Shown: positions 1-30,936 of the stretch, piece after piece
How the letters are laid out: the number at the start of each line of letters is the position of its first letter
Numbering within the stretch: the first letter of the stretch is position 1
From: a virus
Taxonomy: Duplodnaviria > Heunggongvirae > Uroviricota > Caudoviricetes
Reading direction: 5' to 3' (one strand)
DNA: 30,936 nt
IMG/VR virus record: IMGVR_UViG_2671180778_000015
Notes under the pieces: model-generated
Told to the model about the DNA's origin: nothing
The model's database searches: none
The model's input: only the letters and a program-made list of their open reading frames with translations
Translations under genes and position numbers: made by a program

Positions 1-219
1 TCACATCCACATAATTTGCTGCCCTGATGGTAACGGGTGCGGCCTTACGGCGTGGACTTCTCCCGGCTTCACGATGTATCGCTGTACCGACTCATAAGTG
101 ATGAACGTGGCGCTGCAATTCACGTTCTGGCACTGGTGATAACGCTCTTTTGTCGTGTCAGTGATATAGCGACTTGTACGCGCATGTGCGGCATGCTGGC
201 ATAAAGGACAATGAAACAT
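1..219 (-). CDS. ogr: Ogr late-gene transcription activator (Cys4 zinc finger), 72 aa
   Basis: ORF 1..282 contains the sequence MFHCPLCQHAAHARTSRYITDTTKERYHQCQ...SGQQIMWM that I recognise as P2 Ogr; start trimmed to the internal ATG (plus-strand cat at 217-219) to give 72 aa; sits next to D as in P2. Confidence 0.9.
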   Translation of the reverse strand: MFHCPLCQHAAHARTSRYITDTTKERYHQCQNVNCSATFITYESVQRYIVKPGEVHAVRPHPLPSGQQIMWM

Positions 220-300
220 CGCGAGCACCTCTTCCGGTTTTGTTGATGGTGCCATTTTAGTTAATTTACCCTTATAAAACAAACAGATAAAAACAAAACA

Positions 301-1464
301 TTACTCATCACCTTCTGTTTCGTACTCCACATCAGAAAGCATGACCTCAAGCTCTAAGGACGTCGTGAAGCCGCTATTATTCAGAAAGTGTGTCACCTTA
401 GTGATTGTCCAGTCCTGCTCGTCTATGACGCGCTTAAAACCTGACACTTTGACCGGCGTTTCCGTGTAAATATCTGCCCGACCAGTAGCCAGACTGATGG
501 AGAACTCCGCTACACCCCGTTGCAGTTTATCCCACTTCGCCTGAGCGGCGCGCATGGCCTGTGCTTTCGTGGCATATACCGTGGTCAGTGCAAAAACGTT
601 GTCAGCCTCACCTGCCATGTATTCACCTTCGCGCGCTTCCGGTACTTTTGGCGCTTTCTTCTGCGTGACCGGTTTCGCTTTCGGGTGCTCCAGTGCGCGC
701 AGGTGTTTCTCTTTCTTTTTGCGTTTCAGTTTTACCTTCTGCTTTTGTGGCTTCGGGTCTTTGGTGTGTAACCACTTTGCCGTTACGCCGGTATAGGCTC
801 CACGGTCAGCAATCGCAAAATGATGGCGGTCGCCGTCGCTGCGGGTTATGGTGACCTGCGGGATTTTTTTACCACTGGCCGTCACCCCCTGCCCCGCTTT
901 GAGAAACAACAGTTTTCCCATTTTTACCGACACCTCTCCGCCGTTGCGTTCTGCAAGACGGGTCAGGAATTTCGCATCAGACTCCTGCGACTGGTCGATG
1001 TGCGGAATTTTAATTCCGGCCAGTGACGGCGCGACACTGGCTTCCAGCCTGTTACGGGAGGCTATCGCCTCAACAATTGCACCGAGCATGGTGTCATGCC
1101 ATGAGCCTTCACGGCGGGAATTGAGCGTCCCGCGAAAATCTGCACTCCGGGCGCGGATGGTGACCACATCCGGTGTGCCCCGGTGTTCAACCTCATCAAC
1201 GGTAAATTTCCCTTTGCATACCAGGGCAAAACCTTTCCAGCCGATATACACCGTCAGGACAGCGCCACGAACCGGCAGCCCGACCTGCCCGTCGGCATCG
1301 TTCAGTTCAATATCAAGCTGGTCAGCCTCAAAGCCCCGGTTATCCGTCAGGGTCATGCTCATCAGACGGTCACTGATATTGCCGGTAATATCCCTGCTGT
1401 CGAGCATCAGCATGTAATCCGGCGTCAGCGTACTGCCTGCATCAAATGTCAGCGCATCCAGCAT
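301..1464 (-). CDS. D: tail protein D (late control gene D protein), 387 aa
   Basis: 387 aa, same length as P2 gpD; N-terminus MLDALTFDAGSTLTPDYMLMLDSRDITG recognised; lies between ogr and U; ATG confirmed at 1462-1464. Confidence 0.9.
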   Translation of the reverse strand: MLDALTFDAGSTLTPDYMLMLDSRDITGNISDRLMSMTLTDNRGFEADQLDIELNDADGQVGLPVRGAVLTVYIGWKGFALVCKGKFTVDEVEHRGTPDVVTIRARSADFRGTLNSRREGSWHDTMLGAIVEAIASRNRLEASVAPSLAGIKIPHIDQSQESDAKFLTRLAERNGGEVSVKMGKLLFLKAGQGVTASGKKIPQVTITRSDGDRHHFAIADRGAYTGVTAKWLHTKDPKPQKQKVKLKRKKKEKHLRALEHPKAKPVTQKKAPKVPEAREGEYMAGEADNVFALTTVYATKAQAMRAAQAKWDKLQRGVAEFSISLATGRADIYTETPVKVSGFKRVIDEQDWTITKVTHFLNNSGFTTSLELEVMLSDVEYETEGDE

Positions 1465-1943
1465 TATCCCGCCCCCGTCATACCCGTGAATTTAGTCGCC
1501 ATACTGCCAGCCTTACCGATGAGCGACTCCGCCTGTTTACCGATATCGCCATAAAGCGCGGCCAGTGATTCATCAACGCGGGTGAGCGACAGCGTAAAAT
1601 CAATTTTCCGGGGTGTGCCGTCTGCAAAGAAAATACTCCCTGTTTCACTCACCCTGCTGATGACATACATGCCGTAAATCATGCCGGTGCCATCCAGCAA
1701 CGGCCACGCCCGGCCTTCCTCTGCCATCAGCCTGAGCGTGGTCATCGTCAGCTTGCCGCCGGTCAGTTCGGGATAAAGCACGCCGGCAAGCGTAATGTTT
1801 TCCTCACCCACACCGAGAAACTGAAAGGCATCCCGTTTACCGATACGGGAATTTGACGGCCAGCGATAATCTGATTCACGCTGCATGGTCTGGTGTGGCA
1901 GCGTCTGGCGCATAAAAACAAACATACCTAACGCGAGCATCAT
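1464..1943 (-). CDS. U: tail protein U, 159 aa
   Basis: 159 aa as P2 gpU; position between T and D; its stop overlaps the D start. Confidence 0.88.
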   Translation of the reverse strand: MMLALGMFVFMRQTLPHQTMQRESDYRWPSNSRIGKRDAFQFLGVGEENITLAGVLYPELTGGKLTMTTLRLMAEEGRAWPLLDGTGMIYGMYVISRVSETGSIFFADGTPRKIDFTLSLTRVDESLAALYGDIGKQAESLIGKAGSMATKFTGMTGAG

Positions 1944-1957
1944 TTTTCGTCACCTCC

Positions 1958-4405
1958 TTAACCGTCATGCATCATGCTGGCACGGGCGCGCGCACGTTTA
2001 TCCCGCTCGTATTTTTCGAGCGCATCCTGTAACTGGCGGTCAAGCTGTGTCCCCGGCGCAGTACCACCCGTCAGGCTGATGTGATATTCGTTTTTACTCT
2101 GGTCTACATAAGAGCGGCCAGCCGGTGCCGTGACCGGCTGATAAGCCTGATACCCCGTATAAGAGCTGGTCGCCGGAATATAACCACCGGTGCCATACGT
2201 GGCGGCATGAGTTCTGGCGGCAGTCTGGTCAAGTGTGTCTGACTCTTTGTTGATGACCCCGAGCTTTTCCAGTACCCAGTCAATGCCGCTGCGCAGTTTG
2301 TTGAACGCATTAAGCGGCAGCATCAGCGCGTCAGCCAGTGCCTGCCCGAACATGACGCCCGTGTCACGGCAACGGTTCAGGGTGTCCTGGGTGGCTTTGA
2401 CCGGGGCAATCAGGTTTTTAAACCACTGCCACGCGGCCTGTAACTTTTCACCTAGCCAGTCAAACACCGGCTTAAGTGGCGTGAACAGTTCCCCCACCGG
2501 CGCAAATGCCGCTTTCAGCCCTTCCACCACACCGCCAAAGAATGCGCTGACAGGCTCCCAGTATTTACGGATAAGCAACGCCCCGGCGACAATTGCAGCC
2601 ACCACGGCCACAACCGGCCAGCTAATCGCCCCGATGGCCGTCATAACGGCACTGCCAACCGTCGTGAAGATTGCCCCCATTGCGCCTGCTGCCGCGATAA
2701 TGGCATTGATGCCGGTGATAACCGGCCAGGCTACAAGACCAATGGCACCGATGATGCCAATAAGCGCCAGCGCGCCACCGACAATGAGGCCGATGGTTGA
2801 CGCCAGTGATTTGTTTTTCTGGATCCAGCCGTCGAGTTTTAACACATACTTTGTGGCCGTCTGTGTGAGCTTACGCAGTGCGCCTTCCTGCTGGTCAAAC
2901 AGGTCAGTCCCCACCGCCTCATAAGCGGACTGAAACTCCTTAAAGTCACCGCCGAGGTTATCCTGCATGATTTTAACCAGCTCTTCCGTTTTACCGTCCG
3001 AGGCTTTCAGCGTGGCGGTCAGCGTATCCAGTTTTCCGCTTGCTGCCGCTGCCAGTAAAACGTTCGCTGATTTCAGGGCTTCCTCACCAAAAATGGTTTT
3101 AAGGTATTCCCCCTTCTGAGACGTTCCCAGCTTGTGTTTATCAAAGCTGGCCTGAATCTCTTTCAGAATGGTGAACAACGGGCGCATATTTCCCTTTTTG
3201 TCCGAGGTTTTAACGCCAAGCTCTTTGAGTGCATCCCATGCTTTCCCTGTCGGAGCCTGTAATCGGGTGACAACGGCACTGCTACCCGTACCCGCCATTG
3301 ACCCCCTGATGTTATTGTCATGCAGCACACCTGTCATGGCTGCTGCCTGCTCAAGACTTACACCTGCCGTCTTCGCAACCGGGCCGAGATAAGTCAGTGC
3401 ATCACTGAGTCCCTGAAAATCAGCCGCCGACTTATTCATCGTTGCCGACAACACGTCGCCCACATGACTGACATCATCATTTGACAGTTGAAAGGATGCC
3501 TTAGTCCCCAGCAACAGTTGCGCGTTTTCTTCCATCGACCGCTGATTCGCCAGTGCCATATTCAGCGTGACCGGCGTTGCCGCCTGAATAGCCGCAGCAT
3601 CTCCACCGGCTTTCGCAATGATAATCTGTGCACCGGCCGCATCATCCGCCGAGGCGGCGGTATTGTCGCCGAGCTGGCGCGCCTGTTTGCGTAGTGCGGT
3701 CATTTCGGCGGAGTCTTTTGCCACTCCGAGCACGGCCTGCAATTCTGAGTTTTTCTGCGCAAACTCATAACCGGGCATCAGCAACTTAACTCCGGCCATC
3801 GTTCCCGCCGCCGCAATTCCCACACCGGCAGCGCCCACTGAGGCCATATTTCCGGCCAGTTCCTTTCCGGCCTGATAACGCTGTTTGACTGCGTTAAGTT
3901 TTGCCTGTTGCGCACTGACACGCGCCAGCGCGTCACGCTGCCGGTTAAGCTGGGCGGTGGTTTCACTGATACGGTTTTTCAGTCCCTGCTCATCATGTGC
4001 AAGATTGCGGGTATTAATTCCCACAACGGCCAGTTCCTGCTGCTGGCGTTTAACGGAATCCGTCAGGCGGTTATATTTCGCCTGTAAGTCCTCCGCCGCA
4101 CGCTTCGCGGATTCCAGCACTTTCGCCTGAGCACGTGTCGGACGTTCGGTGTTTTTAAACTGTGTGGCAAGGGCTTCGGCCTCCTGCCGAGCCTTTTCAA
4201 GTGCATGACCAGTCACGGCGAGTTGTGCACTGGTCTTGCGAAATCCCTCAATACGGGATGCCTGACCGTTCAGCTCGCGCAGTGATTTTTGTGTTTCCCG
4301 GATATCCCCCGACAGCGATTTGCTCGCTGTGCGGATGGATTTAAACGGGCGGGATGCCTGGTCAACAGCCCTGAGCAATACCTGTAATTTTACATTGTTA
4401 CTCAT
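1958..4405 (-). CDS. T: tail tape measure protein T, 815 aa
   Basis: 815 aa as P2 gpT; long coiled-coil-like Ala/Gln/Leu-rich N-terminal half and Gly/Ala-rich hydrophobic stretch typical of tape measure proteins; ATG at 4403-4405 overlaps the end of the E' frame (ATGAGTAA). Confidence 0.9.
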   Translation of the reverse strand: MSNNVKLQVLLRAVDQASRPFKSIRTASKSLSGDIRETQKSLRELNGQASRIEGFRKTSAQLAVTGHALEKARQEAEALATQFKNTERPTRAQAKVLESAKRAAEDLQAKYNRLTDSVKRQQQELAVVGINTRNLAHDEQGLKNRISETTAQLNRQRDALARVSAQQAKLNAVKQRYQAGKELAGNMASVGAAGVGIAAAGTMAGVKLLMPGYEFAQKNSELQAVLGVAKDSAEMTALRKQARQLGDNTAASADDAAGAQIIIAKAGGDAAAIQAATPVTLNMALANQRSMEENAQLLLGTKASFQLSNDDVSHVGDVLSATMNKSAADFQGLSDALTYLGPVAKTAGVSLEQAAAMTGVLHDNNIRGSMAGTGSSAVVTRLQAPTGKAWDALKELGVKTSDKKGNMRPLFTILKEIQASFDKHKLGTSQKGEYLKTIFGEEALKSANVLLAAAASGKLDTLTATLKASDGKTEELVKIMQDNLGGDFKEFQSAYEAVGTDLFDQQEGALRKLTQTATKYVLKLDGWIQKNKSLASTIGLIVGGALALIGIIGAIGLVAWPVITGINAIIAAAGAMGAIFTTVGSAVMTAIGAISWPVVAVVAAIVAGALLIRKYWEPVSAFFGGVVEGLKAAFAPVGELFTPLKPVFDWLGEKLQAAWQWFKNLIAPVKATQDTLNRCRDTGVMFGQALADALMLPLNAFNKLRSGIDWVLEKLGVINKESDTLDQTAARTHAATYGTGGYIPATSSYTGYQAYQPVTAPAGRSYVDQSKNEYHISLTGGTAPGTQLDRQLQDALEKYERDKRARARASMMHDG

Positions 4406-4825
4406 TCGTGTTTCCGCTTCGCCGGAGCGCCTTTTCGCGCCATGTGATGAGTTCGGTCAGGCTCATGGGATACAGTTCTGATGGCGGCCAGTGAAATATC
4501 ACTGCCACATCTGCCATCAGGTCATCGACCGACAGATTTTTCGGAAACGTCACTGCACCGAGTTCGGAGACAAAAAACCGACCACCTTACCGGCCAGCGC
4601 CACAAGGTCAGGCAGTTCCAGCGCGGCGACCTCCTGCTCGGTCAGCATCGGTGCCGTCATGCGCGGCAGCACTTTAATCAGTGCATCGACTTCGGAGTTT
4701 GCGACCGCAGCCAGACTGACACCGCGCAGCGTCCCGGCATTGGGTTTCATCAGCGTGACCTGTTCGATAACCTGCTCACCACGCTTGACCGGATTGTCCA
4801 GGGTAATCACATTTTCTTTGTTCAT
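4398..4825 (-). CDS. E': tail assembly chaperone E+E' (programmed -1 frameshift extension of E), about 142 aa
   Basis: Slippery heptamer TTTTTTG on the minus strand (plus coordinates about 4574-4580, codons ggt ttt ttg of E). Hand translation of the -1 frame after the slip gives VSELGAVTFPKNLSVDDLMADVAVIFHWPPSELYPMSLTELITWREKALRRSGNTNE and stops at TAA (plus 4398-4400), 8 nt inside the T gene. Total about 142 aa, as for P2 E+E'. Confidence 0.8.
4550..4825 (-). CDS. E: tail assembly chaperone E, 91 aa
   Basis: 91 aa as P2 gpE; sequence MNKENVITLDNPVKRGEQVIEQVTLMKPNAG... recognised; between FII and T. Confidence 0.9.
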   Translation of the reverse strand: MNKENVITLDNPVKRGEQVIEQVTLMKPNAGTLRGVSLAAVANSEVDALIKVLPRMTAPMLTEQEVAALELPDLVALAGKVVGFLSPNSVQ

Positions 4826-4881
4826 GGTTTTCTCACTTATGAATCGGGGTTAACCGGTCAGCCAGGCTGACCGGATGAAAA

Positions 4882-5400
4882 TCACAGGCCGATATTGCGG
4901 CGGTGTTGCTCCAGCCGGTCGACGCCGTTCACCTTCTCAATCATGTTGATGGTGTCGATTTCGACCAGCTCCTTACCTTCCATCGTCAGCCGGAAATAGG
5001 TGCAGACCACGGAGATTTTCGACTCGGTGTCTTCTCCCTGTTTGCCCTCGCCGGTGTCGATTTCTTTCTGACGTCCACGCATGACCACCTCGACGGCCAC
5101 CGTTTCGCCGGTATCGTCGCGCTGGTAAGAGCCTGCAAAACGAATCGGTACGGCATCCACACCGGTTGCGGCGTAAAGCTCCCAGATAACCGAATCCGGG
5201 AAGCCACCGAGCGACCACTCCATTGACAGCGCATCGTCATCAAGGCCGAGGTCTACCGGTGCGCTGCCGTTCATCCCCGCACCGCGATAGTTTTCGAGCT
5301 TACGGGTCAGTTTTGGTAGCGTGACGGACTTCGCGACGCCCTGATAGCTGTAGCCGTTCAGAAAGACGTTCATTAACTTGAGTTTGCGCGGCATTGCCAT
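4882..5400 (-). CDS. FII: tail tube protein FII, 172 aa
   Basis: 172 aa as P2 gpFII; immediately downstream of FI; ATG verified. Confidence 0.9.
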   Translation of the reverse strand: MAMPRKLKLMNVFLNGYSYQGVAKSVTLPKLTRKLENYRGAGMNGSAPVDLGLDDDALSMEWSLGGFPDSVIWELYAATGVDAVPIRFAGSYQRDDTGETVAVEVVMRGRQKEIDTGEGKQGEDTESKISVVCTYFRLTMEGKELVEIDTINMIEKVNGVDRLEQHRRNIGL

Positions 5401-5412
5401 CGGTCAGGCTCC

Positions 5413-6603
5413 TTAATTGCTGTTAACCGAGGTGACCAGATTTGCCAGGTATTTATCGGTAATACGCTGGCGCAGGGTCAGGTTTTCGAGAGGAGGCACC
5501 GGGGTATAGTCGTAGTCGATATACAGTTTTCCGGCCTTAAGGGTTTCCGCATCGTTGGATTCTTCGCTGAACCAGCAGGTCGCATCCACGATATAGCCGT
5601 TTGTTTTCAGCTCACGGAATTTGGCATTGATGCCGTCAACGATGTCGCGAATCAGCGTTGCGGTGATGGGCTTGTCCACCGCCCACATATGCGCCTCAGC
5701 CATCGTGTCGGCCAGCACCTGCGCGGTGCGGGTGTAGTTTTCAAAGATGAACAGCGGGTCATCAGAGCAGGTACGGTTACCCCAGAAGCGGAAACCGTCG
5801 CGGCGAATCAGCGTTGTGACGCCTGACTCGTTCAGCAGGTCAGCATCGGTGCCGGACTCCTGCAAATCCCAGAATACAGAGGTGCTGATGCCGGTAACAC
5901 CGTTCACCCCGACATTGGACAGCGTTTTATGCCAGCCCTGCTCCTGGTCAATTCTGGCTCGCAGACCCAGCGCACGGGCGGTGGCATATGCGGTGGCGGT
6001 GGTACTGGTGACCGTATCCCATGCGAGGAAATCCGGCCAGATGACCATCAGCTCACGCTGGCTGAAATTCTGGCGGTAGGCTTTCACCTCGGAAATGGTC
6101 TTACAGCCCCATGCGCTGATATATCCGAAAGCGCGCAGCTTCTGACAGACTGATGCCAGTGCAACAGCCACCTCTTTGGTATCCAGCCCCGGCACACCAA
6201 GAATACGCGGTTTAACACCGGTTACCGACTCTGCCGCCAGCAGAGCTTTCAGTCCGGTGTACTGACCATTTTCGTCGGTGGTGCCGATGATATTGGAAAC
6301 GGTCTGCGCGAGTTTCGTTTCTTCGTCGTCGCCGGTGCCGTCTTCCACACGCACGACAACGGTGACCGGTTTTGACTGGTCAGCGATGGCCTGCAGCGAC
6401 GCCGCCAGCGTGCCTTTTTTACCGGCCTTTGCAATTGCGCTCTGCACATTGGTAATCAGCACCGGTTTATTGAGGGGGAAGATTTCCGCCTCCGCATCGC
6501 TGGCCGTGCAGACCATGCCGACAATGGCAGTGGATACAGTGGAAATGACGCGGGTGCCGTCGTTAATCTCCAGCACCTGCACGCCATGATGATAGTCGCT
6601 CAT
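5413..6603 (-). CDS. FI: contractile tail sheath protein FI, 396 aa
   Basis: 396 aa as P2 gpFI; sequence MSDYHHGVQVLEINDGTRVISTVSTAIVGMV recognised; ATG verified at 6601-6603. Confidence 0.92.
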   Translation of the reverse strand: MSDYHHGVQVLEINDGTRVISTVSTAIVGMVCTASDAEAEIFPLNKPVLITNVQSAIAKAGKKGTLAASLQAIADQSKPVTVVVRVEDGTGDDEETKLAQTVSNIIGTTDENGQYTGLKALLAAESVTGVKPRILGVPGLDTKEVAVALASVCQKLRAFGYISAWGCKTISEVKAYRQNFSQRELMVIWPDFLAWDTVTSTTATAYATARALGLRARIDQEQGWHKTLSNVGVNGVTGISTSVFWDLQESGTDADLLNESGVTTLIRRDGFRFWGNRTCSDDPLFIFENYTRTAQVLADTMAEAHMWAVDKPITATLIRDIVDGINAKFRELKTNGYIVDATCWFSEESNDAETLKAGKLYIDYDYTPVPPLENLTLRQRITDKYLANLVTSVNSN

Positions 6604-6703
6604 CCGTTTAACTCCGTGGTTAATGGGTGCAACTATTTTCTGTTGGGTAGTGCATGAGACGCTATTTGACCTGGCTGGTCAGTGGATGAAACAACAGACA
6701 AAG

Positions 6704-6726
6704 AAAAGGCGGGTAATCCGCCTGCC
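6704..6726 (-). terminator. hairpin plus T-run terminator downstream of the Z/fun-locus cargo gene
   Basis: Plus strand aaaaGGCGGgtaatCCGCCtgcctgtcttt; on the minus strand the GGCGG/CCGCC stem is followed by TTTT. Lies between the cargo ORF stop (6970) and the FI start (6603). Confidence 0.5.
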
Positions 6727-6969
6727 TGTCTTTATCTGTACTTACTCAGTTTCCAACTGAAAATTAATATAGCCAGAACGCTAGACAATGAATCACTCGC
6801 AGAGCGTTTTAACCAGTGTTACACCCACAGGCTGAACTCACAGTGAAAAGCAAATATGGGATATTTTCCTCGTTTAAATGTTCAGTCAGGTCATTGCAAA
6901 AATCATGCACTACTGGAGATTAACCAGAGCCAAGACATAATCTCTTAGCTCTGTTTATATTTAGGTACA

Positions 6970-7674
6970 TTATTCTTGTTTTTTTGGTGGCCTTGAGTGT
7001 TTTTCTGGTAGTTTTTCTACGATTTTAAAAATGTTATTATCTTTTAGTATTGTTCGCATTACAAAGCTTTCTATAACAGCCAAAAGCGATTTAAATTCAT
7101 CTTCGCTCGGTGCCCATGCCCTATGTGCAGCTGAGTTGCCAGCTTCAGTTACAATTTTAAGTTGCTCTTTTTCTTTTTCCCCGATAAAACCTTCATCTTT
7201 GAGAATATCAACTTTCTGGCTTAATGTATGCCCGGGGTGAATATCCAGAACCTCAACAGTTCTGTCAAAAATAGTTCTAAGCCCAATCGCCGCCAAAATG
7301 AATGATTTATTTTGAAATGCGATATACATTTCGTTCATTATTACATATAGCTGATAATCTTTGCTTAGCACCTCACCAAACCAATCAGGTCTAATTTCAT
7401 CCTGTTCTTGAGCAGGATATATTGATATATGCTCGTTATATATCATAAAATCATGCCCCGAGCCATCCCTTTCTATGTCGTAATCTTCACTGTGACGGGA
7501 CTTTATATATGTAAATATTCCATCACACCCCATACACTCTAATAAATTATATTCACTCTCAGCCCAAAAATAGTTATCCCCATCATTTTTACTCCACTCT
7601 CTTTTTTTATGACCTATTGTGAGACAATTTTTTTCACCTTTACAGTATGGGCAAGGTGCTTTAATTTTTTCCAT
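6970..7674 (-). CDS. cargo (moron) protein at the Z/fun position: N-terminal Cys4 zinc ribbon (CPYC...CMGC) plus C-terminal domain of unknown function, 234 aa
   Basis: ORF in a visibly AT-rich about 1.3 kb insert between FI and G, the known P2 Z/fun accessory locus. ATG at 7672-7674. Four Cys in two CxxC pairs (residues 8/11 and 47/50). C-terminal motif GNSAAHRAW faintly recalls a DUF4145/Abi-like signature (not verified). No resemblance to P2 backbone proteins. Confidence 0.6.
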   Translation of the reverse strand: MEKIKAPCPYCKGEKNCLTIGHKKREWSKNDGDNYFWAESEYNLLECMGCDGIFTYIKSRHSEDYDIERDGSGHDFMIYNEHISIYPAQEQDEIRPDWFGEVLSKDYQLYVIMNEMYIAFQNKSFILAAIGLRTIFDRTVEVLDIHPGHTLSQKVDILKDEGFIGEKEKEQLKIVTEAGNSAAHRAWAPSEDEFKSLLAVIESFVMRTILKDNNIFKIVEKLPEKHSRPPKKQE

Positions 7675-7931
7675 GATAATTACTTTCCGCTTGAGTTAAC
7701 ATAGATACAGCATACATGCCAATAGGTTACAAATGATAACTTGACTGTATGTTTTACCACAATAATGTTTATGTGAAGTAGTTACAAGCATCCCTTTTTC
7801 TTTACCGTAGATTATTTGCATTTATTAACACTGAATTGGGGCATAATTTCCGCATTTGGCACAGGGCAGACCGCCAGATTGGGTTCTACACTGTGCTATA
7901 GATGCGTAACCCCACATCAGAGCTAATACAT

Positions 7932-8459
7932 CTATTGCGGCATTTCCGGCCATTCAGGATTTGCAGGATCCACACGACTGACCAGAACGCTGTAGCGTTC
8001 CCATGCTTCCAGTCGTGTGCGCTCCTCCTCTGTTGCCATATTCAGCCTGACAGCGCGCTCCAGCGGCAAAATCACGGATTCAGCATCTGCAAGAAGTCTG
8101 GCTTTCCGAATTTCTGCCTGCTGCTGTAATTCCTCTGCCGTATAAATGCGTTTAATCACTTTGCCGTCCTTAAACATCCAGCCCCCTGAAATATCCGCCC
8201 GTCGGTTAGCAGTAATATCCGGCACTTCAACAACACTTAATCCATCCGGTCTGATAGCTGTCACATCCTTTTCCACATAGCGGATAATATTATCTTTGTC
8301 GTACGCTATTTTTATCGTGTCATCAGCAAAATACTTTTGTTCTTCGTACCAGTTCTTACCATCTTCTGAAAAAAACCAGACAACATCAAAGTCCTTTGTC
8401 AATTGATATTGTCCAACCGTTTTTGGATTACCTGCCGTTATATTTATCAAATGCTGCAT
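7932..8459 (-). CDS. G: tail fiber assembly chaperone G, 175 aa
   Basis: 175 aa as P2 gpG; immediately downstream of tail fiber gene H; ATG verified. Confidence 0.85.
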
Positions 8460-8462
8460 AAA

Positions 8463-10781
8463 TTATACCTGCGCCACGTTATACCAAGTCCCGTTAATGT
8501 ATTTCTGCACCGGTCTGTAATATACGCCACCAATGTTATCGGCAGAGTTTGAGCCGGTATCCTGAACAATAATGCCGGAATATACACACCCGGACGGTGC
8601 CTGATGTGTCCATGTCATGCCATTGTTCGCAGGTTTGTATGTGGCAGCACCACCAAGCCGGATATCCCGGACATAGCGTGAATCAAAATTACTATAGTTA
8701 GATGGTGATACCTGCCCGTTAACAGCAAAAGTGATGCTGTTATCTGTATTTCTCTGACTGTAAAAATGCCAGCCTGCATCATCACCTAATTCAGCCACCA
8801 CAGGACGACTTGAGTTTCCCCACAAATTGAATGCGGCTTCCTTCGTGGATGTATTGCTGCTGCTGACCGTGAACTTTTTCCCGCTACCGGCACGTACTTT
8901 GGTACTTGAGGCAATATCACCAGTAACACTCAGGCCATGCCCCATTGACACTCCGCCATTAGCGTTATTGATAGTCAGCGGCCTTAAACCGTTCCATGTC
9001 CCAAATTTATCACCAGAGGCCGTCAGCATTAAATATGTGCTGCCACCATCATTCCTGATAAAGAATCCATAATTGCCATAAGCAATGCGCAGACCATTAG
9101 CACTGAGTGATGTAATTTCACCTCTAGAACGGAGACCATAAGCGGAGCTGAGTGATAATTCTTCCTGAGCGTCATAGTTTCCTGTCGCCCAGCGAATTAC
9201 CCCGCCCTGCACTGTTTCATGCCAGATAGTGTCTCCTTCTCCACCACGAAACTTTCTGAGATATTTTTTGCCGCCTCTGGTGCCTGAACATAAGGCCGTA
9301 GACATATAGGCATTCTGGCTTCCGCCATCCTGATTAATCGTTCCGGTCATTGCGTCGCCCTGACGATTCCAGTCACGACGCCAGCCGGGGGAGTAGCCGT
9401 CCCCATGATTAATGTAAGTGAATTGCGCGCTGGTTGTACCGCCACCACTTGATGTTGTCGGCGTGGTCACTCGGATAGTGATTGCAGATTTAGTTCCCAT
9501 GACCTCGACGACACAACCTGCCAGGTGGATATCACCACATCCGGTATCCGTAATGATTTTGTTATTTGCATATGACCAGGAGCCTTTGCACATCCAGTAC
9601 GGATGATTAAATGCACCGCGGGAATCCAGCCATTCAATAAACTGAGCGGTTGTCCAGTTTCCGGCTTCAGTGCTCAAAGCGCCGCTATAAGCACGACAGG
9701 CACCGATATTTTTCGTGAAGGTATCCTTTCCCGGAATATCCGCACCGTTCTGATCTTTCTGAAGACGTTTTTCAGCATTGTCATAGGCAGACTTCACCGC
9801 TTTTGGTGTTGCGGCCAGCGTTTCAGAATCACTGTTGGTGGCGCTACTGAGCTGGACAAGACCTTTTCGCGCGGTGGTGGCATCCTGTGCAGTGTATTTC
9901 CCGTTAGCAAGGTCATACGCTGTCTTAACCGCCTTTGGCGTTGCGGCCAGCGTTTCAGAATCGCTGTTGGTGGCGCTACTTAGCTGGACAAGACCTTTTC
10001 GCGCGGTGGTGGCATCCTGTGCGGTATATTTCCCGTTAGCGAGGTCATATGCTGCCTTTACCGCCTTTGGCGTTGCCGCAAGCGTTTCAGAATCGCTATT
10101 GGTGGCGCTACTGAGCTGGACAAGACCTTTTCGCGCTGTGGTGGCATCCTGCGCGGTATATTTCCCGTTAGCAAGATCATAAGCGGCCTTAACCGCTTTC
10201 GGCGTTGCGGCCAGTGTTTCAGACGTGCTGTTGGTCGCACTGCTTAACTGAGTAAAACCTTTTGCGGTTAGCGAGGCGTCCGGGTGACGTCGTGACTGTT
10301 CGTGCTCTGCAATTTTGTCATCAACGTAATCCTGCGTCGCCATCACCGTTGTGGTGTCAATGGTCAGCGCCACTGAGGCCACACTGCTGACGATGATGAC
10401 CATGCGGCAGGTCTGCGAACGCCCTGAGCCTTCGGCAAGGGCAGGCTTATAACTTTCGGCCATGTTCGCCACAGCAATTAACGTTCCCGCATCATCGTAC
10501 AGGCCAAGCTCACGCATCCAGAAACCGCCCACCTCCGGCGGAACAACCAGCTCTGCGATAATATAATTACTGTTTCGTTTGTCCTGGCTGATTTTGTTCA
10601 GCGCATGTCGCCAGACTTCATGGATAAGCCCGGTCTGTCCGGCATCCGGGACAGGCAATTTACCACCGCCATCCCCGACGGCCATCGTGGTAATGTTGAC
10701 CTTCCGCCCTCCCGGTGCGGTTGCCGCTGCCAGCTTTGCTGCACCGGCAGTGGTGATAACGGTTTTGAATTTTGTGCTCAT
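8463..10781 (-). CDS. H: tail fiber protein H, 772 aa
   Basis: Position between I and G; N-terminus MSTKFKTVITTAGAAKLAAA is P2 gpH-like; contains four tandem copies of the QLSSATNSxSETLAATPKAVKxAYD tail-fiber repeat; longer than P2 H (which I recall as 669 aa). Confidence 0.88.
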   Translation of the reverse strand: MSTKFKTVITTAGAAKLAAATAPGGRKVNITTMAVGDGGGKLPVPDAGQTGLIHEVWRHALNKISQDKRNSNYIIAELVVPPEVGGFWMRELGLYDDAGTLIAVANMAESYKPALAEGSGRSQTCRMVIIVSSVASVALTIDTTTVMATQDYVDDKIAEHEQSRRHPDASLTAKGFTQLSSATNSTSETLAATPKAVKAAYDLANGKYTAQDATTARKGLVQLSSATNSDSETLAATPKAVKAAYDLANGKYTAQDATTARKGLVQLSSATNSDSETLAATPKAVKTAYDLANGKYTAQDATTARKGLVQLSSATNSDSETLAATPKAVKSAYDNAEKRLQKDQNGADIPGKDTFTKNIGACRAYSGALSTEAGNWTTAQFIEWLDSRGAFNHPYWMCKGSWSYANNKIITDTGCGDIHLAGCVVEVMGTKSAITIRVTTPTTSSGGGTTSAQFTYINHGDGYSPGWRRDWNRQGDAMTGTINQDGGSQNAYMSTALCSGTRGGKKYLRKFRGGEGDTIWHETVQGGVIRWATGNYDAQEELSLSSAYGLRSRGEITSLSANGLRIAYGNYGFFIRNDGGSTYLMLTASGDKFGTWNGLRPLTINNANGGVSMGHGLSVTGDIASSTKVRAGSGKKFTVSSSNTSTKEAAFNLWGNSSRPVVAELGDDAGWHFYSQRNTDNSITFAVNGQVSPSNYSNFDSRYVRDIRLGGAATYKPANNGMTWTHQAPSGCVYSGIIVQDTGSNSADNIGGVYYRPVQKYINGTWYNVAQV
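9768..10280 (-). repeat. in-frame tandem repeat, 4 copies of about 120 bp (40 aa) inside tail fiber gene H
   Basis: Protein residues about 168-338 repeat (TAQDATTARKGLVQLSSATNSDSETLAATPKAVKAAYDLANGKY); near-identical 120-nt units are directly visible on the plus strand between about 9770 and 10240. Confidence 0.85.
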
Positions 10782-10791
10782 TATTCCTCAC

Positions 10792-11322
10792 TTATCCGGG
10801 GTAAACCGTAATTACATCGCCGTCATAAGCCACACCACCGGCGAACAGGTAGCCGGGAATGTCCCGGGTAATGTTCAGACCAATAAGGTGACGGCTTGCA
10901 GGTTTGGCATCAGCAATCAGCCGTTCCATTTCCTGATACATTGCCTCTGTGATACCGCTTTCCAGTACACCAATATCGAGCCGGAAAGTGCCGGGCGGGT
11001 CACTGTTTTCCCACCACTCCGTCACGTTGATGAGATAGCCGAGCGGCTCCACCACACGCCGGATTGCGCCGATAGTGCCTTTATGACAGTGGATGAAATA
11101 GGCATCGCGGATAACGGCGCGTTTTGTCGCTTCCGGCCACTTTTCATCCCACCTGTCGACCGAAAACGCCCACGCCAGCCACGGCAGCAAATTTGCCGGG
11201 CAGGTGTCCGGGTTCCACAGCTCACGAATCCTGAGCGGCGTTTTTTCAATTTCCGCACAGGCTTTTGCGGCAGCAACTTCAAGCGGTGATGAGCCGGTCG
11301 GCAGCAGTCGCGAATCACTCAT
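10792..11322 (-). CDS. I: baseplate assembly protein I, 176 aa
   Basis: 176 aa as P2 gpI; between J and H; ATG verified. Confidence 0.88.
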   Translation of the reverse strand: MSDSRLLPTGSSPLEVAAAKACAEIEKTPLRIRELWNPDTCPANLLPWLAWAFSVDRWDEKWPEATKRAVIRDAYFIHCHKGTIGAIRRVVEPLGYLINVTEWWENSDPPGTFRLDIGVLESGITEAMYQEMERLIADAKPASRHLIGLNITRDIPGYLFAGGVAYDGDVITVYPG

Positions 11323-12223
11323 CCGAGCCTCCGGTCACGACGCGGTATTCGGTACAGAAAGACGCCTGCGTACTGTTGAGCACGATGTCGGCCAGTGGTG
11401 CGGCCAACTCGACACGCTGCACGCCTTCCACATGCAAAGCGGCATAAATGGCAGACAGACGGATGTCGCGCCCCAGCCGGTGCTGTGCCGTGATGTACGC
11501 TTCCAGTTTTTTCACGGCGGCAGCGCGTATGGGTTCGCTTTCGGGACCAGGGTAAAGGTAAAGCGTGGCGTTTATCTGGTATTCAACAATGGCGGCAGAC
11601 TGCACGGTCACGCGGTCGGCCACCGGCCTGACGTCCTCGCCATTAATGGCGTTACGCACCACGGCCAGCAGGTCTTCGGATGCGACACCGTTATTTTCAC
11701 GTGACAGCACGGAGATGGTGACGCAGGCCGGAGACGGACTGGTGACAGAGATATCCGCGACACGCCCGTCAGCACTGCGGCCATGATACTGATAGGCACC
11801 CACCGACCCGGCGACGCTTAAACCTTCAAACGCCTGCTGAATACGCAGACGATAATCGGTGTCAGACTCCATCACTGCCGGTGTCGGCGGGATGGTCGAA
11901 TCATCTGCCGGGGTGATAGTCAGGCGCGTGGTGTTGTAATTGGCACCAATCACATCAAGGTCATTACCGGCGGCACAGGCCAGCATTACCGCCCGTGCGG
12001 CCTCATTCACACGCTGACGCCAGATAAGCTCACGATAAGCATTTTCCTCCAGCAGTTTGACGAGAGGCTCGGATTCCAGCATCAGGGTACGGGCGACCGC
12101 CTCCTGCTGGTCTTCCGGGTAAAGGGAAATCAGTGTCGCCTTGCGTTCAGCAAGAATGGTTTCAAAGTCCAGCTCCTCGACCACATCCGGTGCGGGTAGC
12201 TGGTTCAGGTCGATAATCGGCAT
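11315..12223 (-). CDS. J: baseplate assembly protein J, 302 aa
   Basis: 302 aa as P2 gpJ; synteny W-J-I. Confidence 0.88.
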   Translation of the reverse strand: MPIIDLNQLPAPDVVEELDFETILAERKATLISLYPEDQQEAVARTLMLESEPLVKLLEENAYRELIWRQRVNEAARAVMLACAAGNDLDVIGANYNTTRLTITPADDSTIPPTPAVMESDTDYRLRIQQAFEGLSVAGSVGAYQYHGRSADGRVADISVTSPSPACVTISVLSRENNGVASEDLLAVVRNAINGEDVRPVADRVTVQSAAIVEYQINATLYLYPGPESEPIRAAAVKKLEAYITAQHRLGRDIRLSAIYAALHVEGVQRVELAAPLADIVLNSTQASFCTEYRVVTGGSDE

Positions 12224-12227
12224 GGTT

Positions 12228-12575
12228 TCAACTCACAGGGATGGTTAACGAAAGTGGCTGGCCGGTGTCGTTGTGCTGGCCGGTTAACGTGACCGTCATT
12301 CGCCCGTCAAAGCTGCGCGCCGTAGTGACGGATGACAGGGTGACGCGGGGTTCCCATTTCAGCACCGCCATGTAACAGGCGACCTTAATCTGCAACTCAA
12401 GCGCCGGGGTCTGCGGCTGGTCAATCATTGACGCCAGCAACGAGCCGTAATCACGACGCATCACCCGTGAGCCGACCGGTGTGCGCAGGATATCGCCGAT
12501 ACTCTGGCTGATATGCTCAAGGTCAGTGACAGTCAGGCCATCACTGCGATTCATTCCGAGATAACGCGCTGTCAT
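12228..12575 (-). CDS. W: baseplate protein W (gp25-like), 115 aa
   Basis: 115 aa as P2 gpW; synteny V-W-J. Confidence 0.88.
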   Translation of the reverse strand: MTARYLGMNRSDGLTVTDLEHISQSIGDILRTPVGSRVMRRDYGSLLASMIDQPQTPALELQIKVACYMAVLKWEPRVTLSSVTTARSFDGRMTVTLTGQHNDTGQPLSLTIPVS

Positions 12576-13207
12576 AGAGGACTCCCGGTTGTGCCGCCGC
12601 TGTCGCCGGGGTGTTTATGGGTATGCAGTACCTTCCCGTTTGATGAGAGTTCACCGCCGGTGTGTTCAATGTTGCCACGCATCGTCCCGCCCTTCTGTAC
12701 TTCCAGCGTGCCGGTAATCAGCCTGTTGGTGCAGACCACCTCCGGTGTGTCCAGGGTGATGCGGGTTGACGCTTTCACCATGACCACCGGCACCGTGGCA
12801 GTAACAGAATCAGAAGCCGTCACGCTGGCCGTTTTAATTCCGCTTACCGTGAGTGCACTGGTTTCGGGTTCATACTCAATCACCGCCCCGTCAGGGAAAC
12901 GGATATGCAGGGCATCCGCCGACGCAGACGGCGCGGGGTTATCGCCGGAATAAATCCCCGGCAGAACGAACGCCGTGTCGAGTTCACCGCCCACGGCCAG
13001 AATCAGCACCTGTTCCCCCACGGAAGGTGCCCACCATGTGCGCGAACGTCCGGCGCGACAGGTCAGCCACTGAAGCCAGTCGGTGCACATGCCGCCGGTC
13101 TGCACACGGCAGCGACCGGCGTTAAGGTCGGTTTCGACGATAATGCCGGTGCGGATCATGTTGCGCAGTGCGCGCGCGAGTTCCTGAATATTTGCGAGAG
13201 TGTTCAT
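12572..13207 (-). CDS. V: baseplate spike/assembly protein V, 211 aa
   Basis: 211 aa as P2 gpV; 4-nt overlap with W; ATG verified. Confidence 0.88.
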   Translation of the reverse strand: MNTLANIQELARALRNMIRTGIIVETDLNAGRCRVQTGGMCTDWLQWLTCRAGRSRTWWAPSVGEQVLILAVGGELDTAFVLPGIYSGDNPAPSASADALHIRFPDGAVIEYEPETSALTVSGIKTASVTASDSVTATVPVVMVKASTRITLDTPEVVCTNRLITGTLEVQKGGTMRGNIEHTGGELSSNGKVLHTHKHPGDSGGTTGSPL

Positions 13208-13273
13208 AACGGGAAGGATGCCGCCGGGTCATACCGGCGGCAATGTGACGATGAGGTGTCAGGAATGGCACAA

Positions 13274-13726
13274 CTAACGGTCGAGGTGAGCGAGGATAAT
13301 CTCTTCAATCATCTGCACATCCTCACCGGTAAAGCCGAGCAGAGGACGCGCCGGATAATCAATTTTCTTACCGTCTTTCCGGGTTTCTTCCGACAGACCG
13401 AACTGATGCACACTGGCGATTTTCGGCGACTTCCCGCCGTAAAATTCCATTGATGCCTGTTCCGGGCTGGCGCGGATATGCAAAAAACGACTGGTGATAA
13501 GTTTCGCAAACATTTTTCGCTTAACGCGACCGGTCTTTTTTCTGGCGCTCTGCTGCTGACGTGGCGCGTAGGGGGTGCCGTCCGGGGCTTTCTGTGCCAT
13601 CACCCGACGCTGCTGACTCTGACGCAGACGTTTCGCCAGTTCGGCGCTCAGTCGCCGACGCCCTGACGGTGACAGCGATTCAATCAGCCCGGTCAGCCGG
13701 TCTTCAAAACGCTTAAACTCATTCAT
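13274..13726 (-). CDS. S: tail completion protein S, 150 aa
   Basis: 150 aa as P2 gpS; synteny R-S-V. Confidence 0.85.
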   Translation of the reverse strand: MNEFKRFEDRLTGLIESLSPSGRRRLSAELAKRLRQSQQRRVMAQKAPDGTPYAPRQQQSARKKTGRVKRKMFAKLITSRFLHIRASPEQASMEFYGGKSPKIASVHQFGLSEETRKDGKKIDYPARPLLGFTGEDVQMIEEIILAHLDR

Positions 13727-14186
13727 CCCACTTGCTCACCAGTTCGCCATTGATATACAGCTCCACCGGGCGGGTGACCGGCTCCGGCGGCAGAGGTTCC
13801 GGGATATTCTTCACATGCAGCGCGCCGTCCACCTCACTGACCAGCGTGCGCTCGGTCAGCATCAGGCTGATGCTGATATCAAAGCTGCTGTCATTGTTGA
13901 TGTCTGCATAAAACGTGAAGCCCTTTTTCTGGCCTTCGTCGGTGGTCATGATGTCGGGCTGATTTTCCCGCAGCCACGCCAGCACCGGCACGATGAGCAG
14001 GTCAAAATCACCGGTAAAGTCGGTCACAATGACATTGAGCGTGTAACGCTTTTCGAATGACAGCGACGTCGCCAGTGTGGAGGCAATACTCCCGTTATCC
14101 ACGAATATCCGCAGCATATCGGGGTTAGTTTTCAGCACCGTGACGGCATCAGTCAGCGCCCTGCGCAGGCTGTCGGGTTTGAGCAT
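13719..14186 (-). CDS. R: tail completion protein R, 155 aa
   Basis: 155 aa as P2 gpR; overlaps the S start. Confidence 0.85.
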   Translation of the reverse strand: MLKPDSLRRALTDAVTVLKTNPDMLRIFVDNGSIASTLATSLSFEKRYTLNVIVTDFTGDFDLLIVPVLAWLRENQPDIMTTDEGQKKGFTFYADINNDSSFDISISLMLTERTLVSEVDGALHVKNIPEPLPPEPVTRPVELYINGELVSKWDE

Positions 14187-14439
14187 CGTTTTCGTCCTGA
14201 CAGTGTTTAATCATTTTTACCTGGCTGGCACAGCGTGCCAGCGCGTTCTCAAGCTGCCGGATATCAGCACTTAAATCGCCGTTCGTCTCCGGGTCACTGC
14301 CCGGCATCGGGCAAAGGCTCACTTTCGGGCAGGCGTTGGCGACAATCACTGGCGTCTGCGCAGGCGGGGCGCTGGTGCAACCGGCGCACAGCATCAGGCA
14401 GGTCAGCGCCGTACCAGCGGCGAAAATCTTCGTTTTCAT
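14149..14439 (-). CDS. lysC: LysC, Rz1-like outer-membrane lipoprotein o-spanin, 96 aa, embedded out of frame in lysB
   Basis: Internal ATG (plus cat 14437-14439) of ORF 14149..14556 gives 96 aa MKTKIFAAGTALTCLMLCAGCTSAPP..., matching recalled P2 LysC; signal peptide with Cys (lipoprotein-like); overlaps the 3' end of lysB and the 5' end of R. Confidence 0.75.
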   Translation of the reverse strand: MKTKIFAAGTALTCLMLCAGCTSAPPAQTPVIVANACPKVSLCPMPGSDPETNGDLSADIRQLENALARCASQVKMIKHCQDENDAQTRQPAQGAD

Positions 14440-14719
14440 TAAGTAACCTCGTGATGGTTTTCTCGCGCTGTGCTTCACGCTTCGCGGCGTTTTCCAGTTC
14501 CTGACGCAGTGCCACCTGCGCCAGCTCGTTTTTGTCTGCCCTGGTGAGGGCAACATGAAGCTGATTTTTCAGCATGGTGATGGTCGTCTGCTGCCCGCTG
14601 GCGACGCTGTTTGCCCTGTCCAGTGAGGTGCGCAGTCTGGCGTTTTCATGCTTCACCAGAAACAGCCCCGCCACCGCCAGCGATAACAACACGACCAGTG
14701 CAATCATCAGCTTTGACAT
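14294..14719 (-). CDS. lysB: LysB, Rz-like inner-membrane i-spanin, 141 aa
   Basis: 141 aa as P2 LysB; N-terminal TM segment then coiled-coil-like region; downstream of lysA. Confidence 0.82.
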   Translation of the reverse strand: MSKLMIALVVLLSLAVAGLFLVKHENARLRTSLDRANSVASGQQTTITMLKNQLHVALTRADKNELAQVALRQELENAAKREAQREKTITRLLNENEDFRRWYGADLPDAVRRLHQRPACADASDCRQRLPESEPLPDAGQ

Positions 14720-15132
14720 AGTTCCCGCCCCTCAAGACGCTGACGGCAGGCCGTGCGTATCAGCCGGAAAAACAGCGACGCCACGAGATAAATCAGCGCA
14801 GTAAAAATCCACCCGGCGGCAACCAGCGAGATAAACGTCGCCACCAACACCACCAGAGCCGCCGCCCGCCTGCGCCACGGCACCGGCTGTAAAAACAGCG
14901 ACGTGACAATCTTCACGGCCAGCGATTCCGGCGGCAGCTCCCGTCCGTAGCGTTCCAGTACATACTCCGTGGCATACACGCCGACACCACCGGCAACCAC
15001 ACAGATAACCGTCGCCAGAATCGCCCAGGCAGCGACAAAACTGACGGCCACGCTCTGCGGGTAAATCAGGGACAGTGCCAGCATCAGCGCCAGCGACACG
15101 TGCAGCATCAGTGAAAGGGATAATTTTTTCAT
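14707..15132 (-). CDS. lysA: LysA, multi-TM lysis timing protein (antiholin-like), 141 aa
   Basis: 141 aa as P2 LysA; strongly hydrophobic with several predicted TM helices; between K and lysB. Confidence 0.82.
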   Translation of the reverse strand: MKKLSLSLMLHVSLALMLALSLIYPQSVAVSFVAAWAILATVICVVAGGVGVYATEYVLERYGRELPPESLAVKIVTSLFLQPVPWRRRAAALVVLVATFISLVAAGWIFTALIYLVASLFFRLIRTACRQRLEGRELCQS

Positions 15133-15146
15133 GGTGTTTACTCCGT

Positions 15147-15644
15147 TTAAGCCGGTGCGCCGCCAGCGGTACGCCAGACGGTGACCAGTTTTTCCAGTGA
15201 ATGCTCACGCTGACCGTAACCGGCACCCGGCAGGGACGCCCAGATATTGCGACAGCGTGAAATGGCGCGCTCAATGCGTCCCGCCCGGATGTCATCCAGT
15301 GCACCGCGTTCGCGGATCAACTGAATGGCAAGTCTGTCCTGTGACAACGGACTGAAATCCGGCAGGGCAAGCTGTTTGCGGTAGTGCGGCCAGAACAGGT
15401 AAAGCTGCTGATAGCGACCGGAGGCCGTGGATTTTTCACCGCGACGGTTAAACACCTTCGCCGGTCGGCCATGTGCGAACGGGTGGTCACTGTAGTCGGT
15501 GAAGATTTCCGGCTTCCCGTCCAGTCCGGTGACTATCACGTCATAGCCCCGGTTTTTCGTCAGCGGGTGATTCGCCGTCCCTTCTGACACGGCCAGCATG
15601 TCGAGAAAGGCAGCGATATTCTGATGCGTGTTAATTACCGGCAT
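15147..15644 (-). CDS. K: endolysin K (lysozyme-like), 165 aa
   Basis: 165 aa as P2 gpK; MPVINTHQNIAAFLDMLAVSEGTANHP recognised; follows holin Y. Confidence 0.9.
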   Translation of the reverse strand: MPVINTHQNIAAFLDMLAVSEGTANHPLTKNRGYDVIVTGLDGKPEIFTDYSDHPFAHGRPAKVFNRRGEKSTASGRYQQLYLFWPHYRKQLALPDFSPLSQDRLAIQLIRERGALDDIRAGRIERAISRCRNIWASLPGAGYGQREHSLEKLVTVWRTAGGAPA

Positions 15645-15925
15645 TACTGTTTCCCCCTGCCCTTAAAGCGGCGCTGAATGGCAATCTCAATCACCTGATA
15701 ACCGGCGATACCCAGCATGGAGCCGATGCCGCACACCGCAGGCAGTGACAGGTCAGGAAACTGCACCAGAACAACACCGGCAACCATCGAGACAAAACCA
15801 CCGAGCAACATGCGCCCGATAAACAGACGCGGGGTGATGGGTTCACCACCGGCAAGCACCTTGCCGACAACAATCAGCACCCCAATCATGAAAAGCGACA
15901 GAACGCTTTTTTCTTCTGCTGTCAT
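15644..15925 (-). CDS. Y: holin Y, 93 aa
   Basis: 93 aa as P2 gpY; hydrophobic TM core and charged C-terminus; immediately upstream of endolysin. Confidence 0.88.
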   Translation of the reverse strand: MTAEEKSVLSLFMIGVLIVVGKVLAGGEPITPRLFIGRMLLGGFVSMVAGVVLVQFPDLSLPAVCGIGSMLGIAGYQVIEIAIQRRFKGRGKQ

Positions 15926-15928
15926 GCG

Positions 15929-16132
15929 TTACTCCCACAGATTGACAGTTTCAGCCACGGGCGCGGTCTGAACGTCGGGCAGTTCGACGGCGGTGCCGTG
16001 TGGCAGCACCGCACCCAGTTCAGCCAGTCCCGGATTTGCGGCGAGCACGGTCTCAACCACGCCCTCAGTGCGCCCGTAATACCGGACACAAATGGCGTCG
16101 AGCGTGTCGCCCTGTAGCGCAAAGGTCTTCAT
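15929..16132 (-). CDS. X: tail protein X (LysM-like), 67 aa
   Basis: Internal ATG (plus 16130-16132) of ORF 15929..16201 gives 67 aa MKTFALQGDTLDAICVRYYGRTEGVVETVLAANPGLA..., matching recalled P2 gpX; start overlaps the L stop (ATGA). Confidence 0.85.
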   Translation of the reverse strand: MKTFALQGDTLDAICVRYYGRTEGVVETVLAANPGLAELGAVLPHGTAVELPDVQTAPVAETVNLWE

Positions 16133-16641
16133 CAGATTTGACTCACGATGCAGCGCGGCTTGTCCTGGATGCGCGCCACTGCCCAGCGCATATCCCGCCA
16201 CAGCTCATCAATGGTGCTGTCAATGCTGTCGGCCTTCTTGTCGCCTTTCGCACTGGCATCCACACCGCGATAACGTTCATAAAGCGACGCGGTCGCCATC
16301 GCACACACGGCGCGCTCGTAGTAAAAAACTTTGATGCTTTCACCGTCGATGTCGTCCGCCGGGACGTCCGCCAGACGCGTAAAACCGGCGGCAATTTTCT
16401 GTTCGCGGTACTCGTACAGCTCCGCATTCGTCTCCGCCATGCCTGACTTGATGGCCTCACGCAGACGGGCGGGGGCGACGGTCTGCTCAAGGCGCATACG
16501 TTCCCGGACGCGCTTCGGGTCGATATCGGGAAAAAAGAACGTGTTTTTAATCACCGGCTCGTCGCCTGCCGGTTGCGGGATGACCACCGTACCCTCACCG
16601 GACACGGGAGCCTCCTTTCGCGGAATAATCAGCGTCATCAT
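16132..16641 (-). CDS. L: capsid completion protein L, 169 aa
   Basis: ORF trimmed to the MMTLIIPRKEAPVSGEG start (ATG at 16639-16641) gives 169 aa as P2 gpL. Confidence 0.88.
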   Translation of the reverse strand: MMTLIIPRKEAPVSGEGTVVIPQPAGDEPVIKNTFFFPDIDPKRVRERMRLEQTVAPARLREAIKSGMAETNAELYEYREQKIAAGFTRLADVPADDIDGESIKVFYYERAVCAMATASLYERYRGVDASAKGDKKADSIDSTIDELWRDMRWAVARIQDKPRCIVSQI

Positions 16642-16740
16642 GACTACCTCTGAAAAGTCGGGCGGTGGACGCCGGTGCAGTGTCAGGTGATTCACCCTCA
16701 CTGACCGGCGTGCCGCCCTGGCGCGGGGCGCATTCGGTTG

Positions 16741-17484
16741 TTAACTGGCTTTCTTTTTCGGGCGTCCACGTTTTGCCGGTGTCGCACTCCGGGTCTTACG
16801 CGTGGCACTGGTGGCCGCTTTGGGCTGCGGCTCCGGCTTCGGTTTCAGCTCCCGCTCCAGTCGTTCAATCTCTTTTTTGACGCCTGCCTGACAGTCGAGC
16901 TGTGTCGCACGTTGCAGGTGAGCCAGCGCACCGGCGGCATCACCAGCGTCACGCAGAAACAGACCGGTGATTTTGTGCAGCTTTGCGCGCACTTCATCAG
17001 GCATGTCTGCCGTGGCGGTCAGTGCAAGGGTCTCCGTCAGCAGGCGGGTATCCACAGACTCACCGGCAGCGTGGGCGCGCATGGCCGCGAGCGCCACCTC
17101 CTCGGTGAACATGTACGGCGGGGTGCGGCGGTGTTTACCCGGCATGGTCAGACCGTACTTCAGGGCATAACGGGCAATCTCCAGCGCACCGGCAATATCG
17201 CCGGTATCCAGACGCCACAGCATGACCGTCATCAGAATGTCATCCTGTGCACCTTTGCCCTGCTCCAGCACACCGTTCACCCACGGCAACCAGAACGGCA
17301 GCAGTTCGCGTTTTTTCGCGGCCTTCAGCTCTTTTGAATAAATCGCTTTCAGTGTGCGCTGGTCTGCGGCCAGCTTGACCAGCATCTGCTCATAGACAGT
17401 TGCATGTCGCAGCGGGGCGGCGTCCCGCTGCGCGGTCATCGCTGCCGAGACCCGCATCATGTGGCGCTGTGCGGGACTCATCAT
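16741..17484 (-). CDS. M: terminase small (endonuclease) subunit M, 247 aa
   Basis: 247 aa as P2 gpM; basic C-terminal tail; synteny N-M-L. Confidence 0.88.
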   Translation of the reverse strand: MMSPAQRHMMRVSAAMTAQRDAAPLRHATVYEQMLVKLAADQRTLKAIYSKELKAAKKRELLPFWLPWVNGVLEQGKGAQDDILMTVMLWRLDTGDIAGALEIARYALKYGLTMPGKHRRTPPYMFTEEVALAAMRAHAAGESVDTRLLTETLALTATADMPDEVRAKLHKITGLFLRDAGDAAGALAHLQRATQLDCQAGVKKEIERLERELKPKPEPQPKAATSATRKTRSATPAKRGRPKKKAS

Positions 17485-17487
17485 CGG

Positions 17488-18561
17488 TTACGCTCCCGGC
17501 TCTGCGGTCACTTTAGTCGGTGTGGAGAAGTCACCGACCTTAATTTTTTCCACCAGACAACCGGCGGCGTAGTCTTCCACCACGTAATCAATGTTCATTG
17601 ACTCGTAGTTCTCCACGCGGTCGAGTTTCGGGTTTTCCACAATCACGCGGCGATGGCTGTCATCCATGTAGTAGATGGACAGGTTTTCCAGCTTCGTGAT
17701 GAGCATCGCATCCGCCGGGAAGTACGGGACGCGTACCGCCGGCAGGTTACCGATGCGTTTCTGGCTGATGATGACGTCAGCGGCCAGCATTTCGCTGTTG
17801 TCCTGCTCCTTGTTAACGATGGGGAAATACTTGTCCGCCAGTAGCTGACGCCCCACAATCACCACAAGGTCAGGGTCTTCCTGATACCACGGCTCAATCA
17901 GGTTGTTGGTCGCATCCATCACCAGTGCATCGAGGCTGGCATAATCACCGCCCTTACCCACGCGGATGACCTCAGAGGTCGTGTGACCTTCCTCGTCAGT
18001 AACCTTGCTCATCACGCGCGCCGGGGCTTCATTGCGGTATTTCTGCAGCCAGCCGACCGCCACATCCTGCAGCATCGGGTTACTGCTGCGGTCAGAGGTT
18101 TCGGCACGCCTCACGCCGTTAAAACCGGCCATGATTAAATCAAGGGACTGGCGTTTGATAATGGCATTACGGACACGGAGCTGGAAATCCTGATAACGCG
18201 CCCACAGGTCCAGCGTTTTGTAGCGGATATAAAAATCGAAGTTAATCTGGTCGCATTCGTACTTGTTTGACGCCAGCTTCGAGAAGTCCTTCGGCTGACG
18301 CTCGGTGCCACCGGCGGTGTCGGTGGTGCTGGCGATGGAGCCGGTGACACCGATGCCAATTTTTTCCCCTTTCATTTCGCTGACCGGCACAATGTTGATG
18401 CGGGTCAGAAAATCAGAGGACTCCTGCATGGTGTTCATCAGGGTCTGGGTGACCGACGGTTCAACGGTGAATTTTTTCGACACATCACCGGCGTCGATGC
18501 CGTTCAGTTCGGCAACACGGGACAGATAGGCATTAAATTTAAAGCGGGTTTCCTGGCGCAT
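17488..18561 (-). CDS. N: major capsid protein N, 357 aa
   Basis: 357 aa as P2 gpN; synteny O-N-M. Confidence 0.9.
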   Translation of the reverse strand: MRQETRFKFNAYLSRVAELNGIDAGDVSKKFTVEPSVTQTLMNTMQESSDFLTRINIVPVSEMKGEKIGIGVTGSIASTTDTAGGTERQPKDFSKLASNKYECDQINFDFYIRYKTLDLWARYQDFQLRVRNAIIKRQSLDLIMAGFNGVRRAETSDRSSNPMLQDVAVGWLQKYRNEAPARVMSKVTDEEGHTTSEVIRVGKGGDYASLDALVMDATNNLIEPWYQEDPDLVVIVGRQLLADKYFPIVNKEQDNSEMLAADVIISQKRIGNLPAVRVPYFPADAMLITKLENLSIYYMDDSHRRVIVENPKLDRVENYESMNIDYVVEDYAAGCLVEKIKVGDFSTPTKVTAEPGA

Positions 18562-18619
18562 AGTTTTTCCTGAAATTAAGGGTTAATCGTGAAGGTTTTC
18601 CCGGACTGACTGACGCCGG

Positions 18620-19474
18620 TCAGCAGTTCGTCATCAGGGCGTCACCGCCACCGCCGGTGGCTTTGCTGCGGCGCTGCTGGGTCAGACTTTCGGTGTGGTC
18701 GAGACTGTTTTTCAGGCGGGTGAATGCCTGACTGGTTTCATCCGCCCTGTCAGTCACATCCTGCTTAAGTGCGGAAAAGGCAGTTTCCATCTCAGCGAGG
18801 CGCTGCTCAGTGGCGCTCAGTTTTTCCTGCACATGTTCAGCGACAGCGGTCACCGCTTCATGCACGTCATTCAGACGGGCGTCATCGCTGGCCTGTTTGC
18901 GGCCAAAAATGGATTTCACCTTTTCGGTCAGGGCGGTGAACACGGTTTCAGGCAGGTCTTCAAATTCCAGCTCAACGGGCGTTGCCACTGAAATCAGATT
19001 TTCAGGGCTTAATTTGAAGCGGTTCAGGGGGTTGTGTTTTGCCGTGCGGCAGAATTCCAGGTATTCCGTGCCGAGGCTTGCCGGGTCATCGGTGACAGCC
19101 AGCCCCACCAGATAACATTTGCCGGTATTGGCAAAGTTCGGCTGAATTTCCATTGAGGTGTAGACCTTCTGCGCGGCCTTGTTCATCGCGATAAGGTCAT
19201 CGGTCGGGGTGATTTTCGCAAACAGCGCCCATTTGCCTTTCAGCGCCGAATCGTCATCAATCTTTTCGGCCTTCAGTTCGGCCACATCGCCATAACGTTT
19301 AAAAATACCGTCAGGCAGGATGCCGCGCAGATGTTCCAGGTTAATGCGGCAACCATAGACACGCGGGTCAAAGGTTTCCGCCATTTCCTGAATATCCTGC
19401 GCACTGATGACACGCCCGTCACAGGTGTCACCCTCAACGCCGATACGAAAGAATTTTGAGACTTTTTTTGCCAT
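18620..19474 (-). CDS. O: capsid scaffolding protein O, 284 aa
   Basis: Trimmed to the MAKKVSKFFRIGVEGDTCDGRV start (ATG at 19472-19474) gives 284 aa as P2 gpO; divergent from P. Confidence 0.9.
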   Translation of the reverse strand: MAKKVSKFFRIGVEGDTCDGRVISAQDIQEMAETFDPRVYGCRINLEHLRGILPDGIFKRYGDVAELKAEKIDDDSALKGKWALFAKITPTDDLIAMNKAAQKVYTSMEIQPNFANTGKCYLVGLAVTDDPASLGTEYLEFCRTAKHNPLNRFKLSPENLISVATPVELEFEDLPETVFTALTEKVKSIFGRKQASDDARLNDVHEAVTAVAEHVQEKLSATEQRLAEMETAFSALKQDVTDRADETSQAFTRLKNSLDHTESLTQQRRSKATGGGGDALMTNC

Positions 19475-19647
19475 TGTCAGGAGTCCTGAATAGTGATTAG
19501 AGGAGTCACATGTCGGCATCAGTTTCCCGACGATGCGCATCCTCCGCCATCAGTCCCGGATGGCTTATCACTGACACAACAGCACCTTAGCGAATCGCGG
19601 GGCGCGACTCAGTAGCCTTGCCCTGTATTCATTACGGCGAGGTATTC

Positions 19648-21420
19648 ATGACCATCACCACAGACACCACTCTTTTACACGACCCGCGTCGTCAGGCGGC
19701 GCTGCTGTACTGGCAGGGGTTTTCCGTGCCGCAGATTGCCGCCATGTTGCAGATGAAACGCCCGACGGTGCAGAGCTGGAAACAGCGCGACGGCTGGGAC
19801 AGCGTTGCCCCCATCAGCCGTGTCGAAATGAGTCTGGAAGCGCGGCTGACCCAGCTCATCATCAAACCGCAGAAAACCGGCGGTGACTTCAAGGAAATTG
19901 ACCTGCTGGGACGCCAGATTGAACGACTGGCACGGGTAAACCGTTACAGTCAGACCGGCAACGAGGCAGACCTTAATCCGAACGTTGCTAACCGCAACAA
20001 AGGCGGGCGGCGCAAACCGAAAAAGAATTTTTTCAGTGACGAGGCCATCGAAAAGCTGGAGCAGATTTTCTTTGAGCAGTCTTTCGAATATCAGTTGCAC
20101 TGGTATCGCGCCGGGCTTGAGCACCGCATCCGCGATATCCTGAAATCCCGCCAGATTGGCGCGACGTTTTATTTTTCCCGCGAGGCGCTGCTGCGCGCCC
20201 TGAAAACAGGTCATAACCAGATTTTTCTGTCGGCCAGTAAAACGCAGGCGTATGTGTTCCGCGAATACATCATCGCCTTTGCCCGTCTGGTTGACGTTGA
20301 CCTGACCGGTGACCCGATTGTCCTGGGCAATAACGGCGCAAAACTGATTTTTCTCGGCACCAACTCCAACACCGCGCAGAGCCATAACGGCGACCTGTAC
20401 GTCGACGAGATTTTCTGGATTCCGAATTTTCAGGTGCTGCGTAAGGTGGCATCAGGTATGGCCTCACAGAGTCACCTGCGATCGACCTATTTCTCCACCC
20501 CGTCCACGCTGGCGCACGACGCCTACCCGTTCTGGTCGGGTGAACTGTTCAACCGGGGACGCGCCAGCGCCGCCGAACGCGTGGAAATCGACGTCAGTCA
20601 TAACGCCCTTGCCGGTGGGCTTCTCTGTGCGGACGGCCAGTGGCGGCAGATTGTCACCATTGAGGACGCCCTGAAAGGCGGCTGCACGCTGTTCGACATT
20701 GAGCAGCTCAAACGCGAAAACAGCGCCGACGATTTTAAAAACCTGTTCATGTGTGAATTTGTTGACGACAAGGCGTCGGTGTTCCCGTTCGAGGAGCTGC
20801 AACGCTGTATGGTCGACACGCTGGAAGAATGGGAAGACTATGCGCCGTTTGCCGCAAATCCGTTCGGCTCCCGCCCGGTATGGATTGGTTACGACCCGTC
20901 ACACCGTGGCGACAGCGCCGGATGCGTGGTGCTGGCACCGCCGGTGGTGGCCGGTGGCAAATTCAGGATCCTTGAGCGTCACCAGTGGAAAGGCATGGAC
21001 TTTGCCACCCAGGCAGAATCCATCCGCAAACTCACCGAAAAATACAACGTCGAATACATCGGGATTGATGCCACCGGCCTCGGTGTCGGTGTGTTCCAGC
21101 TCGTGCGCTCGTTCTATCCCGCCGCTCGCGATATCCGCTACACGCCGGAAATGAAAACCGCAATGGTGCTCAAGGCAAAAGACGTTATCCGCCGTGGCTG
21201 TCTGGAATATGACGTCAGCGCCACCGACATCACCAGCTCGTTTATGGCTATCCGCAAGACCATGACCAGCAGCGGACGCAGCGCCACCTATGAGGCCAGC
21301 CGCAACGAGGAAGCCAGCCACGCCGACCTCGCCTGGGCGACCATGCACGCCCTGTTAAATGAGCCACTCACCGCCGGTATCAGCACTCCGCTGACATCCA
21401 CCATTCTGGAGTTTTACTGA
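19648..21420 (+). CDS. P: terminase large (ATPase) subunit P, 590 aa
   Basis: Trimmed to the MTITTDTTLLHDPRRQAALLYWQGF start (ATG 19648-19650, GGCGAGG upstream) gives 590 aa as P2 gpP; stop overlaps the Q start (ACTGATG). Confidence 0.9.
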   Translation: MTITTDTTLLHDPRRQAALLYWQGFSVPQIAAMLQMKRPTVQSWKQRDGWDSVAPISRVEMSLEARLTQLIIKPQKTGGDFKEIDLLGRQIERLARVNRYSQTGNEADLNPNVANRNKGGRRKPKKNFFSDEAIEKLEQIFFEQSFEYQLHWYRAGLEHRIRDILKSRQIGATFYFSREALLRALKTGHNQIFLSASKTQAYVFREYIIAFARLVDVDLTGDPIVLGNNGAKLIFLGTNSNTAQSHNGDLYVDEIFWIPNFQVLRKVASGMASQSHLRSTYFSTPSTLAHDAYPFWSGELFNRGRASAAERVEIDVSHNALAGGLLCADGQWRQIVTIEDALKGGCTLFDIEQLKRENSADDFKNLFMCEFVDDKASVFPFEELQRCMVDTLEEWEDYAPFAANPFGSRPVWIGYDPSHRGDSAGCVVLAPPVVAGGKFRILERHQWKGMDFATQAESIRKLTEKYNVEYIGIDATGLGVGVFQLVRSFYPAARDIRYTPEMKTAMVLKAKDVIRRGCLEYDVSATDITSSFMAIRKTMTSSGRSATYEASRNEEASHADLAWATMHALLNEPLTAGISTPLTSTILEFY

Positions 21421-22454
21421 TGAGCAAGAAAAAAGGGAAAACACCGCGACCAGCGGCAAAAACAATGACCGCCAGCGCCCCGAAAATGGAGGCATTCACC
21501 TTTGGTGAGCCGGTGCCGGTACTCGATCGCCGTGACATTCTGGATTACGTCGAGTGCATCAGTAACGGCAGATGGTATGAGCCACCGGTCAGCTTTACCG
21601 GTCTGGCAAAAAGCCTGCGTGCTGCCGTGCATCACAGCTCCCCGATTTACGTCAAACGTAATATTCTGGCCTCGACATTTATCCCGCATCCGTGGCTTTC
21701 CCAGCAGGATTTCAGCCGCTTTGTGCTGGATTTTCTGGTGTTCGGTAATGCGTTTCTGGAAAAGCGTTACAGCACCACCGGTAAGGTCATCAGACTGGAA
21801 ACCTCACCGGCAAAATATACCCGCCGTGGTGTGGAAGAAGATATTTACTGGTGGGTGCCGTCCTTCAACGAGCCAACACCTTTCACGCCCGGCTCCGTGT
21901 TTCACCTGCTGGAGCCGGATATCAATCAGGAGCTGTACGGCCTGCCGGAATATCTCAGCGCCCTTAACTCTGCCTGGCTGAATGAATCAGCCACGCTGTT
22001 CCGCCGCAAGTATTACGAAAACGGCGCACATGCCGGATACATCATGTACGTCACCGATGCCGTGCAGGATCGCAACGATATCGAAATGCTCCGCGAAAAC
22101 ATGGTGAAGTCGAAAGGCCGCAACAACTTTAAAAACCTGTTTCTCTATGCCCCACAGGGGAAAGCCGACGGCATTAAAATTATCCCGCTCAGTGAAGTGG
22201 CAACGAAGGACGATTTTTTTAATATCAAAAAAGCCAGCGCCGCTGACCTGCTGGACGCGCACCGCATCCCCTTTCAGTTGATGGGCGGCAAGCCGGAGAA
22301 CGTCGGGTCGCTGGGCGATATTGAGAAAGTGGCAAAGGTCTTTGTCCGCAATGAGCTTATCCCGCTACAGGACAGGATCCGCGAGATAAACGGCTGGCTC
22401 GGCCAGGAAGTCATCCGCTTTAAAAACTACTCACTGGACACTGACAACGGCTGA
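21420..22454 (+). CDS. Q: portal (capsid vertex) protein Q, 344 aa
   Basis: 344 aa as P2 gpQ; follows P; ends near cos as in P2. Confidence 0.9.
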   Translation: MSKKKGKTPRPAAKTMTASAPKMEAFTFGEPVPVLDRRDILDYVECISNGRWYEPPVSFTGLAKSLRAAVHHSSPIYVKRNILASTFIPHPWLSQQDFSRFVLDFLVFGNAFLEKRYSTTGKVIRLETSPAKYTRRGVEEDIYWWVPSFNEPTPFTPGSVFHLLEPDINQELYGLPEYLSALNSAWLNESATLFRRKYYENGAHAGYIMYVTDAVQDRNDIEMLRENMVKSKGRNNFKNLFLYAPQGKADGIKIIPLSEVATKDDFFNIKKASAADLLDAHRIPFQLMGGKPENVGSLGDIEKVAKVFVRNELIPLQDRIREINGWLGQEVIRFKNYSLDTDNG

Positions 22455-22459
22455 ACATC

Positions 22460-22481
22460 GCCGCCTGCGGGCGGCTTTTTT
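22460..22481 (+). terminator. rho-independent terminator after Q
   Basis: GCCGCC tgcg GGCGGC stem-loop followed by TTTTTT, 6 nt after the Q stop codon. Confidence 0.7.
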
Positions 22482-22623
22482 ACAACCCGCCATCACGCCC
22501 TCACACGCTCACCACCGCACAAAACAGCCCGCAGACACACCAACGCCCCGGCGAACAATCTAAACGCCATCACGACGCGCTCAGACGCTGAAAAAATAAA
22601 ATCAGCACCACCGCCAGCGCGCA

Positions 22624-22642
22624 GTGCTTTCCCCGCCTCGCC
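22624..22642 (-). other. cos: cos site (19-nt cohesive-end sequence GGCGAGGCGGGGAAAGCAC on the minus strand)
   Basis: Plus strand GTGCTTTCCCCGCCTCGCC at 22624-22642 is the exact reverse complement of the 19-nt P2 cohesive end as I recall it; located just beyond Q as on the P2 map. Confidence 0.7.
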
Positions 22643-22802
22643 CGCCCGCTTCGTGGGGCGGTTTTAATGCAGTTGCATGAGTACACTGATTCCAGGCCAG
22701 CCCTAGCGGCGAAAAGCCAGAACAGACAAAACGGATGTATGCAAAATCATGCACCTAATGTATGCGTAGCTATAAAAAGGGGAAACGGCGGATAAATGGC
22801 AT

Positions 22803-22829
22803 AAAACCGGCATCCAGTATGCCGGTTTT
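22803..22829 (-). terminator. bidirectional hairpin terminator downstream of the cargo operon
   Basis: AAAACCGGCAT ccagt ATGCCGGTTTT: perfect 11-bp stem flanked by an A-run and a T-run; 22 nt beyond the stop of the 207-aa membrane protein gene. Confidence 0.7.
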
Positions 22830-22850
22830 ATTATGCTGAACCATTTGGTG

Positions 22851-23474
22851 TTATTTGGATAACTTACCCTTAATATAATCAACAATTCCCATAATCAGTT
22901 CACTTAGAGGGGTTGCCAACTCAATACTCTCATTTGCTCTTTGCCCTGGTTGGTTTTTATCGGTCGGATGATGAAACGCAGACTTAATGAGTGTAAGGAT
23001 TAAGGTCAAGCCAACACCAAGGATAAATGCAACTATAGCAATCAATGAACTGGCAGAAAGCCAGTCCGTAGATAAGTTACCCATAGCCTTATCATTTTTG
23101 TCGAGATGGACACTTTTTGTGGCTACTGGTTTTACAGACTCTGATTTCGACTCAGAGCATTCCCCCTTTAATTCGCAAACATCTTTTTGAGTCTGAGTCT
23201 GAGTCAAAGCTGAAACGATATTACTTTTAGCCTGAAGTAATCCATTACCAACTTTAAGAGCAAAGCACAAACCAACTACTAAAAACAAAATTGCAATAAG
23301 CAAAGCTATGCTCGACACAATCAAACGCATCCATCTCCGCTCGATAGCATCATGCACATCTCTACGTAACAAAATATCGGGATCACTATCCCCACGAGGA
23401 GTTGACGTAGGTGGTAAATTAGAAGGTTGAGGTGACTGAGCCGGAGATTGCCCAGAAAGATCTATTTCTGCCAT
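22851..23474 (-). CDS. cargo protein: 2-TM membrane protein with Pro/Ser-rich N-terminus, 207 aa, function unknown
   Basis: ATG at 23472-23474; two hydrophobic helices (about residues 50-75 and 138-160) separated by a polar Cys/Lys/Ser-rich loop; AT-rich codon usage unlike the phage backbone; co-directional with and 67 bp downstream of the ImmA-like gene; followed by a terminator. Confidence 0.6.
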   Translation of the reverse strand: MAEIDLSGQSPAQSPQPSNLPPTSTPRGDSDPDILLRRDVHDAIERRWMRLIVSSIALLIAILFLVVGLCFALKVGNGLLQAKSNIVSALTQTQTQKDVCELKGECSESKSESVKPVATKSVHLDKNDKAMGNLSTDWLSASSLIAIVAFILGVGLTLILTLIKSAFHHPTDKNQPGQRANESIELATPLSELIMGIVDYIKGKLSK

Positions 23475-23541
23475 AAAAAATCACCATTATCTTAATAGAT
23501 AATGGTGATTCTAAACTGGTTTGGGAAAAGTTAAAGGGCTA

Positions 23542-24027
23542 TTAGTAAGCCATACCCAGCCCTTTTAGTCGCCAGTGCATCGCTGCTTCCGATACATTAA
23601 ATATGTTGGCTAAACGTAAAGTACTATCAATTCCTTCACGAGATACCAACTGACGGATGGCATCTTCAGGCATCAATAGTTCTGCGGCAAACTGGTTAGC
23701 TTCGATTTCACGGTAATCACGAATACCTGTTGAATAGTTGCCCACACTATCGCGATGAAACTCACCATCCTTCGTATGCCCCAAAACGTGATGAGCTAAC
23801 TCATGCGCTACTGTAAAGCGTTGACGGTTATAGTGCTCGGTTGAATCGAAATAAATCCTAGGCACGCCATTTTTAATTACTGCCAGACCACTTAACCCAT
23901 CGTTGTTAAACGCCGACTCCGTGAGTGCCTCCACTCTTGCTCCCCATGCTGCGGCGAGTTTAAACGGATCGACAGGTAGTCGGCGATCCCAGTAGCGACT
24001 AAGCAGATTTTTAGCTGCAATACTCAT
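23542..24027 (-). CDS. cargo protein: ImmA/IrrE-family (COG2856/DUF955-type) zinc metallopeptidase, 161 aa
   Basis: HEXXH motif in FTVAHELAHHVLGH followed by EIEANQFAAELLMPEDAI, the pattern I associate with ImmA/IrrE peptidases; strong RBS (GGAGGCACC ATG); AT-rich locus between cos and gene A. Confidence 0.7.
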   Translation of the reverse strand: MSIAAKNLLSRYWDRRLPVDPFKLAAAWGARVEALTESAFNNDGLSGLAVIKNGVPRIYFDSTEHYNRQRFTVAHELAHHVLGHTKDGEFHRDSVGNYSTGIRDYREIEANQFAAELLMPEDAIRQLVSREGIDSTLRLANIFNVSEAAMHWRLKGLGMAY

Positions 24028-24062
24028 GGTGCCTCCTACATTTGAAGTTAAAGGGATACAGC

Positions 24063-24089
24063 CTTATCACAGTTGTTATTTTTCGTCAA
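24063..24089 (-). promoter_or_regulatory. candidate sigma70-type promoter for the ImmA-like/membrane protein operon
   Basis: Minus strand reads TTGACG, then a 17-nt spacer, then TAAGGC about 45 nt upstream of the ImmA-like ATG. The -35 is good, the -10 is weak. Purely sequence-based. Confidence 0.3.
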
Positions 24090-24746
24090 GACTGTTTTTA
24101 CGCCTTTACTATAACACTAATCCACGTTTTCCCATAACATTTTTGACATCACCTATGCATTCATTTCTGCACACAGCACTATATCTTTGATGATAACAAC
24201 CGATGAATACTTGTGATCAGCTTATGTTTTGTAAAAATCTTATAAATCAAAATATTGAGATCAAAAAAATCACTAACGCCTCGCGTAGCGAGTGGTTAAA
24301 CCTTGGTGATACTTAAAGCAAATTTCAGCACCACCATCGCTCCATAACTACCATAACAATATGATTTTAATATGATTGATGACGTTATTTTTAAGTGCCT
24401 ATTCAGTTAGGCTACATCGTATTGTGTATTTTTCAATCACTGACAAATTTAAAAAATTTAGACTGCTTTCAAGGCCTTATCATCCGTAGCCTCTGTTTTT
24501 TACTTTGAGCTATATCAAAAAAAGCTCAAACATCCTTGATGCAAAACCAGTATTACACAACATAAAATGCAGCCAGAAACAACGACATACTATATGTTGT
24601 GTTGTTCAGGCTCTCTGTTCGGTGATGTGCCAGATCACTTTGCGTTTAAACAGAGCATTATTTCAGGGCAAGACTTCGCTCAATAGTCACTCCGCCTTAG
24701 AAGCGCATATACCGGCGGAAGTTGCCCTCTGCTTACAGGAGGCAAT

Positions 24747-24860
24747 ATGAAGAAGTGCTACTACTGCATTCTCGTTCTGGCTCTCTTTGGCTATCCAAAC
24801 GGTAGTCCGAGTGGTTTGTCAGTAAACGTCAGTAATATCCATGTAAGTATTTTTCTTTAG
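24747..24860 (+). CDS. small hydrophobic peptide ORF, 37 aa (MKKCYYCILVLALFGYPNGSPSGLSVNVSNIHVSIFL)
   Basis: Not in the supplied ORF track (below size cutoff); hand-translated. AGGAGG 5 nt upstream of the ATG; TAG stop 12 nt before a strong hairpin terminator; hydrophobic N-terminal half. Could be a small toxin or leader peptide; no recognised family. Confidence 0.4.
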   Translation: MKKCYYCILVLALFGYPNGSPSGLSVNVSNIHVSIFL

Positions 24861-24872
24861 TATGCTTCAAAC

Positions 24873-24902
24873 AAAAAAACCACCTGCCAGGGTGGTTTTT
24901 TT
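24873..24902 (+). terminator. rho-independent (bidirectional) terminator
   Basis: AAAAAAA CCACC tgccag GGTGG TTTTTTT: GC stem extended by an A-run/T-run pair; follows the 37-aa ORF and precedes the 3' end of gene A on the opposite strand. Confidence 0.75.
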
Positions 24903-25162
24903 GCGCCCGTCATCAACCCGATGAAAGACTAGCAAGACTTCGCTCGAGACGAATTATGCTTCGACAGAAGGTCACTCGCAATGATTTTATTAGCCGAAAT
25001 AGATGCTCTTTTATGACTCGCATCAAATAGCTGCCTTCAATTACATGCTAGCGATTCCATACAATTTAGCCTTTTAATTCAGCATGCTATTGACCTTCCT
25101 CTGCCTTAGAGTCGCTCCACATAAACCATTCAAAGGCATATCAAATCACGTTGTGTTTTTAC

Positions 25163-27439
25163 TCAAATGGATAACAAAAATCCCGGCCACTCATCAGCGA
25201 CCGGATACGTGAATTTTTTCCCGTCATAATTTACGGTCGCGCCACGCGCCAGCGCCTCAAGCTCCCATCGCTGCGGCCTGATACCGTTCTGAGCAAGGTC
25301 AACGCGGATACGGGTAATTTGCATTCTTTCCGACCGGGTCAGTCTGGCCGATGGTGCAATTTCATGTGGTTTTAACGGGCTTCCGTTTCTTTGCTGACGG
25401 TTTGGCGTTCGCAGGTCGTGTTTTAATGCGCCCCTGAGCGCCCTCACGACCTCCGGTTCATTCCATTCAATAACACCGTCATCAACCAGATTAAGCACTG
25501 CTGCGGCGTGCTCAGAAGGTGTGGGAGCCGGTAACGAAGTATCACCACCGGTGACCTTTCCACAGTTATTGACAGGACTCCGAGGCGCGGCGATGCCGCT
25601 TTTTAAAGTCAAAGGCTCAACGACCGGCACTTTCGGCACAATGCGCCAGTCCGTGGTTCTGGTGATATGAATATGACGCGCGCCGAGATGCGGCGCGTAA
25701 ATGCCGACCACTCTCTCGACTTCTTCCTCGTACTCGTTAACGTCATCCGACGGGCTACGGGCGACTCTGACAGTCTGACAATCGCGCGGAACATTTGCCC
25801 CACCCTGCGCGCTGATATACAACGCAAAATCACCACTGTCTGCGGCGGCGCGTGCAGCCTCGACGCGCTCGTCAAACTCATCAGCAATGCTGACGCCGCG
25901 AGGCAATTTGCGTAGTTCACGGTAAGCCCCCATTGTCGGCAGGCCAACCGTTTTAAATTGCGGGATGCGCCACGTTGACGCCCATGCGGTAACAGCCGCC
26001 GCTGTGTCTTTCAGCGGCCTGCCGGTATCGTTATCGAGCTGACCATCCAGCGCATAGCCGTCGATGTTTTTTGAGATGTATTTCGCGATATATCCCGCAG
26101 CACCGCCCCGGTTAAGGTGTTTTGCCTGAAAACGGTTTCGCGCGGCTCCTCTTTCGTCGCCATCCTCTTTGAGCGCATAGCGACGCATGATTTCGATAAT
26201 CTGGTTACGCTGGCGTGGATTACAAAAAAGCATCATATGCCAGTGCGGCGTTCCGTCGTGGTGTGGCTCAACAACACGCAAACCATAAGCCTGTAAATCA
26301 TTATCCTTGAATGCCGTGCGCATCAGGCTCCAGATACGGCAGAGATAACGCTGCGCATCTTTTGGATTAAATGCCTCATCGTTCCAGCCGTGATTAAGCT
26401 GGACGGTTTTACTTTCACCTTTTCCGACCTGACGTGTCGGGTGATATTTTGACGGCGTGGTCAGCGTGATAAACATCCCTACATCACCCTCTGCAGCGGC
26501 GTAACGCTCAATACCGGCGATGGTGTTCATCAGCTCCATCCGGCGAATTTCAGGATTAGAAATACTGCCCATAACCTTACTGATAAGGTCGATGCGTTCG
26601 CCGGTTTCCCTGTTTTCAAGGTCACACGATTTAAGAAATTCCAGATTTGCCTGGCGGCGCGCACGCACATCACGAATGGCATGTTTACTGGCATAAGGAG
26701 AACGGTCTTTATTCACCTCCCCGACAGCAATCAGTAACGCCTCATGCCAGCGCATACGCTGGCCTTTAAGCTGATGAGTCCACCACTCATCGTTAAACAG
26801 ACGGGCAATGGCAGAATATGCCTGCCTCGTGGTCATCTGTCCTTTACGGTATTTTTTCCAGTAGAGAGGGGAAATATTGAAAGCACGTGCAGCGCCAGCA
26901 ACATGACCATACAGGTGAGCCTGCGCCTCATCCGTAAACAGCGATTCTTTTTCGCCATGCGCATCCACCCAGGCATCGCAGAGTTCCTCATACATCATGA
27001 AAAGCTGCGATGAGATACGGGCGGCAAACTTTTTCAGCTCCTTGTCATTCATTCCAGGCAGGCGCGCATAGTGGTCACGCTCTGCCAGAAACAGCAACGA
27101 CGCGTCGGTGTTCATTTCATGGCGCTGATTCACACGCTCAATACGCGGCCATAAACGACGCTGAAAAGTGGATGTGAGGAAATAAAACCCGTGTACCGGA
27201 CTTTTATTGCGCCGGATGTAGTCATAGCGTGAAGTAAACAGCGAGCGCAAAAAGTAAGGCAGGCGGTTAATCGTGGATAAAACACCTTGCACCTGACGCA
27301 TCTCGTCACGTGTAAGGGGTCTTTCGCGCCCGACGGCCTCGCGTGGCGCGTTCCATGCATAAGCACCGGTAAACGCCTTACCGGTGCCTGCAGCAAATGC
27401 TGAAGGAGGGACAAAACGCCCGGAGGCTTTAACGGCCAT
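25163..27439 (-). CDS. A: replication initiation protein A (rolling-circle endonuclease), about 758 aa
   Basis: Long ORF in the position of P2 gene A with sequence I recognise as gpA (MAVKASGRFVPPSAFAAGTGK..., HxH-type rolling-circle motif region GTPHWHMMLF). The ORF-track start at 27481 is a TTG; the first ATG (27437-27439) gives the P2-like N-terminus, so I use it. The C-terminus differs from P2. Confidence 0.85.
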   Translation of the reverse strand: MAVKASGRFVPPSAFAAGTGKAFTGAYAWNAPREAVGRERPLTRDEMRQVQGVLSTINRLPYFLRSLFTSRYDYIRRNKSPVHGFYFLTSTFQRRLWPRIERVNQRHEMNTDASLLFLAERDHYARLPGMNDKELKKFAARISSQLFMMYEELCDAWVDAHGEKESLFTDEAQAHLYGHVAGAARAFNISPLYWKKYRKGQMTTRQAYSAIARLFNDEWWTHQLKGQRMRWHEALLIAVGEVNKDRSPYASKHAIRDVRARRQANLEFLKSCDLENRETGERIDLISKVMGSISNPEIRRMELMNTIAGIERYAAAEGDVGMFITLTTPSKYHPTRQVGKGESKTVQLNHGWNDEAFNPKDAQRYLCRIWSLMRTAFKDNDLQAYGLRVVEPHHDGTPHWHMMLFCNPRQRNQIIEIMRRYALKEDGDERGAARNRFQAKHLNRGGAAGYIAKYISKNIDGYALDGQLDNDTGRPLKDTAAAVTAWASTWRIPQFKTVGLPTMGAYRELRKLPRGVSIADEFDERVEAARAAADSGDFALYISAQGGANVPRDCQTVRVARSPSDDVNEYEEEVERVVGIYAPHLGARHIHITRTTDWRIVPKVPVVEPLTLKSGIAAPRSPVNNCGKVTGGDTSLPAPTPSEHAAAVLNLVDDGVIEWNEPEVVRALRGALKHDLRTPNRQQRNGSPLKPHEIAPSARLTRSERMQITRIRVDLAQNGIRPQRWELEALARGATVNYDGKKFTYPVADEWPGFLLSI

Positions 27440-27704
27440 ATGAGCCAAAAGCCTCTGAACAACGCCTGCTGAGTTGCTCAACCTGCGCGTTTAAATCAGC
27501 AAAAGACTTTGCGCTTCCGGTCAGAATATCGTGATGCATCAGGCCGGAAACGAGCTGGCTTAATTTCGGATAATAACCAACCACCGCAAGCCATTCCTGA
27601 CCGGCGTTTTTACCGCTTTCCGCTCTCTTTTTCTCGTGGAGAATAAACTGAAAGCTGTCACTGGTAACGACATAACGTTCGCCAATTTCAATACGAATAC
27701 TCAT
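27429..27704 (-). CDS. early-operon small protein (P2 orf83-like), 91 aa
   Basis: Position immediately upstream of A in the B-A operon; size and order match the small ORFs between B and A in P2. Confidence 0.6.
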   Translation of the reverse strand: MSIRIEIGERYVVTSDSFQFILHEKKRAESGKNAGQEWLAVVGYYPKLSQLVSGLMHHDILTGSAKSFADLNAQVEQLSRRCSEAFGSYGR

Positions 27705-27925
27705 GCCGTTCTCCGGTAATGTTTGTTTTTTGCTTCAAAGACTGACTGGCAGGAAACACAACGCGTGGCTGACGGATAAGCCGCACGACGGGCAGCAGGT
27801 ATTGGCGCGTCACACTCTTCGCAAACCAGCGCAGAAGCACCGTAATGTTTTACCCTTGCCGCGTTAATCTGACGCTCCAGTAATTCAGCCTGTTGTTCCT
27901 GAATAAAATCTACGTTGTCCGGCAT
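27701..27925 (-). CDS. TraR/DksA-type C4 zinc-finger protein (P2 orf82-like), 74 aa
   Basis: CEECDAPIPAARRAAYPSATRCVSCQ: two CxxC pairs with the spacing typical of TraR/DksA zinc fingers found in phage early operons. Confidence 0.65.
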   Translation of the reverse strand: MPDNVDFIQEQQAELLERQINAARVKHYGASALVCEECDAPIPAARRAAYPSATRCVSCQSVFEAKNKHYRRTA

Positions 27926-28227
27926 TACCAGCTCCTTTTGTCGTTAAGTTTTTTAAATTCATCAGCGCAATAGCTGGCAATTTCTGTCGTTAATTTCGTC
28001 AGTTCATCCACGGAGGAGATTTGCTTGTGAAATACAGCGCGTTTAACAAGTAAATTGACCACATCAGACAGGAGATTTAATTCGTTCTGATAAATCGCGA
28101 TAACAGACTCAGTTATTTCGCGTTTTTCTTTATCAAGACCAAGTTGAATAAGAGATAGATCGCCATTTTTCATAACGGTGATTTTTAAGGCGTTATTCAG
28201 TAATACAACTGAACGAGAACAGGACAT
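27925..28227 (-). CDS. early-operon small protein (P2 orf81-like), about 100 aa
   Basis: ORF in the B-A interval; the track start at 28230 is TTG, the adjacent ATG at 28225-28227 is used. Confidence 0.55.
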   Translation of the reverse strand: MSCSRSVVLLNNALKITVMKNGDLSLIQLGLDKEKREITESVIAIYQNELNLLSDVVNLLVKRAVFHKQISSVDELTKLTTEIASYCADEFKKLNDKRSW

Positions 28228-28451
28228 CAAAGCACCTCCCCGCGAGACAATCCGATATTGTGAAATTTTTCCGACTCCTGACTGAGCAGCTCGACTATCT
28301 CTACGCGGGATAACTCCGCCTTTGTGATGTGGCGAATCATGGCGTCAAGATGAGAAGAAAAGCGCGTCGCTGCGTCGGCCTGTGCTTCGGTTCTGGCCTG
28401 TTGCAGCAGTAATGCGTATTTACCGCACTGATTTTCAGAAACTGTATGCAT
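28227..28451 (-). CDS. early-operon small protein (P2 orf80-like), 74 aa
   Basis: ORF in the B-A interval with ATG start; synteny only. Confidence 0.55.
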
Positions 28452-28513
28452 GACTTTCTCCAGGCAAAAAGAATCCCCGCACGATTAAGTGCGTTAAAAC
28501 TCTGGTTAATTAC

Positions 28514-29014
28514 TTAATGCAGATATTGCTCTGGTTTTACCGACGTCAGAATTGTCGGTGCATACTCAAACAGGCTGAATAATTCACGTAATGCACGGAA
28601 TAAAGCATCACGCCAGTAACATGATTCTTCATTAATTCGCCAGTACGGCTGGTTAAATTCTTTTTCTGTCAATCCGGCATGCATAAATAATGTACGGCGC
28701 TGACTGACGGTTAAAAAACTAATATATGCATACTCACTTGCGCCAACCTGACGGCGTTTTGAGAATGCCCCACGCAATTCATCAATTGCACAAACCAGCC
28801 GTTCACGTTCGACGTCGTTCATTTCTTCAAAACGCATCGTTGCATGACGCTGCTTTAACTGCGCATGAAAGCAAACCGTTAGCCGTTCGCGCTCCATCAT
28901 CTGATTATAATAATCACATGTATCCTGCCAGCGAGGGACGGCCAGATGCTTACCAATTATCCGGCGCATAGCTGCTGGCTGTTTTTCAACGAGATTGAGC
29001 GTCATCACTGTCAT
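28514..29014 (-). CDS. B: replication protein B (helicase loader-like), 166 aa
   Basis: 166 aa; MTVMTLNLVEKQPAAMRRIIGKHLAVPRWQDTCDYYNQMMERERLT matches my memory of P2 gpB almost exactly; GGAGGG RBS. Confidence 0.9.
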   Translation of the reverse strand: MTVMTLNLVEKQPAAMRRIIGKHLAVPRWQDTCDYYNQMMERERLTVCFHAQLKQRHATMRFEEMNDVERERLVCAIDELRGAFSKRRQVGASEYAYISFLTVSQRRTLFMHAGLTEKEFNQPYWRINEESCYWRDALFRALRELFSLFEYAPTILTSVKPEQYLH

Positions 29015-29208
29015 TTCCAGACCCTCCGGCTTTTCAGAAAGGTCAGAGCCTTTTTTAACGGACTCTGTTTTTTGGTGCGGATAATGATTCCCTTGCGTCC
29101 CTTCCCGTGGGTGATGGTGAAGTCAATCGCCCTGGGGCTTTCGTTACGCAATAACTGAGCAATACAACGCGGCTCATTCATAATCACAACCCCATCCACA
29201 AAAGCCAT
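29011..29208 (-). CDS. early-operon small protein (P2 orf78-like), 65 aa
   Basis: Between cox and B as in P2; ATG start; overlaps the B start by 4 nt. Confidence 0.5.
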   Translation of the reverse strand: MAFVDGVVIMNEPRCIAQLLRNESPRAIDFTITHGKGRKGIIIRTKKQSPLKKALTFLKSRRVWK

Positions 29209-29456
29209 GCATCACGCTGTTCAACCGGTCGGTTATAAAACGCCTCACGTACAGCGCGATTAAACTCAGGAATGAAAACCCATTTTTCACCGGCACGAGC
29301 CTTCGGTTTGCAAGGATCACGCAATTCAATAATTGGTAATTTATTTGCCTTCACCATTTCACTGACGGCTGTCTTTGGCTTCCCTAATAAATCAGCAAAT
29401 TTATCCACATGAACCGCATCAAGCGGATACTGAATCACATAATTTTCAGCGTCCAT
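29184..29456 (-). CDS. cox: Cox (excisionase / early-late switch repressor), about 90 aa
   Basis: First gene of the minus-strand early operon, divergent from C; P2 Cox-like size and motifs (KLPIIELRDP...GEKWVFIPEFN...RDAWLLWMGL). The second ATG (29454-29456) has the better SD (GAGGG); the track start 29471 would add 5 aa. Confidence 0.75.
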   Translation of the reverse strand: MDAENYVIQYPLDAVHVDKFADLLGKPKTAVSEMVKANKLPIIELRDPCKPKARAGEKWVFIPEFNRAVREAFYNRPVEQRDAWLLWMGL

Positions 29457-29533
29457 ATATGGTACCCTCATAGGATCCAGCCCTTTCTAAACCACTCAAA
29501 ACCGTTTAGACGCTGGTTTATTCTCAAATCAAT

Positions 29534-29551
29534 GGAACCTATATAGGTTCC
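29534..29551. promoter_or_regulatory. perfect 18-bp palindrome GGAACCTATATAGGTTCC in the cox-C intergenic switch region (candidate operator overlapping a TATA-rich -10 element)
   Basis: Seen directly; a related half-site CCCTATATAGG recurs at 29571-29581 just before the C start; sits between the divergent early (cox) and repressor (C) transcription units where Pe/Pc and their operators are expected. Confidence 0.5.
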
Positions 29552-29592
29552 AGTTTTGAGGGAATTTAGTCCCTATATAGGCACCATGTCAA

Positions 29593-29886
29593 ATGAAATT
29601 AAGCGAAAAGATTAAGGCCTTGCGTGAGGCTGAAGGGCTAAGCCAATCAAAATTCTGTGAAATCATAGAGTTACCGCTAAGCACACTTAAAAAATATGAA
29701 GGAGGAAACTTTGAACCCGGTGGCACAGCTTTGCTAAAAATCACTATGCATCCCACATTCCAAAAATATGCTCTATGGCTTATGACAGATAAAACCGCGC
29801 CGGACGCAGGACAAATCGCACCGGCTCTCGCGCACATTGGGCCAGAGTCAACAGAGTCCAACCACTCCGCGAAAAGGATTGGCTAA
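29593..29886 (+). CDS. C: immunity repressor C, 97 aa
   Basis: Divergent from cox and upstream of int as in P2; C-terminal segment GQIAPALAH matches my recollection of P2 C, while the N-terminal DNA-binding part differs. Confidence 0.75.
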   Translation: MKLSEKIKALREAEGLSQSKFCEIIELPLSTLKKYEGGNFEPGGTALLKITMHPTFQKYALWLMTDKTAPDAGQIAPALAHIGPESTESNHSAKRIG

Positions 29887-29955
29887 CTCTATATAAAGAT
29901 TACATTTTCACCATTTGCTACCAAGATGGTGAATACAGCGCCGGAGGGCTTTCTT

Positions 29956-30936
29956 ATGGCAATTAAGAAGCTCGATGATGGTCGCTATGAAGTGGACATT
30001 AGACCTCGCGGTCGCGACGGAAAACGCATCCGCAGGAAATTCGAAAGAAAAGCTGAAGCACTAGCATTTGAGCGATACACAATCGCCAATGCCAGTCAGA
30101 AAGAATGGGGAGGCCAGCGAGCAGACCGCCGAACTTTGAGTGAGTTGCTGGACATCTGGTGGAAATATCACGGGCAAAACCACGAGCATGGAACAAAAGA
30201 GTTTAATCATCTACTCAAAACCATCAGCGGCATAGGTGATATACCAGTGAGCCGGATGAGCAAAAGGGCTTTGATGGATTATCGTTCCATGCGACTACGT
30301 GATGGTATCAGTGCCGCAACGATAAACCGTGACATGTACCGATTATCCGGCATGTTCACAAAATTAATTCAATTGGATGAATTTTCCGGGCAACACCCAA
30401 TTCACGGACTGCCGCCACTGGCGGAGGCCAACCCTGAAATGACGTTCCTGGAAAAAGCAGAAATCGAAAAACTGTTAAATGTTTTGGCTGGTGATGACTT
30501 ACTTGTCGCGCTTTTATGTCTGAGCACTGGAGGAAGATGGACGGAAGTTGCCACGCTAAAACCAGCACAGATTACAAATTGCAGGGTTACCTTCCTGAAA
30601 ACCAAAAACGGTAAAAAGCGAACCGTGCCGATTTCTGAGGTACTGGAGAAAAAAGTTAAAGAGGAGGCCAGCGCCAAATTATTCAAAGTTGATTATGAGA
30701 AATTTTGCGGGATTTTACGCAGAGTGAAACCTGATATACCACCCAATCAGGCAACCCACATCCTGCGGCATACATTCGCAAGCCATTTCATGATGAATGG
30801 GGGCAATATAATCGCACTGCAACAGATTCTGGGACATGCGAGCATTCAGCAGACGATGGCCTATGCGCACCTTGCGCCTGACTACCTGCAAAATGCCGTC
30901 GTTCTGAATCCACTAAAAGGCGGAGTGACGTTATAA
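29956..30936 (+). CDS. int: tyrosine integrase, about 326 aa
   Basis: MAIKKLDDGRYEVDIRP N-terminus as in P2 Int; C-terminal catalytic motifs (HILRHTFASHFMMNGG...LGH...AYAHL) typical of tyrosine recombinases; trimmed to the second ATG (29956) with GGAGGG upstream; ends at the window edge. Confidence 0.88.
   Translation: MAIKKLDDGRYEVDIRPRGRDGKRIRRKFERKAEALAFERYTIANASQKEWGGQRADRRTLSELLDIWWKYHGQNHEHGTKEFNHLLKTISGIGDIPVSRMSKRALMDYRSMRLRDGISAATINRDMYRLSGMFTKLIQLDEFSGQHPIHGLPPLAEANPEMTFLEKAEIEKLLNVLAGDDLLVALLCLSTGGRWTEVATLKPAQITNCRVTFLKTKNGKKRTVPISEVLEKKVKEEASAKLFKVDYEKFCGILRRVKPDIPPNQATHILRHTFASHFMMNGGNIIALQQILGHASIQQTMAYAHLAPDYLQNAVVLNPLKGGVTL

Follow-up and report, generated by a model that had tools for sequence, protein, structure and literature searches.

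RAZR (ring-activated zinc-finger RNase), also known as PD-T7-4, is a protein of E. coli UMB1727 (Vassallo et al. 2022, PMC9519451; Zhang et al. Nature 2026, PMC13017515; PDB 9Y9C/9Y6U). It consists of 219 aa, with an N-terminal Cys4 zinc ribbon and a C-terminal DUF4145/HEPN RNase domain, and acts by abortive infection (PMC13017515). Infection is aborted when RAZR assembles around phage portal or Erf-like rings of ~170 Å, and the RNA cleavage that it carries out is non-specific for single-stranded RNA (PMC13017515). It has been shown that both R146 and H154 are required for defence, that RAZR is non-toxic when overproduced without a trigger, and that its zinc-finger domain is variable and its active-site helix the most conserved part (PMC13017515). 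Among the systems in the literature examined, RAZR is the one for which activation by assembly around a large phage protein ring has been demonstrated (PMC13017515). As for the HEPN domains in general, the catalytic Arg-His motif is only 'mostly conserved (80%)' in DUF4145, and families that keep the His but lack the Arg are on record (Anantharaman et al.).

The window analysed here, i.e. the whole stretch of 30,936 nucleotides, is a P2-like prophage sequence identical to that of E. coli O121 201805972 (NZ_CP119441). A composition scan gave a GC content of 0.34-0.39 across ~6700-7900 versus ~0.55-0.59 in the flanks, and the AT-rich insert with one 234-aa ORF that had been described in the original prediction was recognized between the genes for the tail sheath (FI) and the tail-fibre assembly protein (G) (Table 1). 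This interval is the Z/fun position, which has been listed as a defence hotspot of P2 (PMC13586616). The interval holds variable, compositionally foreign DNA with conserved backbone on both sides, and its occupancy across related prophages, a comparison that the original prediction had proposed, varies: other P2-like prophages fill the site with SIR2+DUF6602 or an HNH endonuclease, in agreement with the view that the ORF is single-gene accessory cargo. The G-side border was placed at ~7856, because backbone homology resumes at ~7857. On the FI side, the sequence from 6604 to ~6783 is P2 backbone, which occurs at ~92% identity in over 900 E. coli genomes and is common to the prophages with SIR2+DUF6602 or HNH endonuclease cargo. 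The ORF had been credited with its own downstream terminator (6704..6726); the hairpin is real, but judging from its conservation it is part of the P2 backbone upstream of FI and not the cargo gene's own, and transcripts from G and the cargo would end there.

Table 1. Coordinates of the features in and around the Z/fun insert (positions in the window).
Feature	Position	Strand	Accession or basis
Tail sheath gene FI	5413..6603	-	Flanking gene of the insert
Intrinsic-terminator-like hairpin followed by a T-run	6707..6723	-	Terminator scan; conserved in prophages with other cargo
Variable insert at the Z/fun position, ~1.07 kb, GC ~0.35-0.39	6784..7856		Alignment with P2-like prophages carrying HNH or SIR2 cargo
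3' untranslated region moving with the ORF	6872..6969	-	Homology to the lambdoid copies begins at 6872
Intact 234-aa ORF (putative zinc-ribbon sensor domain, linker, DUF4145/HEPN, short basic tail)	6970..7674	-	WP_050497020.1
C-terminal tail, aa 211-234, basic end, invariant P223 ('LPEK')	6970..7044	-	Family conservation
HEPN (DUF4145) helical domain, aa 99-210, invariant R133, D137 and K154	7045..7380	-	
Putative active-site motif A178-G-N-S-A-A-H184-R185-A-W187-A-P189	7108..7143	-	Family conservation
Linker, aa 87-98, conserved P87, P96 and W98	7381..7416	-	Family conservation
N-terminal Cys4 zinc ribbon (putative sensor), aa 1-86, extra beta-strands at aa 53-86	7417..7674	-	
5' region moving with the ORF between phage types	7675..7867	-	~82% identical to the sequence upstream of the lambdoid copies
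18-nt motif CCGCATTTGGCACAGGGC at the G-proximal junction	7850..7867	+	One occurrence in the window; 0.03 expected by chance
Tail-fibre assembly gene G	7932..8459	-	Flanking gene of the insert

The product of the ORF is annotated in RefSeq as a 'DUF4145 domain-containing protein' and matches PHROG 1305 along its full length (E=3.4e-32), and NCBIfam contains no match for it. It is not the decayed fragment that the original prediction had allowed for, as the ORF is full length, all the family-invariant residues are kept, and the dN/dS ratio relative to a copy in lambdoid prophages is 0.15; the gene is intact, functional and under purifying selection. The two N-terminal CxxC pairs (CPYC and CMGC) that had been read as a Cys4 zinc ribbon correspond to C8-P-Y-C11 (aa 8-11) and C47-M-G-C50 (aa 47-50), and are conserved family-wide, the four Cys being invariant or near-invariant in 120-129 relatives. 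The N-terminal domain is predicted to be all-beta in the structure model (pLDDT >90), and is the most variable part of the family, with an entropy of 2.9-3.0 bits. The DUF4145-like character of the C-terminus, originally suggested by the string GNSAAHRAW (aa 179-187), was borne out by a Pfam profile search, in which DUF4145 (PF13643, HEPN clan CL0291) matched aa 115-201 with E=1.1e-13 and 51.5 bits, against a gathering cut-off of 23.1, over profile positions 2-87 of 88. The C-terminal domain has an alpha-helical HEPN fold.

For the comparison with RAZR, its sequence was recovered from the PDB chain 9y9c_OA through a hand-written DUF4145-like probe, only the retrieved chain being used as evidence, and was extended through a Spartinivicinus homologue. 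When the 120-member family of the 234-aa protein was compared with the RAZR homologues by hhalign, the HEPN domain and the tail were aligned with a probability of 86% (E=5e-6), and relaxed/global alignments placed aa 3-234 on RAZR 11-207 with probabilities of 92-94% (E=7e-7 to 2e-8). In the latter alignments both zinc knuckles (against C16/C19 and C49/C52 of RAZR), R133/R105, K154/K124, the GN dipeptide, H184/H154 and the C-terminal LP motif are in register; furthermore, the linker (aa 87-98) matches the RAZR linker 66-79 by position, and P223 aligns with the 'S-[ML]-P-E' motif around P196 of the RAZR family. PHROG 1305 also covers RAZR over its full length (7.1e-29). The signal is weak when the N-terminal domain alone is aligned with RAZR by hhalign (probability of 75% in local and 4% in global mode), and pairwise BLASTP against RAZR returned E=0.017 in the HEPN domain only. 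HMMER searches started from the protein, or from profiles built on 11 or 120 relatives, did not reach the RAZR PDB chain at E<=10, though it is in the database, and gave only noise; a word-indexed protein search with a 66-aa RAZR fragment gave only short fragments. In addition, the PADLOC model of PD-T7-4 (PDLC04109) did not match the 234-aa protein at E<=1 and matched 0 of the 120 relatives at E<=0.01. As positive controls, the same model matched RAZR at 1e-97 and homologues from three other phyla/classes at 1e-67 to 1e-91; the Campylobacter and Streptococcus-phage RAZR homologues were matched at 1e-67. On these sequence comparisons, the 234-aa protein falls outside PD-T7-4 as this family is modelled at present, and would be a distant relative of RAZR, so far unannotated as such, with remote but collinear homology.

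The two proteins resemble each other in several respects. Each is a single protein of ~220-235 aa with the same domain order and a short tail bearing a conserved L/M-P motif; each has a conserved Pro-rich linker between the zinc ribbon and HEPN, a zinc-finger domain that is the most variable part, its strongest conservation on the helix of the (putative) active site, a His that is conserved within G-N-x-A-x-H, and an Arg conserved in helix 2 (R133/R105). Both are carried by mobile elements, with genes of the RAZR type being found in Streptococcus prophages, a Vibrio inovirus and Campylobacter conjugative plasmids. On the other hand, the identity between them is ~18-20%, P-G follows H154 in RAZR whereas an invariant R-G-W-x-P follows His184 here, the inter-dimer salt-bridge residues D179, D180 and R184 of RAZR are not visibly conserved, and the stretch that follows the second knuckle exceeds that of E. 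coli RAZR by ~20 aa, the putative sensor domain being larger. The Streptococcus-phage homologues of RAZR carry an insertion at the same point after the second knuckle. The original prediction had advised that the protein be treated as of unknown function; however, its architecture, i.e. a Cys4 zinc ribbon, a conserved linker and DUF4145/HEPN in a single protein of ~220 aa, matches that of the experimentally characterised RAZR/PD-T7-4, and therefore its function is no longer wholly unknown. Neither this match, nor the backbone origin of the terminator, nor the absence of the canonical catalytic arginine had been noticed at that stage.

This last point concerns the putative active site. The family motif AG(S/N)AAAH-R-G-W-x-P is the most conserved stretch of the protein: H184 (codon 7123-7125) is invariant in 129 of 129 relatives, R185 is kept in 125 and W187 in 128 of them. 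The catalytic R-x4-6-H motif of HEPN proteins, which takes the form R-x7-H in DUF4145 and RAZR (R146-IVGNQAV-H154-PG, as read from the PDB chain), is represented only by its His, and the Arg is replaced by Thr. In the 129 relatives position 176 (codon 7147-7149) is occupied by T, V, I or A, an Arg being absent both there and at H-4 to H-8. As aligned, the active site of the 234-aa protein cannot equal that of RAZR, because Thr176 takes the place of R146, and across the family that place is filled by T, V, I or A. If the domain is catalytic, another conserved basic residue must supply the role of R146, the candidates being the invariant R185 beside His184 and the invariant R133.

Several other known systems were also compared. 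PD-T7-3, DS-38, BxaP and Ishtar1 share a DUF4145-type HEPN as the presumed effector, but none has the domain order and size of the 234-aa protein: DUF4145 is N-terminal in PD-T7-3 (aa 25-144), for which no zinc-ribbon match is listed, and BxaP and Ishtar have an N-terminal DUF4145 with other C-terminal domains. DS-38 of DefensePredictor, a zinc finger plus HEPN protein, was considered as the identity of the protein and rejected, since WP_001313577.1 has 366 aa and a different zinc finger. For the C-terminal domain, HEPN-MNT toxins (e.g. 7AE8 and 5YEP) are among the nearest folds of known structure; however, they possess the canonical Rx4-6H and a cognate MNT antitoxin gene, whereas the 234-aa protein lacks the canonical Arg and its gene has no MNT gene as a neighbour. 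P2 fun(Z), which blocks phage T5, and the other Z/fun cargos occupy the same gpG-gpFI site with AT-rich, foreign-looking DNA, which in other prophages encodes defence-type genes, but the SIR2+DUF6602 and HNH endonuclease cargos bear no sequence relationship to the 234-aa ORF.

The family comprises 2,589 clusters at 50% identity (E<=1e-3), the best 150 of which are all full length; at least 262 clusters remain at E<=1e-30, and the members are mostly from Proteobacteria. The cassette is rare in E. coli, being present in 13 of 5,426 complete genomes, with at least one copy truncated. A tblastn search of the protein against 50,697 phage records found none at 1e-5, so a close relative is absent from the sequenced phages in that collection, and a literature search found no mention of the accessions of the protein and its lambdoid homologue. 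The lambdoid-prophage copy is 82% identical at the nucleotide level, lies directly beside Hok/Gef and is two annotated genes away from an anti-phage dGTPase. Further relatives are carried by an ICE and by a plasmid-like contig that also encodes AbiTii and RelB/YafQ, and relatives also sit at the tail end of a lambdoid prophage, in the gpS-gpV interval of a Pseudomonas P2-like prophage, and at chromosomal sites devoid of phage genes; the family recurs as single-gene cargo on prophages and other mobile elements. The genes that directly adjoin 80 family loci are for the most part ordinary ones, and each listed PADLOC family was matched by 1 of the 118 neighbours scanned; this defence signal is thin, so guilt-by-association was not counted as support.

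We favour, at a rough probability of 0.55, the reading that the ORF encodes an abortive-infection system of the RAZR (PD-T7-4) type that consists of one protein and is carried by the prophage, forming a self-contained cassette of ~1 kb at Z/fun. The variable N-terminal Cys4 zinc-ribbon domain would bind a protein of the infecting phage, the binding would rearrange the oligomerised C-terminal HEPN (DUF4145) domains, and a composite HEPN site centred on the invariant His184 would then cleave RNA and halt translation. The spread of the invading phage would be prevented and the lysogen population shielded, and the prophage would therefore be protected as well. It is by analogy with RAZR that we infer the anti-phage and RNase activities, the sensing by the zinc ribbon and the activation by oligomerisation. 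The weakest step is the nature of the trigger, and that it is a large protein ring, as for RAZR, seems to us doubtful. As to the family as a whole, we put forward only tentatively that it is a large, unannotated sister clade of RAZR, in which the HEPN site has been rebuilt without the canonical Arg around an H-R-G-W-x-P centre, with R185 and/or R133, and the zinc-ribbon sensor has been enlarged. If this were the case, different phage assemblies would be recognised, and the nuclease might be switched on by a geometry other than that of RAZR.

As R146 is essential in RAZR and its equivalent is never Arg here, the domain might not be an RNase. The protein could instead be a non-catalytic HEPN protein with a nucleic-acid-binding or regulatory role, e.g. 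a prophage regulator or a superinfection-exclusion factor that works through binding and not through RNA cleavage, and whose zinc ribbon binds DNA or RNA; the recorded HEPN families with His and without Arg, the presence of non-catalytic folds such as MtlR among the structural matches, and the label 'DNA binding protein' of PHROG 1305 all fit such a role. That label, however, is automatic, and the same PHROG also matches RAZR, a demonstrated RNase. Moreover, an invariant His with an invariant Arg adjoining it, in the most conserved stretch of the protein, is what would be expected of an active site, and we consider a non-catalytic role unlikely.

The structural similarity to HEPN-MNT toxins, together with the ~190 bp of conserved 5' sequence in the cassette and the Hok/Gef gene beside the lambdoid-prophage copy, could also be taken to indicate an addiction or toxin-type module with a stabilising effect on the mobile element, in which the protein is not a dedicated phage sensor but a HEPN toxin, checked by an unrecognised antitoxin, e.g. 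a small RNA or a small ORF in the co-travelling flanks. Yet neither the four contexts that were inspected one gene at a time nor the neighbours of the 80 loci revealed a conserved partner gene, the small upstream ORFs are not conserved, and RAZR is tolerated in excess when no trigger is present, which leaves such a module quite improbable. Least credible of all, and in our judgement very improbable, is a counter-defence decoy, i.e. a phage-encoded, Arg-less RAZR relative that co-assembles or competes with RAZR-type sensors of the host and so shields the portal ring of its own phage, whose portal gene lies at 21420-22454, during lytic growth. The late tail operon runs in the same direction as the gene, which has gpG on one side and the operon terminator on the other, so late read-through transcription is plausible, and a relative without the essential Arg of RAZR might suit this purpose, given that portal rings trigger RAZR. 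But a decoy would not be expected in ICEs, on plasmid-like contigs or at chromosomal sites that lack phage genes, where relatives do occur, nor would the strict conservation of His184 and R185, and co-assembly with RAZR is unlikely for a protein that is 18% identical to it and differs in its zinc-finger domain.

A second clade that has diverged deeply from RAZR, and differs from it in the sensor domain and in the position of the catalytic arginine but not in layout, would make it possible to test what is essential to the RAZR mechanism. As the PADLOC model of PD-T7-4 misses the clade, at least those prophage defence inventories that are based on PADLOC undercount it. The cassette, which has two insertion points in P2-like prophages, also occurs in lambdoid prophages, on an ICE and on a plasmid-like contig, and offers a compact example of a defence gene, if such it is, moving between unrelated mobile elements. 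The gene is also a short, easily cloned candidate, with clear sites for point mutants in H184, R185, R133 and the Cys knuckles.

The unit common to the P2-like prophage and the lambdoid-prophage copies spans ~6872-7867, and consists of the ORF with ~100 bp on its 3' side and ~190 bp on its 5' side. The 5' region presumably holds its own promoter or regulatory sequence. A consensus promoter scan found no minus-strand sigma-70 consensus promoter upstream of the ORF, and the candidates read by eye there were weak and not conserved, so that none is claimed. Two small ORFs (7696-7821 and 7825-7953) were rejected as genes, because indels disrupt both in the lambdoid copy. The motif CCGCATTTGGCACAGGGC at the G-proximal junction recurs in the upstream sequence of the lambdoid copies and in a Cedecea locus, and an HNH-cargo prophage carries it just beyond gpG.

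The cargo gene occupies the known P2 Z/fun hotspot, flanked by tail sheath gene FI and tail-fibre assembly gene G, in a stretch whose GC content is 0.34-0.39 vs 0.55-0.59 in its surroundings and whose sole sizeable ORF encodes 234 amino acids (6970-7674, minus strand). The queried stretch of the window is identical to a P2-like prophage of E. coli O121 strain 201805972 (NZ_CP119441). From 6604 to ~6783 the backbone shows ~92% identity across more than 900 E. coli genomes and is conserved P2 sequence, and on the G side backbone homology restarts at ~7857, ~75 bp ahead of the G stop codon; the variable insert thus spans ~6784-7856. The original prediction had assigned this insert a downstream terminator of its own, which does not hold, as the hairpin in question sits in the conserved backbone and also occurs in prophages carrying an HNH endonuclease or SIR2 and DUF6602 as cargo. 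Since the ORF has the orientation of the late tail operon, since this backbone terminator is downstream of it, and since no clear terminator was found past gpG, late read-through transcription is plausible, on top of any promoter in the 5' region that travels with the gene, in which a promoter scan located none. An 18-nt motif, CCGCWTTTGGCASAGDGC, is found at the gpG-proximal insert junction (7850-7867), and recurs upstream of gene copies in E. coli lambdoid prophages (L002/L003, 6983-7000), just beyond gpG in a P2-like prophage whose HNH cargo is unrelated (L005, 6299-6316), and in a Cedecea locus (L021, 5927-5944). By chance, ~0.03 matches would be expected per window, and the motif may have a role in recombination or regulation or belong to the junction itself.

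Features of the two cargo regions and their flanks (window positions)
Feature	Position	Strand	Remark
Tail sheath gene FI	5413-6603	minus	One flank of the GC-poor stretch
Hairpin and T-run	6707-6723	minus	Terminator-like
Tail-fibre assembly gene G	7932-8459	minus	Other flank of the GC-poor stretch
Portal gene	21420-22454	plus	Flank of the second island
207-aa ORF	22851-23474	minus	Second island
M78 peptidase, CapP/ImmA type	23542-24027	minus	Pfam 6e-21; PADLOC capP 3e-28, RmrA models too
Replication gene A	25163-27481	minus	Flank of the second island

The motifs named in the original prediction are all present in the protein, i.e. [quoted passage not shown] 2013), on aa 115-201 (E=1.1e-13). The AlphaFold model reached a pLDDT of 78 when built from 11 sequences, and of 95.8 (pTM 0.76) when built from 120 family representatives; in the predicted fold the N-terminal domain (aa 3-86) is all beta and is joined by a linker to a helical bundle (aa 99-221). 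When the family profile was searched against 1.84 billion cluster representatives, 2,589 relatives were found at E<=1e-3 (262 of them at E<=1e-30), and every one of the best 150 was full length, mostly 210-270 aa. In a genome scan the family was found chiefly in Gamma-, Beta- and Alphaproteobacteria, with scattered matches in other phyla. Across 120-129 representatives, the four cysteines of the CxxC pairs, P87, P96 and W98 of the linker, R133, D137, K154, the block A178-G-(S/N)-A-A-A-H184-R185-G-W187-x-P189, and P223 are invariant or nearly so. Conservation is highest in the helix bearing His184, and variability is highest in the stretch between the knuckles and in the beta insert past the second knuckle.

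The same design is known from RAZR (known earlier as PD-T7-4; Vassallo et al. 2022, PMC9519451; Zhang et al., Nature 2026, PMC13017515), an E. coli protein of 219 aa in which a Cys4 zinc ribbon at the N-terminus precedes a DUF4145/HEPN RNase at the C-terminus (PMC13017515). RAZR by itself is non-toxic and forms linear oligomers; during infection a RAZR 24-mer forms around the ~170 Å rings of a phage portal or Erf-like protein, cleaves single-stranded RNA and aborts the infection. R146 and H154 are needed for defence, and the zinc-finger domain, the most variable part, sets phage specificity (PMC13017515). The PDB sequences searched include RAZR entries 9y6u and 9y9c (retrieved with Gp77 of SECphi27). 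We took the RAZR sequence from chain 9y9c_OA, found with a hand-written DUF4145-like probe, and extended it to residues 11-208 via a plasmid homologue of 65% identity; the landmarks published for RAZR (V21, AGN68-70, R146, H154 and D179/D180/R184) all fit it. Canonical RAZR homologues were also seen in a filamentous phage (Vibrio phage 10N.261.54.B5_PE001, an inovirus; L017), on Campylobacter conjugative plasmids (L010, Campylobacter lari), and beside repressor genes of Streptococcus prophages (L011/L018/L019).

Aligned by hhalign with RAZR and three homologues, the 120-member family matched over the HEPN domain and tail (Prob 86%, E=5e-6), and relaxed or global alignment with seven RAZR-type sequences placed aa 3-234 on RAZR 11-207 (Prob 92-94%, E=7e-7 to 2e-8). 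In that alignment the two CxxC knuckles, R133/R105, K154/K124, G179-N180/G149-N150, H184/H154 and the L/M-P motif near the C-terminus fall in register; PHROG 1305 covers both proteins in full length (3.4e-32 for the cargo protein, 7.1e-29 for RAZR), and Streptococcus-phage homologues of RAZR have an insertion past the second knuckle at the very point of the cargo protein's extra strands. However, identity is only ~18-20%, the N-terminal domains aligned alone match weakly, and HMMER searches of the PDB with the cargo protein or family profiles did not reach RAZR at E<=10. The PADLOC PD-T7-4 model, which scores 1e-97 on RAZR and 1e-67 to 1e-91 on Gammaproteobacterial, Campylobacter and Streptococcus-phage homologues, matched neither the cargo protein nor any of 120 relatives. 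All RAZR-type proteins compared carry the motif R-[IV]-[IVT]-G-N-[NQ]-A-V-H-P-G, whereas the cargo family has [TVI]-[DE]-A-G-[SN]-A-A-A-H-R-G-W-x-P, never with RAZR's essential arginine and with an invariant arginine directly after the histidine instead. We therefore regard the cargo protein as a distant relative of RAZR that shares its design, which by these sequence comparisons lies outside the present limits of PD-T7-4, with a putative catalytic centre that is rearranged. The most fitting class for the gene is a variant of the recently characterised zinc-ribbon-HEPN single-gene defence, and not a categorically new system; the finding is real, and its first interpretation was sound.

Among 5,426 complete E. 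coli genomes, 13 carry the gene: one copy is identical, 11 show ~82% nucleotide identity, and another is truncated. Those inspected (H2 and H7) reside in lambdoid rather than P2-like prophages, adjoining Hok/Gef and an MBL-fold hydrolase, with an anti-phage dGTPase two genes further. They share 6872-7867 with the window, i.e. the ORF flanked by ~190 bp on its 5' side and ~100 bp on its 3' side, so that the gene travels as a ~1 kb unit. Between the window and lambdoid copies dN/dS is 0.15 (dS 0.57, dN 0.09), which indicates purifying selection on the protein rather than a decaying fragment. Truncated E. coli versions occur, namely P0010 (a 158-aa product on 122 contigs) and H13 (strain ET979, 51% coverage, annotated as hypothetical protein), so the cassette, though intact in the window, is decaying in some lineages. 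More distant relatives lie in a Duffyella integrative element that encodes a TraI relaxase and integrases, on a plasmid-like metagenomic contig that also encodes colicin, AbiTii, RelB/YafQ and a PLD nuclease, and beside tail-tip genes of an Atlantibacter prophage. A 39%-identical relative in a P2-like prophage of Pseudomonas sp. NPDC086251 (L025, 3403-5359) lies between, and on the same strand as, homologues of gpS and gpV (BLASTP 7e-39 and 1e-26 against the window's S and V proteins), a second insertion point of the family within P2-type tail clusters; from neighbour ORF coordinates and Pfam counts, this arrangement appears common to three or four Pseudomonas loci. About 12 Erythrobacteraceae/Sphingomonadaceae genomes (L039-L049, L052, L054) hold relatives with 36-37% identity to the query, and in 10 of 13 of these loci a downstream ORF has identical locus coordinates (4938-5843), which suggests one conserved element spread across Sphingomonadales genera.

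The architecture, fold, remote homology and mobile-element context of the gene are shown here, and we infer defence, RNase and sensing activities for its product from the RAZR precedent. The variable zinc-ribbon domain would sense a protein of the infecting phage, the oligomerised HEPN domains would rearrange upon sensing, and the site around His184 would cleave RNA and abort infection, thereby protecting the lysogen population and the prophage along with it. Ring-templated assembly would be the least secure part of the analogy, because the inter-dimer residues of RAZR are not conserved and the sensor domain is different.

A non-catalytic binder or regulator, to which the missing RAZR-type arginine and the automatic PHROG label would point, is the least improbable of the other readings but still unlikely, fitting poorly with an invariant histidine inside the most conserved block. 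An addiction role of the toxin-antitoxin kind is somewhat less probable again, as it would call for a conserved partner gene, and none was seen in the contexts read or among the neighbours of 80 loci. A decoy against RAZR-type sensors would be attractive for a phage that builds a portal ring itself; this is nevertheless very improbable, given how commonly relatives are found outside phages and how strictly the active-site block is conserved. Abortive defence is the preferred reading, and the gene is a good, cheap candidate for experiment.

Between the portal gene and replication gene A the prophage carries a second AT-rich cargo island (22455-25162, GC 0.34-0.45), which includes the M78 peptidase and agrees in position with the P2 replication endonuclease/portal hotspot that holds tin and old. 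Pfam and PADLOC searches gave no match for its 207-aa ORF, and 24028-25162 contains no ORF of at least 90 aa. In translation, the tail-fibre gene H (8463-10781) shows three to four tandem copies of a ~44-aa unit (…ATTARKGLVQLSSATNSDSETLAATPKAVKAAYDLANGKYTAQD…).

Follow-up and report, generated by a model that had tools for sequence, protein, structure and literature searches.

The two-gene cassette described here is very probably another copy of a cargo already catalogued at the cos-proximal (old/tin) hotspot of P2, 'Peptidase_M78 + 2TM', and a member of a rare two-gene module that moves horizontally among Proteobacteria and extends beyond this hotspot. It lies in a 30,936-nucleotide stretch of viral DNA, hereafter called the window, and encodes a peptidase and a small membrane protein. 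In the survey of Rousset et al. (2022; PMC9122126), the pair is P2-hotspot system #21, listed as 'Peptidase_M78, 2 TM in protein 2' (Table S5B). With 148 occurrences among 18,150 loci, it ranks among the commoner cargos of this known defence hotspot that lack an explanation. The preliminary description of the window had presented the pair as an undescribed module and the combination of such a peptidase with a membrane protein as an unrecognized arrangement. Neither point stands, since both are recorded in the survey.

The same survey cloned the whole interval from E. coli TA280, with its native promoters, on a low-copy plasmid called pFR104 ('Peptidase + TM'; PMC9122126). This interval comes from the same locus, between gpQ and gpA. 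The window peptidase is identical to protein 1 of pFR104 at 161 of 161 positions, and the two membrane proteins differ only by an additional TQ repeat and an annotated start that lies later. Over the initial ~400 nt of the pFR104 interval, as printed in Table S2B, there are two mismatches to the window, and the primers used for cloning correspond to the ends of the window interval. The representative of system #21 is the variant common in many other E. coli genomes, of which locus L002 is an example. A phage challenge of the cloned 22.8-24.1 kb segment, proposed in the preliminary description, was thus already carried out on a small panel of eight phages (lambda, T4, P1, 186cIts, CLB_P2, LF82_P8, AL505_P2, and T7; PMC9122126). 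The result was apparently negative, because pFR104 appears only among the 'additional tested systems' of Table S2B and not in the validated Table S2A (PMC9122126). The authors themselves state that their panel underestimates defence (PMC9122126). No functional study of the pair beyond this survey was found in the literature searched, and PADLOC returned single-component peptidase matches only for the cassette, with no complete known defence system. In other words, the cassette is an uncharacterized candidate and not a new discovery. What is new here, beyond Rousset et al. (2022), is the extent of the module outside P2, a hairpin that buries a Shine-Dalgarno sequence, and the conservation pattern of the membrane protein.

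The cassette is flanked by the portal gene Q (21420..22454) and the replication gene A (25163..27481) of a P2-like prophage. The peptidase gene is upstream, a spacer of 67 bp separates it from the membrane-protein gene, and the two are the only long ORFs between Q and A (Table 1). Both old and tin are missing from this interval. The GC content of the cassette is 0.40-0.46 compared to ~0.55 in the flanks. A simple terminator scan made no call at the hairpin that closes the cassette because its T-run is interrupted. An Rfam scan of 22400-25300 gave nothing above gathering scores. The entire 1.1-kb AT-rich spacer was considered as a part of the module, and this was rejected for the gene-A-proximal ~470 bp; that segment is present in ~100 cassette-free genomes, one of which has an otherwise empty hotspot.

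Table 1. Coordinates of the cassette genes and of the associated signals in the window.
Feature	Position	Strand	Basis or remark
Intrinsic-terminator-like hairpin closing the cassette after the membrane-protein gene, AAAACCGGCAT-ACTGG-ATGCCGGTTTT and T-run	~22803-22829	-	Read from the sequence
Two-TM membrane protein gene	22851..23474	-	207 aa; ORF confirmed
Intergenic 16-bp hairpin and U-run ending at the AUG of the membrane-protein gene	23477..23512	-	Folding and comparison of loci
M78 peptidase gene	23542..24027	-	161 aa; ORF confirmed
Upstream leader with promoter-like elements	24028..24125	-	Read from the sequence; putative
Bidirectional terminator after gene A	~24880-24905		Read from the sequence

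Is there a helix-turn-helix (HTH) partner for the peptidase? No HTH-like protein was found among the ORFs of at least 20 aa in 24028-25162, where short ORFs were judged by eye and the Pfam scan of short ORFs covered only a 37-aa one. Likewise, no HTH gene adjoins the pair in 14 related loci. The only HTH_3 protein found is the C repressor of the prophage, an XRE-type protein of 97 aa (29593..29886) that is not adjacent to the peptidase. An XRE-type partner such as C may act in trans, which is conceivable because C is encoded 5.6 kb from the cassette. The layout reported in the preliminary description was therefore borne out in all respects: the two minus-strand ORFs and the gap between them, the hotspot position and the absence of old and tin, the AT-richness, the terminators on either side, and the lack of an adjacent HTH partner.

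The product of the upstream gene is a predicted standalone ImmA/IrrE-type zinc metallopeptidase (Peptidase_M78) that consists of the protease domain only. It matches Pfam PF06114 (Peptidase_M78) over residues 53-155 with 74.9 bits against a cut-off of 22. The motif HELAH occupies residues 75-79 and the third zinc ligand is E107; H75, E76, H79, and E107 are invariant across 45 homologues. The AF2 model (pLDDT 87) finds its best PDB matches in the protease domains of CapP (7t5t) and IrrE/PprI, with Foldseek probabilities of 1.00 to 7t5t, 8sln, and 3dte and a TM-score of ~0.6 on query length. These results corroborate the HEXXH...E signature that had been noticed earlier. The best PADLOC match is capP (3e-28), RmrA models also match, and the protein belongs with phrog_87 by profile match. 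It contains no cysteine.

The downstream gene encodes an inner-membrane protein with two TM helices, located by hydropathy at residues ~47-82 and 134-168; its topology is probably N-in/C-in. The AF2 model is only moderately confident (pLDDT 63). It leaves residues 1-31 without secondary structure (pLDDT <50 for residues 1-17) and places helices at 32-97, 127-167, and 182-205. As anticipated in the preliminary description, a disordered Pro/Ser-rich N-terminus precedes the two TM helices. The full order is this N-tail, a basic juxtamembrane helix, TM1, a variable loop, TM2, and a C-terminal amphipathic helix. Conservation is distributed very unevenly. TM2 is near-invariant (identity 0.89), and the periplasmic loop is hypervariable and indel-rich (identity 0.29) and holds two conserved cysteines. 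The N-tail carries the motif I-D-L-S-G-Q-S-P, and a motif of the form phi-D-phi-S-[GA]-P recurs in 11 of 13 partner proteins within a tail that is otherwise hypervariable. A conserved methionine at the start of TM1, M49, is the start of the protein in an older annotation. The protein matches phrog_8096 (E = 4e-104), a family of unknown function. Searches against Pfam, PADLOC, and NCBIfam, including known defence and toxin HMMs, yielded no significant family, and Foldseek with the model against viral structures gave no match (best E = 4.2). A check for holin or superinfection-exclusion (Sie) families returned phrog_8096 only; the two-TM architecture is compatible with such proteins and is not diagnostic.

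The pair is not confined to P2-like prophages. Sampled carriers include Enterobacter plasmids, Pectobacterium, Serratia, a Mu-like prophage of Aeromonas, a Pseudomonas prophage in which the pair sits beside cI, Alcaligenes, Xanthomonas, and Maridesulfovibrio. In every case sampled, the gene after the short M78 peptidase encodes a two-TM protein with the same architecture. The spacer measures 66-70 bp in P2-like prophages, Enterobacter plasmids, and the chromosomes of Pectobacterium and Serratia. Among the sampled relatives at 45-53% identity (Aeromonas, Pseudomonas, Maridesulfovibrio, Alcaligenes, and Xanthomonas), all five are paired and the genes abut or overlap. Furthermore, the pairwise divergences of the peptidase and the membrane protein are correlated (r = 0.91). 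The proposal that the two proteins form a cooperating pair receives strong support from this synteny across distant bacteria and replicon types. Such synteny and correlated divergence are evidence of co-inheritance; they do not demonstrate interaction.

The module is rare. It is present in 50 of 5,426 complete E. coli genomes (~1%), and in 40 of the 40 genomes listed among these 50 both genes are annotated and neither is flagged as a pseudogene. The pair was found in 3 of 72,556 plasmid records. Truncated gene calls of each partner exist in public data (P0160, P0059, and P0068). Neighbourhoods of the pair outside P2 are rich in defence and toxin-antitoxin genes: ShosA, PifA, RmrTA, and an HNH nuclease occur there, and in Serratia the distance from the pair to a bona fide RmrTA is 1.8 kb. 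A 304-306-aa gene downstream of the pair on Enterobacter plasmids was considered as a third component and rejected; it is a pseudogene in locus L005. This gene bears no relation to the convergent one of 313 aa that the commoner E. coli variant has, and the window carries neither. A tie of the cassette to one immunity type was also rejected, as three C alleles, 54-64% identical, co-occur with it.

The two genes are predicted to be expressed very differently. The ribosome-binding site of the peptidase gene, GTAGGAGGCA(A)CCATG, is strong and is conserved in 9 loci. The 3' arm of the intergenic hairpin holds the Shine-Dalgarno-like GGUGA of the membrane-protein gene (23481-23485), and the 5' arm holds its complement. 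The minimum free energy of the hairpin is -23.8 kcal/mol (z = -5.4), and none of 200 shuffled sequences folded as well. An equivalent hairpin precedes the membrane-protein gene in 10 of 10 loci, including Aeromonas, where the stem has an entirely different sequence. In the alignment of these hairpins, 97% of cells are paired compared to 22-70% in slid controls, and three pairs display compensatory changes. The element reads as an intrinsic-terminator-like attenuator that would also hide the ribosome-binding site of the membrane-protein gene. Upstream of the peptidase gene, the leader contains TTGACG (24084-24089) and TGtGATAAG (24063-24071), with a further TGTTATAGT at ~24107-24115, and a sequence block of the leader is conserved in 5 of 9 loci. 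A consensus promoter scan did not report these elements, and the putative promoter rests on reading the sequence.

How might the two proteins act together? The model that we prefer, and hold tentatively, is that the protease gates a tightly repressed membrane effector in an abortive-infection or toxin-antitoxin-like module. The peptidase would be made in excess from its strong ribosome-binding site, and the terminator-like hairpin, in which the Shine-Dalgarno sequence of the membrane-protein gene is also buried, would keep the membrane protein at a very low level. The effector would be the membrane protein. It would probably oligomerize via the near-invariant, small-residue-rich TM2, and the oligomer would either disturb the inner membrane or obstruct something there. 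Control of the membrane protein would lie with the peptidase, most likely through the short motif in the cytoplasmic N-tail, either by docking to it or by cleaving it. The outcome would be an abortive-infection, exclusion, or toxin-antitoxin-like function that is expressed by the lysogen and has a narrow range of triggers. The model thus predicts contact between the protease and the membrane protein, toxicity of the latter, and a phage phenotype. A precedent for an M78 domain as the antitoxin of a toxin-antitoxin system is RmrA, as represented in PADLOC models. Strong constitutive toxicity is argued against because the cassette clone could be maintained.

If this model holds, the cassette could add a protease-gated membrane effector to the conflict systems encoded by prophages. 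Nearly all that is known of ImmA/IrrE-type proteases concerns the cleavage of XRE repressors, and a lineage with a small membrane protein as its conserved partner would extend the roles of the family. The cassette itself is not new; the wider synteny, the regulatory hairpin, and the N-tail motif provide concrete handles for a better-designed experiment.

An unlikely alternative that still accounts for several observations is that the membrane protein acts in superinfection exclusion, like T4 Imm, P22 SieA, or HK97 gp15. It would block DNA entry of particular phages at the inner membrane, the loop would set the specificity, and the peptidase would be an accessory that is mechanistically dispensable. 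A small two-TM protein whose conserved helices enclose a hypervariable, indel-rich periplasmic loop (29% identity) would suit such a function, and a narrow spectrum would fit the negative eight-phage test. The pair also occupies lysogeny or moron positions: in the Pseudomonas prophage it lies directly downstream of a cI that isolated phages carry without it, and in the Alcaligenes prophage it sits beside int. Lysogeny modules of streptococcal and lactococcal temperate phages likewise carry an ORF with a metalloprotease motif beside the sie gene. However, an unrelated passenger would not stay linked to its neighbour across Gamma-, Beta-, and Deltaproteobacteria, on plasmids as well as chromosomes, and in distant members the stop and start codons of the pair even overlap. 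Exclusion proteins usually have to be fairly abundant, whereas translation of this membrane protein appears to be suppressed by the hairpin. Furthermore, a purely periplasmic function does not predict a conserved motif in the cytoplasmic N-tail or a conserved C-terminal helix.

Rather doubtful, too, is a plain addiction pair that plays no part against phages and stabilizes its prophage or plasmid by post-segregational killing; the toxin would be the membrane protein, and the peptidase would serve as a proteolytic antitoxin. The gene order, the overlap or coupling of the genes in distant members, and the excess of the upstream product resemble toxin-antitoxin operons. On plasmids the pair adjoins replication and partition genes (Rep3/ParAB in L011, RepL in L012), in about one in four P2 hotspots the cargo serves maintenance and not defence, and the phage panel was negative. 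Yet post-segregational killing needs a labile antitoxin, for which a stable enzyme would be unusual, and the hypervariability of the periplasmic loop points to an arms race against some external partner. The rarity of the pair among plasmid records also speaks against it.

Could the pair be a regulatory switch that does not kill at all? In this improbable scenario, the two proteins form a split BlaR1-like device. An envelope or injection event would be sensed by the two-TM protein, which would release or activate the M78 peptidase; the peptidase would cleave an XRE repressor encoded elsewhere, here C, and the cassette would thereby switch gene expression or prophage induction. All characterized M78 relatives (ImmA, IrrE, and CapP) cleave XRE-type repressors (Makarova et al. 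2009, PMC2701414; CapP/IrrE structural matches). The prophage C protein is an HTH_3 protein, and the pair is located inside the cI operon of the Pseudomonas prophage. However, plasmids and chromosomes carry the pair with no such repressor nearby, and the repressors that neighbour it in Pseudomonas and Alcaligenes are of the self-cleaving S24 type that needs no ImmA. Cassette-bearing P2-like prophages have three different C alleles, no more than 54-64% identical, and the window's own allele is found in 469 genomes compared to 50 with the cassette. A more elaborate version, which we regard as a long shot, is a membrane-gated immune or decision switch, that is, a split BlaR1-like transmembrane protease relay that serves phage-phage conflict and has spread across Proteobacteria. 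The hypervariable periplasmic loop would register what a phage inflicts on the inner membrane, for instance the injection of DNA or damage to the membrane, and the conserved TM2 and the cytoplasmic tail would relay the signal to the bound M78 peptidase. Once signalled, this peptidase would cut one of two targets: its own partner, which would set a pore free, or a protein of the cytoplasm, e.g., an XRE repressor.

Least probable is a holin- or antiholin-like accessory of lysis timing that is processed by the peptidase: two TM helices, the presumed N-in/C-in topology, a charged C-terminus, a shorter second isoform that could start at the conserved M49, and the position of the pair immediately upstream of the endolysin gene in the Aeromonas Mu-like prophage would suit it, but class II holins are much shorter than this protein, no holin family matches it, the pair also turns up on plasmids and chromosomes that lack lysis genes, and P2-like phages have their own lysis cassette elsewhere.

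The preferred model, a protease that gates a membrane effector, can be set against known systems. ImmA is similarly short and, like the cassette peptidase, consists of the protease domain only. ImmA-ImmR of ICEBs1, IrrE/PprI-DdrO of Deinococcus, and the Xre-COG2856 pairs (Makarova et al. 2009) share the M78/COG2856 fold and the HEXXH...E set with the cassette, and all of them are on mobile elements. Unlike ImmA-ImmR and IrrE-DdrO, the cassette has no adjacent or fused XRE HTH substrate and has a two-TM protein as the partner; unlike IrrE, its peptidase lacks a GAF-like C-terminal domain. CapP-CapH, which regulates CBASS and other immune operons, offers in CapP the best match to the peptidase among both PADLOC models and solved structures. 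However, the alignment is restricted to the protease domain (profile positions 9-150 of 242), and the cassette has no capH match, CBASS genes, or downstream immune operon. Because the second domain of CapP is lacking, the cassette peptidase has no inter-domain ssDNA groove, and because it has no cysteine, the 'cysteine switch loop' of CapP (PMC13228613) is impossible in it.

BlaR1/MecR1-BlaI/MecI, in which a membrane sensor is coupled to a cytoplasmic HEXXH zinc protease, may serve as a working analogy only, as BlaR1/MecR1 is a single polypeptide of the M56 family with a known repressor substrate. Lambda RexAB, P4 gop-beta-cII, and the 'Hydrolase + 3TM' and 'RT-nitrilase + 1TM' systems (Rousset et al. 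2022) likewise join a small multi-TM protein to a cytoplasmic enzyme or sensor at a prophage or satellite hotspot, and in them the membrane effector is the presumed killing or blocking part. They have no sequence relationship to the cassette and, unlike it, have a demonstrated phage phenotype. RmrTA differs in both partners. RmrA is an HTH fusion of 360-400 aa to which the cassette peptidase aligns over the M78 part only (e.g., profile positions 146-267 of 363), and RmrT is soluble and unrelated to the two-TM partner, which has no RmrT match. What RmrTA would have in common with the cassette is the principle, an M78 domain as the controlling partner of a two-gene toxic module.

The interval between Q (the portal gene) and A (the replication endonuclease gene) of this P2-like prophage, which also carries terminase, Cox-like, and integrase genes, contains two long minus-strand ORFs and no other long ones. 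The GC content of this cassette is 0.40-0.46 compared to ~0.55 in its flanks. The ORF layout, the GC dip, and the terminators at either end therefore show that the preliminary description of an AT-rich, terminator-bracketed operon was accurate.

Coordinates of features in the window and in loci compared with it
Sequence	Feature	Position	Strand	Remark
Window	Tail-sheath-like gene	5413-6603		
Window	DUF4145 gene, 234 aa	6970-7674	-	
Window	Q, portal	21420..22454	+	
Window	Terminator-like hairpin 3' of membrane-protein gene	~22803-22829	-	read from sequence
Window	Membrane-protein gene, 207 aa	22851..23474	-	ORF reading; 67 bp downstream of peptidase gene
Window	ACTCAG repeat	23196-23213	-	
Window	M49 codon of membrane protein	23328-23330	-	
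Window	Peptidase gene, 161 aa	23542..24027	-	ORF reading
Window	37-aa ORF	24747-24860	+	
Window	Bidirectional terminator after A	~24880-24905	both	read from sequence
Window	A, replication endonuclease	25163..27481	-	
Window	C repressor, HTH_3	29593..29886		
L009 (Serratia)	Complete RmrTA	8463-10246		RmrT 8.5e-59, RmrA 2.7e-145
L012 (Enterobacter plasmid)	PifA	1-1570		4.6e-222
L004 (second Enterobacter plasmid)	ShosA-like DprA protein	1761-2321		7.8e-78
L002; L003 (commoner E. coli/Salmonella variant)	313-aa gene	3426-4367; 258-1199	+	
L004; L012	304-306-aa gene	6631-7545; 6663-7583	+	

The pair had also been called undescribed, which is wrong. A survey that covered 18,150 E. coli loci of the very same Q-A hotspot lists it as system #21, "Peptidase_M78", with 148 occurrences and the remark "2 TM in protein 2" (Rousset et al. 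2022; Table S5B of PMC9122126), and it was cloned from the P2 locus of E. coli TA280 as plasmid pFR104, "Peptidase + TM" (Table S2B). Protein 1 of pFR104 is identical to the window peptidase (161/161 residues), and protein 2 is the window membrane protein, annotated from M49 and one TQ repeat longer. Since the primers used correspond to the 3' ends of A and Q, the clone, in a pSC101 vector, covers the whole interval, native promoters included. The phage challenge suggested in the preliminary description is thus already published: pFR104 was tested once, in MG1655 against lambda, T4, P1, 186cIts, CLB_P2, LF82_P8, AL505_P2, and T7, and was apparently negative. The paper reserves Table S2A for validated systems and puts the "additional tested systems" into S2B; three of the eight extra P2 systems were active, Peptidase + TM not among them, and the authors consider defence to be underestimated by the small panel (PMC9122126). 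No later functional study of the pair was found in the literature. Having been catalogued, and tested once with a negative result, the cassette does not count as a new find.

Comparison of loci indicates that the two genes form a genuine module. The membrane protein belongs to a very small family, with 39 clusters in a word-indexed search and 58 representatives at 50% identity when 1.84 billion proteins were searched exhaustively with an HMM. It occurs in 50 of 5,426 complete E. coli genomes, 3 of 72,556 plasmid records (one from Vibrio), and 3 phage records; in the 40 E. coli records among the matches listed, both genes are annotated throughout and neither is flagged as a pseudogene. At every locus examined among close relatives, a 161-aa M78 gene precedes the membrane gene with a spacer of 66-70 bp, once two mis-called starts are corrected. 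These loci lie in P2-like prophages of Leclercia, Salmonella, and E. coli; on Enterobacter plasmids beside Rep3/ParAB, RepL, or ShosA/Zeta-like/HNH/YobI-ATPase/PifA genes; and on the chromosomes of Pectobacterium and Serratia, the latter with RmrTA 1.8 kb away. Neighbours of the pair outside P2 include recognised conflict systems: RmrTA in Serratia, and PifA and a ShosA-like DprA protein on two Enterobacter plasmids. Peptidase identity falls from at least 64% in close relatives to 45-53% in distant ones. Five distant lineages were sampled: Xanthomonas, a Maridesulfovibrio chromosome, and prophages of Aeromonas (Mu-like), Alcaligenes, and Pseudomonas aeruginosa, in the last of which the pair lies directly after cI. 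Every one of them has a two-TM protein of 130-195 aa with the same layout directly downstream of the peptidase, and in four the two genes overlap or are at most 13 bp apart. Isolated phages carry the same Pseudomonas cI but lack the pair, which in that prophage is therefore an inserted moron. Divergence of the one protein correlates with that of the other (r = 0.91), the peptidase evolving much more slowly.

Two further genes accompany the pair at some loci. The convergent 313-aa gene, absent from the window, carries an R-x4-H (HEPN-like) motif, IRNENFHE, matches nothing in Pfam or PADLOC, and probably represents a single-gene system of its own. The 304-306-aa gene of the Enterobacter plasmids, of no known family, is co-directional with the membrane gene and lies ~43 bp downstream of it; it is frameshifted in another locus (L005), and so is either a third, optional component or a neighbouring gene.

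A hairpin of 10-16 bp with a trailing run of 4-8 U (6-8 in every locus except L011) is present at all Enterobacterales loci and in Aeromonas; this element ends at the membrane gene AUG or one to two bases upstream of it. Its 3' arm holds a Shine-Dalgarno-like GGUGA (AGGUGG in Aeromonas), to which the 5' arm is complementary. The window hairpin folds at -23.8 kcal/mol (z = -5.4); 97% of alignment cells are paired, with compensatory changes at three pairs, and pairing collapses in the slid controls. The peptidase gene has a strong, conserved RBS, GTAGGAGGCA(A)CCATG. We infer that the membrane protein would be made solely by terminator read-through with a masked RBS, at a level far below that of the peptidase.

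The membrane protein matched no family in Pfam, PADLOC, or NCBIfam; it matches phrog_8096, of unknown function (E = 4e-104). Hydropathy and an AF2 model (mean pLDDT 63) give residues 1-31 without secondary structure (1-17 below pLDDT 50), helices at 32-97 (long, including TM1), 127-167 (including TM2), and 182-205 (C-terminal), and a disordered loop at 98-126. The topology is predicted to be N-in/C-in because of a basic juxtamembrane segment and two conserved Cys in the loop. Mean pairwise identity is 89% in TM2 (134-166), 71% in the helix after TM1 (75-92), 68% in the C-terminal helix (185-207), 38% in the N-tail (1-31), and 29% in the periplasmic loop (93-133), the last two with many indels. 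The near-invariant, small-residue-rich TM2 points to oligomerisation or to a conserved partner in the membrane, and the hypervariable exposed loop suggests an arms race. The disordered tail carries a phi-D-phi-S-[GA]-P motif in 11 of 13 partners, as would be expected of a docking or cleavage site. Neither the hairpin nor this motif was noted previously.

Within the loop, the ACTCAG repeat encodes TQTQTQ, and near-identical alleles have three TQ units (window), four (TA280), or five (P0002). Copy-number changes are always in frame and therefore alter loop length, not switching the gene off. M49, at the cytoplasmic edge of TM1, is kept in almost all homologues including those of Aeromonas and Xanthomonas, is the annotated start in older RefSeq records, and is preceded by GGAG; by analogy with holin/antiholin pairs, it is possibly an internal start for a tail-less isoform.

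What does the pair do? Tentatively, we favour a coupled two-gene module in which an abundant protease would control a scarce membrane effector, with abortive infection, exclusion, or a toxin-antitoxin-like state as the outcome. This best-supported reading draws on strict synteny over distant lineages and replicon types, on TA-like gene order and coupling, on the tight repression of the membrane gene, on neighbourhoods rich in defence and TA genes, and on the location in a proven defence hotspot. Against it stand the negative eight-phage test and a native clone without apparent toxicity. The interpretation in the preliminary description is supported in part; its observations (ORFs, M78 identity, two TM, hotspot) stand, its novelty does not. 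It is unlikely that the membrane protein is a superinfection-exclusion protein with the protease as passenger: the variable loop and the positions in lysogeny modules fit, but the unbreakable linkage and the translational masking do not. A pure addiction module is quite unlikely. Rather improbable is a BlaR1-like relay to an XRE repressor in trans. Every known M78 substrate is an XRE protein, as is the prophage C repressor; however, the pair is found on plasmids and chromosomes too, three different C alleles accompany it, and genomes with the C allele of the window outnumber those with the cassette about ninefold. A lysis-timing accessory is very improbable. Given its broad conservation, hairpin, and tail motif, the cassette is a reasonable and moderately interesting target.

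Two other elements of the window were observed. The 37-aa ORF, MKKCYYCILVLALFGYPNGSPSGLSVNVSNIHVSIFL, has a perfect AGGAGG RBS and ends at the bidirectional terminator. L002 and L020 keep its frame, differing by one or three amino acids, and the part read in L003 has several synonymous differences. It lacks RefSeq annotation, is an annotated 114-nt CDS in Salmonella phage MET_P1_103_31, and matches nothing in Pfam or Rfam. The surrounding ~470 bp recurs in ~150 E. coli genomes, in one case within a P2-like prophage with an otherwise empty hotspot (L020), and the ORF may be a cassette-independent gene for a small hydrophobic peptide. The DUF4145 protein (Pfam E = 1e-13; N-terminal CxxC...CxxC segment; no significant PADLOC match) is encoded in a GC 0.37 island adjoining the tail-sheath-like gene, upstream of the tail-fibre genes, and is likely another accessory or defence-type cargo. 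The position is presumably Z/fun, the second P2 hotspot of Vassallo et al. 2022.

Judged by sequence and predicted structure, the peptidase is a true M78 (ImmA/IrrE) family member. It scores 74.9 bits against a Pfam cut-off of 22, matches phrog_87 ("metallo-protease"), and has capP as its top PADLOC match (3e-28), followed by RmrA models; H75, E76, H79, and E107 are invariant in 45 homologues. Foldseek gives a probability of 1.0 for the match between its AF2 model (pLDDT 87) and the protease domains of CapP (7t5t) and IrrE/PprI, and sequence search retrieves the same structures. However, it is the protease domain alone, without the second domain that CapP and IrrE have, and its 161 residues include no cysteine. 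The inter-domain ssDNA groove and "cysteine switch loop" of CapP (PMC13228613) therefore cannot apply to it. The cassette lacks the defining partner feature of ImmA-ImmR, IrrE-DdrO, and CapP-CapH, and so is a variant of their kind that belongs to none of them.

Follow-up and report, generated by a model that had tools for sequence, protein, structure and literature searches.

A short peptide gene next to gene A of P2-like prophages probably belongs to a mobile, type I toxin-antitoxin-like cassette

Background

The stretch of DNA analyzed here (referred to as the window; 30,936 nt of a Caudoviricetes genome, IMG/VR record IMGVR_UViG_2671180778_000015) contains a 37-codon open reading frame (ORF) that is closely followed by a hairpin, raising the question whether so small an ORF is a gene at all and, if so, what its product does and how its expression is controlled. 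The original prediction regarded it either as a small membrane toxin of a type I toxin-antitoxin pair or as a regulatory leader peptide. In our view, the ORF probably provides the toxin-like half of a compact and autonomous unit resembling a type I toxin-antitoxin system; this cassette covers about 500 bp (positions 24497–24995), and its second gene would code for a convergent small RNA (sRNA) on the minus strand.

Results and discussion

A conserved peptide gene

The ORF extends from position 24747 to 24860 on the plus strand, with an ATG start and a TAG stop codon, and its translation is MKKCYYCILVLALFGYPNGSPSGLSVNVSNIHVSIFL. Since 45 ORFs of 20 aa or more overlap the region 23500–26500, an ORF of such size alone is not significant; it is because of the comparative evidence that it is judged to be more than a chance frame. 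Homologues were collected by DNA-pattern scans and an exhaustive phmmer search; two pattern matches in genome contigs (L039, L041) were due to chance and were discarded. The frame is unbroken in all 28 distinct block variants of the first collection as well as in divergent lineages from Kluyvera, Citrobacter, metagenomes, and Klebsiella/Enterobacter plasmids, and all homologues found retain a length of 37–38 aa, down to about 57% amino acid identity. The conservation in related prophages that had been anticipated is thus borne out, the ORF being uninterrupted in every homologue. The dN/dS ratios range from 0.07 to 0.38, with pS values of up to 0.5–0.97 as compared to pN values of 0.14–0.29, which places the synonymous sites near saturation, and the numbers of variable columns at codon positions 1, 2, and 3 are 20, 14, and 34 for the 37 codons. 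Start codon and Shine-Dalgarno (SD) sequence are retained in every lineage, amino acid replacements are conservative, and within the cassette this frame is the sole ORF conserved across lineages. Judged by these substitution patterns, the ORF is a real gene under purifying selection, which agrees with the original view of a deliberately expressed unit.

The exact window peptide has no database record as a called gene, the RefSeq annotation of E. coli shows no feature at the peptide gene, and none of the Klebsiella plasmid variants occurs in a collection of 15 billion proteins. Upstream in-frame extensions in the databases (88 aa and 46 aa) were rejected as gene-caller artefacts, because they require either loss of the TAG at 24684–24686 or a non-conserved ATG, and because the leader has non-triplet indels.

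Boundaries and distribution of the cassette

The left edge of the cassette is formed by a conserved block upstream of the mRNA promoter (24497–24535, plus strand; TTTTTACyTTG...ATCAAwAAA...AACATC), which is kept in all divergent lineages, while the sequence further left is unrelated; BLAST homology to L037, L040, and L042 begins at about 24470–24497 of the window. The block possibly represents an UP element or a protein-binding site. An A/T-rich conserved stretch at 24982–24995 marks the right edge.

Far from being an orphan, as had been supposed, the ORF has relatives in 150 E. coli genomes, on 420 plasmids, and on 31 IMG/VR contigs. The next gene past the cassette in the window is the convergent gene A (Phage_GPA), and in the roughly 150 E. 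coli genomes the cassette adjoins gene A with any cargo or none; it is present on about 9% of the E. coli P2-like prophages. Its assignment to the cargo locus therefore has to be corrected: in the window, the cassette is a conserved block between the variable cargo and gene A, and it also occurs in prophages lacking a cargo gene. Of the plasmids, 392 are from Klebsiella and 349 are conjugative, including large conjugative Klebsiella plasmids of the IncFIB/IncHI1B type. In an N15-like telomere phage the cassette is located between telN and repA, in Kluyvera it lies beside inovirus genes (Zot, secretin), and elsewhere it adjoins RES/Xre toxin-antitoxin genes and IS elements. The cassette thus moves as a unit among unrelated elements.

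A structured leader with a Shine-Dalgarno sequence predicted to be partly buried

A putative sigma-70 promoter for the peptide mRNA is located on the plus strand at 24540–24568, comprising TGCAAA (24540–24545), a 17-nt spacer, and TAAAAT (24563–24568). In all lineages the hexamers are conserved (TGCAAA; TAAAAT or TAGAAT) and the spacing is fixed at 17 nt, while the spacer sequence is variable. A consensus scan called no plus-strand promoter for the peptide mRNA, which is attributable to the weak –35 hexamer (3/6). Transcription would start at about 24575/24576, resulting in a 5'UTR of approximately 172 nt (24575–24746).

The RNAalifold consensus of this leader comprises five helices, namely 24613–24619 with 24649–24655, 24621–24626 with 24634–24639, 24672–24675 with 24685–24688, 24691–24696 with 24714–24719 (with the invariant loop GAAGCGCA), and a fifth one in which the SD sequence AGGAGG (24737–24742) pairs with the anti-SD CCCT (24725–24728). 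Altogether 27 pairs are formed, with 97.9% of cells paired and seven pairs changed on both sides; none of 500 shuffles reached this degree of pairing, and slid controls were paired to only 38–50%. The SD/anti-SD helix is 100% paired across lineages, including L037 with the SD GGTGG and the anti-SD CCGCC. The near-consensus SD had been recognized correctly, but its distance from the ATG is 4 nt (CAAT) rather than 5 nt. Its predicted probability of being unpaired is 0.25–0.31 in eight of nine lineages (full range 0.25–0.48), which is below average accessibility, suggesting that the SD is partly buried, with moderate sequestration in the thermodynamic model. A loop-loop pseudoknot between the invariant UGCGU (24641–24645) and the invariant loop GCGCA (24703–24707) is possible; neither side varies.

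A shared terminator and a putative convergent small RNA

The perfect hairpin noted after the stop codon is indeed present. Its arms (24872–24884 and 24891–24903) comprise 13 nt each and are 100% complementary, the loop has 6 nt, and the hairpin begins 11 nt past the TAG. With A7 preceding and T7 following it, the element (24871–24904, A7-CCACC-TGCCAG-GGTGG-T7) is a bidirectional intrinsic terminator and would be common to the mRNA and the sRNA; the sole reason why it escaped a consensus terminator scan is that the T tail is taken up by an A/T extension of the stem. In nine lineages, 34 of its 38 columns are invariant, despite the near-saturated synonymous sites of the ORF, and it is only on the minus strand that the few substitutions remain compatible with G.U pairing. 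The terminator also provides 3'-3' complementarity between mRNA and sRNA.

A search for a minus-strand antisense promoter across 24747–24860 had been suggested. The consensus scan revealed none there, but identified a putative promoter further downstream, at 24953–24995 on the minus strand, with the –10 hexamer CATAAT (24958–24953), a 17-nt spacer, and the –35 hexamer TTGCGA (24981–24976). Among nine lineages, six of six –10 columns and five of six –35 columns are invariant, as compared to two of 17 in the spacer and eight of 14 in the A/T-rich stretch upstream; the promoter is also retained on the plasmids. Transcription from it would give a putative antitoxin sRNA of about 80 nt (24945 to approximately 24866), consisting of the 5' seed GAGCGAAGUCUUGC (24932–24945), a hairpin (hairpin 2; 24929–24921 with 24913–24905), the terminator, and a U tail. 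The sRNA is predicted to fold with a minimum free energy of –31.9 kcal/mol (z = –3.97), and the minus strand folds better than the plus strand in all nine lineages. In hairpin 2 the structure is kept, but not the sequence: only one of 24 columns is invariant and five pairs covary, and 14 G.U pairs become mismatches on the plus strand, where 2 G.U pairs and 20 mismatches are found.

Complementarity of the putative sRNA to the leader

The partner RNA would not be a cis-antisense RNA to the ORF, as had been envisaged, but a convergent, terminator-sharing RNA pairing in trans with the 5'UTR via a direct repeat. This repeat, GCAAGACTTCGCTC, is exact over 14 nt and occurs in the 31-kb window at 24668–24681 and 24932–24945 only. 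The first copy forms the core of the putative target site (24667–24683, plus strand), 64 nt upstream of the AUG; the second copy corresponds to the sRNA 5' end. In nine of nine lineages the target site is the best duplex site, 62–65 nt upstream of the AUG, and in ten of ten lineages the sRNA 5' end and the leader can form 14–18 contiguous pairs at a constant distance to the AUG (the entry for L043 in the repeat comparison is a self-match on a truncated contig). The target site is predicted to be unpaired with a probability of about 0.45–0.56, as compared to about 0.41 overall. Within the core the two repeat copies differ at four positions, all four in the G.U-compatible direction, and the duplex contains one true double change (A-U in L052 versus G-C). 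Covariation of the intermolecular duplex is not significant (258 of 500 shuffles reach it), the core being almost without variation. It is therefore also conceivable that the two copies are conserved for a function at the DNA level, and the case for pairing rests on the conserved complementarity and on the direction of single changes.

The peptide and its relation to known toxins

The peptide has an n-region (MKK), a hydrophobic region (residues 4–15), an invariant G15-Y16-P17 followed by a polar S-x-S, and an uncharged C-terminus with alternating hydrophobic residues (L/W-S-V-N-V-S-N-I-H-V-S-I-F-L); the invariant residues are M1, C7, I8, L11, L13, G15, Y16, P17, S22, S25, and S29. At about 12 residues, the hydrophobic stretch falls short of a classical pore-forming transmembrane helix; together with the G-Y-P and S-x-S motifs, it rather suggests a Sec-type signal or anchor such as that of TimP. 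A role of C7 as lipoprotein cysteine was ruled out, as a 6-residue signal is impossible and a lipobox is lacking. The predicted likeness to type I toxins consequently holds for the unit, with its purifying selection, its covarying, SD-occluding 5'UTR, and a putative partner sRNA with a conserved promoter, but less so for the hydrophobic N-terminus, which resembles a Sec signal or anchor rather than a transmembrane helix of the Hok or TisB type.

Searches of Pfam and NCBIfam with five divergent peptides yielded no match at E ≤ 10, PHROGs and PADLOC no family match (best PHROGs E value 0.35), and profiles of catalogued toxins (Hok, Ldr, Ibs, TisB, ShoB, DinQ, ZorO, and others) do not match the peptide, in line with the earlier statement that it resembles none of the known toxins considered. 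Rfam searches for Sok, Sib, IstR, OhsC, and RdlD were negative whether run with the gathering threshold or with E ≤ 10, and no Pfam, NCBIfam, or Rfam model covers the cassette. Full-text literature searches for the peptide, seed, and terminator sequences gave no result, and neither did a keyword search for a type I system on P2-like phages. As the peptide lacks detectable homology to known toxins, its toxicity would be assigned by analogy alone. Regarding the generic features of type I systems, the locus encodes a small (<60 aa) hydrophobic protein on an mRNA predicted to be translationally restrained (37 aa, structured 5'UTR), and the same locus would provide a putative RNA complementary to the toxin mRNA.

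In its layout, the cassette is the same as par(pAD1) of Enterococcus faecalis (Fst/RNA II), in which the promoters converge on one bidirectional terminator serving both RNAs, the direct repeats are crossed by transcription from opposite sides, and an intramolecular helix sequesters the SD (PMC7472228), as is predicted for the cassette mRNA. However, the cassette contains one repeat pair, whereas par(pAD1) has two (DRa, DRb); its target site is located 62–65 nt upstream of the AUG, not over the translation initiation region; and its sRNA is about 80 nt long with an extra hairpin, as compared to about 40 nt in par. Toxins of the Fst/Ldr type have a hydrophobic helix with a PXXXG motif and a charged C-terminal tail; motif and tail are absent from the cassette peptide, and a match to the Fst/Ldr family is likewise missing. 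Par-like loci have been described from low-G+C Gram-positive bacteria, whereas the hosts of the cassette are Enterobacteriaceae.

In its peptide and its targeting, the cassette is reminiscent of TimP/TimR (ryfA/STnc2070), known from Salmonella and E. coli. The TimP toxin has 38 aa and carries a Sec signal sequence, and it is repressed when the 5' end of the sRNA pairs with the 5'UTR (PMC7667032). Both systems comprise a peptide of 37–41 aa with an N-terminal, signal-sequence-like hydrophobic segment and, as a prediction in the case of the cassette, pairing of the sRNA 5' end with 14–18 nt of the 5'UTR at a conserved distance to the ORF and a conserved leader structure controlling access to the SD (PMC7667032, PMC13000454). 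Yet timR is divergent and located upstream of timP (checked for K-12), whereas the putative cassette sRNA is convergent, downstream, and shares the terminator; moreover, timPR is a chromosomal core locus, while the cassette resides on mobile elements. Positions 6–11 of both peptides read aromatic-C-I-(V/L)-(L/V)-(I/L). Homology to TimP, considered on account of this shared motif, was rejected for want of statistical support: five peptides gave no match at E ≤ 10 to the TimP model NF040796, to which E. coli TimP scores 86.8 bits, and hhalign of the two alignments resulted in a probability of 0.7% (E value 0.078, over 10 columns). The exhaustive phmmer search retrieved four clusters only, none of which is TimP, and Rfam model RF00126 (ryfA) gave no match, whether with the gathering threshold or with E ≤ 10.

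The E. coli type I systems tisB/istR-1, zorO/orzO, shoB/ohsC, and dinQ/agrB, whose antitoxins are trans-encoded by adjacent genes, share with the cassette a long structured 5'UTR, an occluded SD, and a short antitoxin site (about 18–20 nt) that is located far upstream of the ribosome binding site and not on it (see also PMC13000454). Their sRNAs, however, are divergent or tandem instead of convergent with a common terminator, and their toxins are single transmembrane helices without sequence similarity to the signal-like cassette peptide. The cassette is best read as an undescribed type I family, which would combine a par(pAD1)-like layout with targeting like that of TimP/TimR or TisB/IstR.

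Proposed mechanism and alternative explanations

The weak but conserved promoter TGCAAA-17-TAAAAT would produce an mRNA of about 330 nt, the 172-nt leader of which partly buries AGGAGG, and the promoter TTGCGA-17-CATAAT an sRNA of about 80 nt ending at the shared bidirectional terminator. The antitoxin pairing site of tisB is a ribosome standby site. In the cassette, pairing of the sRNA at the upstream site would most likely block a ribosome standby or loading site and/or create an RNase III substrate. Only on loss of the presumably short-lived sRNA would the 37-aa peptide be made; it would then enter or cross the inner membrane, and by analogy it may be harmful in excess. The biological role would be stabilization of the carrier element by post-segregational killing or, possibly, defence by abortive infection.

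Among the alternatives, the one that survives best, though we regard it as rather unlikely, is that the sRNA controls a small membrane or periplasmic protein which is not a toxin but acts in superinfection exclusion, in lysogenic conversion, or as a modulator of host envelope proteins. The N-terminus is signal-like, not a pore-forming helix; TimP, the closest analogue, does not inhibit growth at native levels and may have a non-toxic function (PMC7667032); many small membrane proteins are regulators; and the P2 hotspot at which the cassette is located carries anti-phage cargo. But its movement, on its own, among unrelated phages and plasmids and its frequency on large conjugative plasmids fit an addiction module better than phage-specific exclusion, and a gene restrained in several ways, by a buried SD, a weak promoter, and an antisense RNA of its own, is typically one that must be kept off.

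A more specific and less probable proposal is that the toxin is Sec-exported and not a pore former of the cytoplasmic membrane, that the invariant S-x-S (residues 20–22) serves as signal-peptidase site, and that a 15-residue beta-strand peptide is released. The released peptide, a glycine followed by the alternating C-terminal stretch, would be amphipathic and might act in the periplasm or at the outer membrane, e.g., as a mimic of the beta-signal of outer membrane proteins that jams BAM or elicits envelope stress. In P2-like prophages the module would serve as an abortive-infection trigger at the anti-phage hotspot, set free once an infecting phage stops transcription of the host and the sRNA is degraded.

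It is improbable that the preferred reading, a toxin-like gene with a convergent antitoxin RNA, fails at the sRNA, the minus-strand hairpin simply ending the adjacent operon (that of gene A in P2-like phages), with the repeats serving as sites for a DNA-binding protein. In the window the terminator is indeed situated on the strand of gene A, 260 nt downstream of that gene, and the almost invariant repeat cores and the non-significant duplex covariation are compatible with such sites; yet promoter hexamers, hairpin, and terminator persist where gene A or any convergent gene is absent, hairpin 2 covaries in a minus-strand-specific manner, conserved –35 and –10 hexamers around a free 17-nt spacer are a promoter signature, and the repeat copies differ solely in G.U-compatible ways. 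Very improbable is an untranslated ORF, i.e., a plus-strand transcript acting as structured non-coding RNA with a frame kept by chance or by RNA constraint: the non-coding flanks equal or exceed the ORF in conservation and the window peptide has escaped gene calling, but the codon-position bias, dN/dS values well below 1, and the constancy of length, start codon, and SD argue for translation. Attenuation of a downstream gene by a regulatory leader peptide, suggested by a short ORF directly preceding a terminator hairpin and by weak Rfam matches to Phe_leader (on the locus, Rfam returned only sub-threshold, terminator-driven matches to RNAI, Phe_leader, and P9), is hardly credible, as the plus strand downstream is empty with the next gene convergent, the cassette keeps its form in unrelated contexts with differing downstream sequences, the matches reach 23–26 bits as compared to a threshold of 55 bits, and the ORF has no run of regulatory codons.

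Conclusions

If the proposed reading is true, the cassette represents a further type I toxin-antitoxin family, one entirely overlooked by current annotation, and the par(pAD1) layout, so far described for Gram-positive bacteria, would exist in Enterobacteriaceae, combined with far-upstream leader targeting and a TimP-like signal-sequence toxin. It would then also be a second, independent example of the TimP-type toxin class. An addiction module on Klebsiella plasmids would be relevant to how virulence and resistance plasmids persist, and since the cassette borders the P2 hotspot of anti-phage cargo, a role in defence or in hotspot maintenance is directly testable.

Genomic setting

The DNA is a P2-like (Peduovirus) prophage, which over the region is 99.8% identical to the GenBank Peduovirus P2 records OU784750.1 and NC_070905.1; its identity to an E. 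coli O121 chromosome is 99.9%. Two cargo genes on the minus strand, coding for a CapP-like M78 peptidase (23542–24027) and a 207-aa protein (22851–23474), are placed between the portal gene Q (21420–22454, plus strand) and gene A of the replication endonuclease (25163–27481, minus strand; Pfam Phage_GPA, E = 4e-123). The short ORF and its hairpin lie within 24028–25162, a stretch of 1.1 kb without long ORFs. The 161-aa cargo protein is an M78/ImmA-IrrE peptidase with CapP as its best PADLOC match (E = 3e-28), and the 207-aa protein had no match in Pfam or PADLOC. Since neither a CapH-like partner nor a CBASS-type effector was seen beside the two genes (22851–24027), they may form a pair with an as yet uncharacterised role in defence or regulation.

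The peptide gene

The predicted ORF (24747–24860, plus strand) is present, with an ATG start and 37 codons for amino acids. The near-consensus Shine-Dalgarno (SD) sequence AGGAGG is found at 24737–24742, 4 nt and not 5 nt before the ATG. Length alone is uninformative, as the interval 23500–26500 is overlapped by 45 ORFs of 20 aa or more. Distant copies were sought with pattern scans in IMG/VR, in GTDB genomes and in metagenomes, and with a plasmid search; those with 56–68% peptide identity are L037 (an IMG/VR virus), L040 (Kluyvera georgiana), L042 (Citrobacter freundii), L048, L052, and L061–L063 on Klebsiella and Enterobacter plasmids. Conservation in relatives had been proposed as a check, and in every distant copy the ORF is intact, has 37 or 38 codons, and retains ATG and SD. 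Between lineages, pS is 0.5–0.97, pN 0.14–0.29, and dN/dS 0.07–0.38; position 3 varies in 34 of the 37 codons, position 1 in 20 and position 2 in 14. Eleven residues are invariant (M1, C7, I8, L11, L13, G15, Y16, P17, S22, S25, S29), and no other reading frame is conserved across the ~500-bp unit described below. Judged by this pattern of substitution, the ORF is a real gene.

Longer database calls of 88 aa and 46 aa, as well as a stop-loss variant of 68 aa, were rejected as lineage-specific artefacts or rare mutants. An upstream ORF (24567–24686) is in frame with the peptide gene, the sole separator being the TAG at 24684–24686. In the E. coli W-type lineage AAG replaces this codon, and therefore an 88-aa fusion (database proteins P0075 and P0079) is called on hundreds of contigs. 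In the 68-aa database variant P0074, the normal stop codon is lost.

Putative promoter and leader of the mRNA

A promoter-like pair, TGCAAA-17-TA(A/G)AAT (24540–24568, plus strand), whose hexamers and spacing are conserved and whose spacer sequence is variable, would yield a leader of ~172 nt. For this leader RNAalifold predicted five helices, in which 97.9% of cells are paired and seven pairs show compensatory changes; none of 500 shuffles reached these values, and slid controls were 38–50% paired. One predicted helix joins CCCT (24725–24728) to the SD; L037 has GGTGG as its SD, opposite CCGCC. Predicted accessibility is lower for the SD (P unpaired 0.25–0.31 in eight of nine lineages) than for the average nucleotide (~0.41), and higher (0.45–0.56) for the site complementary to the putative small RNA (sRNA) described below.

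Upstream of the mRNA –35 hexamer, at 24497–24535, the elements TTTTTACyTTG ... ATCAAwAAA ... AACATC are kept in all lineages, plasmid copies included; an imperfect hairpin TTTGAGC...GCTCAAA is found there solely in the window lineage. Two single-stranded leader segments are invariant in all lineages, namely UGCGU (24641–24645), located in the loop internal to helices 1 and 2, as well as GAAGCGCA (24700–24711) in the loop of helix 4. A UGCGU x GCGCA pseudoknot could bracket the sRNA site, and neither side varies across lineages; such a structure would be reminiscent of the standby pseudoknots of tisB and timP.

A putative convergent sRNA and a shared terminator

An antisense promoter had been proposed for 24747–24860. 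The consensus scan did find one promoter-like minus-strand site, TTGCGA-17-CATAAT, which is located outside that interval, at 24981–24953. In the alignment of nine lineages its –10 hexamer is invariant in 6/6 columns and the –35 in 5/6, the 17-nt spacer in only 2/17; an A/T-rich stretch upstream is also conserved. Transcription would begin at ~24945/24944 and run into the terminator behind the peptide gene, giving an RNA of ~80 nt.

The hairpin after the stop codon is perfect, as described originally, with arms of 13 nt each (24872–24884 and 24891–24903; 100% complementary) and a 6-nt loop. It is flanked by A7 and T7, and therefore termination is possible from either side; a simple terminator scan did not pick it up, as the stem, extended by A/T pairs, absorbs the T tail. 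The terminator is the best-conserved part of the unit (34/38 columns invariant in nine lineages). Such conservation despite near-saturated synonymous sites suggests that it may do more than terminate, for example by a loop-loop contact between both RNAs as in par.

The ~80-nt RNA is predicted to fold with –31.9 kcal/mol (z = –3.97). Its middle hairpin (24929–24921 paired with 24913–24905) keeps its structure with 1/24 columns invariant. Five of its pairs are changed on both sides and 96.6% of cells are paired overall, measures reached by 0–4 of 500 shuffles. The middle hairpin contains 14 G.U pairs on the minus strand, where the plus strand would have C.A (2 G.U, 20 mismatches), and in 9/9 lineages folding is better for the minus strand; this asymmetry indicates that the structure is under selection on the minus strand.

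Complementarity of the putative sRNA and the leader

The 14-nt direct repeat GCAAGACTTCGCTC is the only notable exact repeat in the region and occurs just twice in the 31-kb window, even with two mismatches allowed. Copy 1 (24668–24681) lies within the leader, and copy 2 (24932–24945) forms the extreme 5' end of the putative minus-strand RNA; because the copies are transcribed in opposite directions, the two RNAs are complementary there. In 10/10 lineages 14–18 contiguous pairs are conserved, constantly 62–65 nt upstream of the AUG. The copies of this core differ at four positions in some lineage, every difference giving G.U and not a mismatch, and L052 shows a true double change (A-U versus G-C in the others). 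In slid controls the paired fraction falls from 95% to 29–40%. The covariation test on the duplex was not significant, with 258 of 500 shuffles reaching the observed value, since there is so little variation in the core; what points to pairing, rather than covariation, is that complementarity is conserved and which way the changes go.

Distribution and mobility

Homology to the distant lineages spans ~24497 to ~24995, with limits just outside both promoters; we refer to this unit as the cassette. Among 5,426 complete E. coli genomes, 1,712 have a similar gene A and 150 have the block 24428–25162 adjoining gene A, so that ~9% of such prophages carry the block. To its left are found, variously, an ImmA-like pair, an AAA ATPase pair or a single unknown gene, and the block also occurs in prophages that lack any annotated gene from the portal gene to gene A. 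In dozens of complete E. coli assemblies the sequence begins exactly at a P2-like gene A ("replication endonuclease"), which always puts the cassette at 2278–3410 in those records (many matches at 2278–3381, minus strand); apparently assembly-rotation software set the chromosomal start at this prophage gene by mistake. One such record has its origin CDS annotated as a DUF5405 protein that spans the start.

In L037 (IMG/VR UViG_3300011594_000020) a divergent copy (~2061–2491 of the oriented locus) is located between a protelomerase gene (TelK domains) and that of a 1,329-aa Toprim replicase, which is how an N15-like telomere phage (linear plasmid-prophage) is organised. The Kluyvera cassette lies beside Zot and secretin genes in an inovirus-like region; others adjoin RES-domain/HTH toxin-antitoxin genes (L048, L063) or IS elements (L052, L061, L062). 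In PLSDB, 420 plasmids carry the cassette, 392 of them from Klebsiella and 349 conjugative; 388 cover at least 80% of the query, at ~73% identity. It is common on large conjugative Klebsiella plasmids. L061 is K. pneumoniae pGN-2 (IncFIB/IncHI1B), from a liver-abscess isolate, with a ThiF/MPN/nucleotidyltransferase/3'-5' exonuclease cluster that looks CBASS-like or ubiquitin-like a few kb from the cassette. A compact two-gene unit, moving among unrelated elements and enriched on large low-copy plasmids, looks like an addiction module.

Comparison with known systems

In tisB/istR-1 and zorO/orzO, the sRNA competes with the ribosome standby site, and the upstream targeting of the cassette resembles theirs. 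The absence of a match to known toxin families, as originally supposed, was borne out for five divergent peptides in Pfam, NCBIfam, PHROG and PADLOC, and the cassette RNAs matched no Rfam family. When 1.84 billion representatives were searched exhaustively with phmmer, only four clusters came up, none named; entries read "hypothetical protein", e.g. ECW_m2278 of E. coli W. The Klebsiella variants were absent from the protein collection searched, RefSeq has no feature annotated at the E. coli matches, and the peptide, seed and terminator sequences had no full-text literature match.

The par locus of pAD1 has convergent promoters, a common bidirectional terminator, direct repeats crossed oppositely, and a sequestered SD (PMC7472228). 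The cassette layout is identical in kind, including the SD sequestration predicted here, but its peptide is unrelated to Fst and its target lies far upstream of the ribosome binding site. TimP is a toxin of 38–41 aa with an N-terminal Sec signal sequence, and the 5' end of its sRNA TimR pairs with 18 nt of the 5'UTR (PMC7667032). Putative toxin type and targeting of the cassette are alike; however, its sRNA is convergent, whereas TimR is divergent, and the peptides fail the TimP model NF040796, with a profile comparison probability of 0.7%.

Proposed function

The original reading of the ORF as an expressed small peptide resembling a type I membrane toxin was largely right, albeit incomplete; a putative second gene resides on the other strand. 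Both promoters, conserved as motifs, are presumably active. The sRNA 5' end would pair with the accessible site 62–65 nt upstream of the AUG and, by analogy, block ribosome loading at a standby site or create an RNase III substrate, while a helix would hold the SD. Upon loss of the carrier element or cessation of transcription, the sRNA would decay sooner than the structured mRNA, allowing synthesis of the peptide, which may take the Sec pathway via its signal-like N-terminus and damage the envelope. In the P2 setting, the sRNA sequence would also be part of the 3' end of early transcripts that run on past gene A. Within its final ~15 codons, gene A contains a terminator-like hairpin that has a T run (TCCGGTCGCTGATGAGTGGCCGGG ATTTTTGTTA; 25172–25205, minus strand) and ends ahead of the stop codon (25163–25165); if functional, early-operon transcripts would end before that stop, upstream of the sRNA promoter.

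That the cassette is an sRNA-controlled small-protein unit is held with high confidence, and that the peptide is a toxin acting exactly as proposed with moderate confidence. Most likely, the cassette represents a type I toxin-antitoxin family that is as yet undescribed and combines known design elements in an unusual way, widespread on enterobacterial prophages and plasmids yet invisible to current annotation.
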